Origin: a virus
Taxonomy: Duplodnaviria; Caudoviricetes
Length of the DNA: 64,000 nt
IMG/VR virus record: IMGVR_UViG_3300032218_003059
Coordinates: 22,242 to 86,241 of that record
Direction: 5' to 3' (one strand)
Position 1 is the stretch's first letter, and each line of letters starts with the position of its first letter. The position numbers were made by a program, and so were the translations under genes. Positions 1-64,000 of the stretch are shown piece after piece. A model generated the notes under the pieces. That model did no database searches and had not been told where the DNA came from. It worked only from the letters and a program-made list of their open reading frames with translations.

Positions 1-2
1 TT

Positions 3-116
3 CCAGTAAAAAGCGGAGTAAAATATTCAATAGTAACGATGCTTGATTATCATGAAGCTCCACATACACCTGACTATCGTGAGATAGAAGAAAGGTATAA
101 GTTAATTCGTGATTAA
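3..116 (+). CDS. C-terminal fragment of a 2OG-Fe(II) oxygenase (runs off the left edge)
   Basis: Manual translation PVKSGVKYSIVTMLDY...IRD*; matches the PV(K/T)xGx(K/R)Y end motif of the neighbouring oxygenases. Confidence 0.7.
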   Translation, partial: PVKSGVKYSIVTMLDYHEAPHTPDYREIEERYKLIRD

Positions 117-828
117 TTTTGAAGTATATAAAGATGACGGACCAGTTGCTAACATAGAGCCCCTTTCAGCAAAAAGAGATTGGATGGAGGCTACATTTGA
201 TAAGCATGCATATAGATGCTTACCCGTAACTTTAACCAATCAGTTAGGCTGGGCCATATCTTTTCCAGAAGATATAACATTTATGTGGGACGGACAAATA
301 TCTACTTCTGGAGAGCATATTAAAGTTTTAGCTGGAGAAAAGTATATTCAAACAGGAAGAGGGCAAGCTACCGTAAGCTTTGAAACAGGTCTAGTTTTTA
401 GAACACCAGAAAACTATAGCCTTTTAACATACAATGTTCCAAACATGTTTATGGAAGGAGTTTCTCCATATACTACAATAATAAGCTCATCCTTTTTTGA
501 AGGACCACTTCCAGTTGCTTGGAAAATCACAAAAGCATTTGTACCAATAACAATAAAAGCTAATCAGCCAGTAGCTGCTGTATTTCCAATATCTCTTGCT
601 AATATTCAAGGATCTACGTTAATAATAAAAAATATAAAAGATTTGATTAGGGTTAAAAGAGATATTCCTTTAGATTTAGATGAAGCAGTAAAGTCAGCTG
701 CAGATGCCGCCGCTAATGGCGGGTGGACAGATTATTACAGAAATGCAATAGACTATATGGGAAACAAACTTGGAAGACATGAAGCTAAGTCTTTAAAATT
801 ATTAGTTAAAGATGAGTCAAATGAATAA
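109..828 (+). CDS. DUF6065-like protein (dUTPase-like beta fold)
   Basis: RDWMEAT..HAYRCLPVTLTNQLGW and SFETGLVFRTPENYSL motifs recognised by eye; GTG start. Confidence 0.65.
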   Translation: MINFEVYKDDGPVANIEPLSAKRDWMEATFDKHAYRCLPVTLTNQLGWAISFPEDITFMWDGQISTSGEHIKVLAGEKYIQTGRGQATVSFETGLVFRTPENYSLLTYNVPNMFMEGVSPYTTIISSSFFEGPLPVAWKITKAFVPITIKANQPVAAVFPISLANIQGSTLIIKNIKDLIRVKRDIPLDLDEAVKSAADAAANGGWTDYYRNAIDYMGNKLGRHEAKSLKLLVKDESNE

Positions 829-1534
829 GATTAGTTTTTGGTCAAATAGGCCAGCGAATAACGATACCACAATCCCCGTAACTGCTAAAAAAGTTATGCC
901 TCAGTGGTTTTTAGATGCTAAAAAATATTGGAAAAATGAAGAAGGAAAAGAATACATAATTGCAGAAGGAGAAAAAGGTCTTGGGTTCAAGGCTTGTCCA
1001 GCTCTTTTAGATTTATTTAATTGTGGATACATGTTAGTTACTCCATGTGATGTTGTAGTTTATATGCAAGAAGGAAAAAAATTAATTGTTTCTTCACCAG
1101 AATTTCCAGATTTTTGTGAGGCTAGACCTTATATGAATGAATTTAGTTATCCTTATGGATACGCAACAGATTCATTTCATTGGTTTCCAAGCTGGGGATT
1201 TGATTTGCCAAAAGGGTATAGCGCACTTGTTGTTCACCCTTTAAATAGATACGATTTACCATTTTTAACAACAAACGGTATAATTGATAGTGATAAGTAT
1301 GGTTCACCAGGATTGATGCCATTTTTTATTAGAGAAGATTTTACAGGGGTGATCCCAAAAGGAACACCGTTTGCACAAATAATTCCTTTTAAAAGAGAAG
1401 ACTGGAAAGCCGAATATGATTTTATTGAATTAAACGATATGATTAAAAAGCACGAAGAGACTGTAAATAAATATAGAGTCCCCTTTGGTGGGATTTATAA
1501 AAGATATACTTGGGTTCAAAAGAAGTACGAATAG
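812..1534 (+). CDS. DUF6065-related protein, distant paralogue of 109..828
   Basis: FKACPALLDLFNCGY..TPCD, GYSALVVHPLNR and IPKGTPFAQIIPFKRE motifs. Confidence 0.55.
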   Translation: MSQMNKISFWSNRPANNDTTIPVTAKKVMPQWFLDAKKYWKNEEGKEYIIAEGEKGLGFKACPALLDLFNCGYMLVTPCDVVVYMQEGKKLIVSSPEFPDFCEARPYMNEFSYPYGYATDSFHWFPSWGFDLPKGYSALVVHPLNRYDLPFLTTNGIIDSDKYGSPGLMPFFIREDFTGVIPKGTPFAQIIPFKREDWKAEYDFIELNDMIKKHEETVNKYRVPFGGIYKRYTWVQKKYE

Positions 1535-1543
1535 GGGATAAAA

Positions 1544-2236
1544 ATGGATAGAGAATTAACTTACAAAGAAGACATTAGAACATCTAGAGAATCAATAACT
1601 CCTTCAGGTTATTTTGGCGGATGCAAAGAAAATATTGTAGAAATAGAAAACTTTTTAACCGAAGAAGAGTGTGACTTCCTTATACTTTTTGCCAAGGGGA
1701 ACACAGTTTGGGATGTAACTAAATCGGCAGTTAATGAAAATGGCAATGTTATTTATGATGCAGATGTGTGGAAAGATCGTGTTGCAACAAGAAAGTCTTT
1801 AGACGAGTCAAATCCTTTAGTTTCTCCAATGCTAGAAAAAATAATTGAAAGATTAAAGCCAGTAATAGAAAAACATTTTAATGTTGAAGTAAATCCAACT
1901 GGTCCATGTATAGTTCGATGGCCAGAAGGAAGTATGCAATGGCCACATGCAGATAAAGAGCTTCATGAGGGACCAGATGCTGGAACTCCAAATAACTTTC
2001 CGTGGTATGACCTAGGAACGGTATTTTATTTAAACGATGATTACGAAGGCGGAAGATTGCATTTTCCAAGACAAGAAATTGCTTTTAAACCAAAAAAGAG
2101 AGCCGTATATTTTTTCCCAGGAGATTTAAATTACATCCATGGAGTAGACGTCATAACAAGTGGCGTCAGATACACCTCACCTTGGTTCTGGACAATAACA
2201 AAGCTAAATGAAAAGGAAGTTACTGTAAATGAATAA
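1544..2236 (+). CDS. 2OG-Fe(II) oxygenase, prolyl-4-hydroxylase-like
   Basis: HAD...YLNDDYEGG...HGV...GVRY facial triad and 2OG-binding Arg. Confidence 0.9.
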   Translation: MDRELTYKEDIRTSRESITPSGYFGGCKENIVEIENFLTEEECDFLILFAKGNTVWDVTKSAVNENGNVIYDADVWKDRVATRKSLDESNPLVSPMLEKIIERLKPVIEKHFNVEVNPTGPCIVRWPEGSMQWPHADKELHEGPDAGTPNNFPWYDLGTVFYLNDDYEGGRLHFPRQEIAFKPKKRAVYFFPGDLNYIHGVDVITSGVRYTSPWFWTITKLNEKEVTVNE

Positions 2237-3017
2237 AATAGAATTACACCCTAAAGTAATGGTCTATAGAGACTTAATAAAAAATGTGCCAAAAGTTTTT
2301 AAAGCTATAACTGATTCACATGATAATTCAGGAGAAAATTATTTTAATCCATGGACAGACTGGAGTAAGTTTGGCATTTATGCAAGTGTCAAGGGGGACC
2401 ACGAGATAGTTGGTAGACTAGGATCAGATCCAGTATTTGATAATGAATATGAAATTGTTCAAGAAGTAGAAAATGCTTACAAAGTAGCAATTGATGATTA
2501 TGTAAAAACTTATGACATTCAATTACCAGAAAATAGCAGATTAAATTCTTCTTCATTTTGCAGATACCACGAGGGCGTAGATGTGCTTGAGAATGATTTA
2601 ACTATGCAATATCATACTGACTACAAGCAGTCAGAAAAAGAAATGCCAGGCAATCACTTCTTTATTACATGCACTACTTACATAAACGATAATTACACTG
2701 GCGGAGAAATAGAGTTTTATATTGATGGAAAGTTTATAACACATAAGCCAGTTGCTGGAGATATTATGGTATTCCCATCAGTAGAGCCTTACTACCATGG
2801 AGTAAAAACAATTACTTCTGGATATAAGTATTTAATTAGAAATTTTATAACATATAGATATCCAGGATCTAAAGAGTGGCTAGAAAACCAAATAGAATTT
2901 GGGGCTGTTCGCTGGGCAAAGATGGAAGCAGAAAGAATTGAAAAAGCTAGATTTAATGGAAACATTATTATAAAAAATGGTCAGGTTGTATCTGGGCCAG
3001 GTATGGAGTCAATGTAA
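2229..3017 (+). CDS. 2OG-Fe(II) oxygenase, P4H-like
   Basis: HTD...YINDNYTGGEI...HGV...GYKY. Confidence 0.88.
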   Translation: MNKIELHPKVMVYRDLIKNVPKVFKAITDSHDNSGENYFNPWTDWSKFGIYASVKGDHEIVGRLGSDPVFDNEYEIVQEVENAYKVAIDDYVKTYDIQLPENSRLNSSSFCRYHEGVDVLENDLTMQYHTDYKQSEKEMPGNHFFITCTTYINDNYTGGEIEFYIDGKFITHKPVAGDIMVFPSVEPYYHGVKTITSGYKYLIRNFITYRYPGSKEWLENQIEFGAVRWAKMEAERIEKARFNGNIIIKNGQVVSGPGMESM

Positions 3018-3019
3018 TT

Positions 3020-3730
3020 ATGGACATAGTTAAACTAAAAGAAGATGCATTTATTGTAAATAACTTTTTAACTTCAGAAGAGTGCGAGTCTGTTATAAAG
3101 TACTTTGATGCCATAACTGCAGCTGGTGTTTTAGATTGGAATCAGATATCTTTCTTTGGTTCTTTTGCAATGGGATATTGGCCAACAGATGAAAACCTTC
3201 TTCAGTTTAATTTACCAGCAAATTATTTTAATTTAGTTAAGAAAAAAATTCAAGATGCTGGAGAGATGTTGTTTGAAAGAGAGTTTAACGAGGTTAGCTT
3301 TCACGCACAGAAATGGGTAGACGGAGCATTTGCAGCTTTTCACTCAGATAATTCTGACGAACACGGAAATCCAAATGCTTTTCATAAAAGTAAATATGCT
3401 GCGTTTATATATTTAAACGACAACTTTGATGGAGGTCTTCTTAACTTCAAGCATGATGATGTTACTGTAAAGCCCGCTATTGGCATGCTAGCCTTTTTTA
3501 AAGGTGGATATATGAACGAGCATGAAGTAACCACAGTAAAGGGCGGAGATAGATATACAATAGGATCTTTTTGGGATAATGCAGATGAAGTATATGATGA
3601 AGAAACTATTAAAAAATGGGAAGATGAATTAAAGCAAACAAGAGCTCTTCAAGAAGAGCAATATAAAGAATGGGACGAGAACGTAAAACAAGGTCAAATT
3701 CCTCAATATAAGGGGAAGTATGATTATTAA
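3020..3730 (+). CDS. 2OG-Fe(II) oxygenase, P4H-like
   Basis: HSD...YLNDNFDGG...HEV...GDRY. Confidence 0.88.
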   Translation: MDIVKLKEDAFIVNNFLTSEECESVIKYFDAITAAGVLDWNQISFFGSFAMGYWPTDENLLQFNLPANYFNLVKKKIQDAGEMLFEREFNEVSFHAQKWVDGAFAAFHSDNSDEHGNPNAFHKSKYAAFIYLNDNFDGGLLNFKHDDVTVKPAIGMLAFFKGGYMNEHEVTTVKGGDRYTIGSFWDNADEVYDEETIKKWEDELKQTRALQEEQYKEWDENVKQGQIPQYKGKYDY

Positions 3731-4307
3731 TAAGTTACATGATAATATCTATTACTATGAAAGAGCAATCAATAATCCTAAAGAGCTTTTAAAGCATCTA
3801 GATAAAAATGTTTGGGAGAGGTGGATGTCTTCCGATGGTGGAGAATTTTATGGCCACTCCCAAGGAGCTATGTTTGGAAGCGAAGAAATAGGATCCACAA
3901 TAAATGAAAAAAATGGAATGATATTAAAGGAGATTTTTAACTCCGCTATTTTTGCTGCAAACAATTATTCAGATGCAACAGGAATTGATATTGGTTATCT
4001 TCCACCATTCTTTGCATTTAAAAAATATAATACTGGTATTGGAATGGGCCCACATGTTGATAAATATAGTGGAAAAGATAAAAAGTCTACGCTATCAATG
4101 GTCATATATTTAAATGACGATTCCGAAGGCGGAGAGATAGAGTTTGCTAATCAAGGAATATTATTAAAGCCAAAGGCTGGCAGCATAATTGTATTCCCTC
4201 CTGGGAAACCCTACATGCATGAGTCTAAAAAAGTAACAGAGGGAAATAAATATATGATCCCGCTATTCTTTTTTAAAGATAAAAAGCCAAGAGCCAGCAA
4301 AAAATGA
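3720..4307 (+). CDS. 2OG-Fe(II) oxygenase, P4H-like
   Basis: HVD...YLNDDSEGGEI...HES...GNKY. Confidence 0.88.
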   Translation: MIINKLHDNIYYYERAINNPKELLKHLDKNVWERWMSSDGGEFYGHSQGAMFGSEEIGSTINEKNGMILKEIFNSAIFAANNYSDATGIDIGYLPPFFAFKKYNTGIGMGPHVDKYSGKDKKSTLSMVIYLNDDSEGGEIEFANQGILLKPKAGSIIVFPPGKPYMHESKKVTEGNKYMIPLFFFKDKKPRASKK

Positions 4308-5947
4308 GCTATCTATTAAAAGCAATTAAAGATCATCCAATAGCCTTCTGGCCTTTAGATGAGTCTTCTGGCCTAATTGCTTACGATATCTCTCCGTGTG
4401 GGAATAACGCTACATATACTGGCTCTTTATCAACATCTAGAATGCCTTTAGTTTCTGGAGGGCAATATGGAACTAAAATTGATTCAACGCATTATATATC
4501 TTATTCAGTTAACAATGATTATCAAGGAACTTCAATAGGCGGTAGTTTTGCAAAGCAGGATTATTCTGATAATGATTTTACCCTAGAATGTTGGTACTAC
4601 CCACTCAAGCTCGACTCAACATATCAGGTAATATTTGGAGACTCAAATCAATGCTCCATTCAGGCAAACAATTCAAATATTCAGTTTCATGTACACGATG
4701 AAATTATTCAGTATACAATTCCTAATCAAAAAAAGAATACACATATTGTTGCTACCTATCATCCAGGAAGAATGTCTTTATATGTTGATGGCAAACTAGC
4801 TGTTTCTAAATCCATGTCAGACTTTAAGTTTTTAAATGAATCTCTTACAATTCAATCTAAAGCAACTGGATCATCTTCTTTTTTAATTGACGCTCCAGCA
4901 ATATATAGATACGAGTTAACTGATACAACAATACTAGATCACTATAATAGCAATATCTCAATTGAGCCAATTCACATAGTTACACCAGATGGCGGAAGCC
5001 TAATAGAATTCTATGATAATAATATTGCAACAAAATTTAAATACCTTTATCCCTCAAGCAAACCCTGGCAGGAATTAGTTGCCGACGGACTAGTATACAA
5101 TTCAGACCAGGATTCTTTGCAAATGAGATATGTTTCTGAGGGAGGGACAAAAGAAGTAGAAGTAGTAGAATTTATAAGTATTCCAATAGATATATATAAT
5201 ATAGCCTCAATAAATAAAATTCAATGGATATCAAGTTTAGGAATTTCAGTATATATTAGTTATGATGGAGAGACCTATACAGAATGTATAAATGGTAAAG
5301 CAAACCAAATAACCTCAAACGATTTTTATCTAAAGATTAAATTTACATCCTCAAATGCATCTGAATTTATTCCATCGATATCCTCACTTGCAATAAAGCT
5401 TATGTCTTCAGACCTGACAATGTATTCAAAAAATACAGGAACATATGTCGACAATTTTATTAGCTCATCAATTTTGGACAAATATCCAGTTATGCAAAGA
5501 AATTCCCAGAGCGGTGTATTTTGCAGCAGTTCTGGAACTTTTGACATTCATCAAAATTTTCCTGTAAATTCAATTGAGTTTTTGTATACCCCATACTTAG
5601 TATCTGGAACAAGATCTGCCTCTTTCCCAGCTGGCAATATATACGTAAACGGTATATTAAAAACAGGATCTAATATGTCAGATTTATTTAATGTTGGAGA
5701 AATGCACCATGTTGTCATAAATACTTCTGCTATATCAAGCCTTTTAAATTTTAATGCCAGCGGTAATTCAGCGCTATTTCAGCATATAGCTTTGTACGCT
5801 AACCAGCTTAACGCTGGAAAGATATTAAATCATTATAACCTATACATCGGGAGACCCTCAATATCTGTGTCAGAATCGTCTTTCTCTGTGACAGAAAACC
5901 TTTTTAAAGCATATAATAATAACTGGATGGTTATTCAAAACTCATAA
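4304..5947 (+). CDS. LamG/concanavalin A-like domain protein, probably virion-associated
   Basis: PIAFWPLDE, FTLECW, HIVATY..LYVDG, ILDHY; second degenerate copy at the C-terminus; lies upstream of the portal. Confidence 0.75.
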   Translation: MSYLLKAIKDHPIAFWPLDESSGLIAYDISPCGNNATYTGSLSTSRMPLVSGGQYGTKIDSTHYISYSVNNDYQGTSIGGSFAKQDYSDNDFTLECWYYPLKLDSTYQVIFGDSNQCSIQANNSNIQFHVHDEIIQYTIPNQKKNTHIVATYHPGRMSLYVDGKLAVSKSMSDFKFLNESLTIQSKATGSSSFLIDAPAIYRYELTDTTILDHYNSNISIEPIHIVTPDGGSLIEFYDNNIATKFKYLYPSSKPWQELVADGLVYNSDQDSLQMRYVSEGGTKEVEVVEFISIPIDIYNIASINKIQWISSLGISVYISYDGETYTECINGKANQITSNDFYLKIKFTSSNASEFIPSISSLAIKLMSSDLTMYSKNTGTYVDNFISSSILDKYPVMQRNSQSGVFCSSSGTFDIHQNFPVNSIEFLYTPYLVSGTRSASFPAGNIYVNGILKTGSNMSDLFNVGEMHHVVINTSAISSLLNFNASGNSALFQHIALYANQLNAGKILNHYNLYIGRPSISVSESSFSVTENLFKAYNNNWMVIQNS

Positions 5948-5971
5948 TTTGTCACATAGATGGACAATCTA

Positions 5972-6000
5972 TGGACTTATACAGCAAAGAATGGTAAAAT
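5972..6000 (+). promoter_or_regulatory. sigma70/SigA-like promoter upstream of the head operon
   Basis: TGGACT-N17-TAAAAT with TG extension. Confidence 0.5.
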
Positions 6001-6002
6001 AA

Positions 6003-6344
6003 ATGTCTATGGATATTAAAAGAATTGATCAGTCGGTTGTTGAAGAAACACGCTTAGGTATATATGTGTGGGAAATGCCAGACGGCAGATGGATTGGAGA
6101 TGATGATGGTAACTTCTTATCAGTCACATCAACCAAAGGAAACAAGTCAAAGATCGATGCTTTGGTTAGAGAAGTTAGCTCGTATGGTATATACGAGGGC
6201 GCACCCAAGTTTCTTTCAGGAAGACGCAAAATCGATGACGAAGAGTTTGAATATCAAAAGCAAAGATTAAACTGGGGATTAACTCCAGACCCGCTAGACA
6301 TTGGCGTATATAAAGATAATATTAAAAACGGGGGAAAGCCATAA
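6003..6344 (+). CDS. Conserved hypothetical phage protein preceding the portal
   Basis: 113-aa ORF whose stop overlaps the portal ATG. Confidence 0.7.
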   Translation: MSMDIKRIDQSVVEETRLGIYVWEMPDGRWIGDDDGNFLSVTSTKGNKSKIDALVREVSSYGIYEGAPKFLSGRRKIDDEEFEYQKQRLNWGLTPDPLDIGVYKDNIKNGGKP

Positions 6345-7933
6345 TGGAACACATGGATGATAATGAACAAATTTTAGATATAGAAGTTAAGAATTCTTCT
6401 GACACATGGACAGATTTTGTTAAGTCCTCAACTCCAACAGTTTCCTCAGATCCATTTGATATTGAAGTTAATGAAATTAAAAAACTTAATGGCCTAGGCT
6501 CATCATTTAAAAGAAAAGTTTCAAGAGAATTTAGTAAGTCATTTACAGGAAAAGACGGAGCTCAAACACAACAGAACTTAATGGCTCAGGCTATTACTGG
6601 TTACGCCATGTTTGATTTAGTAATGCCACCATTTAACCTAGACTACCTTTCAAAAATTTATGAACTATCAACATATAACTATTCTGCAATTAATGCAAAG
6701 GTTGCTAATATTGTTGGACTAGGATATAGTTTTACAGAAACAAGAAAAACTAACGAAGCTCTTGATGGAATAACAAGCCCAGAGCAATTAGATCGTGCAC
6801 GTAAAAAGATTAATAGACTCAAGCAAGATGTACAGCTATGGCTTGACTCTACAAATGATGAAGATACATTTACAGAAACTTTAGTTAAAGTATATACAGA
6901 TTTAGAAACAACTGGAAATGGATATATTGAAATTGGTAGAACTGTAGCAGGGGACATTGGCTATATTGGGCATATCCCAGCAAAAACAATGCGTGTTCGT
7001 AGAATGCGTGATGGATTCATGCAGCTTCTATATGGCAAGGTTGTATTCTTTAGAAACTTTGGAGATCAAGAAACTCCTAATCCAATCACAGACGGAACAG
7101 ATAGACCAAATGAAGTTATTCATTTAAAGAAATATACACCAATGAATAATTACTACGGAATTGCAGATATTGCTGCAGCTCAAAATGCTTTAGCTGGTAA
7201 CGAATTTGCTGGCAAGTATAACCTTGATTATTTTGAAAACAAAGCGGTACCAAGATATATAATTACGGTAAAGGGAGCAAAGCTTTCTCCAGAAGCAGAA
7301 AGAAAACTTCTTGAATTTTTTCAGGTTGGCCTTAAGGGAAAGAATCACAGATCCTTATATATTCCCCTTCCAGCCGATACACCAGATTCAAAGGTTGATT
7401 TTAAAATGGAGCCAATTGAGGCTGGCACACAAGAAGGTTCATTTAATATTTATCGTCAGGCAAATAGAGATGAAATACTTTTGGCCCATAGAGTCCCTAT
7501 TTCAAAAATTGGAATTCCAGCAGGCATAAACCTTGCAGCAGCTAGAGATGCAGATAAAACATTTAGAGAGCAGGTCTGTAAGCCAGCCCAGGATATTTTG
7601 GCTAAAAAAATTAATAGAATTATTGAAGAAAAAACAGATGCTTTAATAATTAAATTTAATGAACTTACACTTACAGATGAAGATACCCAATCTAAAATTG
7701 ATGAAAGATATCTTAGAATGCAGGTAATTACTCCTAATGAAGTTCGAGTAAGAAAAGGCATGGTTCCAATTGACGGAGGAGACGAAGTTGTAGAATTAAA
7801 GCCACAAGCAGCAGCAGAGCAATCTGCTCAGGCTGGAAATACTAGAGCAAGAACTCAGGCAAGAGATGCAAATTCCCCAGATAAATCTGGAGAGGCTCGC
7901 CAACCAAAAGGTGAAGGTAGAGTAACGGCCTAA
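6344..7933 (+). CDS. Portal protein
   Basis: DLETTGNGYIEI, EVIHLKKY..YYG, ILLAHRVP, ITPNEVR motifs; position. Confidence 0.92.
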   Translation: MEHMDDNEQILDIEVKNSSDTWTDFVKSSTPTVSSDPFDIEVNEIKKLNGLGSSFKRKVSREFSKSFTGKDGAQTQQNLMAQAITGYAMFDLVMPPFNLDYLSKIYELSTYNYSAINAKVANIVGLGYSFTETRKTNEALDGITSPEQLDRARKKINRLKQDVQLWLDSTNDEDTFTETLVKVYTDLETTGNGYIEIGRTVAGDIGYIGHIPAKTMRVRRMRDGFMQLLYGKVVFFRNFGDQETPNPITDGTDRPNEVIHLKKYTPMNNYYGIADIAAAQNALAGNEFAGKYNLDYFENKAVPRYIITVKGAKLSPEAERKLLEFFQVGLKGKNHRSLYIPLPADTPDSKVDFKMEPIEAGTQEGSFNIYRQANRDEILLAHRVPISKIGIPAGINLAAARDADKTFREQVCKPAQDILAKKINRIIEEKTDALIIKFNELTLTDEDTQSKIDERYLRMQVITPNEVRVRKGMVPIDGGDEVVELKPQAAAEQSAQAGNTRARTQARDANSPDKSGEARQPKGEGRVTA

Positions 7934-7938
7934 TTATT

Positions 7939-7980
7939 AGGCAACCACTATTTGCCTTTTTAGATATAAAGCCCTAAAAT
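7939..7980 (+). promoter_or_regulatory. Promoter TTGCCT-N17-TAAAAT overlapping a terminator-like hairpin
   Basis: AGGCAA-CCACTAT-TTGCCT-TTTT (7939-7961); -10 TAAAAT at 7975-7980. Confidence 0.55.
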
Positions 7981-7987
7981 TAAGCAT

Positions 7988-9277
7988 ATGAATATCGAAA
8001 AGTCTATCTGGTTTTCAGAGGGCGATAACATCGCTCTTTCAGTTCCGTTTACTAAAGTAAACAGAGAAAAAAGAACTGTGTCTGGATTCGCAACATTAGA
8101 CAATCTAGATCAAACTGGCGATGTAGTAACAGCAGAAGCAAGCACAAAAGCATTTGAAGGTTTCCGTGGAAACATAAGAGAAATGCACGGATCGCTTGCT
8201 GTTGGTAAAATGATTTCTTTTAAGCCAGAAACATACTATGATCCAATTTCAAAAAATTTTTATAATGGCGTTTATGTAGATGTATATGTTTCAAAGGGTG
8301 CACAGGATACTTGGGAAAAAGTTCTTGATGGTACTCTTTCTGGTTTTTCAATCGGCGGTAAGATATTAGAAACAGATAATGAAGTAAATAAGTCAACAGG
8401 CGAATCAGTACGTTTTATTAAAAATTATGAGCTTATAGAATTGTCAATAGTTGATTCACCAGCTAACGAGCTGTGCAATGTTTTGTCAGTACAAAAGGTT
8501 AATGGCAAAATGGTATTTAAAGGAATTGCAGCAAACGTAAAGACAGAAAATATTTTTTATTGTGAAGAAAGTGATTCAGTTTTTATCTCAGAAAACAAAA
8601 CATTTGATTCACCAATTACAGGAAAGCCAGCAGAATTAATTGGATGGGTCGAAAGCTCAGATGTTAATAAAGCTAAAGAAATAGATAAAATTCTTGATTT
8701 TTTTAAGAAATCAAGATTACCGTTAACTGAAAATCAAATGATTGTAAAGCATGTTAACGCAGAAGGAGGTAATGAAATGTCAGATATCCAAAATGACGTA
8801 GCAGTTGAAGAGACTGTTGTAGAAAATACAGTTGCTGCTGAAGAGGCACCAGCTGAGGCTCCTGCTGTTGATACAGTAGAAGCTTCTGATGAAACATTGG
8901 AGAAGGCAGCCGACGTATCTGAAGTTGAGGTTAATGAACCCGATTTTGCAAAGATGCTTGGCGATCTTAAAGGATTTTTATCAGAAACTCTAGACAAGTC
9001 TGCAGCAATTAGCGCAGAAAAAGTTGAAGAGATTAAGACATCTGTAGATGCATTTAGCAAGTCAATTGATGCACGTATTACAGATATAGAGAACCAGCAC
9101 AAGGCTTTAGCGGAGTCATTCGCAGCTACTGTTGATACAGTAGAAAAGCGTGTTGACGCAGTTGAGTCAGAAACTGCAATTAAGAAGTCCTTTGATCTTG
9201 GCGGATCACAGGAAGTTATAAAAAAATCAAAATGGTCAGGAGCTTTCCTCGGTTCCGTATCAGAATTAATTAACTAA
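7988..9277 (+). CDS. Prohead protease with acidic scaffold-like C-terminus
   Basis: TVSGFAT, IREMH, GTLSGFSIGG, ELSIVDSPAN (HK97-type protease); Glu/Ala-rich coiled-coil tail. Confidence 0.9.
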   Translation: MNIEKSIWFSEGDNIALSVPFTKVNREKRTVSGFATLDNLDQTGDVVTAEASTKAFEGFRGNIREMHGSLAVGKMISFKPETYYDPISKNFYNGVYVDVYVSKGAQDTWEKVLDGTLSGFSIGGKILETDNEVNKSTGESVRFIKNYELIELSIVDSPANELCNVLSVQKVNGKMVFKGIAANVKTENIFYCEESDSVFISENKTFDSPITGKPAELIGWVESSDVNKAKEIDKILDFFKKSRLPLTENQMIVKHVNAEGGNEMSDIQNDVAVEETVVENTVAAEEAPAEAPAVDTVEASDETLEKAADVSEVEVNEPDFAKMLGDLKGFLSETLDKSAAISAEKVEEIKTSVDAFSKSIDARITDIENQHKALAESFAATVDTVEKRVDAVESETAIKKSFDLGGSQEVIKKSKWSGAFLGSVSELIN

Positions 9278-9294
9278 GGTAGGTGAAATAAACA

Positions 9295-10347
9295 ATGAGT
9301 AATGAACTATTAGAAAAGAGCATCGCAGCTGGTACAACAGCTACAGGTACTTTCAGTTCTACATCTGGTGGATCAGGTATCCACACCGCATCAGAAAATG
9401 GTAACGGTGGTTTACTAAACCCAGAGCAATCTGCTCGATTCTTAGATTATATGTTCGACGCAACCGTAATAGGCAAGGTCGCACGTACAGTCCGTATGAA
9501 GGCAGACACAACAGAGATTGATCGTATGTCAATTGGTGAGAAGCTTGTAAAGCTTGCATCAGAAGGCGACAACACAAACAGCGGAAATGCTGCAGTGACA
9601 TTCTCAAAGATTTCTTTGACAACAAAGAAGCTTCGTCTTGATTGGGAACTCTCAACAGAGTCTCTAGAAGACAACATCGAAGGTGCAGATCTTGAAGATC
9701 ATATTGCACGTATGATGGCAACACAGGCAGGTAATGATATTGAAGATCTAGTCCTTAACGGAGATACTTCACTATCTGGAGACCTGCTTTACAAGGCATT
9801 TGATGGTGCAGTTAAAAAGGCAAAGGCTGGCGGTCACGTAGTTGATGCAGCTGGTGCGAATATCACTCGTGCAGTATTTAACTCAGCTCTTAAGGCACTT
9901 CCACGTAAGTACAAGCAGCGTCGTACAGACCTTCGCTTCCTATCAGGTTCAAACTTGATTCAGGATTACTTATACGCAACATCACAGAACATCCAGAATG
10001 TTAACCCACAGGACATTGCTTCAGGCATCATCCGTGGAGACGTTCCTGTTCTAGGTGGTCCAGCAGGTTATGTAGCTCCATACGCATTTGGTATTCCAAT
10101 CGTTGAAGTTCCATTGCTTCCAGAAACACAGGCTGGTGACTATTCAGGTCACGCAGGCTCACACGGTGATATACACTTGACATTCCCAAATAACGTAGTT
10201 ATTGGTATCAAGCGTGATGTAACTGTTTATCGTTTTTTCTGGCCAAAGAAGGACTCAATTGAGTACACAATGTATACTCGTGTTGGCGTCCAGATTGAAC
10301 AAGCAGATGCTTGGGTCGTTGTAAAGAACGTCAAGGTTGCTTCATAA
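9295..10347 (+). CDS. Major capsid protein (HK97 fold)
   Basis: GGLLNPEQSARF, LSTESLEDNIEG, QAGNDIEDLVLNGD; position after the protease. Confidence 0.93.
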   Translation: MSNELLEKSIAAGTTATGTFSSTSGGSGIHTASENGNGGLLNPEQSARFLDYMFDATVIGKVARTVRMKADTTEIDRMSIGEKLVKLASEGDNTNSGNAAVTFSKISLTTKKLRLDWELSTESLEDNIEGADLEDHIARMMATQAGNDIEDLVLNGDTSLSGDLLYKAFDGAVKKAKAGGHVVDAAGANITRAVFNSALKALPRKYKQRRTDLRFLSGSNLIQDYLYATSQNIQNVNPQDIASGIIRGDVPVLGGPAGYVAPYAFGIPIVEVPLLPETQAGDYSGHAGSHGDIHLTFPNNVVIGIKRDVTVYRFFWPKKDSIEYTMYTRVGVQIEQADAWVVVKNVKVAS

Positions 10348-10362
10348 TTTAGAAATAACCTT

Positions 10363-10393
10363 AAAGGCCCCCATATTTTATATGGGGGCTTTT
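10363..10393 (+). terminator. Rho-independent terminator after the major capsid gene
   Basis: AAAGGCCCCCATAT-TTT-ATATGGGGGCTTTT. Confidence 0.85.
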
Positions 10394-10409
10394 CATTTTA
10401 ATTTACTAA

Positions 10410-10418
10410 TGCTATAAT
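10410..10418 (+). promoter_or_regulatory. Extended -10 promoter element
   Basis: TGCTATAAT followed by AAGGAG RBS before 10445. Confidence 0.55.
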
Positions 10419-10444
10419 TAATAGACTAGAAAAAGGAGATCTTT

Positions 10445-10843
10445 ATGTCATTTGAGACACTAAAAGTATCAGAATTAAAAAAAGTCGCTGAAGATTTTGG
10501 CGTAGATTTAGAAGAGTCTAAAAGCAAAAAAGATATAATTGCAGCGTTAGCTGAAGAAGGTGTAAGCTGGGGAGTCTATGAAAAGACTATTCAAATCCTA
10601 GAAGAAGCAGAAGATGAAACAATGGAAATTCTTCCAAAATTTGATCCAAAGAAAGAGCAGCCCAAAGATTCAGTTTTGGTTAGAATGACTAGAGCTAATT
10701 TTAGATATGATATTATGGGTCATACTTTCACAAAAGACCATCCGTTTGCCGTAATGAGCGAATCAGATGCTCAAGCAATATTTGACAAGGAGGACGGTTT
10801 TAGAGTAGCAACACCTAAAGAAGCACAGGAGTTCTACCACTAA
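10445..10843 (+). CDS. Rho-N/HeH-like domain protein, head-associated hypothetical
   Basis: LKVSELKKVAEDFGV...KKDIIAAL N-terminal motif. Confidence 0.6.
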   Translation: MSFETLKVSELKKVAEDFGVDLEESKSKKDIIAALAEEGVSWGVYEKTIQILEEAEDETMEILPKFDPKKEQPKDSVLVRMTRANFRYDIMGHTFTKDHPFAVMSESDAQAIFDKEDGFRVATPKEAQEFYH

Positions 10844-10855
10844 AGCTATTAATAA

Positions 10856-11848
10856 ATGGCAGAAATATATATTGATTATGCATCACCAATTAAAACAAAA
10901 ATTTTTTGGGGTGGTGAAATAACAAATGTTAATGACCTATATCCTGTCGAAGTAACAGTTTGGGATATAACAGAAGACCCAACAGTTGACCCATTAGTAG
11001 ACCCATCTATTCCTATTTATGAGGGAGAGGCTCAAAAAGTTGAAACGGATGATGGTACTTATCAAATTACTCTTCCGTTAGATTTATGTAATAGGGCAAA
11101 AGAATTAAGAATACGCTGGGATTATAAAATTGATGATAATCAAGCTGGTCACTATACAAATATGAGTATAGTAAAGCCTTATGTAGGATTAGCAGAAGTC
11201 TATGAGGACCTTGGATTTGGAACAGATTATGGAGATCCAAATCACAAAACTTACCATGAGTTACAAATGGCTGAAAAATATGCACGTAAAATGATTGAAA
11301 ATTTTTGCAATCAAGTTTTTTATCCATATAATGATTTTCAAATTGTTTATGGTGCTGGTACTAATTTAGTTCCATTGCCATTTAAACTTTTAGAACTACA
11401 TGAACTTTATGAAAATGATATTAAGGTTATAGATAGAGTTAATAATATAAATAACTGGGTATATAATCCAATGCCAGTTGAATCAGGGTTTGGATTAAGA
11501 GTAGATCAATCTACAGCATATGACGATGTTGTTTATGTTGCTAACGGCGTAGTTCCTCCAACAGTAAATGATTGGGGTTTTGGCGGAGCATTTAAAAGAG
11601 GTTATAGATATCGCATTCAAGGTAAATATGGCTGGAAAGATGTACCAGACAATGTTGAAGAAGCATGTATTATATTGATGAAAGATTTTTTTTCAAAAGA
11701 TATTGCTTGGAGAAATAAATATCTTAAAAATATTCAAACATTTGATTGGCAGTTTGAATTTACTGGTGATGCATATAGAGGAACTGGAAACTATTATGTA
11801 GACCAGCTGCTTGCACCATATGTGATCAATGGTATGGTTGTAATCTAA
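10856..11848 (+). CDS. Head-to-tail adaptor
   Basis: AEKYARKMIENFCNQ, YGWKDVPDNVEEACIIL; position. Confidence 0.75.
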   Translation: MAEIYIDYASPIKTKIFWGGEITNVNDLYPVEVTVWDITEDPTVDPLVDPSIPIYEGEAQKVETDDGTYQITLPLDLCNRAKELRIRWDYKIDDNQAGHYTNMSIVKPYVGLAEVYEDLGFGTDYGDPNHKTYHELQMAEKYARKMIENFCNQVFYPYNDFQIVYGAGTNLVPLPFKLLELHELYENDIKVIDRVNNINNWVYNPMPVESGFGLRVDQSTAYDDVVYVANGVVPPTVNDWGFGGAFKRGYRYRIQGKYGWKDVPDNVEEACIILMKDFFSKDIAWRNKYLKNIQTFDWQFEFTGDAYRGTGNYYVDQLLAPYVINGMVVI

Positions 11849-12273
11849 TGTCATTAATAGTTGGAGCCATATTGGCAATGACTGCAGACGTATATAGACA
11901 GTCAAATATACAAGATCCAGAAACTGGCCACCTTCAAAAAACATGGACATATTATAAAACAATTGATTGCCTTGCAAAAGGAGTAATTTCTAACTCAACA
12001 ACAAGAAAAGGAAATGCTCAAATTTTTGATAATACTTATGCAGATGTTCAAATGCTTGAAATTAGAACAAAAGAAAAATTAACCATTAAAGAAAAAATAA
12101 CAAATATTAAAGATTCACAAGGAAATAACATATGGACAGAGCTTGATATTCCATATGATACACCTACAGTATTTGAAGTAATAGGCACAACCCCCTTAAC
12201 AGACCCTTTTGGCACTACGCTTGCTTTTAACTCAACAGTTAAAAGATCGGAGAACCAGGTAATTGGCGAATAA
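11848..12273 (+). CDS. Head-closure (stopper) protein
   Basis: Size, position, ADVYRQ..QDPETG..TW motif. Confidence 0.65.
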   Translation: MSLIVGAILAMTADVYRQSNIQDPETGHLQKTWTYYKTIDCLAKGVISNSTTRKGNAQIFDNTYADVQMLEIRTKEKLTIKEKITNIKDSQGNNIWTELDIPYDTPTVFEVIGTTPLTDPFGTTLAFNSTVKRSENQVIGE

Positions 12274-13051
12274 CGTAGCTTTAGTTAATGCCACTTCAAC
12301 ACTAGAAAGATTTATGGTTGATGGTAAAAAAACTGGCATGCTTAAAGAAAGCCTTACCGCACAAATATCTGCAGCAATATTTTATCAGTCTACAGTAATA
12401 TCTAAGCTAGAAACAAATAAAGCATTTCATAATACATTTAGTAAAATAATATTTGATCAAATAGAAAAAGACTTTGGTTCATATGTAGATGCACAAGCAA
12501 GAACAAAGCCTAAATCTTTACACCATGTTTATGAATGGCAAAAAACTGGAAATATGGATGCAAGATTATTTAAGTTAAATAAACTTCCAACTCAAGGACT
12601 TGGCGTAAGCTTAGTTTTTGAATTTCTTCCATCTAAATCAGCAGTGCCTTCAACTAGAGCTAAAAGAAGATATGTGTTTACAAACAAAGCTAAGATTATG
12701 GAAGAAGGAATTCCAGTTGTAGTCTCTCCAAAATTTGCTGAGAGGATCGTATTTGATACTGGGTTAGGATATACTGTATTTATGCCCAAAGGAGCTTCTG
12801 TGACTATCAGGAGGCCTGGTGGGGTTGCTGCAAAGCAGTCCTTTGAAATGGCGTATAAGAGATTTTTTACAACAGCTCTAGTAAGCGAATCAATAAAAAG
12901 ATCTGGATTTCAGCAAATATTTAATATGAAGGTTGGTAAGGCACTTAGCCTTCCAGCACAAATTAAAAAGGTTAAGTATTCATTTTCCCCAGGCGGGTTA
13001 GTACTAGAGTCAGAGCTTGCTTTAAACAAAGCATTTGGAGGATTATTATGA
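12263..13051 (+). CDS. Neck/tail-completion protein (putative)
   Basis: Position between head-closure and tail terminator; LHHVYEW motif. Confidence 0.5.
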   Translation: MANNVALVNATSTLERFMVDGKKTGMLKESLTAQISAAIFYQSTVISKLETNKAFHNTFSKIIFDQIEKDFGSYVDAQARTKPKSLHHVYEWQKTGNMDARLFKLNKLPTQGLGVSLVFEFLPSKSAVPSTRAKRRYVFTNKAKIMEEGIPVVVSPKFAERIVFDTGLGYTVFMPKGASVTIRRPGGVAAKQSFEMAYKRFFTTALVSESIKRSGFQQIFNMKVGKALSLPAQIKKVKYSFSPGGLVLESELALNKAFGGLL

Positions 13052-13554
13052 CAGTAAACTATAAACTAGATGCAATGCTAGAGATAAGAAAATTTTTATG
13101 GCAAGAACTTGTGTCAGCTGGGATATTTGATCCAGAGCAGTATGCCTTAGACGGTGGTGGAACAACAAATCCTATATTGCCAGTCCAACAACCAGCAGAT
13201 ATGAATCAATTATTCAATGGCAAAAAACATATTATCTATGACAAGATAAACATGTCCTATGAAGACAACTGGATGATATGCAATGATCAAATTCTATTTA
13301 CTATATATTCTACACAGATATCAGAAATCAATGAAATCACAAACTTTATGATAGATTTATTTAGAAGAATGGATGATTCAGCCAAAGACGTTAATGGAAG
13401 CCTAGGAATATCCACGGCCTTTAAATTCTTTAGCACATATATAGTAGACATATCACCCACTACGCCATCAAAAGAAATGTCTGGATTCTACTCCTCAGAC
13501 ATAATACTTCAGGCCAAATACTCCAGATTTGTGGAAAATGGTAGGTATATCTAG
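13048..13554 (+). CDS. Tail terminator protein (putative)
   Basis: Size and position directly before the tail tube gene. Confidence 0.6.
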   Translation: MTVNYKLDAMLEIRKFLWQELVSAGIFDPEQYALDGGGTTNPILPVQQPADMNQLFNGKKHIIYDKINMSYEDNWMICNDQILFTIYSTQISEINEITNFMIDLFRRMDDSAKDVNGSLGISTAFKFFSTYIVDISPTTPSKEMSGFYSSDIILQAKYSRFVENGRYI

Positions 13555-13555
13555 T

Positions 13556-13584
13556 TTGCCTTATGGGGCATTATACACTAAAAT
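13556..13584 (+). promoter_or_regulatory. Promoter TTGCCT-N17-TAAAAT for the tail tube gene
   Basis: Same hexamers and spacing as 7952-7980. Confidence 0.55.
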
Positions 13585-13661
13585 TAGACTTAGAGGAAAG
13601 GCCTAGCCAGCCAAATTATTTTACAATTAAATATCAAGATTTAATATAGGAGGTTTAAACT

Positions 13662-14357
13662 ATGGCAATACAAGCCACAGGAAATGCAAAGAATATTCTA
13701 GTTGGTGCTTCACCACTGTTTCTTTCAACAAAAGATTCAACATCAGCAACATACAAAGAAAATGCTGAGCCTGGTAGCGCAGACGGAGTTGCGTTTGTTT
13801 CAGGTACATCATATACAACAACACTTAACGCAGTTGATCTATCAACAGCTAAATACCGTAACGTAGGTTACACAAATAACGGTCTTCAGATTACTTATAA
13901 CCCAACATACGGTTCAGTAACAGTAGATCAGCTTCTAGATACAGCAAAGCTGTTCAAGGAGTCAATGGAAGTTATGATTGCAACAGAAATGGCAGAAGGT
14001 ACTCTTGAGAACGTTCTTGCAGTATTTGGTCAGGGAACATCAACTCTTTCAGCAGCATTAACAAACTCTGCAACATCAACACAGACATTAGGTTTAGAAG
14101 CTGGTGCCCTTGGTGTAGCTCCAACAGAGCGTCAGCTAATTGCTGTCGGACAAGCACCAACAACAGTTGGCGCTTCAACAGAGCGTGTTTATTATGCTCG
14201 TCGTGTACTTTCAGTACAGCAGTCACAATTCTCACTTGCACGTAATAATGCAACCACATTCCCAGTCACATTCCGCTTGCTTCCATCAGGAGACACAGCG
14301 TATGCAGGACAGGAATACGGTAAGATTATTGACCGTGTTTTGACAGTTACAGCATAA
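13662..14357 (+). CDS. Major tail (tube) protein
   Basis: NILVGA..VGYTNNGLQITYNP..VDQL; strong RBS AGGAGG; followed by a terminator. Confidence 0.88.
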   Translation: MAIQATGNAKNILVGASPLFLSTKDSTSATYKENAEPGSADGVAFVSGTSYTTTLNAVDLSTAKYRNVGYTNNGLQITYNPTYGSVTVDQLLDTAKLFKESMEVMIATEMAEGTLENVLAVFGQGTSTLSAALTNSATSTQTLGLEAGALGVAPTERQLIAVGQAPTTVGASTERVYYARRVLSVQQSQFSLARNNATTFPVTFRLLPSGDTAYAGQEYGKIIDRVLTVTA

Positions 14358-14370
14358 TTTAATTAAATTA

Positions 14371-14402
14371 AGAAACCCCCCCCAGAAATGGGGGGGTTTT
14401 CT
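14371..14402 (+). terminator. Rho-independent terminator after the tail tube gene
   Basis: AGAAA-C-run-A-GAAA-T-G-run-TTTTCT hairpin. Confidence 0.85.
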
Positions 14403-14404
14403 GT

Positions 14405-14433
14405 TTGTAAGAGTAAAACCATTATGTTATAAT
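14405..14433 (+). promoter_or_regulatory. Promoter upstream of the tail assembly chaperone
   Basis: TTGTAA-N17-TATAAT with TG extension. Confidence 0.5.
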
Positions 14434-14462
14434 AATTAAGACTAGATCCTAGGAGGATTAAA

Positions 14463-14795
14463 TTGGCAACAACAGTATATGATGTAGAAAAAATTAAACT
14501 ACAAAACGGTGTAGAGGTAGAGCTTAAACCTCTTACAATTAAAGAGCTAAGAAAGTTTATGATAGTTATTCAAAAGACAGCAGAAGTTTCCACAGAAGAT
14601 GAAACCCTCACATTACTTATTGATGCATGTGCAGTTGCTTTAGAAAAGCAATTACCAGAATTGGTAAAAGATCGTGATGCATTTGAAGATGTTTTGGACG
14701 TTCCAACCATTAACCGCATTTTAGAAATTTGTGGAGGAATTAAGATGGACGACCCAAACCAACTAGCAGCGACGGTTCTGGCTGGTCAGAACTAG
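14463..14795 (+). CDS. Tail assembly chaperone, short form (gpG-like)
   Basis: TTG start with AGGAGG RBS; position between tail tube and tape measure. Confidence 0.85.
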   Translation: MATTVYDVEKIKLQNGVEVELKPLTIKELRKFMIVIQKTAEVSTEDETLTLLIDACAVALEKQLPELVKDRDAFEDVLDVPTINRILEICGGIKMDDPNQLAATVLAGQN

Positions 14796-15121
14796 ATCTT
14801 GCTGCATTAGAGGGAGATGTATTTCTCCTTGGACATTGGAAGAATTACCAGGAACTAGAAGAAAATCTTTCAATGCCAGAGTTAGTACAAACATTAAAGT
14901 CTATGCAACAAAAAGAAATGAATCAAAGAAAGTTTACAGCGGGACTTAAAGGCATAAACTTAGATGAAGAAGCAAAAGAAAGTAGCAGTACTTTTGAAGA
15001 TGTACAAAGAAGAGCTTTAGGTATAGAAACATCAGGAGATGATGTTGTTTCATTACAAGGGGCGTTTGCCTCACAGGCAGGCTTTGGAATTGGAGAAGGT
15101 CTAGGCTATTCAAAGGAGTAA
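14744..15121 (+). CDS. Tail assembly chaperone frameshift extension (gpT-like)
   Basis: The -1 frame reads ..GSGWSELDLAALEGDVFLLGHWKNYQELEENLSMPEL..; the ORF track's ATG at 14873 is internal. Confidence 0.8.
   Translation, partial: DGRPKPTSSDGSGWSELDLAALEGDVFLLGHWKNYQELEENLSMPELVQTLKSMQQKEMNQRKFTAGLKGINLDEEAKESSSTFEDVQRRALGIETSGDDVVSLQGAFASQAGFGIGEGLGYSKE
14753..14759 (+). promoter_or_regulatory. -1 programmed frameshift slippery site C CCA AAC
   Basis: X XXY YYZ heptamer in the chaperone reading frame; the -1 frame is open from 14744 to 15121. Confidence 0.8.
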
Positions 15122-15131
15122 CATATAAGTA

Positions 15132-18100
15132 ATGTCTAATGAAAATGTAGTAATGAATTTAACCGCTAATGCGGATTTTTCTAATCTAGTAACAAGCGTT
15201 AATAGAGTTACTGCCTCACTTGCAAAAATGCAAGAGCAAATTGGTGCAAGCAATAGAATTTTAACTGGACAAATTGCAGCAACTAATAAAGCATTTTCTG
15301 ATACATTACGACAAACAGGACAATTTGGTACACACTTTGTAACCTTAAATGATGATGTTGCAAAATTTGGCAATCAATTAGATAAAGGTCAATTAAAGCT
15401 TAGAGATTATTACGGTGCATGGCAACAGCATGCAAAAACGTCTGGCGGATTAGTTAGAGACCTAGCAGCACAGCAAGTACAATTACAGAATGCTATATTG
15501 CAACCCTTGGGCAAAAATGCTCAAGGGCTAATGCAATTTAATGTACAGGTTCCAAAAGGCTTAGATGTTGTAAAAAATAAAACAGCTCTAGCATCTCAAG
15601 AGCTAAAGATCATGAATAAGGTTATGCAAGAAGGCGCTAATCAGATGATTAACTGGGGTAAAAATACTCAGTGGGCAGGTCGTCAATTAACAGTAGGATT
15701 AACAATACCATTAGCAGCATTTGGCGCAGCAGCAGCAAAAGCATTTAGAGAAGCAGATGCAGAACTAGTTCGTTTAACAAAAGTTTATGGTGGAGTAGCT
15801 GCAACATCTCAAGCAGACCTTAGTAAAATTAGAAAAGAAGTGTCTGCAACTGCAACTAGTTTAGCAAAACAATATGGTGCTTCATATAAAGATACTATTT
15901 CATTAGCTGCAGATTTAGCTGCTACTGGAAAAGAAGGAAATGATTTATTAAAAGCTACGGCACAAGCAACAAGACTTATGGTTCTTGGTGAAGTAGATAG
16001 ACAACAAGCAATGAAAACAACATTAACATTGCAAAATACTTTCAAAGAAAATACCAGCCAATTAGCAGAATCTATAAATTTTCTTAACGCAGTTGAAAAC
16101 CAAACTTCCCTTACACTTCAAGATTTAACTGAAGCAATTCCAAAAGCTGGTCCAGTAATAAAAGCACTTGGTGGAAGTGTAAAAGATTTAGCCCTTTATT
16201 TAACAGCAATGAAAGAAGGAGGAATTGGCGCAGCAGAAGGAGCAAATGCAATTAAATCAGCTTTTGCTTCTCTTATTAATCCAACAGCTAAAGCTACAAA
16301 TTTATTTAAGAGCTTTGGAATAGATTTACAAGGAATGGTTAAAAAGAATACAGGCAATACAACTGCCATGATTCTTGATTTACAATCTGCATTAAATAAA
16401 TTAGATCCTTTATCAAAATCTAAAGCAATTGAACAACTTTTTGGTAAATTTCAATTTGCTAGAATGACAGCGCTTATTGATAATTTAGGAAAACAGGGAT
16501 CACAATCATTAAGGGTATTAGATTTATTAAAACAATCAACAGGAGACATTGCAGCGATTGCAGACCGAGAATTAAAACAGGTTACCGAATCAGCCTCTGG
16601 TAAATATAAAAGGGCTGTAGAAGGCCTTAAAGCCGATCTAGCAGGCATTGGAGATCAGTTCTTAAAGATACAAACTTTCTTTATTAATGTAACAGATAAA
16701 ATTATTAGATTTGTAAATATATTGCCTGGACCAGTAAAAACAATTCTTACTTTGTTAACTGGATTAACTGCAATTGCAGGTCCTCTTATTATGCTTGTTG
16801 GTGTAATGGCAAACTTTATTGGATATATAATAAAAGGAGCATTTCATTTTAAAGCATTATTTAAATCAGGGGAAGGCTGGAGAATGCTTACTCCAGAGAT
16901 CCTTGCAGCTCAAAAAGCTGGATCTTTAATTGAAAAAACATTTTATAGCGATGCAAAAGCAGCACTATCTTTAGCTGAAGCTTTATCAGTATTAGAAGGT
17001 GGATATTCATCATTACAATCAAAGATGAACGCAGGTGCAATAACAGTACAGCCTGCAATATCTACAATTGCAGGCTCACCGATTTTAGCAGGAACTGGAG
17101 CGGGATCAAGAGTAGTTGATCCTAGAAATCCATTAGTAGGACAACAGGGAACTAGAGCATCTGCACATATTAACCCATTACGTGGAAGAACACAAGAACA
17201 AATTGCAGCATCTACAATATTTGGATTTGTTCCAGGCCCAATTCCAGTAAATAATGCACTTAAAGATACTCCACAAATGTATGCCAATGGAGATCTTCCT
17301 AATATACCAGGGCTTACAACTTCACCAAGTAAGCATGGTCCAGTTTCTTCTGGAATAGTTGCATCAGAAGCAACAAAATTTCAAACTTTAATGGGCACAA
17401 TGTCAATGATGAGCAAAACAGAAGTTGCAGCAATGAAAAAAGAAATTCAAACTACTGGAACAGTAAGTACAGAATTTATGACAGCATATTCTTCATTATT
17501 GCCAGAAATTACGTCTATATCTCAGAAAGCAGTAACTTCTTCAGCAGCAATTGTTTCTCAAGTTCAATCTGGAGAAATGCAATTATCTGCAGCTAAAGAA
17601 AAATTAATTCAGCTTAATTATGAAATTGAAGCAGCGATGGGTGCTGCAACTCAAGGTGTTGCAGCCTCACTTGGAAGAACTGCTAATTTAACAACAGTTC
17701 CAGGAATTGATCAGCCAGTAATTGATCCAAAAGGTAAGTCTAATATGAGACAGCTATTTGGAAAAGGAAATGCTTCATGGATGGACAAACTTGCAGGGGT
17801 ATTTGGAATTAAAACTTGGGGAGCAAGTTATTCAACACATACAACAATACCAAAAAGATTAAATTCAGGTGGAGCAGTTTATAATCCAAATAAAGATGGA
17901 AATATTGTTCCTGGAGACACATCAATAAATTATGATACAGTTCCAGCAATGCTACAGTCTGGCGGTTTTATATTAAATCAAACAGCATCAAAAAACAATC
18001 CAGATCTAGTACAATTAGCTAAAAACAAATATGCATCTGGCGGATCAGTTGTACCAGCATTATTAACTGCAGGAGAAACTTATTTTCCTCCTGAATTAGC

Positions 18101-21100
18101 ATCTCAAATGATGCCAACACTTAATATTGCAAATAGTGGAACAAAAGTTCAATTAAGAGCATTAGGTGGTTTAATATCACCAAAAAAAGGAAACTACGGT
18201 TTAATTCCTTCAGCTTCAATTGTAGAAAAAATGATAGCTTCATTGGCTAAAAATGAATATGCAGCAAGATGGTTAAAAGATTATAATTCTAAACCATATG
18301 CATCAAATGGAGTTATAAGAGGTTCTGCAGAAAGCATTTATAAACTACTTGGTATTACACCTAAAGATAATGAATCATTTAATCAATTTGGTCATATGAT
18401 CAGAACTTCAAAAACAAAAACTTCAGTCATTCCTGGTTTTGTTGCTAAACCCCCTACTGCTGTTTATGGAAAAAAAGCTGATTTTATTGGCTTTAATAAA
18501 TCTCTTAGTGGAAATGGAATATCAGATAAAAATATTCGTAAGTTTATAGAAAGTTTATTAGCTGGAGGCAGTGGATCAATAACTGGATCATCTTCTCAGT
18601 TTGTTGAAGCACTTACAAAGAATAATATTTTAGATAATGTTATAGCTAAAGAAATTAATCAAAAAATACAATCTGAATATGTAAGAGAATTATTTAGAAT
18701 GAAAAGAAGAGGGGTTACAGTAACAGATGAAAATAACCCATACTTTAATGTTTCTAATTCTATAATAAAACAATATTCTGAAAAAGTTCCACATTTAGAT
18801 AATTTATGGAACCAGTTTAATTTAAAAAATTCGGCAGTAAATCCACATTATTTATCTGAAATGAATAGCCCTGCAAAACGTGGCCCTGGAAGTATTGGTG
18901 TAAATGATATAACTTTAAGCAATCCAGCTAATGGAATGGGAATTAATGTTGGCAAATTAATTGGTTCTGAAGGTACAGCAGTGTATCATTCAAATAATCC
19001 AGTATGGCAAGAGTCATTGCTTCCAAAATCAAGAATGGGAATAATAACAAAAAATTGGCCTAAAAAACAACAATTTTATCCAATGGGAAGACAATATACA
19101 TTAGGTAATCAAGACCCTTTACATGGCCCACTTCAAATTGGTAAGTCCATGCAGATGCAGCATAGTGCTGGATATGATCCATATGCAGCTAAGAGCGTAT
19201 ATTACTCAGACAACTTTGGTAGATTAAATATAATGGATGCATTTCTTACAGGAACACAAAAAGAACGTGGAATGTATGCAACAGCACAATACATGGGCGG
19301 GAACCTTGGAGTAATGTCACAAATGGAGCGTTTAGGCAACCACCCACTTGGACCAATAGCTGCAATGAAATCATTACAAAAGAAATTTACTGGAAAACTT
19401 TATCGTGGAATCATGTTGGGAAAAACTCAAAATGCCGTCCCAGCAGATATAGAAAAAGCAATCATAGAAGCAAGAACTACTGGAAACCTTGAAGGTTTAT
19501 TGGGTAGAGAATTTATAATGAGAAGATCTTCCTGGAGTCAAAAAGAAAATATTGCACAATATTTTTCTCCTGGTCATGGTGTAAATCCAGAATCTATTTT
19601 ATTTGAAGCAAATGTTAAAAATAGAAATGTTTTGCCTTCATCACAACTTTTTCCAAACAAAGCATTTCAAGCCCCTTATGGACAATCATGGAACAAAACA
19701 AAATTTGGTAGCGGAGCGCAATCAGAACAAGAATCAATATTTGGCGGAAAATTTAAAATAGTTGGAATGCAAGGCGGTAAGGTACAGCTTGAAACAGTTG
19801 TTGATGCAGCTCGTGAAATGGGTGGGCCAGTAAATTCTGGAAGACCTTACCTTGTTGGAGAAAAAGGTCCAGAGCTATTTGTTCCAAAACATGATGGTGG
19901 GATAATTTCTCATTACGCACTAGGAGGAATGGTTTCTTCTGGAAAAAATACATATGGTTTAAGTCCAGCAAAAGCAATGGTGGGCAAAAATATTGCGGGA
20001 CTTGCGGCTTGGATACTAGGTCCAATGTTATTGCAAAAAATGGGCGTAAGTTCAGGAATTACAAATGGTTTGATGACAGCTGGCTTTGCAGGTCAAGCAG
20101 CCTATTCAATGCATTCACAATATAAAGCTTTTAAAGGAGCTGGTCAAGGAGCTGAAATAGTTGGCGATGTTGCAAAAGCAGAGGGAGCAGTAAGCAAACT
20201 TGCACCAAGATTTGCACAGCTTGCTGGAGCCGCTTCAAAAGCAGCAGGCCCAATAGGATTGGTATTTACAGCAATACAAGCCTACAGTTTCTTAGAAGAA
20301 AAAAAACGACATTCTCAAGAAGTATTTGCAACCTCATTTGGACTTTCTGCAAAAGCAGCTAAAGAAGCTGGAATACAGATACAAAATCTTGACGCTCAAT
20401 TAAAAGCTTCATCAGATGCAGCGGGAGCAACTAAAACAAAAGCAGCATTATTATTTTCACAAGATAGCGCTGGAATCAAAGGCTTATCGTTAACAGTAGG
20501 ACAGCTTAAATCACTTGAAACATCAGTAAAGAAAACAATGCCTACATATATGGAAGCATTTAAAAAAATGACTGGAAAAGAAATTCTTACAGGTGCAGCT
20601 AATATCAAAGCGCAATGGGTGGCAATGGGAATGAGCATACAAGATGCAAATTCTAAAATATACACACTTGTTAAATTAACTCATGGCTCACAAGCTGCAT
20701 TAAATGCAATAACATCTAGCGCATTTACAAAAATTACAGATAAAGCATCTGCTTCAGAATATGCAATAAAACTTGTTGGGCAAGCAATTAAAAATATTAA
20801 TAATGTTGGTGCAGCTGGAGCTGCAAATGCATTAGATACTTTCTTTCAAATTCAAACAGCAAAACTACAAGCACTTCAACAAAAAGCAGCAAAAGATGGT
20901 AAAGGTACACCTTACAGCAGTTCATACTCAGATACAATGTCTAGCTATACAAAAAGTGGTTATGGCGATATTAAAATAACAAGAGATATAATAACAGAGC
21001 TTTCAAAAACTCAACCCATACTTGCAAGCATACTTAATGCTACAGATACAATTGGCTCATCTTTAAGTAAATGGATAATTGCATCAAGCGGCTCAATAAC

Positions 21101-22700
21101 TAATCTTAGCAAAATTTCTACACTTACAGCAGGTCAAGCAAATACAGTTGCTCAAGCAATAGTTGCAGTTCAAGATGGAGCAAACAAAGCATTATCTAAC
21201 GACAAGCTTGCAGGAGCTGCAGAAAAAAGAATAATAACTACTCAAGCCGCTTTAAATAAAGCAAGTGTGGCATCTGCAGGAATGACAGTTGTAGACCAAA
21301 TATCTTCTAAAAAAAGAATTAAATATTTAGAAGATGAAATTAAAAAAATTAATGAAGCAGCTTCAGCTCGCAAAAAAGCCATGGAGCAACAACAGTTAGA
21401 TGCAGATACTTTAACTCAAATACAAAAGAAACAATTGGAGTACCAGCAAGCCCTTGCTTCTGGAGATCAGTCTGCTGCAGCTCAAGCTCAACTAGATATA
21501 CAACAGCTTTCACAAAATAGGCAAACAGACACTGCAAAAAATTCAATAGACATTGCTGCAGCAAATAAAACTGGTCCTTTACAACAAGAGATAGATGCCA
21601 TTAACGCTTCTCTCACCGCATCGGCAGATGCACAAACATTAGCTGCAGATTCAATGACTAATCTTTCAAAAAGTTTAGATGATCTAATATCTAAAGATTT
21701 ATCACTTAAATCCTCTTTGCAAAAAGCTATTGAAGATAAAAGAATTTTTGGTACAGATTCTAAAACATTTAAAGAAGATATTAAAGTTATGCTAGATGAC
21801 TATGCAGCATTAACTGGACTAAAAAAATCAACTTCTGGAGTTTATACGGATGCAAAAGGAAATGTCATAACAGCAGAAGGATTATATGCTTCATTAGAAA
21901 AAGCAACGCTAGATAATATCAATGTTGCTGGGAAAACAGTAATTGTAACAGCTGCTGGAGAAATATTAACTGGTAAAAATTTAACGGGTGGAGATCCTTT
22001 AATAGGACTTCCAGCAAAACAAAAAGCTGCAATTACAGCAAACGAAAAAAAACCTTTGGATCAACAAGATCCAAATATTCCACATCCAACAGCAGTTGGT
22101 AAAAATGGTCCTATAACTGGAATGCCAAAACCAGGACTTAAAAATAAAAACCTTGGTCCAGCTACAGGCGCAGAACCAAAAGCACAAACAATAGGGGACT
22201 ATATATATGCTGGAAATGGAATGGTTGTACTTAAATCAGATCCATCACAAGTTGTAGGTCAGTGGTATACATATACTGCAGCAGGCAGAGTTGCATATGC
22301 TCAAGGAGGATTAGTAAATCATTATGGAAATGGTGGATCAATCAGAGGTCTTGGAACCAGCATATCAGATTCAATTCCTGCATATCTTTCAAATGGAGAG
22401 TATGTAGTAAAAGCAGCTGCTGTTAAAAAATATGGCGTACCTACCTTTGACGCATTAAATTCACAAAAGTTTAATATTCCTTCTGTTGTAAGTAGTTCAA
22501 ATTCCATGTATAATAACAATTCAGCTGGCTCTGTTATCTATTTAACTCAAAATATTACAGCAGCAGATGGAATGGATACAGAATTATTGTCAATGAGAAT
22601 TGTTGACATGGCAAAGAAAGCCATAAGCGCAGATGTAAAAGTTTCTTCATCAAAAATGGGTGGGACTAAAGAGTTTGGAAGCAGGGTGATGAACACATGA
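15132..22700 (+). CDS. Tape measure protein (2522 aa) with internal accessory domains including an ADP-ribosyltransferase-like domain
   Basis: N-terminal TP901-type TMP core (WAGRQLTVGLT, FLNAVENQT, LFGKFQFAR); position after the chaperones. Confidence 0.95.
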   Translation: MSNENVVMNLTANADFSNLVTSVNRVTASLAKMQEQIGASNRILTGQIAATNKAFSDTLRQTGQFGTHFVTLNDDVAKFGNQLDKGQLKLRDYYGAWQQHAKTSGGLVRDLAAQQVQLQNAILQPLGKNAQGLMQFNVQVPKGLDVVKNKTALASQELKIMNKVMQEGANQMINWGKNTQWAGRQLTVGLTIPLAAFGAAAAKAFREADAELVRLTKVYGGVAATSQADLSKIRKEVSATATSLAKQYGASYKDTISLAADLAATGKEGNDLLKATAQATRLMVLGEVDRQQAMKTTLTLQNTFKENTSQLAESINFLNAVENQTSLTLQDLTEAIPKAGPVIKALGGSVKDLALYLTAMKEGGIGAAEGANAIKSAFASLINPTAKATNLFKSFGIDLQGMVKKNTGNTTAMILDLQSALNKLDPLSKSKAIEQLFGKFQFARMTALIDNLGKQGSQSLRVLDLLKQSTGDIAAIADRELKQVTESASGKYKRAVEGLKADLAGIGDQFLKIQTFFINVTDKIIRFVNILPGPVKTILTLLTGLTAIAGPLIMLVGVMANFIGYIIKGAFHFKALFKSGEGWRMLTPEILAAQKAGSLIEKTFYSDAKAALSLAEALSVLEGGYSSLQSKMNAGAITVQPAISTIAGSPILAGTGAGSRVVDPRNPLVGQQGTRASAHINPLRGRTQEQIAASTIFGFVPGPIPVNNALKDTPQMYANGDLPNIPGLTTSPSKHGPVSSGIVASEATKFQTLMGTMSMMSKTEVAAMKKEIQTTGTVSTEFMTAYSSLLPEITSISQKAVTSSAAIVSQVQSGEMQLSAAKEKLIQLNYEIEAAMGAATQGVAASLGRTANLTTVPGIDQPVIDPKGKSNMRQLFGKGNASWMDKLAGVFGIKTWGASYSTHTTIPKRLNSGGAVYNPNKDGNIVPGDTSINYDTVPAMLQSGGFILNQTASKNNPDLVQLAKNKYASGGSVVPALLTAGETYFPPELASQMMPTLNIANSGTKVQLRALGGLISPKKGNYGLIPSASIVEKMIASLAKNEYAARWLKDYNSKPYASNGVIRGSAESIYKLLGITPKDNESFNQFGHMIRTSKTKTSVIPGFVAKPPTAVYGKKADFIGFNKSLSGNGISDKNIRKFIESLLAGGSGSITGSSSQFVEALTKNNILDNVIAKEINQKIQSEYVRELFRMKRRGVTVTDENNPYFNVSNSIIKQYSEKVPHLDNLWNQFNLKNSAVNPHYLSEMNSPAKRGPGSIGVNDITLSNPANGMGINVGKLIGSEGTAVYHSNNPVWQESLLPKSRMGIITKNWPKKQQFYPMGRQYTLGNQDPLHGPLQIGKSMQMQHSAGYDPYAAKSVYYSDNFGRLNIMDAFLTGTQKERGMYATAQYMGGNLGVMSQMERLGNHPLGPIAAMKSLQKKFTGKLYRGIMLGKTQNAVPADIEKAIIEARTTGNLEGLLGREFIMRRSSWSQKENIAQYFSPGHGVNPESILFEANVKNRNVLPSSQLFPNKAFQAPYGQSWNKTKFGSGAQSEQESIFGGKFKIVGMQGGKVQLETVVDAAREMGGPVNSGRPYLVGEKGPELFVPKHDGGIISHYALGGMVSSGKNTYGLSPAKAMVGKNIAGLAAWILGPMLLQKMGVSSGITNGLMTAGFAGQAAYSMHSQYKAFKGAGQGAEIVGDVAKAEGAVSKLAPRFAQLAGAASKAAGPIGLVFTAIQAYSFLEEKKRHSQEVFATSFGLSAKAAKEAGIQIQNLDAQLKASSDAAGATKTKAALLFSQDSAGIKGLSLTVGQLKSLETSVKKTMPTYMEAFKKMTGKEILTGAANIKAQWVAMGMSIQDANSKIYTLVKLTHGSQAALNAITSSAFTKITDKASASEYAIKLVGQAIKNINNVGAAGAANALDTFFQIQTAKLQALQQKAAKDGKGTPYSSSYSDTMSSYTKSGYGDIKITRDIITELSKTQPILASILNATDTIGSSLSKWIIASSGSITNLSKISTLTAGQANTVAQAIVAVQDGANKALSNDKLAGAAEKRIITTQAALNKASVASAGMTVVDQISSKKRIKYLEDEIKKINEAASARKKAMEQQQLDADTLTQIQKKQLEYQQALASGDQSAAAQAQLDIQQLSQNRQTDTAKNSIDIAAANKTGPLQQEIDAINASLTASADAQTLAADSMTNLSKSLDDLISKDLSLKSSLQKAIEDKRIFGTDSKTFKEDIKVMLDDYAALTGLKKSTSGVYTDAKGNVITAEGLYASLEKATLDNINVAGKTVIVTAAGEILTGKNLTGGDPLIGLPAKQKAAITANEKKPLDQQDPNIPHPTAVGKNGPITGMPKPGLKNKNLGPATGAEPKAQTIGDYIYAGNGMVVLKSDPSQVVGQWYTYTAAGRVAYAQGGLVNHYGNGGSIRGLGTSISDSIPAYLSNGEYVVKAAAVKKYGVPTFDALNSQKFNIPSVVSSSNSMYNNNSAGSVIYLTQNITAADGMDTELLSMRIVDMAKKAISADVKVSSSKMGGTKEFGSRVMNT

Positions 22701-23155
22701 ACATGACACTACCAATTGGAGCCCTGTTATATTTATATGACGGAACAGCCTGGAGTCAAATGTCTGAGCATAATAGGCAGCCAGTCGCCATAGGGTTTAA
22801 TAGAATTGAAAAAACTCAAAGAATGAGCAACGGATCTTTGCGTAAATATTTTATTGCAGACAAGAAAACATTTAGCTTTTCTTGGTCACAACTTCCATCA
22901 TATTCTTCTATGACAGTAGACGGAGGATACGGCGCCCTAGACCTTAAATCATTTTATGAGGGTGCAAATGGCAGGGGAACATTTAAAATAAAAATAAAAT
23001 ATCATGGAGACTCTCATATAGAGGGCGCTGGAGAAATAGAAGTTTGTTTTACTTCAGCAAGCTTTGAAATGCAAAAAAGAAATTTAAAAAATACAGGGCG
23101 GGAAACAGTAAGTCAACAACTTTGGAATGTAACAATCGGCCTGGAAGAGGTGTAA
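22697..23155 (+). CDS. Distal tail (Dit)-like minor tail protein
   Basis: RMSNGSLRKYFIADKKTFSFSW; position directly after the TMP. Confidence 0.7.
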   Translation: MNMTLPIGALLYLYDGTAWSQMSEHNRQPVAIGFNRIEKTQRMSNGSLRKYFIADKKTFSFSWSQLPSYSSMTVDGGYGALDLKSFYEGANGRGTFKIKIKYHGDSHIEGAGEIEVCFTSASFEMQKRNLKNTGRETVSQQLWNVTIGLEEV

Positions 23156-23156
23156 A

Positions 23157-25400
23157 TTGATAACTGCACCATCAGGTCTACAAAATATATTTTATAATAA
23201 TACATCCGTGCAAACTGCAGCAGGCTGCTACATTGAATACAACATGAACAGCCTAATCCCAAACATAAGCGTATCTTCTTCTAAGCCTGATACAAAATAC
23301 TTTCATGTATTTACATTAGATTCAATAATCAAGCCATTTAGACCAAGCAAGTCTGGAATTAAATATACTACATTGGCCCCTCTAGATGAGCCAAAAGTTT
23401 CAACTACTACAGACTTTACAAGATACCCATCAAATAAATCTGTTATATATCCATCAACAGCGCCAAGAAGATATATGCCAGGAATGGATAGTGTTTATAA
23501 ATATTATCTTACGGAAATTGGTGGAGATCTAAATGCTAAAGTAAAGTACGTACAGTTTTCAAATACAATTAAAAGTGCTTATGCTACTGGAGAATATATA
23601 CAATATGAAACATCCGCACCACACGGATTTACTATTGGTCTCACCGTCTCTGTTTCTGGATTTACAAATACATTATTGAACTGCTCCTCTTTGGAAATAC
23701 TAGATGTTCCATCTGAAACTACATTTAAAGTCACAAAGGCGACGGAGGTTGTAAAAAAAGTTACAGCAACAGCAACGGCTACGCTTTCAAAGTCTACAAA
23801 ATACGCCATTGGAAATAAAATAATTGCAACATTTAATAAGGATCACTACCTTCCATCCACATGCAATATAACAATAAAGATAAAAAATGCAGTCTCTGGT
23901 CAGGCAGACACCACAACATCAAAGACCAGCCTTTCTATACCTGCATCTGGATGCCTGGCACTTTACTTTGACGGGTCTTCATGGAGCGCCACAGCTCCAT
24001 CTGAGCCACTTTCATTTGGCACTGGTCAATATATCTCAGAAATATCTATAGACGCTACAGGAGCCTCTGGTAAATTTATAGGGCTAATCGAGTTTGCCCT
24101 AATATACACAAAAGATATAAGTCCAGATGTAGTCTCATTTAGTGAGACAAAGGATTCTTCATCTGACAATATGAGCATCCTGCCAGTTGGAACGGTAACC
24201 TCTAATAACCTATCAATTGATTTAGTTAATTATTCTGCGAATGCTTCGGCCTACGTCCCCTATGATTTAACAATGGACTTAGATATATCAAAGATTTATT
24301 TATATAAAAATGTTAAATTAACTCCTTATATAAAATTTTATGATGCCTCTGGGCCAATCATAAAAGCGGGGGAGCCAAATAATTATTATAAAATATCTCC
24401 TGGCTCTTATTATATATCAGACTATAAGATAGGCACATATGGAGAAGTATCAATTAATGCACTGGATGCTGGTAAATATTTAACAGAAAAAATTGCACCA
24501 GACATGCTATTGGAAAATTATCCAGCAACAGGAGTAATCAGATCACTCCTAGATTCAGTAGGATTTGTTGATTACAATATAAATGTTTTAACTACAGATT
24601 CAAAAGTTACAGATACATCTATCCCATTTTTATCTTCGTGGTGGACAGATGGATCAAAGACCGTATGGCAATGCATTCAAGAGATATGCCAAGACATGCA
24701 AATCAACGCTATATTTGATTCAAATAATATACTGCAATTTTATACTAGAGAATATATGTACAGCACATCTAAAAGCATTGACTGGAATTTTTACTATGAA
24801 AAAAATGGATCAGCCCTGCCGAATATAGTTTCCTTTGATCAGCAACAAATACCTTCCGCAAACCAAGTTAAAGTTAAATGGTCTACCCCATTATCTTCTA
24901 GATACACTGGATCTTCCAGCGCACTTTGGACATCTCCAATTACATTCTTATCTGCTGGAGGACTTCTAGCATCAATTGCAGCAGACTCTTCACCAGAAAA
25001 TACAACACTGATGATAACGTTGGATACAATAGATAAATATTCAACCAATCAATCATTATATTCTTTTTCTGGATACGTATTAATTGACTCTGAAATTATA
25101 GAATATGATGCGATACAATATAAGTGTGATTTAGAAACTCCATATGATGGTCAGTCTACAATTTATCCATGGATGCAATCTCAAGCGGATATAGCAAAGT
25201 ACAGATCACTTTCTAAATCTGGATATTCTGATTCTAAAAAACCAGATGAAACTGCATACTTTAAACCAACTGGCAAGTATCGTGTTAAAAAAAGAGGTGC
25301 GCTTGGAACAACGCCAGCCGCACATAATGCAAATGGTAACCTTACAGACCTTAAAGCAAAAGGCTGGACATCAGTTGGAATTACCTGGAAGGAGAAATAA
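23157..25400 (+). CDS. Minor tail protein, tail tip/hub N-terminal part
   Basis: KTVWQCIQEICQDMQINAIFD..LQFYTR hub-like motif; position. Confidence 0.7.
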   Translation: MITAPSGLQNIFYNNTSVQTAAGCYIEYNMNSLIPNISVSSSKPDTKYFHVFTLDSIIKPFRPSKSGIKYTTLAPLDEPKVSTTTDFTRYPSNKSVIYPSTAPRRYMPGMDSVYKYYLTEIGGDLNAKVKYVQFSNTIKSAYATGEYIQYETSAPHGFTIGLTVSVSGFTNTLLNCSSLEILDVPSETTFKVTKATEVVKKVTATATATLSKSTKYAIGNKIIATFNKDHYLPSTCNITIKIKNAVSGQADTTTSKTSLSIPASGCLALYFDGSSWSATAPSEPLSFGTGQYISEISIDATGASGKFIGLIEFALIYTKDISPDVVSFSETKDSSSDNMSILPVGTVTSNNLSIDLVNYSANASAYVPYDLTMDLDISKIYLYKNVKLTPYIKFYDASGPIIKAGEPNNYYKISPGSYYISDYKIGTYGEVSINALDAGKYLTEKIAPDMLLENYPATGVIRSLLDSVGFVDYNINVLTTDSKVTDTSIPFLSSWWTDGSKTVWQCIQEICQDMQINAIFDSNNILQFYTREYMYSTSKSIDWNFYYEKNGSALPNIVSFDQQQIPSANQVKVKWSTPLSSRYTGSSSALWTSPITFLSAGGLLASIAADSSPENTTLMITLDTIDKYSTNQSLYSFSGYVLIDSEIIEYDAIQYKCDLETPYDGQSTIYPWMQSQADIAKYRSLSKSGYSDSKKPDETAYFKPTGKYRVKKRGALGTTPAAHNANGNLTDLKAKGWTSVGITWKEK

Positions 25401-27160
25401 TGCCAATAGCACCAGAAATAATGATGATTGATGGCACAAGAGATCCAGGTTCAGTAATAGATATGATGTATGCTCCTTCAGGAGCTCAATCAAATGATCT
25501 TACATCTGTTACAATTGATTTTACAGTCGCCACATATGACCTTAGAATAACTTCTTATAAAGTTACAACTACTCAATATCAAAGCAACTTTATAACTGAG
25601 ATAACTTCAAAGGTTAATACTTATACCTCTAAGCCAATGACAGTAACTGGCCTTACCCCAGGAGGATATTATACATTTAAGATAGAGGCATATAACAATT
25701 CAACAAAAAGTGATATATCTTCTACTTTTGCAATGCACTTAGCTGATTCAACTTCAGCCTCAGTTGGAGTTACTGGAAATACAGATGCATCTGCAGCTGG
25801 CAATCCATCGGCTGGCTCATCAAATCCTTCTGCAGCTTCTGAAGCCCCAGGCACCTCTTTTCTTGCCCTAGCTGGAGTTACAAGCAATACTAAGGCAAGC
25901 TTATTTTACAAATCTTTTTCTGCCATAAACTCTACTTTAGGAACTAGTACATACTATCCAGGACTACCAAGTTATATCACGGATGCAATAACTTCTTACA
26001 CATCAAAATACTACGGCATTGGTACAAGCATAATGCTGGACAATTCTTTTGATAATACAAGCCAGTCTGCAGGCCTAGGAATATTTGTAGATAATGCTGG
26101 TGGAGACGGATACTACTTTGTTTTAGAAAGCACTGCATCTGCCGCAACATTAGATAAAAGAGCTTTTAGAGTATTAAAGGTTAAAGGTTCTCAGGTTATG
26201 GAGCTCCCATCTTCACAAGCTGACGGTAGCCTTATTGACGGAGTTATTGGAGGACTAGAGTATAGGATTGATGTAAAGGCTAAAGTTAATTCTACATCAA
26301 TTGATATGGTAATAAATATTAATGGATTCCAAGTACTTTGCTCTGACAACATAGATATTCAAACAGCAGCTGGTAAAAAAGGAATAACTCAGATACTGCC
26401 TCCAACTAGTAACATAGGGGTTATATGCTTTAAAGGCAATGCGGCATTTGATTATGTTTATGGGGCCAATATAACTGAGCAGCAATTTAATGATTACACA
26501 TACAATGCAAACTTTTATCAGGGGCAATTCTCAAACGATTTCTTGGTACAGATGTTTGGAGACCTTCAATATAATGCACAGACAAACCTAGATAATGTTA
26601 AGTCTGATTCCTACGAAGAGTTTGGAACTACAGTAAGAGAGATATTAAAGACTGATATCAAATTTGACTCTCGCCCTTCATTTCCAATAAGCCCATCTAC
26701 TGGATTAAATAAACTTGCCAAGATAGTTGCCAGCAAAGTTACAAACTTCGGAGCAACAATATATACTCTAAACAATTCCTCTTCTACAATACCTCTTTCA
26801 GATGGAAGTACAAATACATTTTGGGTGTACGGTAACACACTTGGCCAATCTGGAGATTTAGAATATCTTACAGATGATGATGACTTTACGGCAAAAGAGC
26901 AGGTATCAATTAATACCATGTGGATTCAAAATATTAATGACGTTAAGTCTCTAGCTAAATGGATAAAGTCAAGGGTTATTAACAGAGGCAGATCAATAAA
27001 CTTAACATGTTTTGGAAATCCTCTTATAGTTCCAGGAGATGTTATTGGAATAAAATATGGTCTAAAAGGCCTACTAGGAACAGAAAAATTTATAGTTACA
27101 TCAGTAACACAGACATATAACGACGGCCTAGAAACGGAGATATCCTGCAGGACCTTTTAG
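25400..27160 (+). CDS. Minor tail protein, FN3-like domain plus hub C-terminal part
   Basis: VTGLTPGGYYTFKIEAYN (FN3-like); GNPLIVPGDVIGIKY..FIVTSVTQ end motif. Confidence 0.7.
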   Translation: MPIAPEIMMIDGTRDPGSVIDMMYAPSGAQSNDLTSVTIDFTVATYDLRITSYKVTTTQYQSNFITEITSKVNTYTSKPMTVTGLTPGGYYTFKIEAYNNSTKSDISSTFAMHLADSTSASVGVTGNTDASAAGNPSAGSSNPSAASEAPGTSFLALAGVTSNTKASLFYKSFSAINSTLGTSTYYPGLPSYITDAITSYTSKYYGIGTSIMLDNSFDNTSQSAGLGIFVDNAGGDGYYFVLESTASAATLDKRAFRVLKVKGSQVMELPSSQADGSLIDGVIGGLEYRIDVKAKVNSTSIDMVININGFQVLCSDNIDIQTAAGKKGITQILPPTSNIGVICFKGNAAFDYVYGANITEQQFNDYTYNANFYQGQFSNDFLVQMFGDLQYNAQTNLDNVKSDSYEEFGTTVREILKTDIKFDSRPSFPISPSTGLNKLAKIVASKVTNFGATIYTLNNSSSTIPLSDGSTNTFWVYGNTLGQSGDLEYLTDDDDFTAKEQVSINTMWIQNINDVKSLAKWIKSRVINRGRSINLTCFGNPLIVPGDVIGIKYGLKGLLGTEKFIVTSVTQTYNDGLETEISCRTF

Positions 27161-27183
27161 GGACTAAATGATATAATGTAAAT

Positions 27184-27558
27184 ATGACAAATAATAGAGT
27201 ACCCGCAGCCAATATTACTAGAGGAACAACTCCAGTAATTGCGTCTGACGACGAAGCTTTATTATATGTAAATCCAAATGAAGTTTTAATTAAAGACCCA
27301 ACAGATCCAAGTAAATACCTTAGAAGATCACCGTATGGAAACGGAGCAGGCTCAGGTAATAACTGGACTAATTTTCAAGGCGGGTCTGGAGATTGCCCAA
27401 CGCTCTCAGATATTATTAGTGTAAACATAGTAAAGTATTATGATTCAGTTACTAAAATGCCAAAAGCAAAGGCAATAATAAAGGTAAGAAATTCAAGCGA
27501 GTATGCTACAGAAGTTATGGGGGTTGATGCTAGGATTTACGATCCTACTAACGAATAA
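27184..27558 (+). CDS. Minor tail protein (hypothetical)
   Basis: ORF within the tail module; TGATATAAT at 27169-27177 upstream. Confidence 0.55.
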   Translation: MTNNRVPAANITRGTTPVIASDDEALLYVNPNEVLIKDPTDPSKYLRRSPYGNGAGSGNNWTNFQGGSGDCPTLSDIISVNIVKYYDSVTKMPKAKAIIKVRNSSEYATEVMGVDARIYDPTNE

Positions 27559-28472
27559 TGATTAAAGGTACATATATTTTATATCAAGACGGAAAAGAAA
27601 TAATGCGTCAAGATAACGTCATAACTAAATTTGGTAAGAGATTTATTACAGAGTTTATTGCTGGAAACATCCCTAATGCTAAAAAAGATATAGCTATTGG
27701 AATAACTTCTGCAGCTGCAACATATGACGATACTAGGCTTGGATTTGAATTTTATAGATTCCCAGTAAGTTTTGGAAGCACAAATATTCAAACAGTTAGC
27801 GGAACTACAACTTATGGCGTTATATATAAGGGAACAATTCCACAGGACGTAGCTGGAACAGTAACAGAGCTTGGTCTGTATCCATCAACAAGATCTTCTT
27901 CTAATAATTATGATAGCAAGTTTATTTCAGACTTCGCATCACCATTGCTTTGGCTTGATGCAGACGGATACAACCCTCCAGTTGATTACAGTAATGCAAA
28001 AATTGGAGACAATGTTTTAAAAATTCAATCGGGTAAAGAATATTTTTATTCCCCTGGAAATTTTGACATGTCTGGGTATAGTTCTAATGATAGCTTAAAG
28101 ATTGCTTATCATAAGTACGGAACTAATTTAAGCGGAGTAAAGGTAAATTTCTATACTTCAAACTCAGACTATTACTCATATACATTTTCATCTGGATCAG
28201 TAGGATATAATATAAGCTCAGATGTGCTCCTATCTTCATTGTATGCAGCACCAGTTGGATCACCAAATAAAGCTCAAATAAATAAAATTGGAGTAACTGC
28301 AATATCTAATAATGCATCATTAGCATACGCAGGCCTTGATGGACTAAGAATAAATGATGAAGATACGTTTGATCCAACAATGGGATTAATAAGTCGTGCA
28401 GTTATAACAGAATTTACTAAACAAGTTGGTCAACCAATAGACATTGAATATAGATTAAATTTAGGTTTCTAA
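27558..28472 (+). CDS. Minor tail/baseplate protein
   Basis: NVITKFGKRFI, VTELGLY, IDIEYRL. Confidence 0.65.
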   Translation: MIKGTYILYQDGKEIMRQDNVITKFGKRFITEFIAGNIPNAKKDIAIGITSAAATYDDTRLGFEFYRFPVSFGSTNIQTVSGTTTYGVIYKGTIPQDVAGTVTELGLYPSTRSSSNNYDSKFISDFASPLLWLDADGYNPPVDYSNAKIGDNVLKIQSGKEYFYSPGNFDMSGYSSNDSLKIAYHKYGTNLSGVKVNFYTSNSDYYSYTFSSGSVGYNISSDVLLSSLYAAPVGSPNKAQINKIGVTAISNNASLAYAGLDGLRINDEDTFDPTMGLISRAVITEFTKQVGQPIDIEYRLNLGF

Positions 28473-28473
28473 T

Positions 28474-30594
28474 ATGGCTTATCAAGATCTACTAAAAGAT
28501 ACGACTGCTCCAGATCCTTCAGATAAGGATGCGTTTCTTGTAACCGTAGTAGATTTAAATCCAGACAAAGTTTATCCATTACAATTCAGGTGGAAGTATA
28601 AAGATGGTTCGTATGGACAAGACTGGTCCCCCGCATATGATATCTACACTGGAGACGAGCAAATTGTTTTAAAGCCATACTTCCCCATAACAAATGTTGA
28701 CGGAGGATCAGGGTACATATCAGTAACTTGGGACGGCAGAGATTCAAACCTAGTTGATATGGAATGGTTTGATAGAGTAGACATTTTAATTAAAGATCAT
28801 TCATCAAATGCAAAAGCAGTATTTGGAGATGGAACAAATGCAGTAGCATTTTTCAAATCAAAAGGAACCAAAACAATAACAGCCCCAGCTGGGAAATATA
28901 TAGTAAAGCTTAGAACTGTTGGAAAATCAGGTAAGTTTTCTGATTCAGTTCCAGTAGGTGTAAATGATTATTTAGTTACAGTTACATCTGGACTAACTAT
29001 TGAAGATCCAACTCTTCCAGTAGGACTTAGCGTATCAACTGTACCATTTGGAGTAGCAGTAAATTGGAGTGGTGCATATAACGCATCTTCATTCTTTGGA
29101 TTTCAATCTATTAATATCTATGCATCGGCTACAGATTTTGGGGCAACAACAACTTCAACAAATATAACAAACTCAAAATTAGTTGGAACAATGTCAGTAA
29201 ATGACAGCGCAAACAAAATAACAGTAGGACTTGATGCATTAAGAACAGCTCTTGGATTGACAGCAAATAAAGACTGCTATACAACAAACACTTATTTTTA
29301 TTATATAGCAACAAATTTAAATGGACTTAAATATAAAGTTAGTGGAGCAGAAGTTTATACTAGAATTAGTGCTACTCCAATCAAAGCAACTCAAGCAAAC
29401 TTTATTGATTTAGAAAATGGAACAATTTCAATTGAGAACCTAGTTGCTGGAAATGGATCATTTACTTCATGGCTTAGAACAGGAGTTGCTGGTGCAGCAA
29501 GAATTGAATTATCTTCTACAACAGTTCCAGCAAATGATGCGGGAGGATATTTAGTTGTTCCTGGTTTAACTGTATATAACAGCGCAGGAAATCCAGAGTT
29601 TCAAGCAGATTTAAATGGTAATGTTAGCTTAGGTGGTTATACAAAAACAACACTAGATGCAATAAAAACAAAAGGCGATACAACCGCAGCAACTTTAATT
29701 TTAGTTTCAAATGCCGCACAAACTGCATCCGACCTTGCGGGTACAAAAAATAAAGTGTTTGTACAAGCCTCTGTACCATCCGCAGTAGCAGCAGGAGATG
29801 TTTGGCTTAATACATATGCTGGAACAGTAGGTGGATATTTAGGAAACTATACTACTTATGTAGCAACCGCCGTAGGGACTGGCTCCTGGGTGCCAGCATC
29901 CGTAGCTGATGCAAAAGCCGCACTTGGAAAAATTATAGGTTTTAATTCAAATGGAGATTTATTTAGTAAGGATCTTCAATTAGAATCTGGCAAAGGATCT
30001 ATATATTCAAATAAATCTGCATATTCAAATGATGCAGACAGCGGATGGTATCTAGGATATATTCCAAATACTACATATGCAGCACTAGCCCTTGGCTCAA
30101 GTTCAACTGGTTTAATTAAATGGGATCCAAATGCTGGGCTAAGGTTAACTGGTGACATTGCTTCTACTGCAAATATTTCTGGAGGTACAGTTAAAGCAAC
30201 TGGCAACTACGGAGCAATACGGCTATCAAGTTCAACAGAATCAACAATAGATTTTTTAAATACAAGCTCAACGGTAACTGGACAATTGAGATCATATGAT
30301 AATGGAAATTCTCTTGTTTTGCAATACGGAACTGGAAGGTATAACGGATTTGGATCTAAACCAGCTAGCACTGGAGTTATAGATTTATCTGCTTCAACAA
30401 CAAGCGTTGGGCACGTTAATTCTTCAGGTGTTTTTAGCTCTGGATTTATATCATCACAAAATGGTCAAACTGTTTTGGCTGGATACTGGACAGCTCCAGA
30501 TACATCGTTATCAACAACTTCTTTAAAAAATATTATTGCACAATCAACTCAACCGTCGGTGATGTTAACTGGAACAGTATGGCTACAGGTGTAA
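28474..30594 (+). CDS. Tail fibre/minor tail protein
   Basis: FN3-like N-terminus, PSAVAAGDVWL motif, C-terminal QSTQPS..GTVWLQV adaptor motif. Confidence 0.7.
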   Translation: MAYQDLLKDTTAPDPSDKDAFLVTVVDLNPDKVYPLQFRWKYKDGSYGQDWSPAYDIYTGDEQIVLKPYFPITNVDGGSGYISVTWDGRDSNLVDMEWFDRVDILIKDHSSNAKAVFGDGTNAVAFFKSKGTKTITAPAGKYIVKLRTVGKSGKFSDSVPVGVNDYLVTVTSGLTIEDPTLPVGLSVSTVPFGVAVNWSGAYNASSFFGFQSINIYASATDFGATTTSTNITNSKLVGTMSVNDSANKITVGLDALRTALGLTANKDCYTTNTYFYYIATNLNGLKYKVSGAEVYTRISATPIKATQANFIDLENGTISIENLVAGNGSFTSWLRTGVAGAARIELSSTTVPANDAGGYLVVPGLTVYNSAGNPEFQADLNGNVSLGGYTKTTLDAIKTKGDTTAATLILVSNAAQTASDLAGTKNKVFVQASVPSAVAAGDVWLNTYAGTVGGYLGNYTTYVATAVGTGSWVPASVADAKAALGKIIGFNSNGDLFSKDLQLESGKGSIYSNKSAYSNDADSGWYLGYIPNTTYAALALGSSSTGLIKWDPNAGLRLTGDIASTANISGGTVKATGNYGAIRLSSSTESTIDFLNTSSTVTGQLRSYDNGNSLVLQYGTGRYNGFGSKPASTGVIDLSASTTSVGHVNSSGVFSSGFISSQNGQTVLAGYWTAPDTSLSTTSLKNIIAQSTQPSVMLTGTVWLQV

Positions 30595-30597
30595 TAA

Positions 30598-33500
30598 ATG
30601 GCCAACAATTCAAGCATATACAATGGATCATCCTGGGTTAAATTAAAAGCAATAAAAATTTATAATGGCGGATGGCAGACAGTTAAAAAAGGTTTTATTT
30701 ATACTGGAACAGCATGGGCTAGATTTTGGCCATCAGCTGGACCATATACAACAACATCTCCAAGTATACGAATAGACTCATATACTGGAAAATCTGTTGG
30801 CTCTGTAATTCAAATGGGCCCAAGACTAAGCAGCATAGAAGACAATACTCCGCCACTTACAATTCCAGATGGATTATCTGGTGCTACATATTTGTGGGGG
30901 CAAGATGGTGTTTGGGCAAATAATACTAATGCTGTAATTAATAGATATTTTTATTACAATTCATCAAATGATTTTACTAATGCATCTGCAATAAATGGTG
31001 TAACTGATAAGCTATCAAATACTAGCGGAACAATAGATTCATATGACGCAAAATATTTATGGTATTACGTTACACAAACTACAGATGCAATGGGAGAGGA
31101 CCAAAGCGAGTCATTGTATTTAATTAAACAAAGGCCAGCACCACCAATATCTTTTTTAATAGATACCTCTACAGATCCAACAGTTGGCAAACCAGTAACA
31201 GTTAACTATTCTTTAAACACGGATTGGTATAGAAATGCAAAACTTAGTTTAAGCTATATAGAATGGTTTGCAGAAACTACATTAAATCCAACATACTCAT
31301 CTCCAGCCCAAACAGATTATTTGTCTGCAAATAGCGGTTCAAAAACATTTACTCCAACAGAAGCAGAAAAAGATAAGTATATATTTGCAAGAATAACAAT
31401 AGCAAATTCATACTCAGATTATTATGGAAGTTCTTATGTAAGAACAGCGGAAGACTATAATATTAAAAAGGTTGGCGCAGCGCAGCTCGCACCTAACTCA
31501 GGAACTGTATCAGTATCTCCATCAACTGGAACCGCTGGAACTACAACATATATTCCTATACCAGCAGGATGGAAGGGTCCTCCTGATATATTTACCTACA
31601 CCTATTCATGGAGAATATTAAAGCCAAACTTACAATATCAAGAAGTAGGAACAGGATCGACATTTGCTCCAGCGTTAAACTTCAATACTGCGTATCCAAA
31701 CTTTGAAACTCGCTTATTTTGGACAGTATCAAATGGAATAGCTCCAGATGCAACTGGTAGTACAGGATTTACTGTAAATAATGCATTAATTACAAGAACA
31801 CTTTCGTTTAGCGCTAATGGAGGCACAGGTGCTCCTGCAGCACAAACTGGTACAGACAATGGATCTGGAGCAACCATTACAATAACAAACTCAATTCCAA
31901 CACGAGACGGGTACAGATTTTTATATTGGAATACTTCTCCATCAGACATGGGAGGAACAACATATGCACCTGGAAATAGTATTACTCTTAATACAGATGT
32001 AACTCTTTACGCAATGTGGAGTCTAATTTTAGTTGCTCCATACGGCGGAAGCACATCAGTTGATCCAACTTCTGGAGTATCTGGAACTCTATTTAGAGCA
32101 AGTACAAGCGGCTGGTCTGGCACTCCAAATTCATTTACCTATTCTTTTTCCTGGCAAGGCCTGTCAACATCAAACTACAATTATGTAGAACTAGGAACAG
32201 GATCTACATTTTATTCTTTTGGAATAAATCTAAACACCTACCTTGCATTTAGAGTTGTTGCAACTGCAACAAATGCCGCTGGATCTAGCTCAGCTCCTGC
32301 AGATTTTTCAATAACAATTCCATCATATACTAGAACACTTTCCTTTAGCGCAAACGGTGGAGTAAGCGCACCAGCAGCACAAACTGGCACAGACAATGGA
32401 TCTGGAGCAACCATTACAATTACTACATCCACTCCAACTCGGTCTGGGTACAGATTTTTATATTGGAATACTTCTCCATCAGACATGGGAGGAACAACAT
32501 ATAGTCCTGGAAATAATATTACTATAAGTTCAGATGTGACTCTATATGCAATATGGAGCCTGGTCCTTGTTCCGCCAAGTGGTGGGAGCACATCAGTTTC
32601 TCCAACTTCTGGAACCGTTGGTACAACATATACAGTAAGCACCTCTGGTTGGAGTGGAACGCCAAATTCATTTACTTATGCATATTCCTGGCAAGGTTTA
32701 TCGACTACGGGATACAATTATGTACAACTAGGAACAGGATCTACATTTAATTCTTCTGGAATAAACGTGGCAAACTACCTTGATTTCAGGGTTGTAGCAA
32801 CAATTACAAATGCTGCTGGTTCTGTTCAAGATACAGCATACTTCTCAGTAACAGCTGCTATAAATACAATTGCAACAATTGCTACACAGAATACAATTGC
32901 AACAATTGCTACACAGAATACAATTGCAACTCAGAATACAATTGCTACACAGAATACAATTGCAACTCAAAATACAATTGCTACACAGAATACAATTGCT
33001 ACACAGAATACAATTGCTACAATTGCTACACAGAATACAATTGCTACAATTGCTACACAGAACACAATTGCTACAATTGCTACACAGAACACAATTGCTA
33101 CAATTGCTACAATTGCTACACAGAATACAATTGCAACTCAAAATACAATTGCTACACAGAATACAATTGCTACAATTGCTACACAGAATACAATTGCTAC
33201 AATTGCAACTCAGAATACAATTGCTACAGGTGGAGGAGGTTGCTTTGTTTACGGCACTGAAATTCAAATGGCAGACGGAAGCTGGAAGAATATGGAAGAC
33301 CTATATATTGGAGATCAAGTTATGGGTATAGATATTCCTACAGTCCCTTATGAGGATAGTATGGGATTTGACTATATTCCAACATGGACATCTACAGATG
33401 TTTCTGGTACAATAAAATCTGTAGCTACTGTTATAAATGTAGATAACAGATCATTTGATAGCTATTATTTAATTAATAATCAAGTAAAGGTTACATATGA

Positions 33501-33729
33501 GCATAACGTATTGGTTCAACAAGATGGAATATGGAAATTTATCATGGTTGAAGATATTAATGTTGGAGACAATATAATGAACGAAAACCTTGAAATAGTT
33601 CCAGTTTTATCAAAAGAATTAATAAATGAAACAGTAAATACTACATCAATAAATATTGACGATATTGATGTTTATACCGTAAGGGGCATGGTTGCCCACA
33701 ATATAACAAGTAAGGCGGGGGCCAATTGA
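30598..33729 (+). CDS. Putative receptor-binding/fibre protein with duplicated Ig-like/InlB-B-type repeats, a TIA/TQN repeat and a C-terminal Hint domain
   Basis: N-terminal IYNGSSWVK..GFIYTGTAW adaptor; LSFSANGG..GYRFLYWNT..TLYAMW repeats; CFVYGT..TYEH..VAHN. Confidence 0.75.
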   Translation: MANNSSIYNGSSWVKLKAIKIYNGGWQTVKKGFIYTGTAWARFWPSAGPYTTTSPSIRIDSYTGKSVGSVIQMGPRLSSIEDNTPPLTIPDGLSGATYLWGQDGVWANNTNAVINRYFYYNSSNDFTNASAINGVTDKLSNTSGTIDSYDAKYLWYYVTQTTDAMGEDQSESLYLIKQRPAPPISFLIDTSTDPTVGKPVTVNYSLNTDWYRNAKLSLSYIEWFAETTLNPTYSSPAQTDYLSANSGSKTFTPTEAEKDKYIFARITIANSYSDYYGSSYVRTAEDYNIKKVGAAQLAPNSGTVSVSPSTGTAGTTTYIPIPAGWKGPPDIFTYTYSWRILKPNLQYQEVGTGSTFAPALNFNTAYPNFETRLFWTVSNGIAPDATGSTGFTVNNALITRTLSFSANGGTGAPAAQTGTDNGSGATITITNSIPTRDGYRFLYWNTSPSDMGGTTYAPGNSITLNTDVTLYAMWSLILVAPYGGSTSVDPTSGVSGTLFRASTSGWSGTPNSFTYSFSWQGLSTSNYNYVELGTGSTFYSFGINLNTYLAFRVVATATNAAGSSSAPADFSITIPSYTRTLSFSANGGVSAPAAQTGTDNGSGATITITTSTPTRSGYRFLYWNTSPSDMGGTTYSPGNNITISSDVTLYAIWSLVLVPPSGGSTSVSPTSGTVGTTYTVSTSGWSGTPNSFTYAYSWQGLSTTGYNYVQLGTGSTFNSSGINVANYLDFRVVATITNAAGSVQDTAYFSVTAAINTIATIATQNTIATIATQNTIATQNTIATQNTIATQNTIATQNTIATQNTIATIATQNTIATIATQNTIATIATQNTIATIATIATQNTIATQNTIATQNTIATIATQNTIATIATQNTIATGGGGCFVYGTEIQMADGSWKNMEDLYIGDQVMGIDIPTVPYEDSMGFDYIPTWTSTDVSGTIKSVATVINVDNRSFDSYYLINNQVKVTYEHNVLVQQDGIWKFIMVEDINVGDNIMNENLEIVPVLSKELINETVNTTSINIDDIDVYTVRGMVAHNITSKAGAN
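31792..32860 (+). repeat. Tandem duplication of a ~537-bp (179-aa) module
   Basis: Copies start at 31792 and 32329 and share an identical stretch of about 57 nt (gggtacagat...aacatat). Confidence 0.9.
32866..33228 (+). repeat. Two-unit 9-bp tandem repeat encoding 40 Thr-x-x triplets (25 TIA, 15 TQN)
   Basis: Units ACAATTGCW and ACWCARAAY read directly from the sequence. Confidence 0.97.
33241..33702 (+). other. Hint (intein-like/BIL) domain
   Basis: Block A CFVYGTEIQMADG, block B TYEH, terminal HN followed by Ile. Confidence 0.85.
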
Positions 33730-34325
33730 ATTCGCCCAGTAATATGATAAAACAAGTACTTAGCGATAAATTAGTAATATATCAAAATGCTATACCAAAC
33801 CCAAAAGAACTTATAAAAGAGTTTGAAAACACTTTAACAGAATTTAATCAGTCATGGAAAAAATCAGTTATAAATGATTTTGAGTATAATAGCGATCTAA
33901 GATCGTGCACAATATTCTCACTTTTTGTTAATGACTCTGATGATGCAGAATGGGCTAAAGCAAAAGTAAGCTTAAATCAAAAAATTAATAAATTTGTTTC
34001 CGAAGCATTTTTAGACTATTGCAAAACTTATGAGTACAAGGTAAAAAATAAAGAGCCTTGGGAAATATGTAGATATGAAGAAACTCAAAAACTAGTTTGG
34101 CATACAGACGATGGGCCAACACACCCATGCGATGTATCTTTTGTAATTTATTTTAATGATGATTACGAGGGCGGAGAAATTCAATTTAAAGAGCATTTAG
34201 ATGGTTATCCTTATAAGCCACCAGCTGGCAGCATAATAATATTTCCATCAAAATCAACACACATTCATAGGGTGATACCAATTACAAAAGGAATAAAGTA
34301 TGCTGCAATTAGCTTCGCCAAATAA
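33726..34325 (+). CDS. 2OG-Fe(II) oxygenase, P4H-like
   Basis: HTD...YFNDDYEGGEI...HRV...GIKY. Confidence 0.88.
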   Translation: MNSPSNMIKQVLSDKLVIYQNAIPNPKELIKEFENTLTEFNQSWKKSVINDFEYNSDLRSCTIFSLFVNDSDDAEWAKAKVSLNQKINKFVSEAFLDYCKTYEYKVKNKEPWEICRYEETQKLVWHTDDGPTHPCDVSFVIYFNDDYEGGEIQFKEHLDGYPYKPPAGSIIIFPSKSTHIHRVIPITKGIKYAAISFAK

Positions 34326-34902
34326 AATATACGAAGGAATTTTGGTTTACAATAATTCTAACGGAGCTGATATTCTTTTACAAAGCATTGAAGATCTTTT
34401 AACAAACTCTACTGATGCAAGATGGAGTCCTTCTAGAATTATAAAGTCTAAAGAAGAAGGTTATGTCGTAGATAAATCTATAAGAGATAATTTATATTTT
34501 TGGCTAAACTACAGTTTAGATTATGAAAAAGAAACAAAGTCAAAAATGATGAAGATTAGCTCTATGATAGACACTGCAATTATTCCATCATTAAATGACT
34601 ATCAAAATAAATACAGTGTTCAAATTAAAACCAGAGATCCATATGAGCTTTTAAAGTACTATGAAAACAATCATCTATCCTCTCATACAGATGATGGCGG
34701 AGCCAACCACTCTAGAGTATCTTTGTTATTTTATATAAACGATGATTACGAGGGCGGAGACATAGTGTTTGATTATTTAAATATATCATATTCTCCTAAT
34801 ATAGGAGACATAATAATATTCCCTTCTTCGTACATATATAGACATCACGTAAATAAGGTTACGAAAGGTATCCGTTACTGCATTGCGGATTTTATGGCAT
34901 AA
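34300..34902 (+). CDS. 2OG-Fe(II) oxygenase, P4H-like
   Basis: HTD...YINDDYEGG...HHV...GIRY. Confidence 0.88.
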   Translation: MLQLASPNKIYEGILVYNNSNGADILLQSIEDLLTNSTDARWSPSRIIKSKEEGYVVDKSIRDNLYFWLNYSLDYEKETKSKMMKISSMIDTAIIPSLNDYQNKYSVQIKTRDPYELLKYYENNHLSSHTDDGGANHSRVSLLFYINDDYEGGDIVFDYLNISYSPNIGDIIIFPSSYIYRHHVNKVTKGIRYCIADFMA

Positions 34903-35441
34903 TGAAAAGTAGAAAGATTTTCCCAGGCGTATTTGCCTATTCTGATTTTTTTGATGATCCTATGGAAATTTTTAGCAATGTGGAAGACATGGGTGGGTGG
35001 CACCCAGCAGAAGCTGGTGCATATGGCGAAGGCCCTTCTATAGTCGAGGAGAGAAGACGTGGGCTAATGTATAATCTACAAAGAGATCCCAATGTAAAAA
35101 AAATAACTGCAATGTCATTAGAGGCAATTAAACATTATAAATCTTTTTATGGATTAAATTTAAAAAATCTAGAGGGCTGGTGCCTACTAAAGTATAGAGA
35201 AGGTGATTTTTTTTCTGCACATACAGATGACTCTCACGACTTCCCTAGACAAATATCTATGGTTTACTACGCAAATGATGACTACGAAGGAGGTGAACTA
35301 GAGTTTATATTTTTTAATAATTTAAAGATTAAGCCAAACGCTGGCGAGCTAGTTATATTTCCATCTAACTACTTATTTGTTCATAAGGTAAATCCAATAA
35401 CCAAGGGTGAAAAATATGCTGCAACATCGTTTGCCTATTGA
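34902..35441 (+). CDS. 2OG-Fe(II) oxygenase, P4H-like
   Basis: HTD...YANDDYEGGEL...HKV...GEKY. Confidence 0.88.
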   Translation: MKSRKIFPGVFAYSDFFDDPMEIFSNVEDMGGWHPAEAGAYGEGPSIVEERRRGLMYNLQRDPNVKKITAMSLEAIKHYKSFYGLNLKNLEGWCLLKYREGDFFSAHTDDSHDFPRQISMVYYANDDYEGGELEFIFFNNLKIKPNAGELVIFPSNYLFVHKVNPITKGEKYAATSFAY

Positions 35442-36399
35442 TAAAAAAATATTTATCTCAATACCTTCATATGAAGATGAGCTATTGTTAGAAACAATTA
35501 ATGACGCATTATTAAAGGCAAAGAATGCTTCAAGGCTTACATTTGGCGTTGCCCTGCAATATAAAAAAATTGATAAACCAGACCTATCTTTTTTAGGAAA
35601 TCAATTAAAATTAATAGAATATGATGTTGACAGCAGGCCAGGGATAATCGAGATAAGAAAAAATATAGCGGATTTAATTGAAGACGAGGAGTACTTTCTT
35701 GGCATAGATGCTCACACCCTTTTTGCCCAAAACTGGGATCAACAATATATAGATGATCACCAGATGCTAATTGAAAAAAATGGTAATAGTAAAGTTTGCA
35801 TTGCATCTAGAATTAATGGATCTGAGTCTGATTTTAAAAAAGATTTATATTCAGAATATTTAGATACTAGATGGATTTTAGATATAAACAAAAATAACGT
35901 ATATGAAACTTGGTGGGACTGGCCAGTAGATGTCAAAAATAGGCTTTATGATACTCCAGAGTATGTAAAAAGATACTTTGTTTCTGCAAACAACTGGTTT
36001 ACAACTTCAGAGTTTTTTATAAACAACCTGTTTTGGTGTTTCAATAAAACGGTATATGAAGAACCACAGATATCCCTATCATTATTTTTAAATAACTACG
36101 ATGTATACCTGCCAACAAGCAAGGTGCTTGTCATAGCTAATCCAAAATCACAGACAACAAATAGGGAAAATAAAATTCATTGGCAAAACCCTAGTCATAA
36201 AAATTGGAATCACGACAGCATAGAGGTAGTCAGAGAAGTATTTAAGTTATTCTATACTGGCAAAAGCAATATATTTAGTCTGAATAGGCCAGATGATATA
36301 TATAAATGGTGGAATGCAATCGGCTTATACGAAAAAGCCAAAGAGGTATCCGATAGGCTTAAAACTCTGCATTTAGATAGGACATACTACTTAGACTAG
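35407..36399 (+). CDS. GT60/Gnt1-like (GlcNAc family) glycosyltransferase
   Basis: IFISIPSYED N-terminus and YFLGIDAHTLFAQNWD (DxH metal motif) resemble Skp1-hydroxyproline GlcNAc transferase. Confidence 0.75.
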   Translation: MKNMLQHRLPIDKKIFISIPSYEDELLLETINDALLKAKNASRLTFGVALQYKKIDKPDLSFLGNQLKLIEYDVDSRPGIIEIRKNIADLIEDEEYFLGIDAHTLFAQNWDQQYIDDHQMLIEKNGNSKVCIASRINGSESDFKKDLYSEYLDTRWILDINKNNVYETWWDWPVDVKNRLYDTPEYVKRYFVSANNWFTTSEFFINNLFWCFNKTVYEEPQISLSLFLNNYDVYLPTSKVLVIANPKSQTTNRENKIHWQNPSHKNWNHDSIEVVREVFKLFYTGKSNIFSLNRPDDIYKWWNAIGLYEKAKEVSDRLKTLHLDRTYYLD

Positions 36400-36459
36400 A
36401 TTTGAGGTATTTTAATCAAATGCTGATTATGGTATAATATAAAAGGAGGAAATACAATA

Positions 36460-36669
36460 ATGCTAACAAATGAAGAAAAGATGAATATGATAGACCAGCA
36501 TAAGAAGAACATTGAGTTCGCCCTGTATGGTCTTAAGTTAGACCTGCTAGAAATAAAGGCTACTACTCCAACAGATGCTGAAGCAATTAATTCAGTGCAA
36601 TCTAGAATTGATATGCTAGATGCAAAGACTGCAGCTCTAACCGAAGAAGCAGCAACCCTAACAGAATAG
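36460..36669 (+). CDS. Small coiled-coil hypothetical protein
   Basis: AGGAGG RBS; TGGTATAAT at 36430-36438. Confidence 0.7.
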   Translation: MLTNEEKMNMIDQHKKNIEFALYGLKLDLLEIKATTPTDAEAINSVQSRIDMLDAKTAALTEEAATLTE

Positions 36670-36676
36670 AGTTAAA

Positions 36677-36856
36677 ATGGATAAAGCAGAACTAGTAGTT
36701 GCTGCTCTACAACAAAGAATTGGCGAGCTCGTAACAAACTACGAGACGCAAATTGCTATGCTTCGTGCAGAGATCACGATATTAGTCGAAGAAAGGCAAA
36801 GCAAAGATGAAGCTATTCAAGCATACTCCGAGCACCTTGATAACATTACCAACTAA
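36677..36856 (+). CDS. Small coiled-coil hypothetical protein (59 aa, not in the ORF track)
   Basis: Manual translation MDKAELVVAALQQRIGELVTNYETQIAMLRAEI... Confidence 0.7.
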   Translation: MDKAELVVAALQQRIGELVTNYETQIAMLRAEITILVEERQSKDEAIQAYSEHLDNITN

Positions 36857-37202
36857 TTTCCCATCAGGAATTGCTGTTAAAACAGATAAGGCAGTATATT
36901 GGATTAAAGATGGTAAGCGATTTAAGCTTATTTCAGATAGGGCTGCAAAATCCTGGGCATTCACAACCGTAAACGCAACTGAAGCATCTATGCCAAACAC
37001 TAAAGTTGCTGGCAGCCTTGGATTTAGAGACGGTACATTGATAAAGAACATAGCAGATGGTAAAATGTATTTGATATCTCAAAATAAAAAAAGGCATATT
37101 GTCAGCCCAGACGTATTTGATAAGTTTGGTTTAGATAGAAGCAAAATGATAGAGGTAAGTGCAGCAGAAATTGCAGCACATGAACTAGGAGAAGATTTAT
37201 AA
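36807..37202 (+). CDS. Conserved hypothetical protein with two internal repeats
   Basis: VYWIKDGKRFKLIS / MYLISQNKKRHIVS repeat. Confidence 0.65.
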   Translation: MKLFKHTPSTLITLPTNFPSGIAVKTDKAVYWIKDGKRFKLISDRAAKSWAFTTVNATEASMPNTKVAGSLGFRDGTLIKNIADGKMYLISQNKKRHIVSPDVFDKFGLDRSKMIEVSAAEIAAHELGEDL

Positions 37203-37630
37203 TGGCAGACTTTACACCAGTAGTATTTAATGATGGGCAGCCATTAGATTTAGATCAGCTTAGAAAAATGGCAACAAACCTTCAGGCAATGTATACTCAA
37301 ATAAACAATGTCTATGCAGCATTAACAAATGGTCAAAGTGGCAACACTGCAACTCTTCCAATAGTAGATGCAAACTACGTAACATTTTCAGATGGATTAA
37401 AAAAAGGAACAAACGGTCCCAAAAGCTTTGCTTTTTCTGTTAAATTCCCAGGCAACAATCCATATGTAATTGCCACGATCTCAACTAATCTAGGATCAAC
37501 TTTGGCCTCAGCATACGTAACAACAGATGCAAATAATAAATATAATGTGTATATTAACTCAAGCGCAGTAGTAACATCTCCAGTAACAGTAAACTGGATG
37601 GCGTTTGCTCCAAAAATTATTACTGTATAG
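37202..37630 (+). CDS. Hypothetical virion protein with gp53/H-lectin-like C-terminus
   Basis: FNDGQPLDLDQL..; FAFSVKFP..PYVIAT..VNWMAF. Confidence 0.45.
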   Translation: MADFTPVVFNDGQPLDLDQLRKMATNLQAMYTQINNVYAALTNGQSGNTATLPIVDANYVTFSDGLKKGTNGPKSFAFSVKFPGNNPYVIATISTNLGSTLASAYVTTDANNKYNVYINSSAVVTSPVTVNWMAFAPKIITV

Positions 37631-37658
37631 TTGACAACATAAATCAATATGTTACAAT
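37631..37658 (+). promoter_or_regulatory. Near-consensus sigma70/SigA promoter at the structural/replication module boundary
   Basis: TTGACA-N16-TACAAT with TG extension. Confidence 0.6.
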
Positions 37659-37672
37659 TATATTGTAACCAC

Positions 37673-37697
37673 AAAGTCACGTACCCGTGACTTTTTT
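37673..37697 (+). terminator. Rho-independent terminator-like hairpin
   Basis: AAAGTCACG-TACC-CGTGACTTT plus T run. Confidence 0.75.
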
Positions 37698-37714
37698 CGT
37701 ATTAAGGTATATTA

Positions 37715-38515
37715 ATGAGTAACGATTTAAAGTGGATGCTTTCATCCGACCAGCAGTTTCCGTATCAAGATGATAAGATGATTGCTTTGTGGTTTAAGGT
37801 AATGAAATGGTTTAAGCCAGATGTAGTTGATTATCTTGGAGATACCGACGATCAAGCTTGCTATAGCAAGTATACGGAGGGAAGATCAGCAGAATTTTTA
37901 AATTACCACAAGACAGAAAGTGGAGACTTAATTGTTCCAATGATGCGACATGAAGCAAAGGGCGCCAGAGATTTTTATGCCAAGACAAGAGAGATGCTCC
38001 CAGACGCACAATTGTTTTCAGCTTTAGGTAATCATGACATAAGAGTATTTAATTATGTTGATGCAAAACTTCCAGACTATATTAGCGAAGTAACCCCAGA
38101 ATCTTTATGGAGTTTAGATTCATTAGGCTATGAATATATTTATTATGATAGTTTGCCAAAGCGTCGTTTTGGCGATGTGCATGTTCATCATGGAATATCA
38201 ATTGCCGCAACTGGCTCTGTAAGAAAAGATATGGAAGACCTACAGGTTTCTTTGATTAGAGGTCACTCACACAGAATTGCTTCGCACATGGTAACATATG
38301 AACTTAGAAATAATGGCGAAGGAGAAACCCTTCGTGGATATGAAATTGGTCACATGTGTGATGAAAAGGGGCCAGGGATGAAGTATAGCCAACACCACGA
38401 TTGGCAAAAAGGATTTGCTGTTGCACATATTGTAAATGACTATCCTCACATTCAAATGATTCACGTTTCCCCAGAGTACTCTTGCGTGGTAGACGGAAAG
38501 GTATTTACCTTATAA
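37715..38515 (+). CDS. Calcineurin-like metallophosphoesterase
   Basis: SDQQ, GDTDD, GNHD, HHG, GHSHR motifs. Confidence 0.85.
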   Translation: MSNDLKWMLSSDQQFPYQDDKMIALWFKVMKWFKPDVVDYLGDTDDQACYSKYTEGRSAEFLNYHKTESGDLIVPMMRHEAKGARDFYAKTREMLPDAQLFSALGNHDIRVFNYVDAKLPDYISEVTPESLWSLDSLGYEYIYYDSLPKRRFGDVHVHHGISIAATGSVRKDMEDLQVSLIRGHSHRIASHMVTYELRNNGEGETLRGYEIGHMCDEKGPGMKYSQHHDWQKGFAVAHIVNDYPHIQMIHVSPEYSCVVDGKVFTL

Positions 38516-38700
38516 TGACTTGTACTAAATGTAATGGTAGAGTTTTTATAGATAGAGTATTCTCTCAAAAACTTCACATGGAATTGTTTTGCGTTATGTG
38601 CGGAAGACGATGGATGATTAATAAAGAAACGAATAGGTTGGCTAAATGGCTAGAATTAAAAGAAATGCAGCACGAAAAAAGTTTCTTTATTTCTTCTTAA
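38515..38700 (+). CDS. Zinc-ribbon protein
   Basis: CTKC...CVMC; ATG at 38515 preferred to the ORF-track start at 38482. Confidence 0.7.
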   Translation: MTCTKCNGRVFIDRVFSQKLHMELFCVMCGRRWMINKETNRLAKWLELKEMQHEKSFFISS

Positions 38701-39128
38701 ACAAGAAGCTACATAAGGTTCTTAGATCATCTCACGCAAAAGATGAGCTTGTTGCATGGTGCTATTCTGATAAAAAAAGAGTTTTATATTCTTATTCTCA
38801 AGTTAATAAGTATATGGAAAATGCATACTCAATGGTTCAAGTTGGCAAAATATTAAATAGGCACAAAATAACTATAGAGGATTACATACTTGACGGCAAA
38901 ATAAAAGAGCCAGAAAGGTTGTATCCAATTGGTAATCCTTCTAGCAAGTGGTCTAAGTATATGTTTAGCGAATCTGATATATATGACCTTCATGAATTTA
39001 TATTAGATTCAGGATACTCTATTGCCACGCCATCAAAAGCTGAATTAGTTGCTATTCTCAAAACCAACTTAATATTGTATACTAAGACAGAAGACGGCAA
39101 GTTTGTTCCAGTATGGAAGGCTGAATAA
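38646..39128 (+). CDS. Putative HTH (MerR-like) DNA-binding protein
   Basis: YSMVQVGKILNRHKITIEDYI. Confidence 0.6.
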   Translation: MARIKRNAARKKFLYFFLNKKLHKVLRSSHAKDELVAWCYSDKKRVLYSYSQVNKYMENAYSMVQVGKILNRHKITIEDYILDGKIKEPERLYPIGNPSSKWSKYMFSESDIYDLHEFILDSGYSIATPSKAELVAILKTNLILYTKTEDGKFVPVWKAE

Positions 39129-39241
39129 TGGAAAAAGGCAAAGTTGTTGTATGTGATATTTGCAAGAAGCAGATTGAGGTTCGTTGGGGGTACTTTGCCA
39201 ACGAGACATTAACTAGACATAAGAAGGCGGAACATAAATGA
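39128..39241 (+). CDS. 37-aa C2H2-like zinc finger protein (not in the ORF track)
   Basis: MEKGKVVVCDICKKQIEVRWGYFANETLTRHKKAEHK; overlaps both neighbours' stop/start codons. Confidence 0.65.
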   Translation: MEKGKVVVCDICKKQIEVRWGYFANETLTRHKKAEHK

Positions 39242-39444
39242 CAGGCACTAGAGTCAACGTAGATCTTTCATTTACTAGAAATCTTGGTAATTATGAAAGT
39301 ATTAAAATTAATATTGGAGTTCAGGACGATGTTCGACCAGGAGAAAATGTTGACTCCGCCACAGAGAGAGTCTATGCTTTTGTAGAGGGCAAGCTTATTG
39401 CAAAAACACGTGAGGTAGAAGAAGAGCTAAAGCGTGGCAAGTGA
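39238..39444 (+). CDS. Conserved hypothetical protein
   Basis: TRNLGNYESIKINIG motif; coupled to neighbours. Confidence 0.7.
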   Translation: MTGTRVNVDLSFTRNLGNYESIKINIGVQDDVRPGENVDSATERVYAFVEGKLIAKTREVEEELKRGK

Positions 39445-39757
39445 GAAGCAACCTTATATACTAATTAGCTTGTATCAGTCTTTATACAAAGATAAGTACG
39501 GACGTGTTCCAACAATAAATAAGTTTCGTGAAAAGTGGGCGATGCAAGACGTCATAGATAGCGTAGGATTTGATAGGGCTAAAGAGCTGCTTGAGTATTA
39601 TTTTGCCTTAAATAAAAATGGCCATCCCCTTCAGTTCTTCTTTTACAACTTTGACAAAATGGATTCTATTAAGGTAGAATCTGATAAAGATAAAGAAAAA
39701 AGAAAGTTGCTATTAGAGCAGACTAAAAAATTGGTAGAGCAAGGCGGAATAGAGTGA
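39434..39757 (+). CDS. Hypothetical protein preceding the helicase (possible loader)
   Basis: Position and translational coupling only. Confidence 0.5.
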   Translation: MASEKQPYILISLYQSLYKDKYGRVPTINKFREKWAMQDVIDSVGFDRAKELLEYYFALNKNGHPLQFFFYNFDKMDSIKVESDKDKEKRKLLLEQTKKLVEQGGIE

Positions 39758-41001
39758 ATACAGAAGCAACATTAATATCTGCTGTATGTAAGAATAAAGA
39801 CATTAGCACACTGCTAGCAGATAACGTAGACGATCTATTTACCTCACATAAAGATATTTGGGAAGGGCTAAAGTCTTATTACTATAAGTTTAAGGCTGTC
39901 CCAGAAGTTGGAATTCTTCAAGAAAGATTCTCCGACTTTGAGCCAGATGCAAATGCAAATGCTCAAACTGGATACTACTTAGATAAACTTAAAAACGAAT
40001 TTCTATCTAATAAGCTTAAGAATATAATCCTTAAAAGCGGTTCTGCTTTAAAGGAAGATGCAGCCTCTAGAGTTTTAGAGCAGATGCAAAGTCAGCTAGC
40101 ATCTTTAAGTAGATTTACAAATAATGTTCGTGACTTAGATATTACTGATGCAGAATCTGCAATTAGGCACATGGAGCTTCTTAGAGTTCGTTCGGCTGAA
40201 ATGGGTGGATCCCCAGGAATTAAAACTGGGTTTGAGGCAATTGATTTAGCTTATCCAACTGGAATGGCGCCAGGACATTTAATTGTTGCTATTGGTTGGC
40301 CAGGCCGTGGTAAGACATGGTTCACATCCTACCTTGCATGCAAGGCATGGGAGCAAGGCTTTAAGCCAATGATTGTATCACTTGAAATGTCTCCAGAAAA
40401 TATGCGTGACCGTATCTATACGATGCTCGGCTCTGGTTTGTTTAAAGCCTCTGATTTTTCTAAAGGAGACATTAACATTGATGACTTTAGATCATGGTCC
40501 ACAAAAAAGTTTGCAGATAAGAATAGTTTTATTCTTATTTCAAATGAGGGTAACACCGAAGTTACACCAGCAACTATTCAGGGGAAAATTGATCAGCACA
40601 AGCCAGACCTAGTTATCTTAGATTACCATCAACTATTTAATGATAACAAAAGAAGCAACTCGGAAGTTGAAAGAAATAGAAATGTGTCACGTGAGTTTAA
40701 GATGCTTGCCGTCTCAAATAACATTCCTATTATTGATATTACTGCAGCAACTGCAGACGATGTATCCGATCAGGATAATCCACCTATGATGAGCCAGGTT
40801 GCTTGGTCTAAAGCTATTGAGTATGATGCTGATATGGCTATGGCTGTACACAGATACCCAGGAACAAATATGATTGAAATTGTATCAAGAAAGAATAGAC
40901 ACGGACATGAGTTTGGATTGTATCTAGACTGGGATATCAATCGAGGTATCGTTAAAGAAATTTATGAGAATCCTTTCCAGAATGACTCACAAAAGAATTA
41001 A
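39754..41001 (+). CDS. dnaB: DnaB-like replicative helicase
   Basis: GWPGRGKT Walker A, SLEM, LVILDY, IEYDAD, KNRHG. Confidence 0.92.
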   Translation: MNTEATLISAVCKNKDISTLLADNVDDLFTSHKDIWEGLKSYYYKFKAVPEVGILQERFSDFEPDANANAQTGYYLDKLKNEFLSNKLKNIILKSGSALKEDAASRVLEQMQSQLASLSRFTNNVRDLDITDAESAIRHMELLRVRSAEMGGSPGIKTGFEAIDLAYPTGMAPGHLIVAIGWPGRGKTWFTSYLACKAWEQGFKPMIVSLEMSPENMRDRIYTMLGSGLFKASDFSKGDINIDDFRSWSTKKFADKNSFILISNEGNTEVTPATIQGKIDQHKPDLVILDYHQLFNDNKRSNSEVERNRNVSREFKMLAVSNNIPIIDITAATADDVSDQDNPPMMSQVAWSKAIEYDADMAMAVHRYPGTNMIEIVSRKNRHGHEFGLYLDWDINRGIVKEIYENPFQNDSQKN

Positions 41002-41281
41002 ACGATTTCAAATTGATGTACAGTTTCATGACAATGCACAGCTAATTAGCTTAAGGCCACAGTATGAAAACTTATTGACTCATGACATGAGATCTAAAGG
41101 ATACATCAGGGTACTTGACATGGACCCTGCATTTTCGGTAGAATTCAATGGTGAAACATGGAAGTTCTTAATGACACTTCACGGTATATATGTAGGAAAG
41201 AAGAAGGCATGGCAATTAGAGGGTACAACACAAAGCAGATTGATACCACGCAGTATGCCCCAGCACATATCAAGTCTATAG
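40964..41281 (+). CDS. Conserved hypothetical protein
   Basis: ORF between helicase and primase. Confidence 0.6.
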   Translation: MRILSRMTHKRIKRFQIDVQFHDNAQLISLRPQYENLLTHDMRSKGYIRVLDMDPAFSVEFNGETWKFLMTLHGIYVGKKKAWQLEGTTQSRLIPRSMPQHISSL

Positions 41282-42204
41282 TAAAATCTATAGGACTTGA
41301 AATTGTTGGTGAGACTAATAATGATTTTCTATGTTACTGCCCATTTCATTCCAATAGACACACATCAAGCTTTAGCGTAAGCCGTGAAAAGGGAGCATTC
41401 ATATGCTTTAATCCTTCATGCGGAGAATCTGGAACATTAATAGATTTAATTAAAAGAGTAATGAATAAAAATGATTTTCAAGCCATGAGATTTATATCTA
41501 CTAAAGAATCAGAAGCTCTTGATAACTTTGATGAATTGCTTTCAGAAGCAATGGAAGTTAAGCCAGACTTTGAAGAGTTTGATACTGAGATATTGGGAAA
41601 GCTTCACTCTGGAATTAAAGAGTCTGAAAAAGCAAAAGCGTATTTAAAATCCAGAGGAATTAACGATGAGTCTATTAATCATTTTGAATTAGGTTATTCA
41701 GAATCTTTAGATATGGTTGTTACCCCAGTACATAGTCCAGACGGAACACCAATTGGAATTGTCGGCAGATCCGTTGAAGGCAAGTCGTTTAAAAATAGTA
41801 CTAACTTGCCTAAGAGCAAAACCTTATTTAATGTCCATCGTGCAAAAAAAATTGGAGACCAGGTAATTGTAGTAGAGTCCAACTTTGACGCCATAAGAAT
41901 TCATCAGGCTGGATTTCCAAATGTAGTTGCCACACTAGGAGGATTTTTGTCAACAGAGCAACAGCGTATATTAAATAGATACTTTAATAAGATAATTATA
42001 ATGACTGATGCAGATCTAGCTGGAAGAGAATTAGGTAAAAGTATATCTAATAAATTAAAGAATAAAGACATCTTGTGGGCTTCGGATAGTTATGGTAAGA
42101 TATATCCACATGATGCAAAAGATGCTGGAGACATGACTGACCAAGAAATTGTTAAATGCATTAAAAATTCTGTATCCGATATTGAATACAGAACCTGGAA
42201 CTAA
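41209..42204 (+). CDS. dnaG: DNA primase
   Basis: CPFH..C..C zinc finger, Toprim VVESNFDA, DADLAG; ATG at 41209 preferred. Confidence 0.9.
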   Translation: MAIRGYNTKQIDTTQYAPAHIKSIVKSIGLEIVGETNNDFLCYCPFHSNRHTSSFSVSREKGAFICFNPSCGESGTLIDLIKRVMNKNDFQAMRFISTKESEALDNFDELLSEAMEVKPDFEEFDTEILGKLHSGIKESEKAKAYLKSRGINDESINHFELGYSESLDMVVTPVHSPDGTPIGIVGRSVEGKSFKNSTNLPKSKTLFNVHRAKKIGDQVIVVESNFDAIRIHQAGFPNVVATLGGFLSTEQQRILNRYFNKIIIMTDADLAGRELGKSISNKLKNKDILWASDSYGKIYPHDAKDAGDMTDQEIVKCIKNSVSDIEYRTWN

Positions 42205-42261
42205 TGGTATAATAGTTATACAGATGGATTTACACCATCAACTACATGAAACGAGGAACAA

Positions 42262-42936
42262 ATGGGTATAGTAAAAGGACTTAAAGATTTAAATAAGGCA
42301 CTAGATAAGCCTACTTACAGCGAATCTGATTCTAAAGGTCGCTGGGTAAAGCTAGAAGATAGCGAGAGCGTAAAGATTCGATTCTTGCAGGAACTTGATC
42401 CAGACTCACCAACTTACAATGAAAAAAATGGCTTGGGCTTTATTGCCGTCGAGCACACAAATCCAAAGGACTATCGTCGCAAGGCGCTATGTAGCATGGA
42501 AGATCAAGGCAAGTGCTACGGTTGTGAACAGCATCGCAAGGATTACAAGGCTGGCTGGAAAGGCCGCTCAAGACTTTACATGAATGTTCTTGTAGATGAT
42601 GGCAAGGAAGATCCATATGTAGCAATTCTTTCACAAGGCTCAAGTGGTAAGACTATTACTCCTACTCTTATTGAGTATGCTGGAGAAATGGGTTCAATCA
42701 CAAATCTTATGTGGCGCATTAAGCGCTCAGGAACAAAGACAGACACAAGCTATACAATTATCCCATTGGCTAAAGATGAGACACCGTTTGACTATTCAGC
42801 AATTGAATTGTTTGACCTTGAAGCATCAGCAGTGCGTGATTTGCCTTACACAGAGCAGGAAGCGTTCTTTGCAGGAGAGCATTCAAATGCAGAAGAGCCA
42901 GCTCAATCATCAACTAGTAGCAATTTAGACTGGTAA
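42262..42936 (+). CDS. Single-stranded DNA-binding protein (gp32-like)
   Basis: KIRFL, EH..C..CYGC zinc motif, acidic tail ending in W; TGGTATAAT at 42205-42213. Confidence 0.75.
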   Translation: MGIVKGLKDLNKALDKPTYSESDSKGRWVKLEDSESVKIRFLQELDPDSPTYNEKNGLGFIAVEHTNPKDYRRKALCSMEDQGKCYGCEQHRKDYKAGWKGRSRLYMNVLVDDGKEDPYVAILSQGSSGKTITPTLIEYAGEMGSITNLMWRIKRSGTKTDTSYTIIPLAKDETPFDYSAIELFDLEASAVRDLPYTEQEAFFAGEHSNAEEPAQSSTSSNLDW

Positions 42937-42945
42937 CATTTTGGC

Positions 42946-42969
42946 AGAGGGTAGGGCAACCTACCCTCT
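42946..42969 (+). other. Perfect 10-bp GNRA-tetraloop hairpin abutting tRNA-Leu
   Basis: AGAGGGTAGG-GCAA-CCTACCCTCT. Confidence 0.75.
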
Positions 42970-42972
42970 TAT

Positions 42973-43045
42973 GCCAGAGTAGCCCAGCGGTAGAGGCGGT
43001 AGACTTAAAATCTATACAGCGTGGGTTCGAATCCCACCTTTGGTA
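42973..43045 (+). tRNA. tRNA-Leu(TAA), short variable loop, no encoded CCA
   Basis: Cloverleaf: GCCAGAG/CTTTGGT acceptor, GTAGA-CTTAAAA-TCTAT anticodon arm, TTCGAAT T-loop. Confidence 0.9.
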
Positions 43046-43065
43046 CATAAAAGAAAACGGCGGAA

Positions 43066-43272
43066 ATGATTAACTTAGAGATACCAGACCCATTTGATAC
43101 ATTTGTATCAAAGAAGTACAAAGATTTTAAAGGCATGCTCTATGACTTCTTTGCACAAGAATGGCATATGAATTGCAATTGCTGCAATGAAGATTTATAC
43201 GCTCCAAATAAAAAAACTATGACAAAGATTAGACTTTATCATACTAGAAATGAATGTACAGGCGGATACTAA
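43066..43272 (+). CDS. Small Cys-containing hypothetical protein
   Basis: CNCC motif; overlaps the DnaE start. Confidence 0.55.
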   Translation: MINLEIPDPFDTFVSKKYKDFKGMLYDFFAQEWHMNCNCCNEDLYAPNKKTMTKIRLYHTRNECTGGY

Positions 43273-46200
43273 TGAGCTTTACACACCTTCACGTTCACTC
43301 ATACTATTCATTAATGGATGGATTAAATTCACCAAAAGAATTGTGCCAGGCAGCCTTAGATGCTGGGCAGACAGCAATTGCAATTACAGATCATGGCACA
43401 TTGTCCTCACACCGTGATATGCAAATTGCAGCAAAAGAATTAGGCATAAAGCCCATACTTGGTGTTGAAGCATATATATCCCCAACAGATAGATTTGATA
43501 GATCATCTAAAACAGACAAATCTATTCAAGCTTACAACCACATCATCTTGCTTGCTAAAAACAAAAAGGGTTTAGAGAATATTAATATTTTACAGGAGCT
43601 GGCATGGAACGAAGGCTTTTATCATAAGCCTCGTATTGACAGAGAGGTTTTAAATGAGTACAAAGAAGGGATTATTGTTCTTTCTGGATGTCTTAATGGT
43701 CTTATTTCGAAGTGCATTGAAAAGGGTGAGTTTGAAGAAGCAAAGTCTATCTTACAAAATTTTAAAAAAAATTTTGCTGAAGATTTCTATATTGAAGTGC
43801 AGTCTCACAATCCCAAAGAAATAAATTCAAAGCTTCTCGAATTAGCGGATGAACTTAAAATTAAAGCGGTAGCAACAGGAGATGCTCACTTTGCTAAAGA
43901 ACAAGATAGAATACTAGAAGAGGCATTGCTTATTTTATCTACATCACCAAAGGCGGATAAAGATTCAGACTTTGACATGTCTAGAAATATGGGAAACATG
44001 TTAGATAGATTTAATTATCTTTATCCAGATCGTAGAATATCATTTCAAGATATGAATTTATTTATACAGTCACGAACAGAAATTGAAGCTGATTTTAATA
44101 AGGCTGGAATTTCTCGTACGGATATATATGAAAATACAATGGAAATTCAAAACAAAATTGGTGAATATGATTTCTATCAGAACCTAGACCTTCTGCCAGT
44201 TCCAAAAACTGATGCCGATGATAAGCTTAGGGAGATGGCTTACAGTGGCTTAGATAGGCTTCAGAAGGCTTCAGACCAGGTGTATATTGACCGTGTAGAA
44301 GAAGAGCTTTCAGTAATTGCCTCTAAAAACTTTGCATCATACTTTCTTGTAATTGCAGATATGATTAACTGGGCTAAAGAAAATAATATTAAAGTGGGTC
44401 CAGGTCGTGGATCTGCAGCAGGATCTTTAGTTTGTTATTCATTAGGAATTACAGATGTAGACCCAATTAAATATGACCTATTGTTTTTTAGATTTATTAA
44501 CCCTGAGCGTAATGACTTTCCAGATATTGATACCGACTTTGAAGATCGCCGTCGCAAAGAGGTTAAAGATTACTTGAAGAAAAAATTTAAGCATGTAGCT
44601 TCAATTTCAACATATACTTATTTTAAAGACAAGGGTGTTGTCAGAGATGCTGCACGTGTGTTCATGGTTCCCCTTCAAGAAGTTAATCGTGCACTAAAAC
44701 CAGTAGACACATTTGAAGATTTTATGGAGTCTCCAAACACAAAAGAATTTAGAATGCGATACCCAGAAGTTGTTTGGCTTGCAGAAAGACTAAGGGGAAG
44801 AATTCGTTCTGTAGGAGTTCATGCTGCTGGAGTTGTTGTAGCTAAAGATGATTTAAGAAAATATGCTCCAGTAGAATCACGTGAAGATTCTCAAGATAAA
44901 GTATCAGGAAGAATTCCTGTCGTGGCATACGATATGGATACGGTTGCAGATATAGGTCTTATTAAACTAGATGCCCTAGGACTTAAGACTTTATCTGTAA
45001 TCTCAGATACTCTAAGCTCAATTGAAAAGAGACATAAAAAGAAAATTGATATTTCTAAATTGCCTTTAGACGACCCAAAAGTTTATCAAATGCTAAGCGA
45101 AGGATATACAAAGGGAGTGTTTCAGGCAGAAGCCACACCTTACACAAACCTGCTTATGAAAATGGGAGTAGACAAGTTTGAAGACTTGGTGGCATCAAAT
45201 GCTTTGGTTCGTCCAGGAGCCATGAACACGGTAGGAGCAGCTTATATTAATAGAAAGAATGGCAAGGAGGCTGTTGATTACAGCCATGTCATAATGAAGG
45301 AGTTTACAGAAAACACTTATGGTGTTATTATATATCAAGAGCAGGTTATGCAGGCATGCGTACACCTAGGAGGGATGTCATGGTCAGAGGCCGATAAGGT
45401 CCGTAAGATCATCGGTAAAAAGAAAGATGCAAAAGAGTTCGACCAGTTCAAGGATAGGTTTATTACTGGGGCTTCAAAACACATTTCTGAGAAAAAGGCT
45501 TCCAATCTCTGGCATGATTTTGAGGCTCACGCTGGGTATTCCTTTAATCGTTCTCATGCTGTTGCTTACTCCATGCTATCTTATTACACTGCTTGGCTTA
45601 AGACTTATTATCCTTTGGAATTCATGTTCTCGATTCTTAAAAATGAAAATGATAAAGATGCGAGGACGGAATACTTAATTGAGTCCAAGAGACTTGGACT
45701 AAGTATTAAGCTTCCACACGTTAATGAATCAGATATTTATTTTTCCTTACAGGGAGAGTCAATTAGATTTGGTTTGGCAGAAGTAAAATTTATTTCTGAC
45801 AGTATTGCAAATAAAATAATGGAGAAAAGACCTTATGCAAACTATAAAGACTTTGTTGAAAAAGCATCTAAAAAAGGTAGCGGTATTAATAGTAGGGCTA
45901 TCTCTGCTCTCAATTCCATCGGTGGTGCGGCGTTTCCTGATAATCCGAGACAAGGCAATGAAAAAGACAACTACTACGAATACCTAGGAATACCAACATT
46001 CAATCTTGAAGGAATTCCTCCAAGAATTAAGGCACAGGCAAGACCAATTGAAGACTTCGATGACCTTGGTTCGTTTGTAATGTTTGGTATGGTTAAAAAT
46101 ATTAAGCGAGGAACAGGCTGGGCAAGAGTAGAGCTTGTTGACGAGACTGGCACAGTTGGGCTATTTCATCACGAAGATACTCAAATAGAAGTAAATCAGA

Positions 46201-46541
46201 TGTACCTTATCCTAGTTGGAGATAATAGAATAGCAAGATATATTAATGTAAAAGATGTTGATCCAAAACTAGATGACTTGTTTGTAGACTACCTATATAG
46301 GAAAGAGTATGATTTAGAGGAAGATGAATATATTGTAGTTAACTTTACTAATTATAAAACAAAAGCTGGCAAAATGATGAGCCACATAGTTCTATCAAAT
46401 TCTAATAAGGAGTTGACAAGAGTCATTGTATTTCCTACAATGTATAAGATGTCTATAGCAAAAATGCGAGAAGGAATGAAGTGTAAGTTAGTGCTGTCAA
46501 AGCTGGATGATGGAACTTTAAATGTTAAGGAGATTTTATGA
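43272..46541 (+). CDS. dnaE: DNA polymerase III alpha subunit (family C)
   Basis: HLHVHS/ITDHG PHP domain, GRGSAAGS, PDIDTD, HAAGVV, KLDALG, YSFNRSH; ATG at 43272 preferred. Confidence 0.96.
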   Translation: MSFTHLHVHSYYSLMDGLNSPKELCQAALDAGQTAIAITDHGTLSSHRDMQIAAKELGIKPILGVEAYISPTDRFDRSSKTDKSIQAYNHIILLAKNKKGLENINILQELAWNEGFYHKPRIDREVLNEYKEGIIVLSGCLNGLISKCIEKGEFEEAKSILQNFKKNFAEDFYIEVQSHNPKEINSKLLELADELKIKAVATGDAHFAKEQDRILEEALLILSTSPKADKDSDFDMSRNMGNMLDRFNYLYPDRRISFQDMNLFIQSRTEIEADFNKAGISRTDIYENTMEIQNKIGEYDFYQNLDLLPVPKTDADDKLREMAYSGLDRLQKASDQVYIDRVEEELSVIASKNFASYFLVIADMINWAKENNIKVGPGRGSAAGSLVCYSLGITDVDPIKYDLLFFRFINPERNDFPDIDTDFEDRRRKEVKDYLKKKFKHVASISTYTYFKDKGVVRDAARVFMVPLQEVNRALKPVDTFEDFMESPNTKEFRMRYPEVVWLAERLRGRIRSVGVHAAGVVVAKDDLRKYAPVESREDSQDKVSGRIPVVAYDMDTVADIGLIKLDALGLKTLSVISDTLSSIEKRHKKKIDISKLPLDDPKVYQMLSEGYTKGVFQAEATPYTNLLMKMGVDKFEDLVASNALVRPGAMNTVGAAYINRKNGKEAVDYSHVIMKEFTENTYGVIIYQEQVMQACVHLGGMSWSEADKVRKIIGKKKDAKEFDQFKDRFITGASKHISEKKASNLWHDFEAHAGYSFNRSHAVAYSMLSYYTAWLKTYYPLEFMFSILKNENDKDARTEYLIESKRLGLSIKLPHVNESDIYFSLQGESIRFGLAEVKFISDSIANKIMEKRPYANYKDFVEKASKKGSGINSRAISALNSIGGAAFPDNPRQGNEKDNYYEYLGIPTFNLEGIPPRIKAQARPIEDFDDLGSFVMFGMVKNIKRGTGWARVELVDETGTVGLFHHEDTQIEVNQMYLILVGDNRIARYINVKDVDPKLDDLFVDYLYRKEYDLEEDEYIVVNFTNYKTKAGKMMSHIVLSNSNKELTRVIVFPTMYKMSIAKMREGMKCKLVLSKLDDGTLNVKEIL

Positions 46542-46607
46542 CAAAGACAAGAAAATTCATTGAGGCAAAAATGCTAATTGAAGAGGATTTAATTAGAGAG
46601 ACATGGG

Positions 46608-46973
46608 ATGAAAATAATGTCAACTAGCTCGCTTGCAAAAATTAAATCTAGGTTAAACTCCTCTAATATGTTAACAGCAATCTTATATACTTTAGGATCA
46701 ATAGAAGTTAAAAAAGAAGAACTAGAAAAAATATTAGATTATCAAAAACCTGAGCACTTAATGGATTTAAATGTAGATGCTACGTATAAAGAAGATTTTA
46801 TGGATTATATTAAGTATCGAGGTGGTTACGCTTCGTTAGAATATGATGAGCATTCTGAAACAATTAAGTTTACACTTATGTCCAGAGAAAATGCTGAAGA
46901 AAGAATGAAGGAAGGCAAGTCACTCGGATTTGTCTGTGTTAGATCGTATTGGAATGATTATGCCCACTCATGA
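46608..46973 (+). CDS. Hypothetical protein, paralogue 1 of a four-member family
   Basis: LNSSNMLTAIL...YDEHSETIKFTL. Confidence 0.6.
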   Translation: MKIMSTSSLAKIKSRLNSSNMLTAILYTLGSIEVKKEELEKILDYQKPEHLMDLNVDATYKEDFMDYIKYRGGYASLEYDEHSETIKFTLMSRENAEERMKEGKSLGFVCVRSYWNDYAHS

Positions 46974-47427
46974 TGAAGACATATATACCTCTGATGGAGC
47001 AAGCATCAGAGAAGATGTAGTAAATAAAAGAAAAGAAGACGTTACTGATATCTATCAGAAGCTTAACTCCTCTATATTGCTTGCAGCTATTTTAAAAAAT
47101 ATGTCTGGGGTAGTGCTTAAAAGAGAAGATATGTTGGACCTTAGACTGTCTAAGCCAATTCCAAATGGAGATGTTAACCCTTATGATGAAGATTATACTG
47201 ATTACATTAAAGAATTAGGCGGACACGTATTGGTTCAGTATGATGAGCAGACAGATGAAATAAAATTTAGACTGTGCGATGAAATTGAAGGAGACAAGAT
47301 TATTGAAGAAAGAAACTGTATTGGTTTCTTTTCAATACGACGCCCATGGAATATGCAGGGCTGGGGAAACAGCGTCTACAAGAGACAATTCCCTTACATA
47401 CAGGAGGATCAAAATGGAACAAATTAA
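46960..47427 (+). CDS. Hypothetical protein, paralogue 2
   Basis: LNSSILLAAIL...YDEQTDEIKFRL; start uncertain (46930-46960). Confidence 0.65.
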   Translation: MPTHDEDIYTSDGASIREDVVNKRKEDVTDIYQKLNSSILLAAILKNMSGVVLKREDMLDLRLSKPIPNGDVNPYDEDYTDYIKELGGHVLVQYDEQTDEIKFRLCDEIEGDKIIEERNCIGFFSIRRPWNMQGWGNSVYKRQFPYIQEDQNGTN

Positions 47428-47617
47428 TCAACAGGAAATTTTTGAGAGCTTAAACATTACAAAAATATTACTTGCAATATTAGAAACAAATAAAACAATA
47501 AGAATTCCAGCCCTAAATTTCCTTGATGCTGGAAACGAAGAGAAGTCCTTGCAAGTAGACTATGATGAAGATTCACAGGAGTTTGTATTTAAGCTAAAAG
47601 ATACAATCAGTGAATAA
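47414..47617 (+). CDS. Hypothetical protein, paralogue 3 (short form)
   Basis: AGGAGG RBS at 47402; LNITKILLAIL...YDEDSQEFVFKL. Confidence 0.7.
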   Translation: MEQINQQEIFESLNITKILLAILETNKTIRIPALNFLDAGNEEKSLQVDYDEDSQEFVFKLKDTISE

Positions 47618-47957
47618 GGGTTCCCTGGTCACAGACTACGGCCTTGACGCATTGGCAGCAATTTTACACGAGACAGCTATATCAAAAGGATTTTGGGAAG
47701 GCTCAAGAAATTATGATCAAATTGGCAATAAGCTTGCTCTTGTACATTCGGAAGTTACTGAGGTTTTGGAAGCTATCCGTAAAAATAAAGGGTCTCAAGA
47801 AATTGTAGAAGAAATGGCAGATGTTTTAATTAGATTGCTAGATCTATATGCAGCTATGAGAAATGCTACATTTATTGAACATAGTTTAGATGAAGTTTTG
47901 TTTGCAAAAATGGAAAAAAATAATACTAGGCCAAGACTTCACGGCAATTTGTTTTAA
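47610..47957 (+). CDS. MazG-like nucleotide pyrophosphohydrolase
   Basis: LALVHSEVTEVLEAIRK..EEMADVLIR all-alpha NTP-PPase motif. Confidence 0.85.
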   Translation: MNKGSLVTDYGLDALAAILHETAISKGFWEGSRNYDQIGNKLALVHSEVTEVLEAIRKNKGSQEIVEEMADVLIRLLDLYAAMRNATFIEHSLDEVLFAKMEKNNTRPRLHGNLF

Positions 47958-47972
47958 TGCTATACTAATATT

Positions 47973-48299
47973 ATGGATATGATGAAAGCCATTAAAGCGT
48001 TTGATAACCTTAGAGCAACAACGGCACTTGTTGCAATATTAAAACATCAGGGAAAAATTTCTGTACCAGCAAATATATTTGAAGATTTGCTTTCAGAACA
48101 AGTTTGGCCAGATGATTTTATAACTAAAAATGGTAGCGCAATGTGTGTTACTTATGATGAGTCTAAAAATGAGTTTGGGTTTGAGTTAATGTATGAAGAT
48201 GACGGGTATAAGCCATTAAATACAATTGGATTTCAATGTACAAGAGGAAATTTAGAAGTAGGTTTTGTAGATTACAATAGCCCGCATTATAGAAAGTGA
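47973..48299 (+). CDS. Hypothetical protein, paralogue 4
   Basis: LRATTALVAIL...YDESKNEFGFEL. Confidence 0.65.
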   Translation: MDMMKAIKAFDNLRATTALVAILKHQGKISVPANIFEDLLSEQVWPDDFITKNGSAMCVTYDESKNEFGFELMYEDDGYKPLNTIGFQCTRGNLEVGFVDYNSPHYRK

Positions 48300-48303
48300 T
48301 AAA

Positions 48304-49308
48304 ATGACGATAGATATAGATAGCATACTAGCAAAACTTGATCCAAAAACTAGAGCAAGAGTTACAGCTGCACAAGATGTAGTTATACAAAAACAAGTTA
48401 CTCCTAGTATTGGATTAAATATGGCTCTAAAGGGAGGTCTTGGATACGGAAGACAGACTTTAGTTTGGGGTAACAAATCTGCTGGCAAATCATCATTTTG
48501 TTTACAAATGATTGCATTAGCACAACAAGAAGGAAAAACCTGTGCCTGGATTGATGCAGAAGATTCTTATGATCCAAGTTGGGCAGAGTCATTAGGTGTG
48601 GACTCATCATTATTAATTCACTCAAAAGCTAAAACAGTTAATGACATGGTAGATGTTGCAACAAAGCTTATGGATGCTGGCGTAGATGTAATTGTTGTTG
48701 ATTCAATTTCAGCACTATTACCCGCTATTTATTTTGAAAAAGACGGAAATGAAATGAAAGATTTACAAGACACTAAGCAAATCGGCGCTGAAGCAAAGGA
48801 TATGACCCACGCAGTCAAGATGTTAAATTATGCAAACAAAAACACATTACTTATTCTCATCTCACAACAACGAAATCAGTTTGGATCTATGCATGCTAGT
48901 CACATCCCCACAGGTGGGATGGCAGTCAAGTTCTTTTCTTCAACCGTCATCAAGCTTTGGTCTTCTGAGGCTGAGGCTAATGCTATTAAGGCTGGCGTTA
49001 AAGTTGGCGACAAAATTATCGAGCAAAGAGTCGGAAGGCCAGTTAATTGGATTATTGATTACAACAAACTTGGCCCCCCAAATTTATCAGGACAATATGA
49101 CTTTTACTACCAAGGGGAGGCTCTTGGTGTAGATAGGGTTGGCGAAACATTAGATGTTGCAGAAATGACTGGCGCAGTTGAAAAAGGAGGAGCTTGGTAT
49201 ACAATTGGAACAGAGCGTTTTCAAGGTAGGGCAAAAGCAGTTCAATACCTTAGAAATAATCCAGAAGTTGTTGCTAAACTAATTGGAGATATAAATGCCA
49301 AACATTAA
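48304..49308 (+). CDS. recA: RecA/UvsX-like recombinase
   Basis: GNKSAGKS Walker A, WIDAE, VVDSI, GGMAVKF, KGGAWY. Confidence 0.92.
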   Translation: MTIDIDSILAKLDPKTRARVTAAQDVVIQKQVTPSIGLNMALKGGLGYGRQTLVWGNKSAGKSSFCLQMIALAQQEGKTCAWIDAEDSYDPSWAESLGVDSSLLIHSKAKTVNDMVDVATKLMDAGVDVIVVDSISALLPAIYFEKDGNEMKDLQDTKQIGAEAKDMTHAVKMLNYANKNTLLILISQQRNQFGSMHASHIPTGGMAVKFFSSTVIKLWSSEAEANAIKAGVKVGDKIIEQRVGRPVNWIIDYNKLGPPNLSGQYDFYYQGEALGVDRVGETLDVAEMTGAVEKGGAWYTIGTERFQGRAKAVQYLRNNPEVVAKLIGDINAKH

Positions 49309-49486
49309 TGAATTTTTAAATAAAAGTAGTATCGAGCAAGTACATTCCACATTGGAAAAGCTTGATGGGATTAGGCCTTGTGCTCAATGTAAGGAAGATG
49401 TGGATGGTGGGTTGTGGGATCCAATTGATCTTAAAATGACATGGAAGTGCTCTTCTGGGCATGAAAATTCATTTCAGGTGCAATAG
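49295..49486 (+). CDS. Small zinc-ribbon protein
   Basis: CAQC...CSSGH. Confidence 0.65.
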   Translation: MPNINEFLNKSSIEQVHSTLEKLDGIRPCAQCKEDVDGGLWDPIDLKMTWKCSSGHENSFQVQ

Positions 49487-49791
49487 TGTCTGAAAGATCA
49501 GAGGTTAAAAGAGATAGGGCTAAGGCTCAAAAAAATTCTGGACGTGGCGACTATCAAAAGGGTGACGCACAGTGGAATAAGTTCCTTGTGGACTACAAAG
49601 AGGCTTCAAGATCTTTTACTTTAAACAAAGATGTATGGGCAAAAATATGCACAGATACCTTTAAAGTAAATAGGGATATGCACCCAGCTTTAAAAATTAT
49701 TATAGGAACGGAATCCAAGGTAAGACTTGGTATAATAGAATGGTCAATTTTAGAAGAACTAATCGAATTCTGGGAGGAAAACAATGGATAA
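49486..49791 (+). CDS. PD-(D/E)XK resolvase-like nuclease
   Basis: NSGRG..KGD..FLVDYK. Confidence 0.65.
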   Translation: MSERSEVKRDRAKAQKNSGRGDYQKGDAQWNKFLVDYKEASRSFTLNKDVWAKICTDTFKVNRDMHPALKIIIGTESKVRLGIIEWSILEELIEFWEENNG

Positions 49792-50755
49792 ATATCAAGT
49801 AATGCCGCAGGTTGTAGTATATAAAGATATGTTTACAAAGGAAGACCTTCAAAGGTTTTATAGCCTTATGGATTTTTATGAAAGCGACACTAGTCAGTTT
49901 GATGTTGTAAATGAAGAAGATTCTACAAGGGGCGACAATCATGGCACAGCCCCAGTTGAAGAAGATAATGATTCCCCAATAAATCTTTGGGTTCCTTGGC
50001 ATACATTTGGCAAGAAAACTTTTTATAATTTTAAACAAAAACCAGAAAACCTTGCTGACAAAAATTTAATATTTCTTTATGAATTCAGAGATAAACTTTC
50101 TAATGTATTCCGTTCTGTATTTAAAGATTATATTAATGAATGGTCTAAGTCTGGTTATTGGCCAGACTATATTACTAGCTGGGAATTAGATCAGCCAGAA
50201 ATTAGTCGCTTTTATTCTTCAGTAATTGAAGTTTTAAAGCATGATATACATCCAGAAAAAGAATTGGCTATTACATTTCACACTGATGCACATAAGCATA
50301 GAGTTGGTCAGCCAAGAGGACAGCAAATTATTACAATTACTATTTATGTAAATGATGACTATGAAGGTGGAGAAGTTGAATTTTTAAATGAAATTGATGA
50401 AATTCCTTCAGTAATAACCTATAAGCCAAAAGCTGGAGACGTTACTGCATTCCCTTCTGGAATTCCTTACTGGCACTCAGCTAAAGCTGTAACAGATGGA
50501 AACAAAAAACTTTTTGTTAGAATGTTTGCAATTTGGCATTATGAAGGATCTCAGGAGTGGGCAGACGGAATTAAAAAATATGGTGAAGATGAGTGGAATA
50601 AAATTGTAGACGAAGATGTTCAAAAGAAAGTAGACACTGGAATTTATGATCGTGAAGTTAGAATTGAAGGCACTAATTGGAAAGATGTCAATCCAGCAAT
50701 TAAAGTCGAAGTTTCAAAAGAAAACCACACATACGTAGACGGAAGGCTGATGTGA
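49784..50755 (+). CDS. 2OG-Fe(II) oxygenase, P4H-like
   Basis: HTD...YVNDDYEGGEV...HSA...GNK. Confidence 0.85.
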   Translation: MDKYQVMPQVVVYKDMFTKEDLQRFYSLMDFYESDTSQFDVVNEEDSTRGDNHGTAPVEEDNDSPINLWVPWHTFGKKTFYNFKQKPENLADKNLIFLYEFRDKLSNVFRSVFKDYINEWSKSGYWPDYITSWELDQPEISRFYSSVIEVLKHDIHPEKELAITFHTDAHKHRVGQPRGQQIITITIYVNDDYEGGEVEFLNEIDEIPSVITYKPKAGDVTAFPSGIPYWHSAKAVTDGNKKLFVRMFAIWHYEGSQEWADGIKKYGEDEWNKIVDEDVQKKVDTGIYDREVRIEGTNWKDVNPAIKVEVSKENHTYVDGRLM

Positions 50756-50910
50756 TTAAAGAAATCATTCTTTGTACTATAACGGGTGCAGCAGTCGGTG
50801 CAATATTTACAATTTTTAAATTACCAGTACCAGTACCTCCAGTATTTCCAGCAGTTATGGGAATAGTTGGATTATGGATTGGCGCCACCCTGATAGGACG
50901 TGTAATATAA
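50752..50910 (+). CDS. XapX/DUF1427-like small membrane protein (not in the ORF track)
   Basis: GTG start; GAAVGAIFTIFKLPVPVPPVFPAVMGIVGLWIG. Confidence 0.7.
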   Translation: MIKEIILCTITGAAVGAIFTIFKLPVPVPPVFPAVMGIVGLWIGATLIGRVI

Positions 50911-51014
50911 TGTCCACGCTTTTGTTTGGTATTATGATAGGACTATCAATAGGATATCCACTCGGATTATTTATAGACAAATTGGACAATAGGATTAAAA
51001 ATGACAGAAGATAA
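50910..51014 (+). CDS. 34-aa single-pass membrane peptide (not in the ORF track)
   Basis: MSTLLFGIMIGLSIGYPLGLFIDKLDNRIKNDRR; coupled to neighbours. Confidence 0.5.
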   Translation: MSTLLFGIMIGLSIGYPLGLFIDKLDNRIKNDRR

Positions 51015-51339
51015 GAACACGCTTGAGCTTATAAGCGACATTACTGAATTTAATGACCTTCATGAGTTTATGAAGGATGAGCATTTAGATAAAGCATTGG
51101 CAGTAGTAGTAAAGCTTTTAATGAATCCAGATGTTCCTTCTGCTAGATCACCAATGCTTATTATGGAGCTACAAGCAATGTCGACAAAGTTTGCTGTTAT
51201 GGCATCTTACTATTCTACTATTGCAAAAGATAAGGCTGGAACAACAAATAATAATAAGAAGAACGTGTATTATTCTTTAAAGGAGTCCATAGACAAACTT
51301 GTAGATGCACTTAAATATGTTGTTAGGTACAATTCCTAA
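51001..51339 (+). CDS. Conserved hypothetical protein
   Basis: 112-aa ORF coupled to the exonuclease. Confidence 0.65.
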   Translation: MTEDKNTLELISDITEFNDLHEFMKDEHLDKALAVVVKLLMNPDVPSARSPMLIMELQAMSTKFAVMASYYSTIAKDKAGTTNNNKKNVYYSLKESIDKLVDALKYVVRYNS

Positions 51340-52130
51340 TGGGTAGAGATATTGTAAAGAACCTTAAGTTTAAGAAACATACTGGAAAGTTCTTTGACCC
51401 AGAAAAATTTGCACAGCTTCTTGATGAATCATATAGGAACTTAAAGCGAGCAGATGGAGAGATGACAAAGAAGTCTTTTAGTCCAAGCTCTCTTGGGTAC
51501 GGACATGGCAAGTGTCCTAGATACTGGTACATGGCTTTTAGTGGCGCAATGTTTATTGATGACAATGATGCTGTTGCAGTAGCTAATATGGCTCAAGGAA
51601 CGCAGGCTCACGAAAGGCTTCAGAAGTTAATTGCTACCATGCCTGAATGGAGATCTGAAGAAGAAGAAATTATTAATGAGTATCCTCCTATTAGAGGCTT
51701 CATAGACCTTATTATGGAATATGATGGCGAAACAGTTATTGGTGAAATTAAAACTGCAAAGCAGGAGGTGTGGGATACAAGGCAGTCAGAGATGAAGTCT
51801 AGTACAAACCACATGCTCCAGCTATTGACATACATGAAGCTAAAAAATGCCAAAGAAGGTTTTTTTCTGTATGAAAATAAAAATACTCAAGAAATTTTAA
51901 TTATACCTATTTCTATGAACGATAAAAATAAAAAAATTATTGAAGACGCATTTTTATGGATGCAAGAAGTTTGGGATAACTTTCAAAATGGTGGGCTTCC
52001 AATGAGGCCAGCAGGCGCAACTAAATCTAAAATGCCTTGCACATACTGCCCAGTCAAAAAAGAATGCTACAGCAAAGATACTCCGCTTGGAGAAGTTCAA
52101 ATAGAGTTATATGAGGCCAATGGCCTATGA
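51339..52130 (+). CDS. Cas4-like PD-(D/E)XK exonuclease
   Basis: CPRYWY, GFID..GEIK, QL..Y, CTYC....C Fe-S cysteines. Confidence 0.85.
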   Translation: MGRDIVKNLKFKKHTGKFFDPEKFAQLLDESYRNLKRADGEMTKKSFSPSSLGYGHGKCPRYWYMAFSGAMFIDDNDAVAVANMAQGTQAHERLQKLIATMPEWRSEEEEIINEYPPIRGFIDLIMEYDGETVIGEIKTAKQEVWDTRQSEMKSSTNHMLQLLTYMKLKNAKEGFFLYENKNTQEILIIPISMNDKNKKIIEDAFLWMQEVWDNFQNGGLPMRPAGATKSKMPCTYCPVKKECYSKDTPLGEVQIELYEANGL

Positions 52131-52405
52131 AATGTTATAGAAAAGAATGCACGATAGAGTTTGAGTCTAAGACTCATAATCAAAAATATTGTTCTGATGA
52201 GTGCTGCAGGATTGCAACTAACAAAAGAATTATGGAAAAATATTATGAAAAAAAAGCCATAAGAAATGGATCTATAAGAAATTGTATTAAGTGCAAGGGT
52301 AAACTGAGTAGATATAACCAAGGATCTTCATGCTCAATATGTGAAAAAAATAGTTCTTCTAAACTTAATTCTAAAATATTGGAGATGCTAGATGAAATTG
52401 GGTGA
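52127..52405 (+). CDS. Cys-rich zinc-binding protein
   Basis: CYRKEC..YCSDECC..CIKC..CSIC. Confidence 0.65.
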   Translation: MKCYRKECTIEFESKTHNQKYCSDECCRIATNKRIMEKYYEKKAIRNGSIRNCIKCKGKLSRYNQGSSCSICEKNSSSKLNSKILEMLDEIG

Positions 52406-52958
52406 GTTAATAAAGACTAAAGCTAGCCGTGTGCTTGGCATAGATGCTTCTACAAATTCTATTGCATTTTGCCTAATGGAAAATGATGTTCCATTAAAAT
52501 GGGGAAAGATAAATCTTTCTGGTAATGATATATTTGAAAAAATATACGATGCTAAACTAAAGATGTCTGTAATGTTAGAAGAGCTAAAGTCTGATTACAT
52601 AGTAGTTGAAGGTGCCGTGCTTGTAAGATCGCCAGATGCTGTAATAAAATTATCTTATGTCTATGGAGTTGTTATTGCTGAGCTTATGTCTACTGGAGCT
52701 AAGGTTATTACAATTAGCCCTACCGCATGGCAGTCCTACATAGGTAACAAAAATCCTACTAAAGATGAGAAGTCTGCAATAAGGTTAGTAAATCCAGGAT
52801 ATGCGGACTCATGGTATAAAAATAAGATACGCAATATGAGGAAGCAAAGAACTGTAGATTACTTTAACAAGAAGTATGATTTAGCACTAGAAGATTTTGA
52901 TGTAGCAGACTCATTTGGCATTGCACACTATGCAAATAAAGTGCTTACAGAACGATGA
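52392..52958 (+). CDS. RuvC-like Holliday junction resolvase
   Basis: VLGIDAST, IVVEG, DVADSFGIA. Confidence 0.8.
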   Translation: MKLGELIKTKASRVLGIDASTNSIAFCLMENDVPLKWGKINLSGNDIFEKIYDAKLKMSVMLEELKSDYIVVEGAVLVRSPDAVIKLSYVYGVVIAELMSTGAKVITISPTAWQSYIGNKNPTKDEKSAIRLVNPGYADSWYKNKIRNMRKQRTVDYFNKKYDLALEDFDVADSFGIAHYANKVLTER

Positions 52959-53101
52959 AACTTTATCAAAGCAAAGAGTGGCTATATAGAAGATATGTAG
53001 TTCAAAAGAAAACGGTTACGGAGATAGGAAAAGAATGTCAAGTCTCTGCTATGACAATACAGAGATACCTAGAACAGTTTGGATTAATTAAAAAAAGATG
53101 A
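52955..53101 (+). CDS. 48-aa HTH DNA-binding protein (not in the ORF track)
   Basis: MKLYQSKEWLYRRYVVQKKTVTEIGKECQVSAMTIQRYLEQFGL. Confidence 0.7.
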   Translation: MKLYQSKEWLYRRYVVQKKTVTEIGKECQVSAMTIQRYLEQFGLIKKR

Positions 53102-53793
53102 ATCTAGACAGTATGTGTTATAAAATTTTTCATATTCCAAATTACGGCGAATCTGCTCAAGAAAGATCTAGGCTATTTAGTGAACTTGATTCATATCTTT
53201 CCAATAAGATTGACAGACTAAATACAGATACTGTATTAATAAGTAACAAAGAGCAGTATTTTGATTTTAATGAAAAGCATAACCTAATTAAAGCCAATAG
53301 AAAATTTAAATGGGGAGAGCTTGGAATTTGGGCCAGCAATCTTTTAGCAATAAAAAATTTTATAGAAACAGATAAAGAGTATTTAATGTTGATGGAAGAT
53401 GATATTTATGTTCCCGATAAAGATAGGTTTATAGAATTATTAAATGGGTACATGGACAGTCTTCCAGAAGGATGGGAAGTATTTAGTTATTTTGTTCATG
53501 AGAATCAGTTTACAAGATTTCAAAATATATACGGAGATACGGATATTGTTCCAGCCTATCAAGACTGGTCCATGCTTTGCTACATTCTAAATAAAAAATC
53601 GGCTACAAAAATACTAGATCTATGTTTAATTAACGGCTTCGATATGCCGATAGATTGGTATATATACCGACAACCTGAAGTATTTAAATCTTATACCCTA
53701 AACCCTATTGCGGAAATGGGATGTAAATTGTATGATATAGTATCAACATTTCAAGAAAGAGAAGAGTGGCACACAGTGCCAGAAAAGAGATAG
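53098..53793 (+). CDS. Glycosyltransferase, GT25-like
   Basis: GELGIWASN, LMLMEDD, YILNKKSATK, PIDWY. Confidence 0.75.
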   Translation: MNLDSMCYKIFHIPNYGESAQERSRLFSELDSYLSNKIDRLNTDTVLISNKEQYFDFNEKHNLIKANRKFKWGELGIWASNLLAIKNFIETDKEYLMLMEDDIYVPDKDRFIELLNGYMDSLPEGWEVFSYFVHENQFTRFQNIYGDTDIVPAYQDWSMLCYILNKKSATKILDLCLINGFDMPIDWYIYRQPEVFKSYTLNPIAEMGCKLYDIVSTFQEREEWHTVPEKR

Positions 53794-53794
53794 C

Positions 53795-54412
53795 ATGCCA
53801 AGAGCACTAGCAGAAAAATTACCAAATTGGTTTTTAGGAAATAAAACTCAAGAAGATTTTAATAAATTGTTAGATGAATTTAGGGGAAAGCCAAATCTTA
53901 AATTTTTAGAAATCGGATCATTTTGCGGTAATAGTGCAGCGTGGACTATTGAAAATATTCTAACTAATAAAACATCAAAACTTACATGCGTAGACCCATG
54001 GAATGGAAATGTTGCACATGAAGCATTTGATTTTTCTGATGTTGAAGCTGCTTTTGACGAACAGCTAGAGCCATTTAAAGATCAACTTATTAAAGAAAAA
54101 TCTTACAGTGATGAATGGCTTATGAAAAATCGTTCCAAGCAATATGATTTTATTTACATTGATGGTGATCATATGCCGCAGGCATTTATGATGGACGCAC
54201 TTCTATCCTGGGAACTTTTAAAACCAGGTGGGATTATGGCAATCGACGACTATGCATGGACACATCCAAGAGGTGCTAAATATAATCCAGGACCAGCAAT
54301 TGACATGTTTGTAAACATGTATGCAGAACATTTAACTGTTATAGAAAAAGGATGGCAAGTTTGGATACGAAAGAATCCAGATTATGTTCGACCAGAGCAT
54401 ATTCACGAATAA
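53795..54412 (+). CDS. Class I SAM methyltransferase (Methyltransf_24-like)
   Basis: FLEIGSFCG, YDFIYIDGDH, LKPGGIMAIDDY. Confidence 0.85.
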   Translation: MPRALAEKLPNWFLGNKTQEDFNKLLDEFRGKPNLKFLEIGSFCGNSAAWTIENILTNKTSKLTCVDPWNGNVAHEAFDFSDVEAAFDEQLEPFKDQLIKEKSYSDEWLMKNRSKQYDFIYIDGDHMPQAFMMDALLSWELLKPGGIMAIDDYAWTHPRGAKYNPGPAIDMFVNMYAEHLTVIEKGWQVWIRKNPDYVRPEHIHE

Positions 54413-54422
54413 GGGGCGGAAA

Positions 54423-54755
54423 ATGTTAAAACCAGTATTTGAAGATTCCAAAGAGTTTAGGTATGAAGACTTATACCTATACTCTGTTGGAGCACCAGCA
54501 GGATCCAAGATATTAGGAACATGTCTTGAAATAGCACATATGCTAATTGATAAAAATATATCTTATGGCAATTCAGCATTAGAGCCAGTAAGAATATTTT
54601 CTACGGCGGATTCAACAGAACAACTTAAGGTTAGAATTGATGATAAGCTAAATAGAGTAAAAAACAACCAGGGATTTGCTGGAGACAATGACATAGATGA
54701 TCTAATTGGTTATCTTATACTTTTAAGGATATCTAATGACATACATGGGATTTGA
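54423..54755 (+). CDS. DUF1599/nucleotide-modification-associated-like protein
   Basis: KNISYGNS..RIDDKLNR..DLIGY; ATG at 54423 preferred. Confidence 0.6.
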   Translation: MLKPVFEDSKEFRYEDLYLYSVGAPAGSKILGTCLEIAHMLIDKNISYGNSALEPVRIFSTADSTEQLKVRIDDKLNRVKNNQGFAGDNDIDDLIGYLILLRISNDIHGI

Positions 54756-55317
54756 TCAAACAAACTTTATAAAACTTCACGATATGGTTTGGATCTATAA
54801 AAATTTTTTATCTGAAGAAGAAATTAATAGGGCCATTAAAAATATTGAGTCTGGAAAGATTGTCGAAGTTAGAGACACTAAAGCAAAAAAAATTCAATTT
54901 AATGGACAATTTATTCACAAAAAAATAGTAGGTTTAATTAATAGTAATAATACTTATACTGGAGGAGATCTAGTTGCTTTTGATACTCCAATAAATACAT
55001 TTTGGCCTGCTCATAATGATAATCCAAATGATTCTAATGTTGCTTATCAAAAAGTATCTGGTATGGTAGGATATTTAAATGAATTTGAAGGAGGAGAATT
55101 AATATATCCAGACTATGGAATTATAATAAAACCAGAACCAGGGGACCTTGTAATCCATCATTCTATTGCCGTACATGCAGTTGCATTAACTAAATCTGAT
55201 AAAAGGCTGACATATACATGTGAGCTTTATAGAATTAAAGAAGATTTTCCAGAGGATGAAAAGAAAAAAGCAATTGACTTTTTAGTCAACCAGAAGTATA
55301 ATATTGGACATGAGTAG
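54736..55317 (+). CDS. 2OG-Fe(II) oxygenase, P4H-like
   Basis: HND...YLNEFEGGEL...HAV...KR. Confidence 0.82.
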   Translation: MTYMGFDQTNFIKLHDMVWIYKNFLSEEEINRAIKNIESGKIVEVRDTKAKKIQFNGQFIHKKIVGLINSNNTYTGGDLVAFDTPINTFWPAHNDNPNDSNVAYQKVSGMVGYLNEFEGGELIYPDYGIIIKPEPGDLVIHHSIAVHAVALTKSDKRLTYTCELYRIKEDFPEDEKKKAIDFLVNQKYNIGHE

Positions 55318-55846
55318 TATAGAGCCAGCAGTACATTTTGACCGCATGAATAAAGTCGTTGAGGAGCTACTCAAGGGCAATTCAGCCACGCAGATAGCAA
55401 CAGCTACAGGATTTTCCAGAAAAGAAGTCCTAGAGTTTATTGATGAGTGGAAGACAGTGGTACACAATGACTCTAATATAAGAGATAGAGCAAGAGAAGC
55501 AATCTCTGGTGCCGACCAACATTATGCAATGCTTATTAAAGAGGCCTGGAAGACCGTAGAGGATGCTGATTTAAGCGGGCAACTAAGTGTTAAGGCGGGA
55601 GCCCTAAAGTTAATTGCAGACATAGAGACTAAAAGAATAGCAATGCTCCAGTCTGTTGGAGTTCTAGAGAACACTCAGATAGCTTCACAAATTGCAGAGA
55701 CGGAACGCAAGCAAGAAGTTCTTGTTGGAATCTTAAAAGAGGTTACCGCTGGATGCCCTAAATGTAAACTTGAGGTTGCAAAAAGATTATCTCAAATTAC
55801 TGGTATTGTAGAGGCAGTAGTTATAGAGTCATCAGATGTCGTTTGA
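55304..55846 (+). CDS. Terminase small subunit (putative)
   Basis: N-terminal HTH, coiled coil; directly upstream of TerL. Confidence 0.65.
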   Translation: MDMSSIEPAVHFDRMNKVVEELLKGNSATQIATATGFSRKEVLEFIDEWKTVVHNDSNIRDRAREAISGADQHYAMLIKEAWKTVEDADLSGQLSVKAGALKLIADIETKRIAMLQSVGVLENTQIASQIAETERKQEVLVGILKEVTAGCPKCKLEVAKRLSQITGIVEAVVIESSDVV

Positions 55847-57638
55847 TTTTTCTGATTTAATTGATATATTAGACGGCGAAGAGTTTGAAGAAAAGCCAGT
55901 AGACTTACAGACATTTGTAACACATCCAGACTATCTTGGACTACCACCATTATCTGAATTACAATATACTTTAATTGAAAAAAGCTCACAAGTGTATAAG
56001 GAGTCAACACTTAAAAAGCTTTTTGGAGAAGAAGAAGGATCTAGAACCTACAAGCAAACCTGCACTGAAGTAGTTGCTCAATTGGGAAAGGGTTCTGGCA
56101 AAGACTACTGCTCAACAATTGCAGTAGCGTATATAGTCCACCTTTTGCTATGCTTAAAGAATCCAGCTACATATTATGGCAAGCCACCTGGGGATTCGAT
56201 TGATATTATTAATATTGCAATCAACTCTCAGCAAGCACAAAATGTTTTCTTTAAGGGATTTAAAACAAGAATAGATAGGTCCCCTTGGTTTGCTGGCAAA
56301 TACGAGTCTAAGGCATCTGAAATTAAATTTGATAAATCAATAACAGTGTACTCAGGTCACTCTGAAAGAGAAGCGTTTGAGGGTTACAACGTTCTTGTTG
56401 TTGTTCTTGACGAGATCTCTGGCTTCGCAACAGAAAATACTACTGGGCACGAACAGGCAAAGACTGGAAGTGCTATATATGATATGTATAGGGCTTCTGT
56501 GGACTCAAGATTTCCAGACTTTGGTAAAGTTATTTTGCTTTCTTTTCCTAGATATAAAAATGACTACATACAACAAAGATATGAAGATGTTGTTGCAGAA
56601 AAAGAAGTTGTTGTCAGAACGCATCAATTTAAATTAAATGATGACCTTCCAGATGGAACTGTTGGTAATGAGTTTGATATTGATTGGGAAGAAGATCACA
56701 TAATTTCTTACAAGTATCCTAAAATGTATGCATTAAAAAGGCCAACCTGGGAAGTTAATCCAACAAGAAACATAGATGATTTTAAAACATCCTTTTATAA
56801 AAATTCATTAGACGCACTTGGAAGATTTGCCTGCATGCCACCAGAAATGATTGATGCTTTCTTTAAATCTAGAGAGAAGGTAGAGAAGGCATTTAATAAT
56901 ACTGGATTAGCAGTAGATAAATTTGGAAGACTTGAAGAATGGTTTCAACCAGACTTAGAAAAAAAATATTTTATACATGTTGACTTAGCTCAAAAACATG
57001 ACCACTGTGCAGTTGCAATGGGTCACGTTGAAAAATGGGTCAACGTAAGAGTAACAAATGAATACTCTCAACCTGCACCAATAATAAGTATTGATGCCAT
57101 AAGGTACTGGACCCCAACTGCAGAAAAATCTGTTGACTTTACAGAAGTAAAAGATTATATACTTTCCTTAAAAACTAGAGGGTTTAACATAGGAGTATGT
57201 ACATTTGATAGATGGAACTCTCACGACATGATGCAGCAGTTAAAAACCTACGGAATTAATACAGAAATATTGTCAGTTGCTAAAAAGCATTATGACGACA
57301 TGGCAATGGTTATATTAGAAGAAAGGCTCAACGGCCCACACATACCCCTATTAATAGATGAATTATTGCAATTAAAAATTATGCGTGATAAGGTTGACCA
57401 CCCAAGAAAAGGTTCTAAGGACCTTGCTGATGCTGTCTGCGGAGCAGTGTTTAATTCAATTAGCAGGACTAGATTTAATAACAACACAGAGGTCAATGTC
57501 CATACATATGAATCAATGTCGTATGACAACGACTTTAATGTAGATGGGAAAGAAGAAGAGTACGTACAAAATATGATTAGGGCACCAAGAATGCCCGATA
57601 CTTTAAAAGAAGCTATAGACGGGATGATGATAATATGA
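55836..57638 (+). CDS. terL: Terminase large subunit
   Basis: GKGSGKD Walker A, VVVLDE Walker B, IHVDLAQKHD RNase H-like nuclease, KDLADA. Confidence 0.93.
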   Translation: MSFDFSDLIDILDGEEFEEKPVDLQTFVTHPDYLGLPPLSELQYTLIEKSSQVYKESTLKKLFGEEEGSRTYKQTCTEVVAQLGKGSGKDYCSTIAVAYIVHLLLCLKNPATYYGKPPGDSIDIINIAINSQQAQNVFFKGFKTRIDRSPWFAGKYESKASEIKFDKSITVYSGHSEREAFEGYNVLVVVLDEISGFATENTTGHEQAKTGSAIYDMYRASVDSRFPDFGKVILLSFPRYKNDYIQQRYEDVVAEKEVVVRTHQFKLNDDLPDGTVGNEFDIDWEEDHIISYKYPKMYALKRPTWEVNPTRNIDDFKTSFYKNSLDALGRFACMPPEMIDAFFKSREKVEKAFNNTGLAVDKFGRLEEWFQPDLEKKYFIHVDLAQKHDHCAVAMGHVEKWVNVRVTNEYSQPAPIISIDAIRYWTPTAEKSVDFTEVKDYILSLKTRGFNIGVCTFDRWNSHDMMQQLKTYGINTEILSVAKKHYDDMAMVILEERLNGPHIPLLIDELLQLKIMRDKVDHPRKGSKDLADAVCGAVFNSISRTRFNNNTEVNVHTYESMSYDNDFNVDGKEEEYVQNMIRAPRMPDTLKEAIDGMMII

Positions 57639-57859
57639 GCGAATATCAGGAGAAAGCAAGGGAATGTAAATGCTGTGGTAAGCACGTACCGCTTCCTACT
57701 GTTTTAAAAGAATATGAGGGGCTAATGTTATGTCCAACAACATTTTCAAATGTTATGGAGTATAAAAGAATATGGTCTACTATAGGATCAAGGCCACCAG
57801 GCAGCGTTAGAAAGCATTTCTCTGACTATGTACAGCAAATAGTCGAGGGTGGCCAGTGA
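57635..57859 (+). CDS. Small zinc-binding hypothetical protein
   Basis: CKCCGKH...LCP. Confidence 0.6.
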   Translation: MSEYQEKARECKCCGKHVPLPTVLKEYEGLMLCPTTFSNVMEYKRIWSTIGSRPPGSVRKHFSDYVQQIVEGGQ

Positions 57860-58599
57860 AAAAAATCCTAGTAATAGGTGATTCCCACACAGCAAAGCTT
57901 GGCAATTGTGTACCAGATGTTTTCTTTTTAAAAGACAGATTAATTGAATTTAAAGACTCAGAACAATTCTACGTATCTCATTACTTTGAGAACAATGAAG
58001 AAATGTGGGTTAGAGATTCATTAAGAATGTACGAGGACTCTAATTTAAAGATATGGATGTCAGCTCATCCAGGCAGGTCTGCTTTCAATTATGATTTTAA
58101 CAATTTTGCTAGCGGTACTCAAAAATATATATTAGATGAATGGGATTCAAAAGATAGCATAGTTATGCCCTGGCTCGGGTATATTGATATTAGAAATTGG
58201 CTACCTCAAACACATTTAGATAATTATAAATCAGCAAAAGAAGTAGTAGAAGTATATGTAAATAATGTAATAAAAAAATTTAATAAATCTAAAATTATAT
58301 TTATAGAGCCATTACCACAATTTATATGTATAGTCACAAATAACTGGGCAAGAATGTCGGCAGATCCAGATATAGAGTTTGAGAGAAGATATGAGCAGCA
58401 TCTTATTTTTGTTGAAGAGTTAAGACTCAAATGCAAAGAACTAGGCTTAGAGGCACCACTGAGGCCTTCTGAAATACTAGGTACGGACATGATTGAGCCT
58501 TATATGCAGCCTAAAAAGCCAATTAAGTTATTATTAAATGATCATATGACTCAGCCATATTACGAAAAAATAGTTGAATATATAGCAAAATCCGTATAG
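57856..58599 (+). CDS. SGNH/GDSL-like hydrolase fold protein
   Basis: ILVIGDSH block I; G..D block; C-terminal DH. Confidence 0.55.
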   Translation: MKKILVIGDSHTAKLGNCVPDVFFLKDRLIEFKDSEQFYVSHYFENNEEMWVRDSLRMYEDSNLKIWMSAHPGRSAFNYDFNNFASGTQKYILDEWDSKDSIVMPWLGYIDIRNWLPQTHLDNYKSAKEVVEVYVNNVIKKFNKSKIIFIEPLPQFICIVTNNWARMSADPDIEFERRYEQHLIFVEELRLKCKELGLEAPLRPSEILGTDMIEPYMQPKKPIKLLLNDHMTQPYYEKIVEYIAKSV

Positions 58600-58602
58600 T
58601 TA

Positions 58603-58631
58603 TTGACGCCTGCTGTACATAAATGTATAAT
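58603..58631 (+). promoter_or_regulatory. Promoter for the tRNA/ahpCD unit
   Basis: TTGACG-N17-TATAAT, 8 nt upstream of tRNA-Met. Confidence 0.7.
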
Positions 58632-58639
58632 ACTTAAAG

Positions 58640-58713
58640 GCGACAGTAGCTTAGTTGGTTAAAGCCCCGAACTCATAATTCGGTAATCGTAGGTTCGAGT
58701 CCTACCTGTCGCA
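58640..58713 (+). tRNA. tRNA with CAT anticodon (Met or lysidine-Ile2)
   Basis: GCGACAG/CTGTCGC acceptor; CCGAA-CTCATAA-TTCGG. Confidence 0.9.
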
Positions 58714-58717
58714 CTAG

Positions 58718-58789
58718 ACCTCTGTAGCTCAGAGGAAGAGCAACAGACTTCTAATCTGTTGGTCGCTGGTTCGATTCCAGCCAGGGGTA
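58718..58789 (+). tRNA. tRNA-Arg(TCT)
   Basis: ACCTCTG/CAGGGGT acceptor; ACAGA-CTTCTAA-TCTGT. Confidence 0.9.
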
Positions 58790-58827
58790 CGATACACGAA
58801 AGTGTATTACTTATATAAGGAGAAAAA

Positions 58828-59364
58828 ATGAAAACAATTGGCGATAAGCTAGGTAACTTTGCCGTTACTGGAGTAAAGCCTGGAGCTCTCACGTACGACG
58901 ATAGCTCTTTTGAAACAATCACGCAAGAATCTTTTCCAGGCAAATGGAAAATTATTGTATTCTATCCAAAAGATTTTACATTTGTATGTCCAACAGAAAT
59001 TGTTGCATATGATAAATTATCTAGTGACTTTAATGATCGTGATGCAGTTCTTATGACTGGATCTGTAGATAATGAATTTTGTAAAATTGCTTGGCGCAAT
59101 GCTCATGAAGACCTCAAGAAAACAAATTCATGGTCTTTTGCAGATACTGCACATCAGCTTGCCAATGACTTGGGTGTTCATGCTCCATCTGGAGTTACAT
59201 ATCGTGCAACATTTATTGTTGATCCAGAAAATATTATTCAGCATATCACAGTAAATAATCTAGATGTAGGTAGAAATGCCGATGAAGCACTTCGTGTTTT
59301 AGATGCACTTCAAACTGGAGAGCTTTGTGCATGCAATAGACCTTTGGGCGGAGAAACTATTTAA
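58828..59364 (+). CDS. ahpC: Peroxiredoxin AhpC (actinobacterial type)
   Basis: FYPKDFTFVCPTE and GELCACN. Confidence 0.93.
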   Translation: MKTIGDKLGNFAVTGVKPGALTYDDSSFETITQESFPGKWKIIVFYPKDFTFVCPTEIVAYDKLSSDFNDRDAVLMTGSVDNEFCKIAWRNAHEDLKKTNSWSFADTAHQLANDLGVHAPSGVTYRATFIVDPENIIQHITVNNLDVGRNADEALRVLDALQTGELCACNRPLGGETI

Positions 59365-59879
59365 TGTTGTGGGCTGATCAATTAAAGGATTCTCTTCCAG
59401 AGTATGCAAAAGATATCAAGCTTAATTTAGATGCTGTTATAAATAGATCAACGATTGATCCTGAACAAGCAACATACCTATCAATTGCAGCGGCATTTGC
59501 AACTGGTAACTCCAAGCTACTTTCATTTATTTTAGCTAATGGTCCAGACGACAATGTTGAAAAAAATGCAGCATTAACTGCCGCATCGATTATGGCTCAA
59601 AATAATATTTGGTACCCATACATTGAAATGGCTGGAGATTCGAACCTTGCAGGACTTCCAGCTCAATTAAGAATGAACTCCATTGCTTCACACGGAGGAA
59701 CTACAAAAGCAAAGTTTGAAGCATATTCACTTGTGGCTTCAATTATTGGCAAATGCCACTTTTGTGTTGCAGCACACTATGCTACACTTAAAGAAGAAGG
59801 ATATACTGTAGAGCAGTTGCGTGATATCGGAAGAATTGCAGCAACAATTAATGCAGTATCAAAAATTCTTTCTGCATAA
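59364..59879 (+). CDS. ahpD: Alkylhydroperoxidase reductase AhpD
   Basis: LPEYAKDIKLNL, MAQNNIWY, GKCHFCVAAH (CxxC..H); coupled to ahpC. Confidence 0.9.
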   Translation: MLWADQLKDSLPEYAKDIKLNLDAVINRSTIDPEQATYLSIAAAFATGNSKLLSFILANGPDDNVEKNAALTAASIMAQNNIWYPYIEMAGDSNLAGLPAQLRMNSIASHGGTTKAKFEAYSLVASIIGKCHFCVAAHYATLKEEGYTVEQLRDIGRIAATINAVSKILSA

Positions 59880-59890
59880 AACTAAATATA

Positions 59891-59914
59891 GGTGAGGGGC
59901 TTAGGCTCCTCACC
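59891..59914 (+). other. 10-bp hairpin just upstream of tRNA-Asp
   Basis: GGTGAGGGGC-TTAG-GCTCCTCACC. Confidence 0.7.
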
Positions 59915-59919
59915 TTACT

Positions 59920-59993
59920 GGTCTGTTAGCTCAGTTGGTTAGAGCGCTACCCTGTCACGGTAGAGGTCGTGAGTTCAAGTCTCATACAGATCG
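59920..59993 (+). tRNA. tRNA-Asp(GTC)
   Basis: GGTCTGT/ACAGATC acceptor; CTACC-CTGTCAC-GGTAG. Confidence 0.9.
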
Positions 59994-59997
59994 CTTA

Positions 59998-60068
59998 GCG
60001 GATGTTGCATATTGGTAGTGCCTCTGCCTTCCAAGCAGAAGGGGTCAGTTCGATTCTGATCATCCGCT
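59998..60068 (+). tRNA. tRNA-Gly(TCC)
   Basis: GCGGATG/CATCCGC acceptor; TCTGC-CTTCCAA-GCAGA. Confidence 0.9.
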
Positions 60069-60105
60069 CTAAAAATATAAATTTTAATAATATATATTGG
60101 ATTAA

Positions 60106-60134
60106 TTGACATTGTTTTAATCTTATTGTATAGT
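60106..60134 (+). promoter_or_regulatory. Promoter for the HNH gene
   Basis: TTGACA-N17-TATAGT. Confidence 0.6.
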
Positions 60135-60141
60135 TTGTATT

Positions 60142-60459
60142 ATGGCATACAAAGAATATAATAAATCAATGAATATCTATATGAAAGAGCGTTGGTTAAA
60201 AAGAAAACAAAAAGCAATAGATTATTTGGGCGGGAAATGTATAAGATGTAGTTCTAAAGATTTTTTAGAGTTTGATCATATAGACCCATCAAGTAAAATA
60301 ATGACAATTGCTAGAGCATCCAGTAGAAACGAAGAGTTTTTTTGGAGAGAAGTAAATAAATGCCAACTACTTTGTGTTCCCTGTCATTTAGAAAAAAGTG
60401 CAGAAGATATAAGAAATGGAGTTAGTACAAAGTACAAGAATAAATTTAAGTCTCTATAG
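60142..60459 (+). CDS. Free-standing HNH endonuclease within the tRNA cluster
   Basis: CIRC..LEFDHID..CQLLCVPCH. Confidence 0.88.
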   Translation: MAYKEYNKSMNIYMKERWLKRKQKAIDYLGGKCIRCSSKDFLEFDHIDPSSKIMTIARASSRNEEFFWREVNKCQLLCVPCHLEKSAEDIRNGVSTKYKNKFKSL

Positions 60460-60522
60460 CTCAGCTGGTAGAGCAATCGCCTTTTAAGCGATGGGTCGCA
60501 GGATCGAGACCTGCTGGGGACA
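60450..60522 (+). tRNA. tRNA-Lys(TTT)
   Basis: GTCTCTA/TGGGGAC acceptor; ATCGC-CTTTTAA-GCGAT; atypical T-loop ATCGAGA. Confidence 0.85.
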
Positions 60523-60547
60523 CTTAGTAGAAATGGTACAATTAATT

Positions 60548-61606
60548 ATGGATAAAATATTTGTTGCAATTGGAAGTTATGATGATAAACATATCGTTCA
60601 AACAGTCCTAAGCGCACTGCACAATGCAAAAAATTCAGACAGAATTGTATTCGGAATACATAACATAAGGCCAGATGGTATAGAATTTAATTTTGCCCCC
60701 TTTGAAAATAATGTTAGATTTTTAAATTTGCCTTACTCGACACCATTGGGCACTGGATATGCCAGACTTTCAGCATCTCTTTTATGTCCCATAGACTGTA
60801 ATTATATTCTACAGATAGACGCACACATGGTATTTGAAAAAAATTGGGATGAGGATATATTATTTAGATATAAAGAAATTAAAAAAGATTGTGAAAAATT
60901 TATTATAACTAAATATTTAATGCAGTGGAACGAAATAGACGGTACTGTTCAAATTTTAAAAAACGGTGCTCATGAAATTTGTGATCCTTATAATATGCAT
61001 AGAACTCCACCAGAAAATAATTTTCCAGGTAGCTTAAAGTACGATGGAATACCAAGATCAATAGAATGCATGTACCCATCAATGATAGGATATGTAGATA
61101 AATGGGCAGAAGGCGAGACTCATAAAGAGCAGGTAGGGGTTTCAGGTCACCTAATGTTTGCAGAGTCCTATGTAATTAAAGAATTGCTTTATGATCCTCT
61201 AATACCATGGGCTTCGGATGAGACTGTATATTCATTGAGAGCTTATACTAGGGGTTATAAAATTTTTAGTATAAGAGAAAATATAGCGTGGCATTTAGAT
61301 AAAGTAATAAACTCTGAGCCTGCATCTAAGATAGATTTTAATGCATACGAGGAACCACATTTAAAAAAAGTTTCTGAAGAATATATGCAGTCTCATTACT
61401 ATGGATTTAAAAGAATAAAAGATTTAATGCTAGGCAATGAATATGGGTTTTGGGGTGCTCCAAACGAGGAACTTCTACTTAAATATCATCAATTTGCAAA
61501 ATTTGATTTCCATGAGTTTTATCGTCAAATGGCGGAGGAGCTGTATAAAACTGATCGACCAGCTTTTGACATAATCTATGATAAAATAGACTCATGGAAG
61601 AATTAA
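60548..61606 (+). CDS. Second GT60/Gnt1-like glycosyltransferase
   Basis: IFVAIGSYDD, YILQIDAHMVFEKNWD, SLRAYTRGY; ATG at 60548 (the track start lies inside tRNA-Lys). Confidence 0.8.
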   Translation: MDKIFVAIGSYDDKHIVQTVLSALHNAKNSDRIVFGIHNIRPDGIEFNFAPFENNVRFLNLPYSTPLGTGYARLSASLLCPIDCNYILQIDAHMVFEKNWDEDILFRYKEIKKDCEKFIITKYLMQWNEIDGTVQILKNGAHEICDPYNMHRTPPENNFPGSLKYDGIPRSIECMYPSMIGYVDKWAEGETHKEQVGVSGHLMFAESYVIKELLYDPLIPWASDETVYSLRAYTRGYKIFSIRENIAWHLDKVINSEPASKIDFNAYEEPHLKKVSEEYMQSHYYGFKRIKDLMLGNEYGFWGAPNEELLLKYHQFAKFDFHEFYRQMAEELYKTDRPAFDIIYDKIDSWKN

Positions 61607-62043
61607 TAGTAAGGCTGCGAGAGTGGCAGGCCAACTCATTTGTGCTATATACAACAGCACACGGATTTCATTGGAATGTAGAGGGTGCTTTATTTACTCA
61701 GTACCACGCATTTTTTGAAGAAATTTATACAGATGTTTATGGCACAATTGATACCATCGCAGAGTGGCAAAGAAAGTTTCAGTCACCAGCACCATTTACT
61801 CTTCAAGAAATGTCAGATTTAAATACTTATGGAGATGTGACAGCTGGATCTAACTCTCCTTTAATAATGTCACAGGTTCTTTTAAACATGATTGAAAAAA
61901 TGATTGAAGATGTAAAAAATTTATTTGATGTTGCCACCTCTTCAAGAGAACAAGGCCTTGCAAACTTCTGTGCGGACAGACAGGATAAACTTCAATTTTG
62001 GTCATGGTGGCTAAGATCCTCATTGAAATCAACTATTAGCTAA
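61594..62043 (+). CDS. dps: Dps/ferritin-like protein
   Basis: AHGFHWNVEG..YHAFFEEIY..DTIAE ferroxidase motif. Confidence 0.85.
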   Translation: MEELIVRLREWQANSFVLYTTAHGFHWNVEGALFTQYHAFFEEIYTDVYGTIDTIAEWQRKFQSPAPFTLQEMSDLNTYGDVTAGSNSPLIMSQVLLNMIEKMIEDVKNLFDVATSSREQGLANFCADRQDKLQFWSWWLRSSLKSTIS

Positions 62044-62717
62044 TGAAAAAAACAGTTGTTATAACTGGAGCAGCATTTGGAGTTGGTAATGCAACTACAA
62101 AAATTTTAGCTGCAAACGGGTTTCATGTTATTGCTACATCTAGAAACATTGATGAGCTAAACAAAATAAAGAGTGATAATATAGATGTTTACCAGCTAGA
62201 TGTCACAGATGAATTAGCTGCAAAAGAATTTGCAGACACACTAAGCGATAAAAATGTTGTTGCATTAATTAATAATGCTGGTGGAGGATTTAACCTTCCA
62301 GGAAATATTTTAAATGATGATATGGAAGACTGGCGTAAATCTTATGAGGTTAATGTAATTGGAGTTGTTAGTTTAACTAAGCTTATCGCTCCTCATATGA
62401 TAAAAAATGGCGGAGGAAATGTTGTAATAATAAGCTCAATGGCTGGGCATTTTACATATAAGGGTGGAAGTAATTATACTGTAGCAAAGCATGCAACCGT
62501 TGCTTTAGCAGATCTATTAAGATTTGAGTTTTTTGATAAAAACATTAGAGTTACAGAAATAGCACCAGGTAATATAAATAGCAGAGGTGATCGTGATCCA
62601 AATACGTGCCTTAATCCAGAAGATGTTGCAGATGCAATTAGATGGGCTATAACAGTACCTTCACACGTTAATGTAGAAAAATTAACTATTATGCACGTAA
62701 ATAATCTAAGTAGATAA
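62043..62717 (+). CDS. Short-chain dehydrogenase/reductase (YdfG-like)
   Basis: ITGAAFGVG, LINNAG, SS, YTVAK. Confidence 0.88.
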   Translation: MKKTVVITGAAFGVGNATTKILAANGFHVIATSRNIDELNKIKSDNIDVYQLDVTDELAAKEFADTLSDKNVVALINNAGGGFNLPGNILNDDMEDWRKSYEVNVIGVVSLTKLIAPHMIKNGGGNVVIISSMAGHFTYKGGSNYTVAKHATVALADLLRFEFFDKNIRVTEIAPGNINSRGDRDPNTCLNPEDVADAIRWAITVPSHVNVEKLTIMHVNNLSR

Positions 62718-62730
62718 AAGGAGAAATAAA

Positions 62731-63255
62731 ATGTCAGAAGAAACAAGACACCCAAATGCAGTAAAGGTTTTAGCGGCAGCAAAAAAATACGCTGATGAAA
62801 AATATGCAGAGGGCCCAAATAACGATACAATTTTTGGTAAGCGTTATGGAATGAATAATCAACCTTGGTGTGCAATGTTTGTATCAGGTTGTTTTGATGA
62901 TGCAGGATTAGTTCACCTAGTTGCTGCTTCAACAAAAAAGGGCTTTGCGTCATGTGATGCAGGAGCACAATGGTTTGCTAAGAACAAAAGAATTGTTCCA
63001 ATTGGTCAAGCACAGCCAGGAGACGTAGTATTCTTTAATTTTGATGCGGACCCAACAACAACCGAACACGTTGGAATTGTTTACGTAAATGATGGAAAGA
63101 ACCTAATCACTTTTGAAGGAAATACTAGCGGTGATGCAAAAGGATCTCAAGCAAATGGAGACGGTGTTTTTAAAAAGAAGAGAGCTTACAGTCTTGTAAT
63201 GGCAGTTGCACGTCCAGATTGGGATGCACCAGCACCAGCAAAGAAGGCTAAGTAA
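62731..63255 (+). CDS. CHAP-domain amidase/endopeptidase (endolysin-like)
   Basis: QPWCAMFVS, GDVVFF, HVGIV, EGNT. Confidence 0.85.
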   Translation: MSEETRHPNAVKVLAAAKKYADEKYAEGPNNDTIFGKRYGMNNQPWCAMFVSGCFDDAGLVHLVAASTKKGFASCDAGAQWFAKNKRIVPIGQAQPGDVVFFNFDADPTTTEHVGIVYVNDGKNLITFEGNTSGDAKGSQANGDGVFKKKRAYSLVMAVARPDWDAPAPAKKAK

Positions 63256-63257
63256 TT

Positions 63258-63782
63258 ATGAAAAAGCTGGGACTAGCAATAATTGGATTATCAATAATCC
63301 TATTAACATTTCAAGCAAGTGCAGCAACACCAGATTGGGTAGTTCAGAATAAAAAAGTTACTCCTGGAGCTATTAATAAAGATGTTACACAGGCAAACAT
63401 TGCTACAACTGTTTGTAAAGTCGGATGGACAAAAACAATTCGTCCAACTGTTACTTATACAAACAAGTTAAAGGATACTCAGCTAGCAACAACATATAAA
63501 TCATATGTTGCAATTTGGGGCTCAAAGCCATCTGCATATGAAGAGGATCATTTAATTTCTCTTCAGCTTGGCGGACATCCATCAGACCCTAAAAATCTAT
63601 GGCCAGAGCCATATGCAGGAATTGGTGCAAGAAAGAAAGATGTTACTGAGACCGCATTAAAGCGTTTGGTATGTGATGGAACAATGAAATTAGTTGATGC
63701 TCAAAAAGCAATTCTAGATTGGCCATCAGCATATAAAAAATATGTAAAGCCAACTGATAAACCAGACACTTCCGATAACTGA
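63258..63782 (+). CDS. Secreted HNH-like protein
   Basis: Sec-type signal peptide ending ASA; TPGA, YEEDHLISLQLGG..NLWPE. Confidence 0.65.
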   Translation: MKKLGLAIIGLSIILLTFQASAATPDWVVQNKKVTPGAINKDVTQANIATTVCKVGWTKTIRPTVTYTNKLKDTQLATTYKSYVAIWGSKPSAYEEDHLISLQLGGHPSDPKNLWPEPYAGIGARKKDVTETALKRLVCDGTMKLVDAQKAILDWPSAYKKYVKPTDKPDTSDN

Positions 63783-63789
63783 AGTTAAA

Positions 63790-63848
63790 TGATATAATAT
63801 ATTAGTACCTGCCAATAGGGGGTACTAATTTAACTCGCTTAAAAGGAG
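63790..63848 (+). promoter_or_regulatory. Extended -10 promoter, 5' hairpin and ROSE-like anti-SD element upstream of hsp20
   Basis: TGATATAAT (63790-63798); ATTAGTACC..GGTACTAAT hairpin; CTCGCT-TAAA-AGGAG. Confidence 0.6.
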
Positions 63849-63854
63849 CACAAA

Positions 63855-64000
63855 ATGGTAACACAATTCGCCATGGATCTTTTCAAGGATCCATTTTTTA
63901 TTGGTTTCAACCGAGAGTTGGAACGTTTTAACAGTCTAAGTAAGGTAAATAATACAGCATTTCCGCCATATGATTTACTGAAGTTAGATGATGACAACTA
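63855..64000 (+). CDS. Hsp20/IbpA small heat-shock protein, N-terminal part (runs off the right edge)
   Basis: MVTQFAMDLFKDPFFIGFNRELERF..FPPYDLLKLDDDN. Confidence 0.85.
   Translation, partial: MVTQFAMDLFKDPFFIGFNRELERFNSLSKVNNTAFPPYDLLKLDDDN

Follow-up and report, generated by a model that had tools for sequence, protein, structure and literature searches.

Tape measure protein at the locus

The 64,000-nucleotide stretch of viral DNA analyzed here (the window; positions 22,242 to 86,241 of IMG/VR record IMGVR_UViG_3300032218_003059) contains a giant tape measure protein (TMP) gene flanked by tail genes on one side and by minor tail protein genes, 3' of it, on the other; genes for the portal, protease, capsid, and adaptor lie 5' (Table 1). 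The Pfam family PF10145 (PhageMin_Tail) matches TMP residues 242-438 with an E value of 2.6e-25, and PHROG tape-measure families match as well (phrog_10030, 1.5e-126). The family signature, the position in the tail block, and C-terminal motifs in common with the solved TMP gp16 (PDB 8zdo) identify the product as a phage tail TMP. The source phage is uncultured, and its TMP is of the siphovirus type.

Several parts of this protein can be told apart. Only one strong hydrophobic stretch is found by Kyte-Doolittle analysis with a window of 19; it is a likely membrane-inserting part of the TMP, and its being the only one was counted against transmembrane delivery. The first Gly-Gly cluster, with the members LNSGG..., DTVPAMLQSGGFIL, YASGG..LLTAGETYF, and RALGGLISPKKGNYGL, resembles at the protein level the cassettes 3' of the ADP-ribosyltransferase (ART) domain described below and at the C terminus, while a search for a DNA-level repeat among these cassettes found none. 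The motif matched by the terminal cassette occurs twice in gp16. The variable region at residues 1030-1296 has no match in Pfam, NCBIfam, or the ESM Atlas, and since some TMPs have it without the ART and others have the ART without it, it is a module separate from the ART. The motif at residues 1560-1615 is generic, matching at least 536 IMG/VR TMP stretches, and it lies 85 to 100 amino acids before the TMP C terminus in about 60 of the retained loci; PF09718 (Tape_meas_lam_C) matches 12 of 55 TMPs that carry it near the C terminus.

Residues ~1297-1600 are an optional and mobile module of about 300 residues. Its N-terminal part has low pLDDT in the first of two structural models and two short strands at ~1355-1369 in the second.

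Table 1. Features of the TMP gene, with positions in the window
Feature	Position	Strand	Basis or remark
TMP gene	15132..22700	+	Single ORF, 2,522 aa; PF10145 and PHROG TMP families
Strongly hydrophobic segment, residues 535-571	16734..16844	+	Kyte-Doolittle, window 19, maximum 2.18
First Gly-Gly cassette cluster, residues ~909-1030	17856..18221	+	Direct reading
Variable globular-looking region, residues 1030-1296	18219..19019	+	16-24% mean identity across homologues
N-terminal part of the module, residues 1297-1374	19020..19253	+	Found with the ART in every homologue
Invariant linear motif LGNQDPLHGPLQIG	19101-19142	+	Within residues 1297-1374
Predicted ART-fold catalytic domain, residues ~1375-1558	19254..19805	+	Two AF2 models and fold searches
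R1425 in KLYRG, predicted NAD-binding Arg on beta1	19404..19406	+	Invariant, 120/120
S1467-W-S1469 in RRSSWS, S-x-S (STS-type) motif ending beta2	19530..19538	+	S1467 invariant
E1532-Q-E1534 in SEQE, ExE opening beta5 after an ARTT-like loop	19725..19733	+	Both Glu invariant
Generic TMP motif GGPVNSGRPYLVGEKGPELFVP and YALGGMVSSGKNTYGL cassette, residues 1560-1615	19809..19976	+	Outside the ART fold
Terminal TMP cassette, YAQGG...SDSIPAYLSNGEYVV	22299..22451	+	Match to PDB 8zdo motif

Predicted fold of the module

The preliminary description of this DNA had proposed an ART domain embedded in the TMP at residues 1370-1560. Two AlphaFold (AF2) models, model 1 with a pLDDT of 67.8 and model 2 with a pLDDT of 84.0 and a pTM of 0.79, both display the N-terminal helices and split beta-sheet core of the ART fold. 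Together with the fold searches, the invariance of the motifs, and the placement of these motifs on the expected strands, they uphold that proposal, and the fold match over residues ~1375-1557 agrees with the extent given. The suggested Foldseek comparison of an AlphaFold model with ART structures did recover the ART fold: for both models, the matches listed from the PDB were all ARTs, including Vis (4xzk, E values of 1.5e-5 and 1e-4), C3bot, Tre1, Certhrax, HopU1, CDTa, and iota. In an all-against-all VIA-align comparison covering 48,161 chains, the best 25 rows were all ART-fold chains, and the first unrelated fold came at Z 3.7-3.8. The leading chains (8za7_B, CPILE-a, C3bot2, VIP2, Certhrax, Vis, C2-I, Tre1, C3stau2, and HopU1) gave Z scores of 10.3-9.0 with an rmsd of 3.1-3.9 over 141-152 residues, and Scabin and Arr were weak structural matches. 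TM-scores were moderate (0.33-0.53). In the ESM Atlas, where the top scores were 0.92 and 0.91, the nearest named clusters were mostly ART families, namely, PF03496, PF26816 (Mod_ADP_RT), PF01129, and DRAT, with one DUF4765.

Taken as a group, the best structural neighbors are C3, VIP2/iota/C2-I/CDTa, Vis, Certhrax, Tre1, and a Listeria ART effector, at Z 8.5-10.3 over 140-150 residues, and the helical N-terminal lobe, split beta-sheet, and R / STS / ExE arrangement are common to 1r45, 1qs1, 5gtt, 2j3v, 4xzj, 4fk7, 6drh, and 8za7. The toxin-type neighbors differ from the TMP domain in that they are secreted, T6SS-delivered, or parts of binary toxins, with delivery parts of their own and known targets, and identity to them is 10-20%. 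On the predicted structures, it is well supported that the domain has the R-S-E (cholera-toxin/C3/VIP2-like) mono-ADP-ribosyltransferase fold, as a divergent member. A common fold, however, is no proof of activity.

Conservation of the catalytic motifs

Direct reading of the ORF finds KLYRG, RRSSWS, IAQYF, SILFEANV, SEQE, and SIFGGKFKIVG at the places first reported for them. In model 2, R1425 lies inside strand 84-95, in the aromatic-R-G arrangement on beta1 expected of the conserved Arg of R-S-E ARTs. S-W-S closes strand 127-136 just ahead of a helix, as in an S-T-S-type motif, and strand 201-214 opens with E1534 after a loop of 27 residues, as in a (Q/E)xE motif.

Seven residues (G1421, R1425, G1426, S1467, E1532, E1534, and G1539) never vary (100% invariance) across 120 homologous TMPs of 38-94% identity, nor do they in a second, independent alignment of the domain, whose 18 sequences go down to 32% identity. 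In the S-x-S motif of the 120 homologues, the middle residue is W or F and not T, with W/F and S/T at 92%/8%. Two distant relatives, P0151 and P0152 (profile E value of ~6e-12), keep the catalytic R-G, the S-W-S/T motif, and ExE. The R-S-E order pointed out at the outset is thus a real signature, its catalytic residues being invariant in the 120 homologues and kept in these two relatives; lack of conservation in homologues had been named beforehand as a possible refutation, and the residues are conserved. Moreover, the ART region forms a conserved island in the homologue alignment, with a mean identity of 44-64% versus 16-35% in its flanks. Read from the sequence, the putative catalytic site, Arg / Ser-x-Ser / Glu-x-Glu, is intact.

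A sequence-orphan family

Searches with lenient thresholds of Pfam, PHROGs, NCBIfam, PADLOC, and, by HMMER, the PDB gave no ART match for the domain. Neither the 400-amino-acid region nor the whole TMP matched any ART family by hmmscan at E<=1, and PF03496 had no match across the whole 86-kb record. Since the gathering thresholds of PF03496 (ADPrib_exo_Tox), PF01129 (ART), and PF26816 (Mod_ADP_RT) are not reached, the domain is in none of these families, and its relation to them is confined to fold and motifs. PDB searches by phmmer and hmmsearch, using the domain, its profile, and a whole-TMP profile, returned only BamA and ribosomal noise and one TMP motif match.

When 1.84 billion representatives were searched exhaustively with a profile, only TMPs and their fragments came back, with no bridge to known ARTs. 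The sequence-orphan ART family so delimited has 46 clusters among these representatives, and its members are giant TMPs and fragments. A near-length search for a stand-alone homologue likewise yielded fragments only, and the isolated-phage collection holds no copy of the domain, the generic GPELFVP motif being the sole match. An hhalign comparison with the T4 ModA/ModB family (P value of 2.7e-4, probability only 41%) aligned LYRGI with LYRGI and SSWS with SfS, while single-sequence alignments place the EQE of the domain on the EQE of ModA/ModB and R1425 on their LYRG/LWRG.

Distribution and mobility of the module

A survey of homologous TMPs for presence or swapping of the domain, as the preliminary description had advised, gave 58 informative close relatives, in which the module is present in 12 and missing from 46 complete TMPs. 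In two of the relatives (L139 and L141), its absence is clean. Most close relatives do without it, so tail building does not depend on the module. Its place varies among TMPs, with three positions seen, and a TMP cassette always adjoins it; no convincing direct repeats were seen at the DNA level in its flanks.

The TMPs of relatives bear other enzyme domains, CHAP with LysM and OmpA (PF05257, PF01476, and PF00691), which provide a precedent for TMP-borne enzymes. The slot 5' of GPELFVP was considered as a general enzyme-cargo site and rejected for the sample, as 55 other TMPs gave TMP families only there. In ART-less relatives, 37 central regions had no Pfam match and no recognizable alternative enzyme, and because single linkage places most of them in one similarity cluster, we make no claim of polymorphic effectors. 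A Macro or ARH reversal enzyme was sought in the 86-kb record, and none was found; for WhiB, there was a weak, sub-threshold match only.

Comparison with known systems

In the literature searched, we found no description of a TMP-ART fusion. Two large surveys of phage ARTs describe head-packaged forms only, and the words “tape measure” are absent from them. The virion-delivered ARTs known so far are head proteins only, namely, T4 Alt and the MuF, portal, and polyvalent fusions. T4 Alt is carried in the virion, enters with the DNA, and modifies host RNA polymerase (PMC5512222, PMC9503650). The TMP domain resembles Alt, ModA, and ModB in being phage encoded and in having Arg / Ser / ExE, with LYRG, S-x-S, and EQE on the same columns. 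In contrast to the TMP domain, Alt is a separate internal head protein and not a tail part, and the sequence similarity of the TMP domain to these T4 enzymes is marginal.

In the MuF/portal-ART fusions and polyvalent proteins, an ART joined in frame to a structural protein of the virion is interpreted as an injected effector (PMC7302621, PMC5512222, PMC9503650). The BFVD matches of the TMP domain are phage ARTs that include, besides ModA, such fusions: MuF-ART gp4 of Microbacterium phage Percival and ART fusions named “head morphogenesis,” “portal,” and “minor capsid.” Those fusions are carried by a head protein, have the ART at its C-terminal end, and match PF03496, whereas here the carrier is a TMP and the ART is internal and a sequence orphan; by Pfam, the TMP has no MuF or portal domain. 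By analogy, the TMP-ART would be functionally like the MuF-type fusions, yet it is no member of them.

The CHAP-LysM and OmpA domains in relatives' TMPs are likewise in frame and presumably deployed on ejection. They act on peptidoglycan outside the membrane without a cytoplasmic cofactor, whereas an ART requires NAD+ and so must reach the cytoplasm. A further parallel is found in the Sle1-type effectors of actinobacterial contractile injection systems, in which a TMP-like scaffold with an exchangeable functional domain is reported to be ejected from a tail-like particle (PMC13277306). Those systems are bacterial and not phage, and the functional domains described are not ARTs.

Proposed role and alternative explanations

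Since the ART-like fold comes with retained catalytic residues, the phage probably imports a ready-made host-modifying enzyme with its tail contents. The best reading is that the TMP carries an active ART of the Arg type, or some other enzyme that uses NAD, which would be released into the host at ejection. In its specific form, toward which we lean by a modest degree, the optional ART module would be delivered by the tail and would ADP-ribosylate a host target to the benefit of the phage. The module would be packed within the TMP in the tail lumen, probably not fully folded, and ejected with the TMP as infection starts. It would then meet NAD+ in the host cytoplasm, fold, and ADP-ribosylate a host target, where an ExE enzyme is expected to modify Arg, leading to host takeover or anti-defence. 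This route through the tail would parallel that of head-packaged T4 Alt. NAD+ is cytoplasmic, and a folded ART of ~200 amino acids in three copies is too large for the tail lumen. Since it would not fit, an unfolded stored state must be assumed.

The enzyme could instead be active late in infection in the producer cell, as part of a TMP that is still soluble and accompanied by its chaperones, and fusion would then serve only to have it expressed together with the late genes. TMP synthesis takes place in an NAD+-containing cytoplasm, the protein has a single strong hydrophobic segment, and the lack of Macro or ARH in the 86-kb record fits an enzyme of a doomed cell. However, an in-frame fusion in a structural protein, at varying sites that always lie by a TMP cassette, would be an odd timing device when stand-alone late ART genes are common (PMC9503650), and the known virion ART fusions (MuF and portal) are interpreted as delivery devices; we therefore regard late action as unlikely. 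We would give a similarly low probability to an ART fold that acts as an NAD+ glycohydrolase or on a non-protein acceptor, such as nucleic acid or a small molecule, instead of protein arginine. ART-fold NADases and DNA- or small-molecule-modifying ARTs have this fold too and often share its motifs (e.g., Tne5, PMC13285283), Scabin and Arr are among the weak structural matches, and sequence alone does not reveal the acceptor. Against this, the nearest structures are protein-modifying enzymes of the C3/VIP2/Vis/Tre1 type, the motif is invariantly ExE and not QxE, which is typical of Arg-directed transferases, and the loss of NAD+ would harm a phage dependent on a living host.

It is very unlikely that the domain is a catalytically dead or structural relic, a spacer or cargo-like bulk in the TMP. 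Although no sequence model recognizes the domain and TMP length elements can be filler, the catalytic-motif residues show no change at all (100% invariance) in the 120 homologues, compared with flanks that drift to 16-35% identity, and tail building works without the module in most close relatives. The idea of an anti-eukaryote “Trojan horse” toxin, directed against grazers that ingest infected cells or virions, has been published for the stand-alone VIP2-like ARTs of freshwater actinophages (PMC6802176), which the preliminary description had correctly mentioned, and actin- and Rho-modifying toxins are among the structural neighbors here. The TMP domain, however, is buried within a tail protein and has no attached translocation (B) component or secretion signal, and its best matches include antibacterial ARTs (Tre1 and the Listeria ART effector) and T4 Mod-type enzymes, so that we find this role very unlikely.

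Implications for tape measure proteins

In a systematic survey, virion-delivered ARTs were biased towards myoviruses, and siphoviruses were argued to be less equipped for protein injection (PMC9503650). A strongly conserved ART with intact catalytic motifs in a siphovirus-type TMP points to a second route of delivery, via the tail lumen. It also represents a sequence-orphan ART family that escapes standard annotation. Extending the tail-delivery reading, we tentatively suggest, at rather less than even confidence, that the TMP of long-tailed phages, besides being a ruler and forming a channel, may be an injection vehicle for cytoplasmic effectors; its optional, movable ART cassette would enter ahead of the DNA, refold, and, within seconds of adsorption, ADP-ribosylate a host factor of transcription, translation, or defence. 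If true, internal parts of the TMP would have to pass through the cytoplasmic membrane. Since the putative enzyme needs cytoplasmic NAD+, early ADP-ribosylation would report TMP topology, giving a handle on the fate of different parts of the TMP after ejection.

A catalytic signature conserved inside the tape measure protein

The long ORF of the tail region matches PF10145 over residues 242-438 (Pfam, E 2.6e-25) and several PHROG tape measure families (best phrog_10030, E 1.5e-126), identifying its product, by sequence, as the tape measure protein (TMP). Portal, protease, capsid, and adaptor genes lie upstream and minor tail proteins downstream. The preliminary description placed an ADP-ribosyltransferase (ART) domain with an R-S-E signature within this protein; its quoted strings and codon positions all proved correct when re-read from the sequence, and the observation holds overall, with the motif strings in place, the R/S/E residues invariant, and an ART fold in structure models.

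Feature coordinates in the window (residues in TMP numbering)
Feature	Window position	Strand	Remarks
Portal gene	6344-7930		
TMP gene	15132-22700	+	One long ORF, 2,522 aa
Upstream module, residues 1030-1296	18219-19019		Globular-looking, poorly conserved, separate from ART
LGNQDPLHGPLQIG motif, residues ~1324-1337	19101-19142		Invariant linear motif
R1425	19404-19406	+	Direct reading
S1467-W-S1469	19530-19538	+	Direct reading
E1532-Q-E1534	19725-19733	+	Direct reading
90-aa ORF	19753-20025	-	Overlaps the end of the ART domain
Internal motif GGPV..PYLVGEKGPELFVP	19809-19976		
Second terminal cassette	22299-22451		

A region-restricted search returned 281 homologues, every one a giant TMP. Conservation of the motif residues, which the preliminary description had proposed to check, is complete: across 120 of these homologues, aligned locally and spanning 38 to 94% identity, no substitution occurs at G1421, R1425, G1426, S1467, E1532, E1534, or G1539, and the changes beside them are conservative (Y/F1424, W/F1468, and S/T1469). 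These columns also stay constant when 18 metagenomic loci, with identity down to 32%, are aligned independently over the domain alone, and two distant relatives found by exhaustive profile search (P0151 and P0152, E ~6e-12) keep the catalytic R-G, the S-W-S/T motif, and ExE. Residues 1301-1600 form a conserved island with a mean identity of 44 to 64%, flanked by regions at 16 to 24% (residues 1051-1300) and 21 to 35% (residues 1601-2100). The minus-strand ORF sits within a strongly conserved plus-strand coding region and is most likely spurious.

The window covers bases 22242-86241 of an 86,241-bp virus record that is ~80% complete (CheckV). The portal shares 56 to 59% identity with its counterparts in large Streptomyces siphoviruses (120-134 kb), whereas the GC content of the record is ~35% and a WhiB-like match is sub-threshold only.

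The domain is assigned to the ART fold by predicted structure

No ART match to the domain was found in Pfam, PHROGs, NCBIfam, or PADLOC, nor by phmmer or hmmsearch against PDB. Membership in PF03496, PF01129, and PF26816 was rejected because scores were insufficient, and the domain is filed as a fold-level R-S-E ART outside these sequence families. Two AlphaFold models were compared with known structures: one of residues 1300-1600 (30-row alignment; pLDDT 67.8, core 74-87) and one of residues 1334-1560 (38 rows, model residue 1 being TMP residue 1334; pLDDT 84.0, pTM 0.79, most 10-residue core blocks at 86-97). The Foldseek comparison, also suggested earlier, gave for both models solely ADP-ribosyltransferases among the PDB matches listed, including Vis (4xzk, E 1.5e-5 and 1e-4), C3bot1, Tre1 (6dre/6drh), Certhrax, HopU1, C2-I, CDTa, iota Ia, and Plx2A. 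Independently of Foldseek, VIA-align against 48,161 representative chains gave ART-fold chains at all of the top 25 ranks, the leading ones (Listeria ART effector 8za7_B, CPILE-a, C3bot2, VIP2, Certhrax, Vis, C2-I, Tre1, C3stau2, and HopU1) at Z 10.3-9.0 and rmsd 3.1-3.9 over 141-152 residues; the first unrelated fold appeared at Z 3.7-3.8.

In the second model, R1425 lies within strand 84-95 (beta1), S-W-S closes strand 127-136 (beta2) before a short helix, and E1532/E1534 end a 27-residue loop, E1534 starting strand 201-214. This predicted placement fits the positions expected for the ART family. Viral proteins point the same way: the matching predicted structures are phage ARTs, among them "head morphogenesis," "portal," and "minor capsid" fusions, Percival MuF-ART, and ModA, none bearing the name tape measure, and the nearest named ESM Atlas clusters (top scores 0.92 and 0.91) are mostly viral ART families (PF03496, PF26816 Mod_ADP_RT, PF01129, and DRAT). 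By hhalign, the domain-only alignment pairs with a small T4 ModA/ModB family alignment (P 2.7e-4, probability 41%), LYRGI on LYRGI and SSWS on SfS, and single-sequence alignments to ModA and ModB place EQE on EQE. Models and alignments together show that the TMP contains a domain of predicted ART fold and that the R / S-x-S / ExE site of this domain is intact and invariant; we hold the model-based fold assignment to be strong, with little doubt.

An optional and movable module

The ART module proper begins near residue 1297. Its LGNQDPLHGPLQIG motif always travels with it, is modeled with low confidence, and may serve for processing or docking. After the ART comes GGPVNSGRPYLVGEKGPELFVP (residues 1560-1600), a motif generic to TMPs that matches at least 536 IMG/VR TMP stretches; it lies 85-100 aa from the C terminus in ~60 of the retained loci, and some TMPs with this near-terminal motif match PF09718 (Tape_meas_lam_C). 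Similar Gly-Gly cassettes occur at residues ~909-1030 and at the C terminus (~2390-2440). Their likeness is confined to the protein level, and no convincing DNA repeats flank the ART module. Here the near-C-terminal motif of other TMPs is internal: ~920 further residues come after it and close with a second terminal cassette, so that the whole protein resembles a tandem of two TMP units; the C-terminal cassette matches a motif likewise present twice in the solved TMP 8zdo. The upstream module is independent of the ART, being present in ART-less loci L135 and L138 and missing from ART-bearing L164, L129, L134, L140, and L131, and it has no family, fold, or ESM Atlas look-alike in Pfam, NCBIfam, or the Atlas.

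Presence or swapping of the domain, the subject of another proposed survey, was followed in 80 IMG/VR loci picked solely by similarity to TMP residues 101-600 (67-75% identity): 12 encode the ART, 46 are complete TMPs without it, and 22 are truncated. ART-less TMPs align to the reference from residue 1 to ~1000 and again from ~1585-1750 onwards, with 25-583 intervening residues (197-583 except in two clean deletions) that contain no Pfam domain. The two deletions (L139 and L141) keep the upstream region to residue 1290 and pass directly to the post-ART cassette, a clean presence/absence difference of ~315 residues. In most TMPs the module occupies a mid-protein position; P0054-57 and P0133 have it immediately ahead of their terminal cassette, and P0151 has it at residues 788-987. 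The ART module is thus optional and movable. At 50% identity the family amounts to 46 clusters out of 1.84 billion representatives, its members being without exception giant TMPs or fragments; a near-length search found no stand-alone form, and 50,697 deposited phage records contain no copy.

Other in-frame enzymes and domains occur in relatives. Longer TMPs (3,150-3,820 aa; P0050, P0052, P0062, P0063, P0071, and others) bear CHAP (PF05257) and LysM (PF01476) besides the ART module, some also an OmpA-like domain (PF00691), and therefore one TMP can hold multiple enzyme or binding modules.

Proposed role at infection

The closest functional precedents are T4 Alt and ART fusions to MuF, portal, and polyvalent proteins (PMC5512222, PMC7302621, PMC9503650); stand-alone VIP2-like ARTs are reported from freshwater actinophages (PMC6802176), in line with the preliminary description. 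The words "tape measure" are absent from two comprehensive phage ART surveys. Papers with both "tape measure protein" and "ADP-ribosyltransferase" in full text have neither in titles or abstracts, and where examined the terms belong to unrelated genes.

What is established for T4 Alt and for TMP ejection leads us to infer that the module would wait inside the tail lumen, probably in an unfolded state, given that the lumen has no room for three folded 200-residue domains; the module would then exit together with the TMP, gain access to cytoplasmic NAD+, and ADP-ribosylate a host protein. The acceptor is likely Arg, by analogy, because ExE is typical of Arg-directed ADP-ribosyltransferases. Membrane crossing by an internal TMP segment is the weakest step of this mechanism; the only strongly hydrophobic stretch of the TMP is at residues 535-571.

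The domain might instead be an inactive relic; its catalytic site is intact throughout the homologues, and we consider an active NAD-using enzyme likely. Such an enzyme could be an NADase or use a non-protein acceptor rather than modify Arg, could act in the producer cell rather than after ejection, or could serve as an anti-grazer toxin. The 86,241-bp record holds no Macro or ARH gene. Returning to ejection, it is plausible by analogy that the TMP would carry the enzyme into the host as infection begins. Taken as a whole, we lean slightly toward the view that this phage carries, on its TMP, an active Arg-type ART or other NAD-using enzyme that would be released into the host at ejection.

Follow-up and report, generated by a model that had tools for sequence, protein, structure and literature searches.

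A phage locus linking a Thr-triplet tail fibre with a Hint domain to three oxygenases and a GT60-type transferase: a candidate self-tailoring cassette

In the Skp1 pathway of Dictyostelium and Toxoplasma, the prolyl 4-hydroxylase PhyA acts first and is followed by Gnt1, an enzyme of the CAZy family GT60. Collagen is modified by the lysyl hydroxylase/glycosyltransferase LH3, and in mimivirus the bifunctional enzyme L230 combines lysyl hydroxylase and glycosyltransferase activities, its substrates being the collagen-like proteins of the virus. Mucin-type glycosylation is initiated by the GT27 polypeptide GalNAc-transferases (ppGalNAc-Ts) and by the GT60 alpha-GlcNAc transferases of trypanosomes and Dictyostelium, the GT60 family including Thr-directed enzymes, and fish antifreeze glycoproteins (AFGPs) have the structure (Ala-Ala-Thr)n. 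In mycobacteriophages, phage-encoded glycosyltransferases decorate the C-termini of capsid and tail-tube proteins.

The locus described here lies in a window of 64,000 nucleotides, the whole stretch of DNA that was analysed, from an uncultured virus of the actinophage type. Its five genes encode a distal tail fibre ending in a T-x-x triplet array and a Hint domain, three P4H-superfamily oxygenases (OxA, OxB and OxC) and a GT60-type transferase. With the Skp1 pathway it shares the pairing of a P4H-superfamily oxygenase with a PF11397/GT60-type transferase, a pairing that recurs as PF13640+PF11397 fusions, and presumably the logic of hydroxylation followed by glycosylation. However, the phage has three paralogous oxygenases where the Skp1 pathway has one, and whereas Skp1 is a cytoplasmic protein modified at one site, the substrate presumed here is a virion fibre carrying dozens of repeats. 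The preliminary description had invoked Skp1-like prolyl hydroxylation with addition of GlcNAc to Hyp, which is impossible in an array without a single Pro among its 123 residues and hence without a Hyp acceptor, so that the Skp1 analogy cannot apply literally to the array.

As with mimivirus L230, the virus has genes for a triplet-repeat structural protein as well as for a 2OG hydroxylase and a glycosyltransferase, and both LH3 and L230 are found among the weak PDB sequence matches of the cassette oxygenases. Unlike the substrates of those enzymes, the repeats are T-x-x and not G-x-y, with no Lys and, except for one TGG triplet, no Gly; the glycosyltransferase is of another family, the host is bacterial and the fibre ends in Hint. 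The cassette transferase has the GT-A fold and DxH motif of mucin-type initiators, and Thr recurs in the array with the three-residue spacing of AFGPs, but in contrast to mucin-type systems the array contains neither Pro nor Ser, the transferase has no lectin domain and most of the related Thr-triplet fibres are not accompanied by GT60. Glycosyltransferase genes located beside structural genes recall the mycobacteriophage system, with the phage's own virion as the putative target here as well. However, the transferase belongs to a different family, the presumed target is a distal fibre stalk rather than the capsid or tail tube, and oxygenases, Hint and triplet array are absent from that system. 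The fibre Hint resembles BIL domains (Cys1, TxxH, terminal HN and no +1 nucleophile), hedgehog Hint in its Gly-Cys junction and self-cleaving chaperone domains of the Peptidase_S74 type in its position at the fibre C-terminus; unlike in hedgehog and BIL proteins, no sterol-recognition or toxin module follows it. No published description was found of a fibre, oxygenase and GT60 cassette, nor of a Hint fold in such a tail-fibre role.

Organization of the locus and its products

The tightly coupled run of Thr-repeat fibre, Hint domain, three oxygenases and glycosyltransferase put forward in the preliminary description was borne out, with coordinates, strands and motifs in agreement, and its assignments to Hint, PF13640 (P4H superfamily) and GT60/PF11397 proved right (Table 1). 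All five cassette genes lie on the same strand, neighbours overlapping or abutting. No convincing terminator was seen before 37673, the first good terminator-like hairpin occupying 37673-37694, and the four small ORFs downstream of the cassette probably share its transcription unit. In the same genome, a second repeat-plus-Hint protein with (FFxPPG)14 is followed by six more oxygenases, PF13640 matches of the genome total 14 in four places, some of them away from fibres, and the window holds a second GT60 gene (60491-61606), far from any fibre and among redox genes.

Table 1. Features of the fibre, oxygenase and transferase locus (positions in the window)
Feature	Position	Strand	Remarks
Distal tail-fibre gene, 1043 aa, last in tail module	30598..33729	+	coordinates as in the preliminary description
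Two Flg_new domains (Listeria-Bacteroides repeat, PF09479)	31795..32559	+	aa 400-475, 579-654; E 3.4e-23
T-x-x triplet array, 41 consecutive in-frame triplets	32866..33234	+	aa 757-879
Gly run (GGGG), predicted Gly-Cys self-cleavage junction	33229..33240	+	directly before Cys1
Hint (BIL-like) autoprocessing domain, predicted	33241..33702	+	Cys882, TYEH aa 966, HN aa 1034-1035
Ile at +1, then tail; 8 residues after Hint	33703-33726	+	translated sequence
OxA, PF13640 2OG-Fe(II) oxygenase, HTD at H126	33726..34325	+	likely ATG start 33744
OxB, PF13640 oxygenase, HTD at H129	34300..34902	+	profile match, motif
OxC, PF13640 oxygenase, HTD at H107	34902..35441	+	profile match, motif
GT60-type (PF11397) GT-A glycosyltransferase, DxH D101/H103 (nt 35707-35715)	35407..36399	+	likely ATG start 35416 (327 aa)
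Four small ORFs, function unassigned	36460..37630	+	conserved in this position in L022 and L007/L008, the closest relatives

The fibre has an N-terminal anchor region in common with the fibre of locus L016 and a body with an internal duplication (aa ~299-573 versus 481-752, 62% identical). The array is composed of 25 TIA, 15 TQN and 1 TGG triplets, Thr making up 33% of it with a strict period of 3, and the underlying DNA is an imperfect 18/27-bp tandem array as detected by TRF. Codons differ synonymously between loci while the peptide stays the same; thus it is the peptide that is conserved and not the DNA. A collagen-like triple helix does not fit, since the triplet positions are occupied by Thr, Ile/Gln and Ala/Asn instead of Gly at every third residue. 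The body outside the array contains 46 Pro, and prolyl hydroxylation may occur there.

When taken in isolation, the Hint domain scores 32.8 bits with PF05203 against a cut-off of 32.1, other Hint-clan matches being weaker, and profile searches retrieve PI-SceI (3e-4) and the BIL domain 2lwy (1e-3). Its AF2 model, with a pLDDT of only 69, is most similar to the BIL domains 2lwy and 6y75, followed by inteins and hedgehog, the Foldseek match to 2lwy having E 2.4e-7 and TM 0.62/0.72. Cys882, TYEH and HN are invariant in 4 Hint homologues, and a Gly run ahead of Cys1 is a general feature of this fibre-Hint family. The +1 residue of the relatives is Q, A, N, L, F, I or Y, with S in one. The domain does not fit a classical splicing intein, as the Ile at +1 (no Cys, Ser or Thr) and the tail of only 8 residues mean that splicing is not expected.

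PF13640 scores for OxA, OxB and OxC are 48.1, 45.0 and 60.5 bits, respectively, against a cut-off of 27. Each has an HxD...H triad, with the distal His followed about 10 residues on by K/R-Y, the basic 2OG-binding residue. The closest solved relatives are a PiuC-type PKHD hydroxylase, the B. anthracis P4H and LH3, a kinship that leaves the substrate of the oxygenases unrevealed; a prolyl substrate in the adjacent array is excluded by its composition. Membership of the TET/JBP family (PF12851) was also considered, but the best match, found for OxB only, reaches 15.4 bits against a cut-off of 34.9.

The search of the transferase against PF11397 gave 50.3 bits (cut-off 21) in an alignment that spans about positions 2-271 of the 352 in the profile, and the same family was recovered in 12 of 12 of its relatives. 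This places the enzyme outside the DNA- and lipid-modifying families, as the preliminary description had anticipated. Its nearest Atlas clusters are PF11397 proteins, mostly of Uroviricota, and the DxH motif (IDAH) as well as His258 are invariant in 14 sequences. The AF2 model (pLDDT 84.7) has a GT-A fold, with matches up to Z 18.3. Polypeptide GalNAc-transferases provide the best Foldseek matches (GalNAc-T2, E 1e-10) and the longest VIA alignments (mGalNAc-T1, Z 18.3, 263 aligned residues). However, the GT2 enzymes SpsA, TarP and TarS match about equally (Z 17.5-18.1), and hence the structure does not identify the acceptor. No solved GT60 structure was matched by sequence.

Distribution among related phages

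The related set comprised IMG/VR loci with a Hint at least 50% identical, amounting to 19 loci and 11 distinct fibres of 535-1533 aa with varied bodies. An OxA orthologue (41-52% identical) begins no more than about 50 nt from the stop codon of the fibre in 18 of the 19 loci and 10 of the 11 distinct fibres, as compared to an oxygenase match in only 1 of 33 control loci, and none was found in the 7 kb upstream of related Hint fibres. OxA accompanies fibres of the repeat types TIN, TIA, GGSTNS and VAQNTQ and is restricted to those with Hint, never occurring with the Cys-rich-tail type. The exception is L096, where a Hint fibre with PPAFFSPP repeats and a 56% identical Hint has no oxygenase within 7 kb.

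The remaining enzymes follow another pattern. Among the 11 distinct related Hint fibres, 10 have only OxA (one of them with OxC) and no GT60, although most carry (TIN), (TID), (TVN) or (TIA) arrays, including the (TIA)26 fibre of L090. There is also a second context for OxB, OxC and GT60, whose genes come 2-4 genes after that of a short FN3 protein; this protein combines a (TIA/IIA)n array with a Cys-rich tail in place of Hint, and the locus precedes the terminase gene in WhiB-carrying contigs, at a different genome position. Taken together, about 7 lineages with two unrelated protein architectures have OxB, OxC and GT60 next to (T/I)-I-A arrays. The OxB clade (support 98/97) is seen only where GT60 is also present, in all 7 lineages, and the OxC clade (92/90) adjoins TIA/IIA arrays in both architectures. 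In L091 a GT60-oxygenase fusion (9103-10599; PF11397 110 bits, PF13640 69 bits) is located 1.6 kb after the Hint fibre, and the same fusion is present in an Atlas cluster from Chlorophyta. In L007/L008 an orthologue of the transferase, 67% identical, has neither array nor oxygenase nearby and comes after a Ser/Thr/Tyr-rich fibre. The co-occurrence of GT60 with Thr repeats proposed in the preliminary description is therefore upheld for TIA-type arrays but not for Thr repeats generally; the presence of GT60 tracks OxB/OxC and not Thr content. Phages related to one another contribute many of these loci, so that common descent accounts for part of the conserved gene order, and linkage in itself does not prove that the fibre is the substrate.

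Proposed tailoring of the fibre and competing explanations

The explanation that we favour, and to which we give about an even chance, is a self-tailoring cassette, in which the fibre stalk would be hydroxylated and then glycosylated, with self-cleavage by Hint. The phage would encode both the substrate, namely the C-terminal low-complexity stalk of the distal fibre, and the adjoining post-translational modifying enzymes. Targets of the oxygenases would be side chains of the T-x-x array or of residues next to it, and within the array the hydroxylated residue would not be proline as none is present; Asn/Asp for OxA and aliphatic residues such as Ile for OxB and OxC are a guess, and to our knowledge there is no precedent for Ile or Asn hydroxylation within such an array. 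The GT60-type transferase would add a sugar, probably HexNAc from a UDP-sugar, for which the newly made hydroxyl may be preferred to bare Thr by analogy with hydroxylate-then-glycosylate pathways. Hint is predicted to undergo an N-S acyl shift between GGGG and Cys882 and to remove itself, and the mature fibre would end in the modified stalk. We count in favour of such a cassette the intact families and motifs, the gene coupling, the OxA linkage, the second context, the fusions, the conservation of the array at the peptide level, the second repeat-plus-Hint protein with its six oxygenases and the constant presence of GT60 alongside OxB. Counted against it are the lack of GT60 with most T-x-N fibres and with the L090 fibre, the L007/L008 transferase without array or oxygenase, the location of the second GT60 of the window far from fibres, and L096 without an oxygenase.

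A direct, mucin/AFGP-type modification, with GT60 placing alpha-HexNAc on the array's 41 Thr and the oxygenases acting independently on other residues or proteins, would agree with the period of Thr, with the Thr-directed members of GT60, with the ppGalNAc-T matches of the model and with the L007/L008 orthologue, which follows a Ser/Thr/Tyr-rich fibre and has no oxygenase in its vicinity. We consider it unlikely, as those structural matches are tied with GT2 enzymes, most Thr-triplet Hint fibres, be they (TIN)n, (TVN)n or (TIA)26, have no GT60, and GT60 instead goes with OxB/OxC and is even fused to an oxygenase in L091. The chance is slight that OxA modifies the Hint junction or domain and thereby controls autoprocessing, for instance in an oxygen-dependent maturation of the fibre, with the repeat only a spacer; the restriction of OxA to Hint-type fibres across several repeat types is in line with this idea, but the Hint of L096 without OxA means that Hint function does not require OxA, and OxB, OxC and GT60, which also occur without Hint, would be left unexplained. 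Phage systems combining TET and a glycosyltransferase exist, and the weak Tet_JBP match of OxB (E 0.011) could be read as a sign of DNA hypermodification by an oxygenase paired with a glycosyltransferase. However, PF13640 scores of 45-60 bits, a transferase of a protein-glycosylating family and the coupling of these genes to a fibre gene within the tail operon make this extremely improbable.

The genes might also be accessory functions that have settled in a variable island where the tail module ends and are directed at the host envelope or proteins, at small molecules or at cellular 2-oxoglutarate. The scattered PF13640 matches and the second GT60 among redox genes would suit such an island, and for aquatic-phage 2OG oxygenases a role in DNA repair or 2OG control has been proposed (PMC3037559), as has DNA or the cell wall as the target of freshwater actinophage glycosyltransferases (PMC10202952). 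Nevertheless, the start-at-stop placement of OxA is kept although the fibres differ greatly in length and in the type of repeat, and the OxB-OxC-GT60 set is found again beside TIA/IIA arrays, with another protein and at another genome position, neither of which is expected of a random island, and we regard this explanation as rather unlikely.

Effects on virion shielding, host range or grazing, as suggested in the preliminary description, are speculation. A wider system in aquatic phages, built from an encoded substrate and dedicated tailoring enzymes, can also be envisaged. Pro-free T-x-x or (T/I)-I-A arrays of virion fibres would be hydroxylated on Asn/Asp or aliphatic residues by specialised P4H-superfamily paralogues, GT60 would glycosylate the new hydroxyls, the thioester of a BIL-like Hint would ligate the C-terminal Gly of the modified stalk to a further subunit or some other molecule, in a transfer of the hedgehog/BUBL type, and in Hint-less relatives the Cys-rich tail would act as a covalent linker. 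This extension as a whole seems quite unlikely to us, but if true, it would give a function to the orphan 2OG oxygenases, of which aquatic phages encode many.

Genomic setting and composition of the locus

The window covers bases 22242-86241 of its IMG/VR source record, which is linear, comprises 86,241 bp and is about 80% complete. The G+C content is about 35%, and all genes of the window are located on the + strand. Upstream of the fibre gene lie, in order, portal, protease and capsid-like genes, the tape measure gene, and minor tail genes with a tail protein, and downstream of the cassette are found genes for a metallophosphoesterase, DnaB, primase, SSB and a DnaE-type polymerase. This gene order, together with the polymerase identity and the G+C content, indicates that the locus forms the distal end of the tail module in a siphovirus-like virus related to actinophages, the actinophage assignment being based on 57% identity of the DnaE-type polymerase to Streptomyces phage polymerases and on the presence of WhiB on the related contigs L009 and L013. 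No WhiB gene was found in the 86-kb record, scanning of the locus for promoters and terminators gave signals no better than shuffles, and locus DNA had zero matches among INPHARED phages.

The gene run given in the preliminary description, comprising a fibre with a Thr array and a Hint domain, three oxygenases and a glycosyltransferase (GT), proved to be real. The fibre body is internally duplicated, with two Flg_new domains inside the duplication, and the array was also picked up by Tandem Repeats Finder. Synonymous codons in such arrays vary from locus to locus, which argues for selection on the peptide and not on the DNA repeat. A collagen-like reading of the array was dropped on motif grounds. 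Searching IMG/VR with the DNA pattern ([T/I]-I-A)5, which is too strict for TIN/TQN arrays, yielded 65 stretches, of which only one, at locus L054 (the same as L090), belongs to a real fibre; the other 64 are non-coding or short, microsatellite-like ORFs.

Features of the locus, of the source record and of related loci (window coordinates unless a locus is named)
Feature	Position	Strand	Details
Tape measure gene	15132-22700	+	2522-aa product
Fibre gene	30598-33729	+	1043-aa product
T-x-x array	fibre aa 757-879		41 consecutive in-frame triplets (25 TIA, 15 TQN, 1 TGG); no Pro
OxA	33726-34325	+	PF13640
OxB	34300-34902	+	PF13640
OxC	34902-35441	+	PF13640
GT	35407-36399	+	PF11397
Lone PF13640 protein	49784-50755	+	323 aa; inside replication region
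AhpC/TSA	58828-59364	+	near second GT60
CMD-family gene	59364-59879	+	near second GT60
Second GT60-type gene	60491-61606	+	PF11397, 86 bits
Ferritin/Dps	61594-62043	+	near second GT60
SDR	62043-62717	+	near second GT60
CHAP lysin	62731-63255	+	near second GT60
Second repeat+Hint protein	L006:4622-6004 (genome 19622-21004)		460 aa; just upstream of window; FN3-like domains, (FFxPPG)14, divergent Cys-initiated Hint
GT60-oxygenase fusion	L091:9103-10599		498 aa; PF11397 110 bits, PF13640 69 bits; 1.6 kb past Hint fibre, another oxygenase directly after
Type B FN3 proteins	L009:6092-7066; L013:6031-7017; L018:1-123 (frame 3)		(TIA/IIA)n array; Cys-rich tail with GPSGCCGG-like or GGGCDC motifs
DUF6171-like genes	L091:8241-8603; L097:8365-8601; L090:4273-4605; L009:7512-7754; L008:1373-1645		borderline Pfam scores

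The array is followed by GGGG and by a Hint domain that starts at Cys882 and contains block B TYEH and a terminal HN. The residue at +1 is Ile, with only eight further residues, and since a nucleophile is absent at this position, the domain is not a splicing intein. In isolation it scores 32.8 bits against PF05203, barely above the cut-off of 32.1, with five other Hint-clan families weaker. A four-sequence profile matches PI-SceI and one bacterial intein-like (BIL) domain in the PDB, and an AF2 model of moderate confidence (pLDDT 69) has the BIL structures 2lwy and 6y75 as top matches, followed by inteins and hedgehog. By analogy with BIL and hedgehog domains, N-terminal cleavage between Gly and Cys is expected. 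Among 1.84 billion representatives, a profile search retrieved 653 proteins at E <= 1e-10, and in almost every one the Hint domain stands at the extreme C-terminus behind a Gly run, often also behind aromatic/Pro-rich or other short repeats. Metagenomic Hint proteins (P0019-P0168) constitute a very large family, often with preceding repeats such as YYAPP, SFPP, FGFTP and GVSPV.

HxD...H motifs are intact in all three oxygenases, whose closest solved structures are PiuC-type PKHD hydroxylases, Bacillus anthracis P4H and LH3; a TET/JBP reading was dropped on score grounds. PF13640 matches number 14 in the 86-kb record and fall in four places; for a phage of such size, this paralogue expansion is very large. 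Behind the (FFxPPG)14-Hint protein, itself preceded by the gene of a 1032-aa fibre containing an Mtd_N domain, are located two oxygenases that form a sister group to the OxC clade, a DUF6065 protein with its neighbour, and four more oxygenases (extending to window 1-4307).

Assignment of the GT to GT60 was borne out by the PF11397 model (50 bits, cut-off 21), a Pfam family founded on the Skp1 GlcNAc-transferase. Its DxH motif is invariant and its GT-A model is confident. Polypeptide GalNAc-transferases rank best in Foldseek, and GT27 and GT2 neighbours are tied in VIA-align (Z 17.5-18.3 for both), hence the fold says nothing on the acceptor. Neither the sequence nor a profile of the GT had a meaningful match among PDB sequences, and tblastn gave only one weak jumbo-phage match. 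In the Atlas, PF11397 proteins are common in Uroviricota. A second GT60-type gene in the window, 18% identical to the first, has no adjoining fibre or oxygenase and, besides the neighbours in the table, lies near an HNH gene.

Linkage of fibres, oxygenases and GT60 in related phages

A Hint domain at least 50% identical to that of the window was found at 19 IMG/VR loci representing 11 distinct fibres, whose arrays are of (TIN)n, (TID)n, (TVN)n, (TIA)26, GGSTNS, VAQNTQ and PPAFFSPP types. At 18 of these loci (10 of the distinct fibres) an OxA orthologue begins at the fibre stop codon, as compared to an oxygenase match in 1 of 33 control loci, many of the supporting loci being related phages. 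The 7 kb upstream of these fibres gave zero oxygenase matches. From these comparisons, the very consistent oxygenase-fibre link is taken as the core of the system.

The single GT sequence retrieved no related loci from IMG/VR; contexts were obtained via homologous proteins and their contigs. Inspection of the contigs of 12 GT relatives (41-70% identical) revealed two architectures. In type A (the window, L022 and L016), OxA, OxB, OxC and GT60 come after a long fibre that has a Gly run and Hint besides its array, which is of (TIA/TQN) or (TIA/TIN) composition. In type B (L009-L015 and L018-L020), placed before the terminase gene on WhiB-carrying contigs, a short FN3 protein carries (TIA/IIA)n as its array and has a Cys-rich tail replacing Hint; behind it come two small proteins, then OxB, OxC, an 83-aa protein, a fourth oxygenase OxD, GT60 and a JmjC/cupin-like protein. 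A maximum-likelihood tree groups the OxB genes of both types, and likewise the OxC genes, as orthologues (support 98/97 and 92/90). The lone exception is L007/L008, where a 67%-identical GT lies behind a Ser/Thr/Tyr-rich fibre with no array, Hint or nearby oxygenase. The Cys-rich tails of type B resemble the cystine knot locking collagen III trimers, and by this analogy the Cys-rich tail may be a Hint-less means of fixing the array C-terminus. A small Cys-rich DUF6171-like protein recurs right behind the oxygenase in most relatives and is missing from the window cassette.

Candidate substrates and alternative readings

Paralogue and repeat type appear to go together, with OxA accompanying T-x-N/D Hint fibres, and OxB/OxC with GT60 accompanying TIA arrays. 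OxA is missing only at L096, whose PPAFFSPP repeat has neither Thr nor Asn, suggesting Asn/Asp-containing triplets as its substrate; by the same reasoning, the TIA motif would be the target of OxB/OxC. Both assignments are guesses. The anticipated co-occurrence of GT60 with Thr repeats was observed beside TIA-type arrays in types A and B but did not extend further, as GT60 is present in only one of the 19 Hint loci, L091, as part of a fusion with an oxygenase domain, and is absent from the (TIA)26 locus L090, where OxA and OxC are present and GT60 was not found in 15.9 kb. The same PF13640+PF11397 fusion occurs in one green-algal cluster of the Atlas. GT60 is hence best described, from its distribution, as an add-on travelling with OxB/OxC and TIA-type arrays and not with Thr content.

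At about even confidence, we read the locus as a cassette in which the oxygenases would hydroxylate and GT60 would glycosylate the phage's own fibre stalk, with Hint removing itself. The analogy to Skp1 in the preliminary description, taken literally, fails for the array, since the Skp1 pathway uses a proline acceptor and the array, by contrast, has no proline. Direct mucin-type glycosylation of Thr is less likely: GT60 tracks OxB/OxC and not Thr content, and L090 lacks GT60, by which hydroxylation followed by glycosylation is weakly favoured. Somewhat less probable still is action of the cassette enzymes on host or small-molecule targets, which is hard to square with the start-at-stop conservation of OxA and with a second, independent architecture in type B. 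Control of Hint processing by OxA is improbable, and DNA hypermodification, the least probable reading, is essentially excluded by family scores.

Implications for phage 2OG oxygenases

Genes for 2OG-Fe(II) oxygenases are abundant in aquatic phages, and their role has been an open question for some twenty years. Proposed roles include DNA repair or 2-oxoglutarate control (PMC3037559), and for freshwater actinophage glycosyltransferases, modification of DNA or of the cell wall has been discussed (PMC10202952). Our literature searches returned nothing relevant on phage GT60, Hint-terminated tail fibres, fibre-linked oxygenases, BIL domains in phages or phage hydroxyproline glycosylation. Four features are contributed by this locus: a triplet array free of proline, three orthologous oxygenase clades that differ in their distribution, the alternation of Hint and Cys-rich tails, and the GT60-oxygenase fusion.

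Fibre self-tailoring offers a testable alternative for phage 2OG oxygenases, as tailoring enzymes of the phage's own fibre repeats with a candidate substrate encoded immediately upstream. If confirmed, hydroxylation-linked protein glycosylation, known so far, to our knowledge, from eukaryotes and giant viruses, would be extended to tailed phages, with new 2OG-oxygenase specificities on non-proline residues and the Hint domain as a fibre maturation module. Physiologically, stalks carrying such putative modifications could influence adsorption, stability or recognition.
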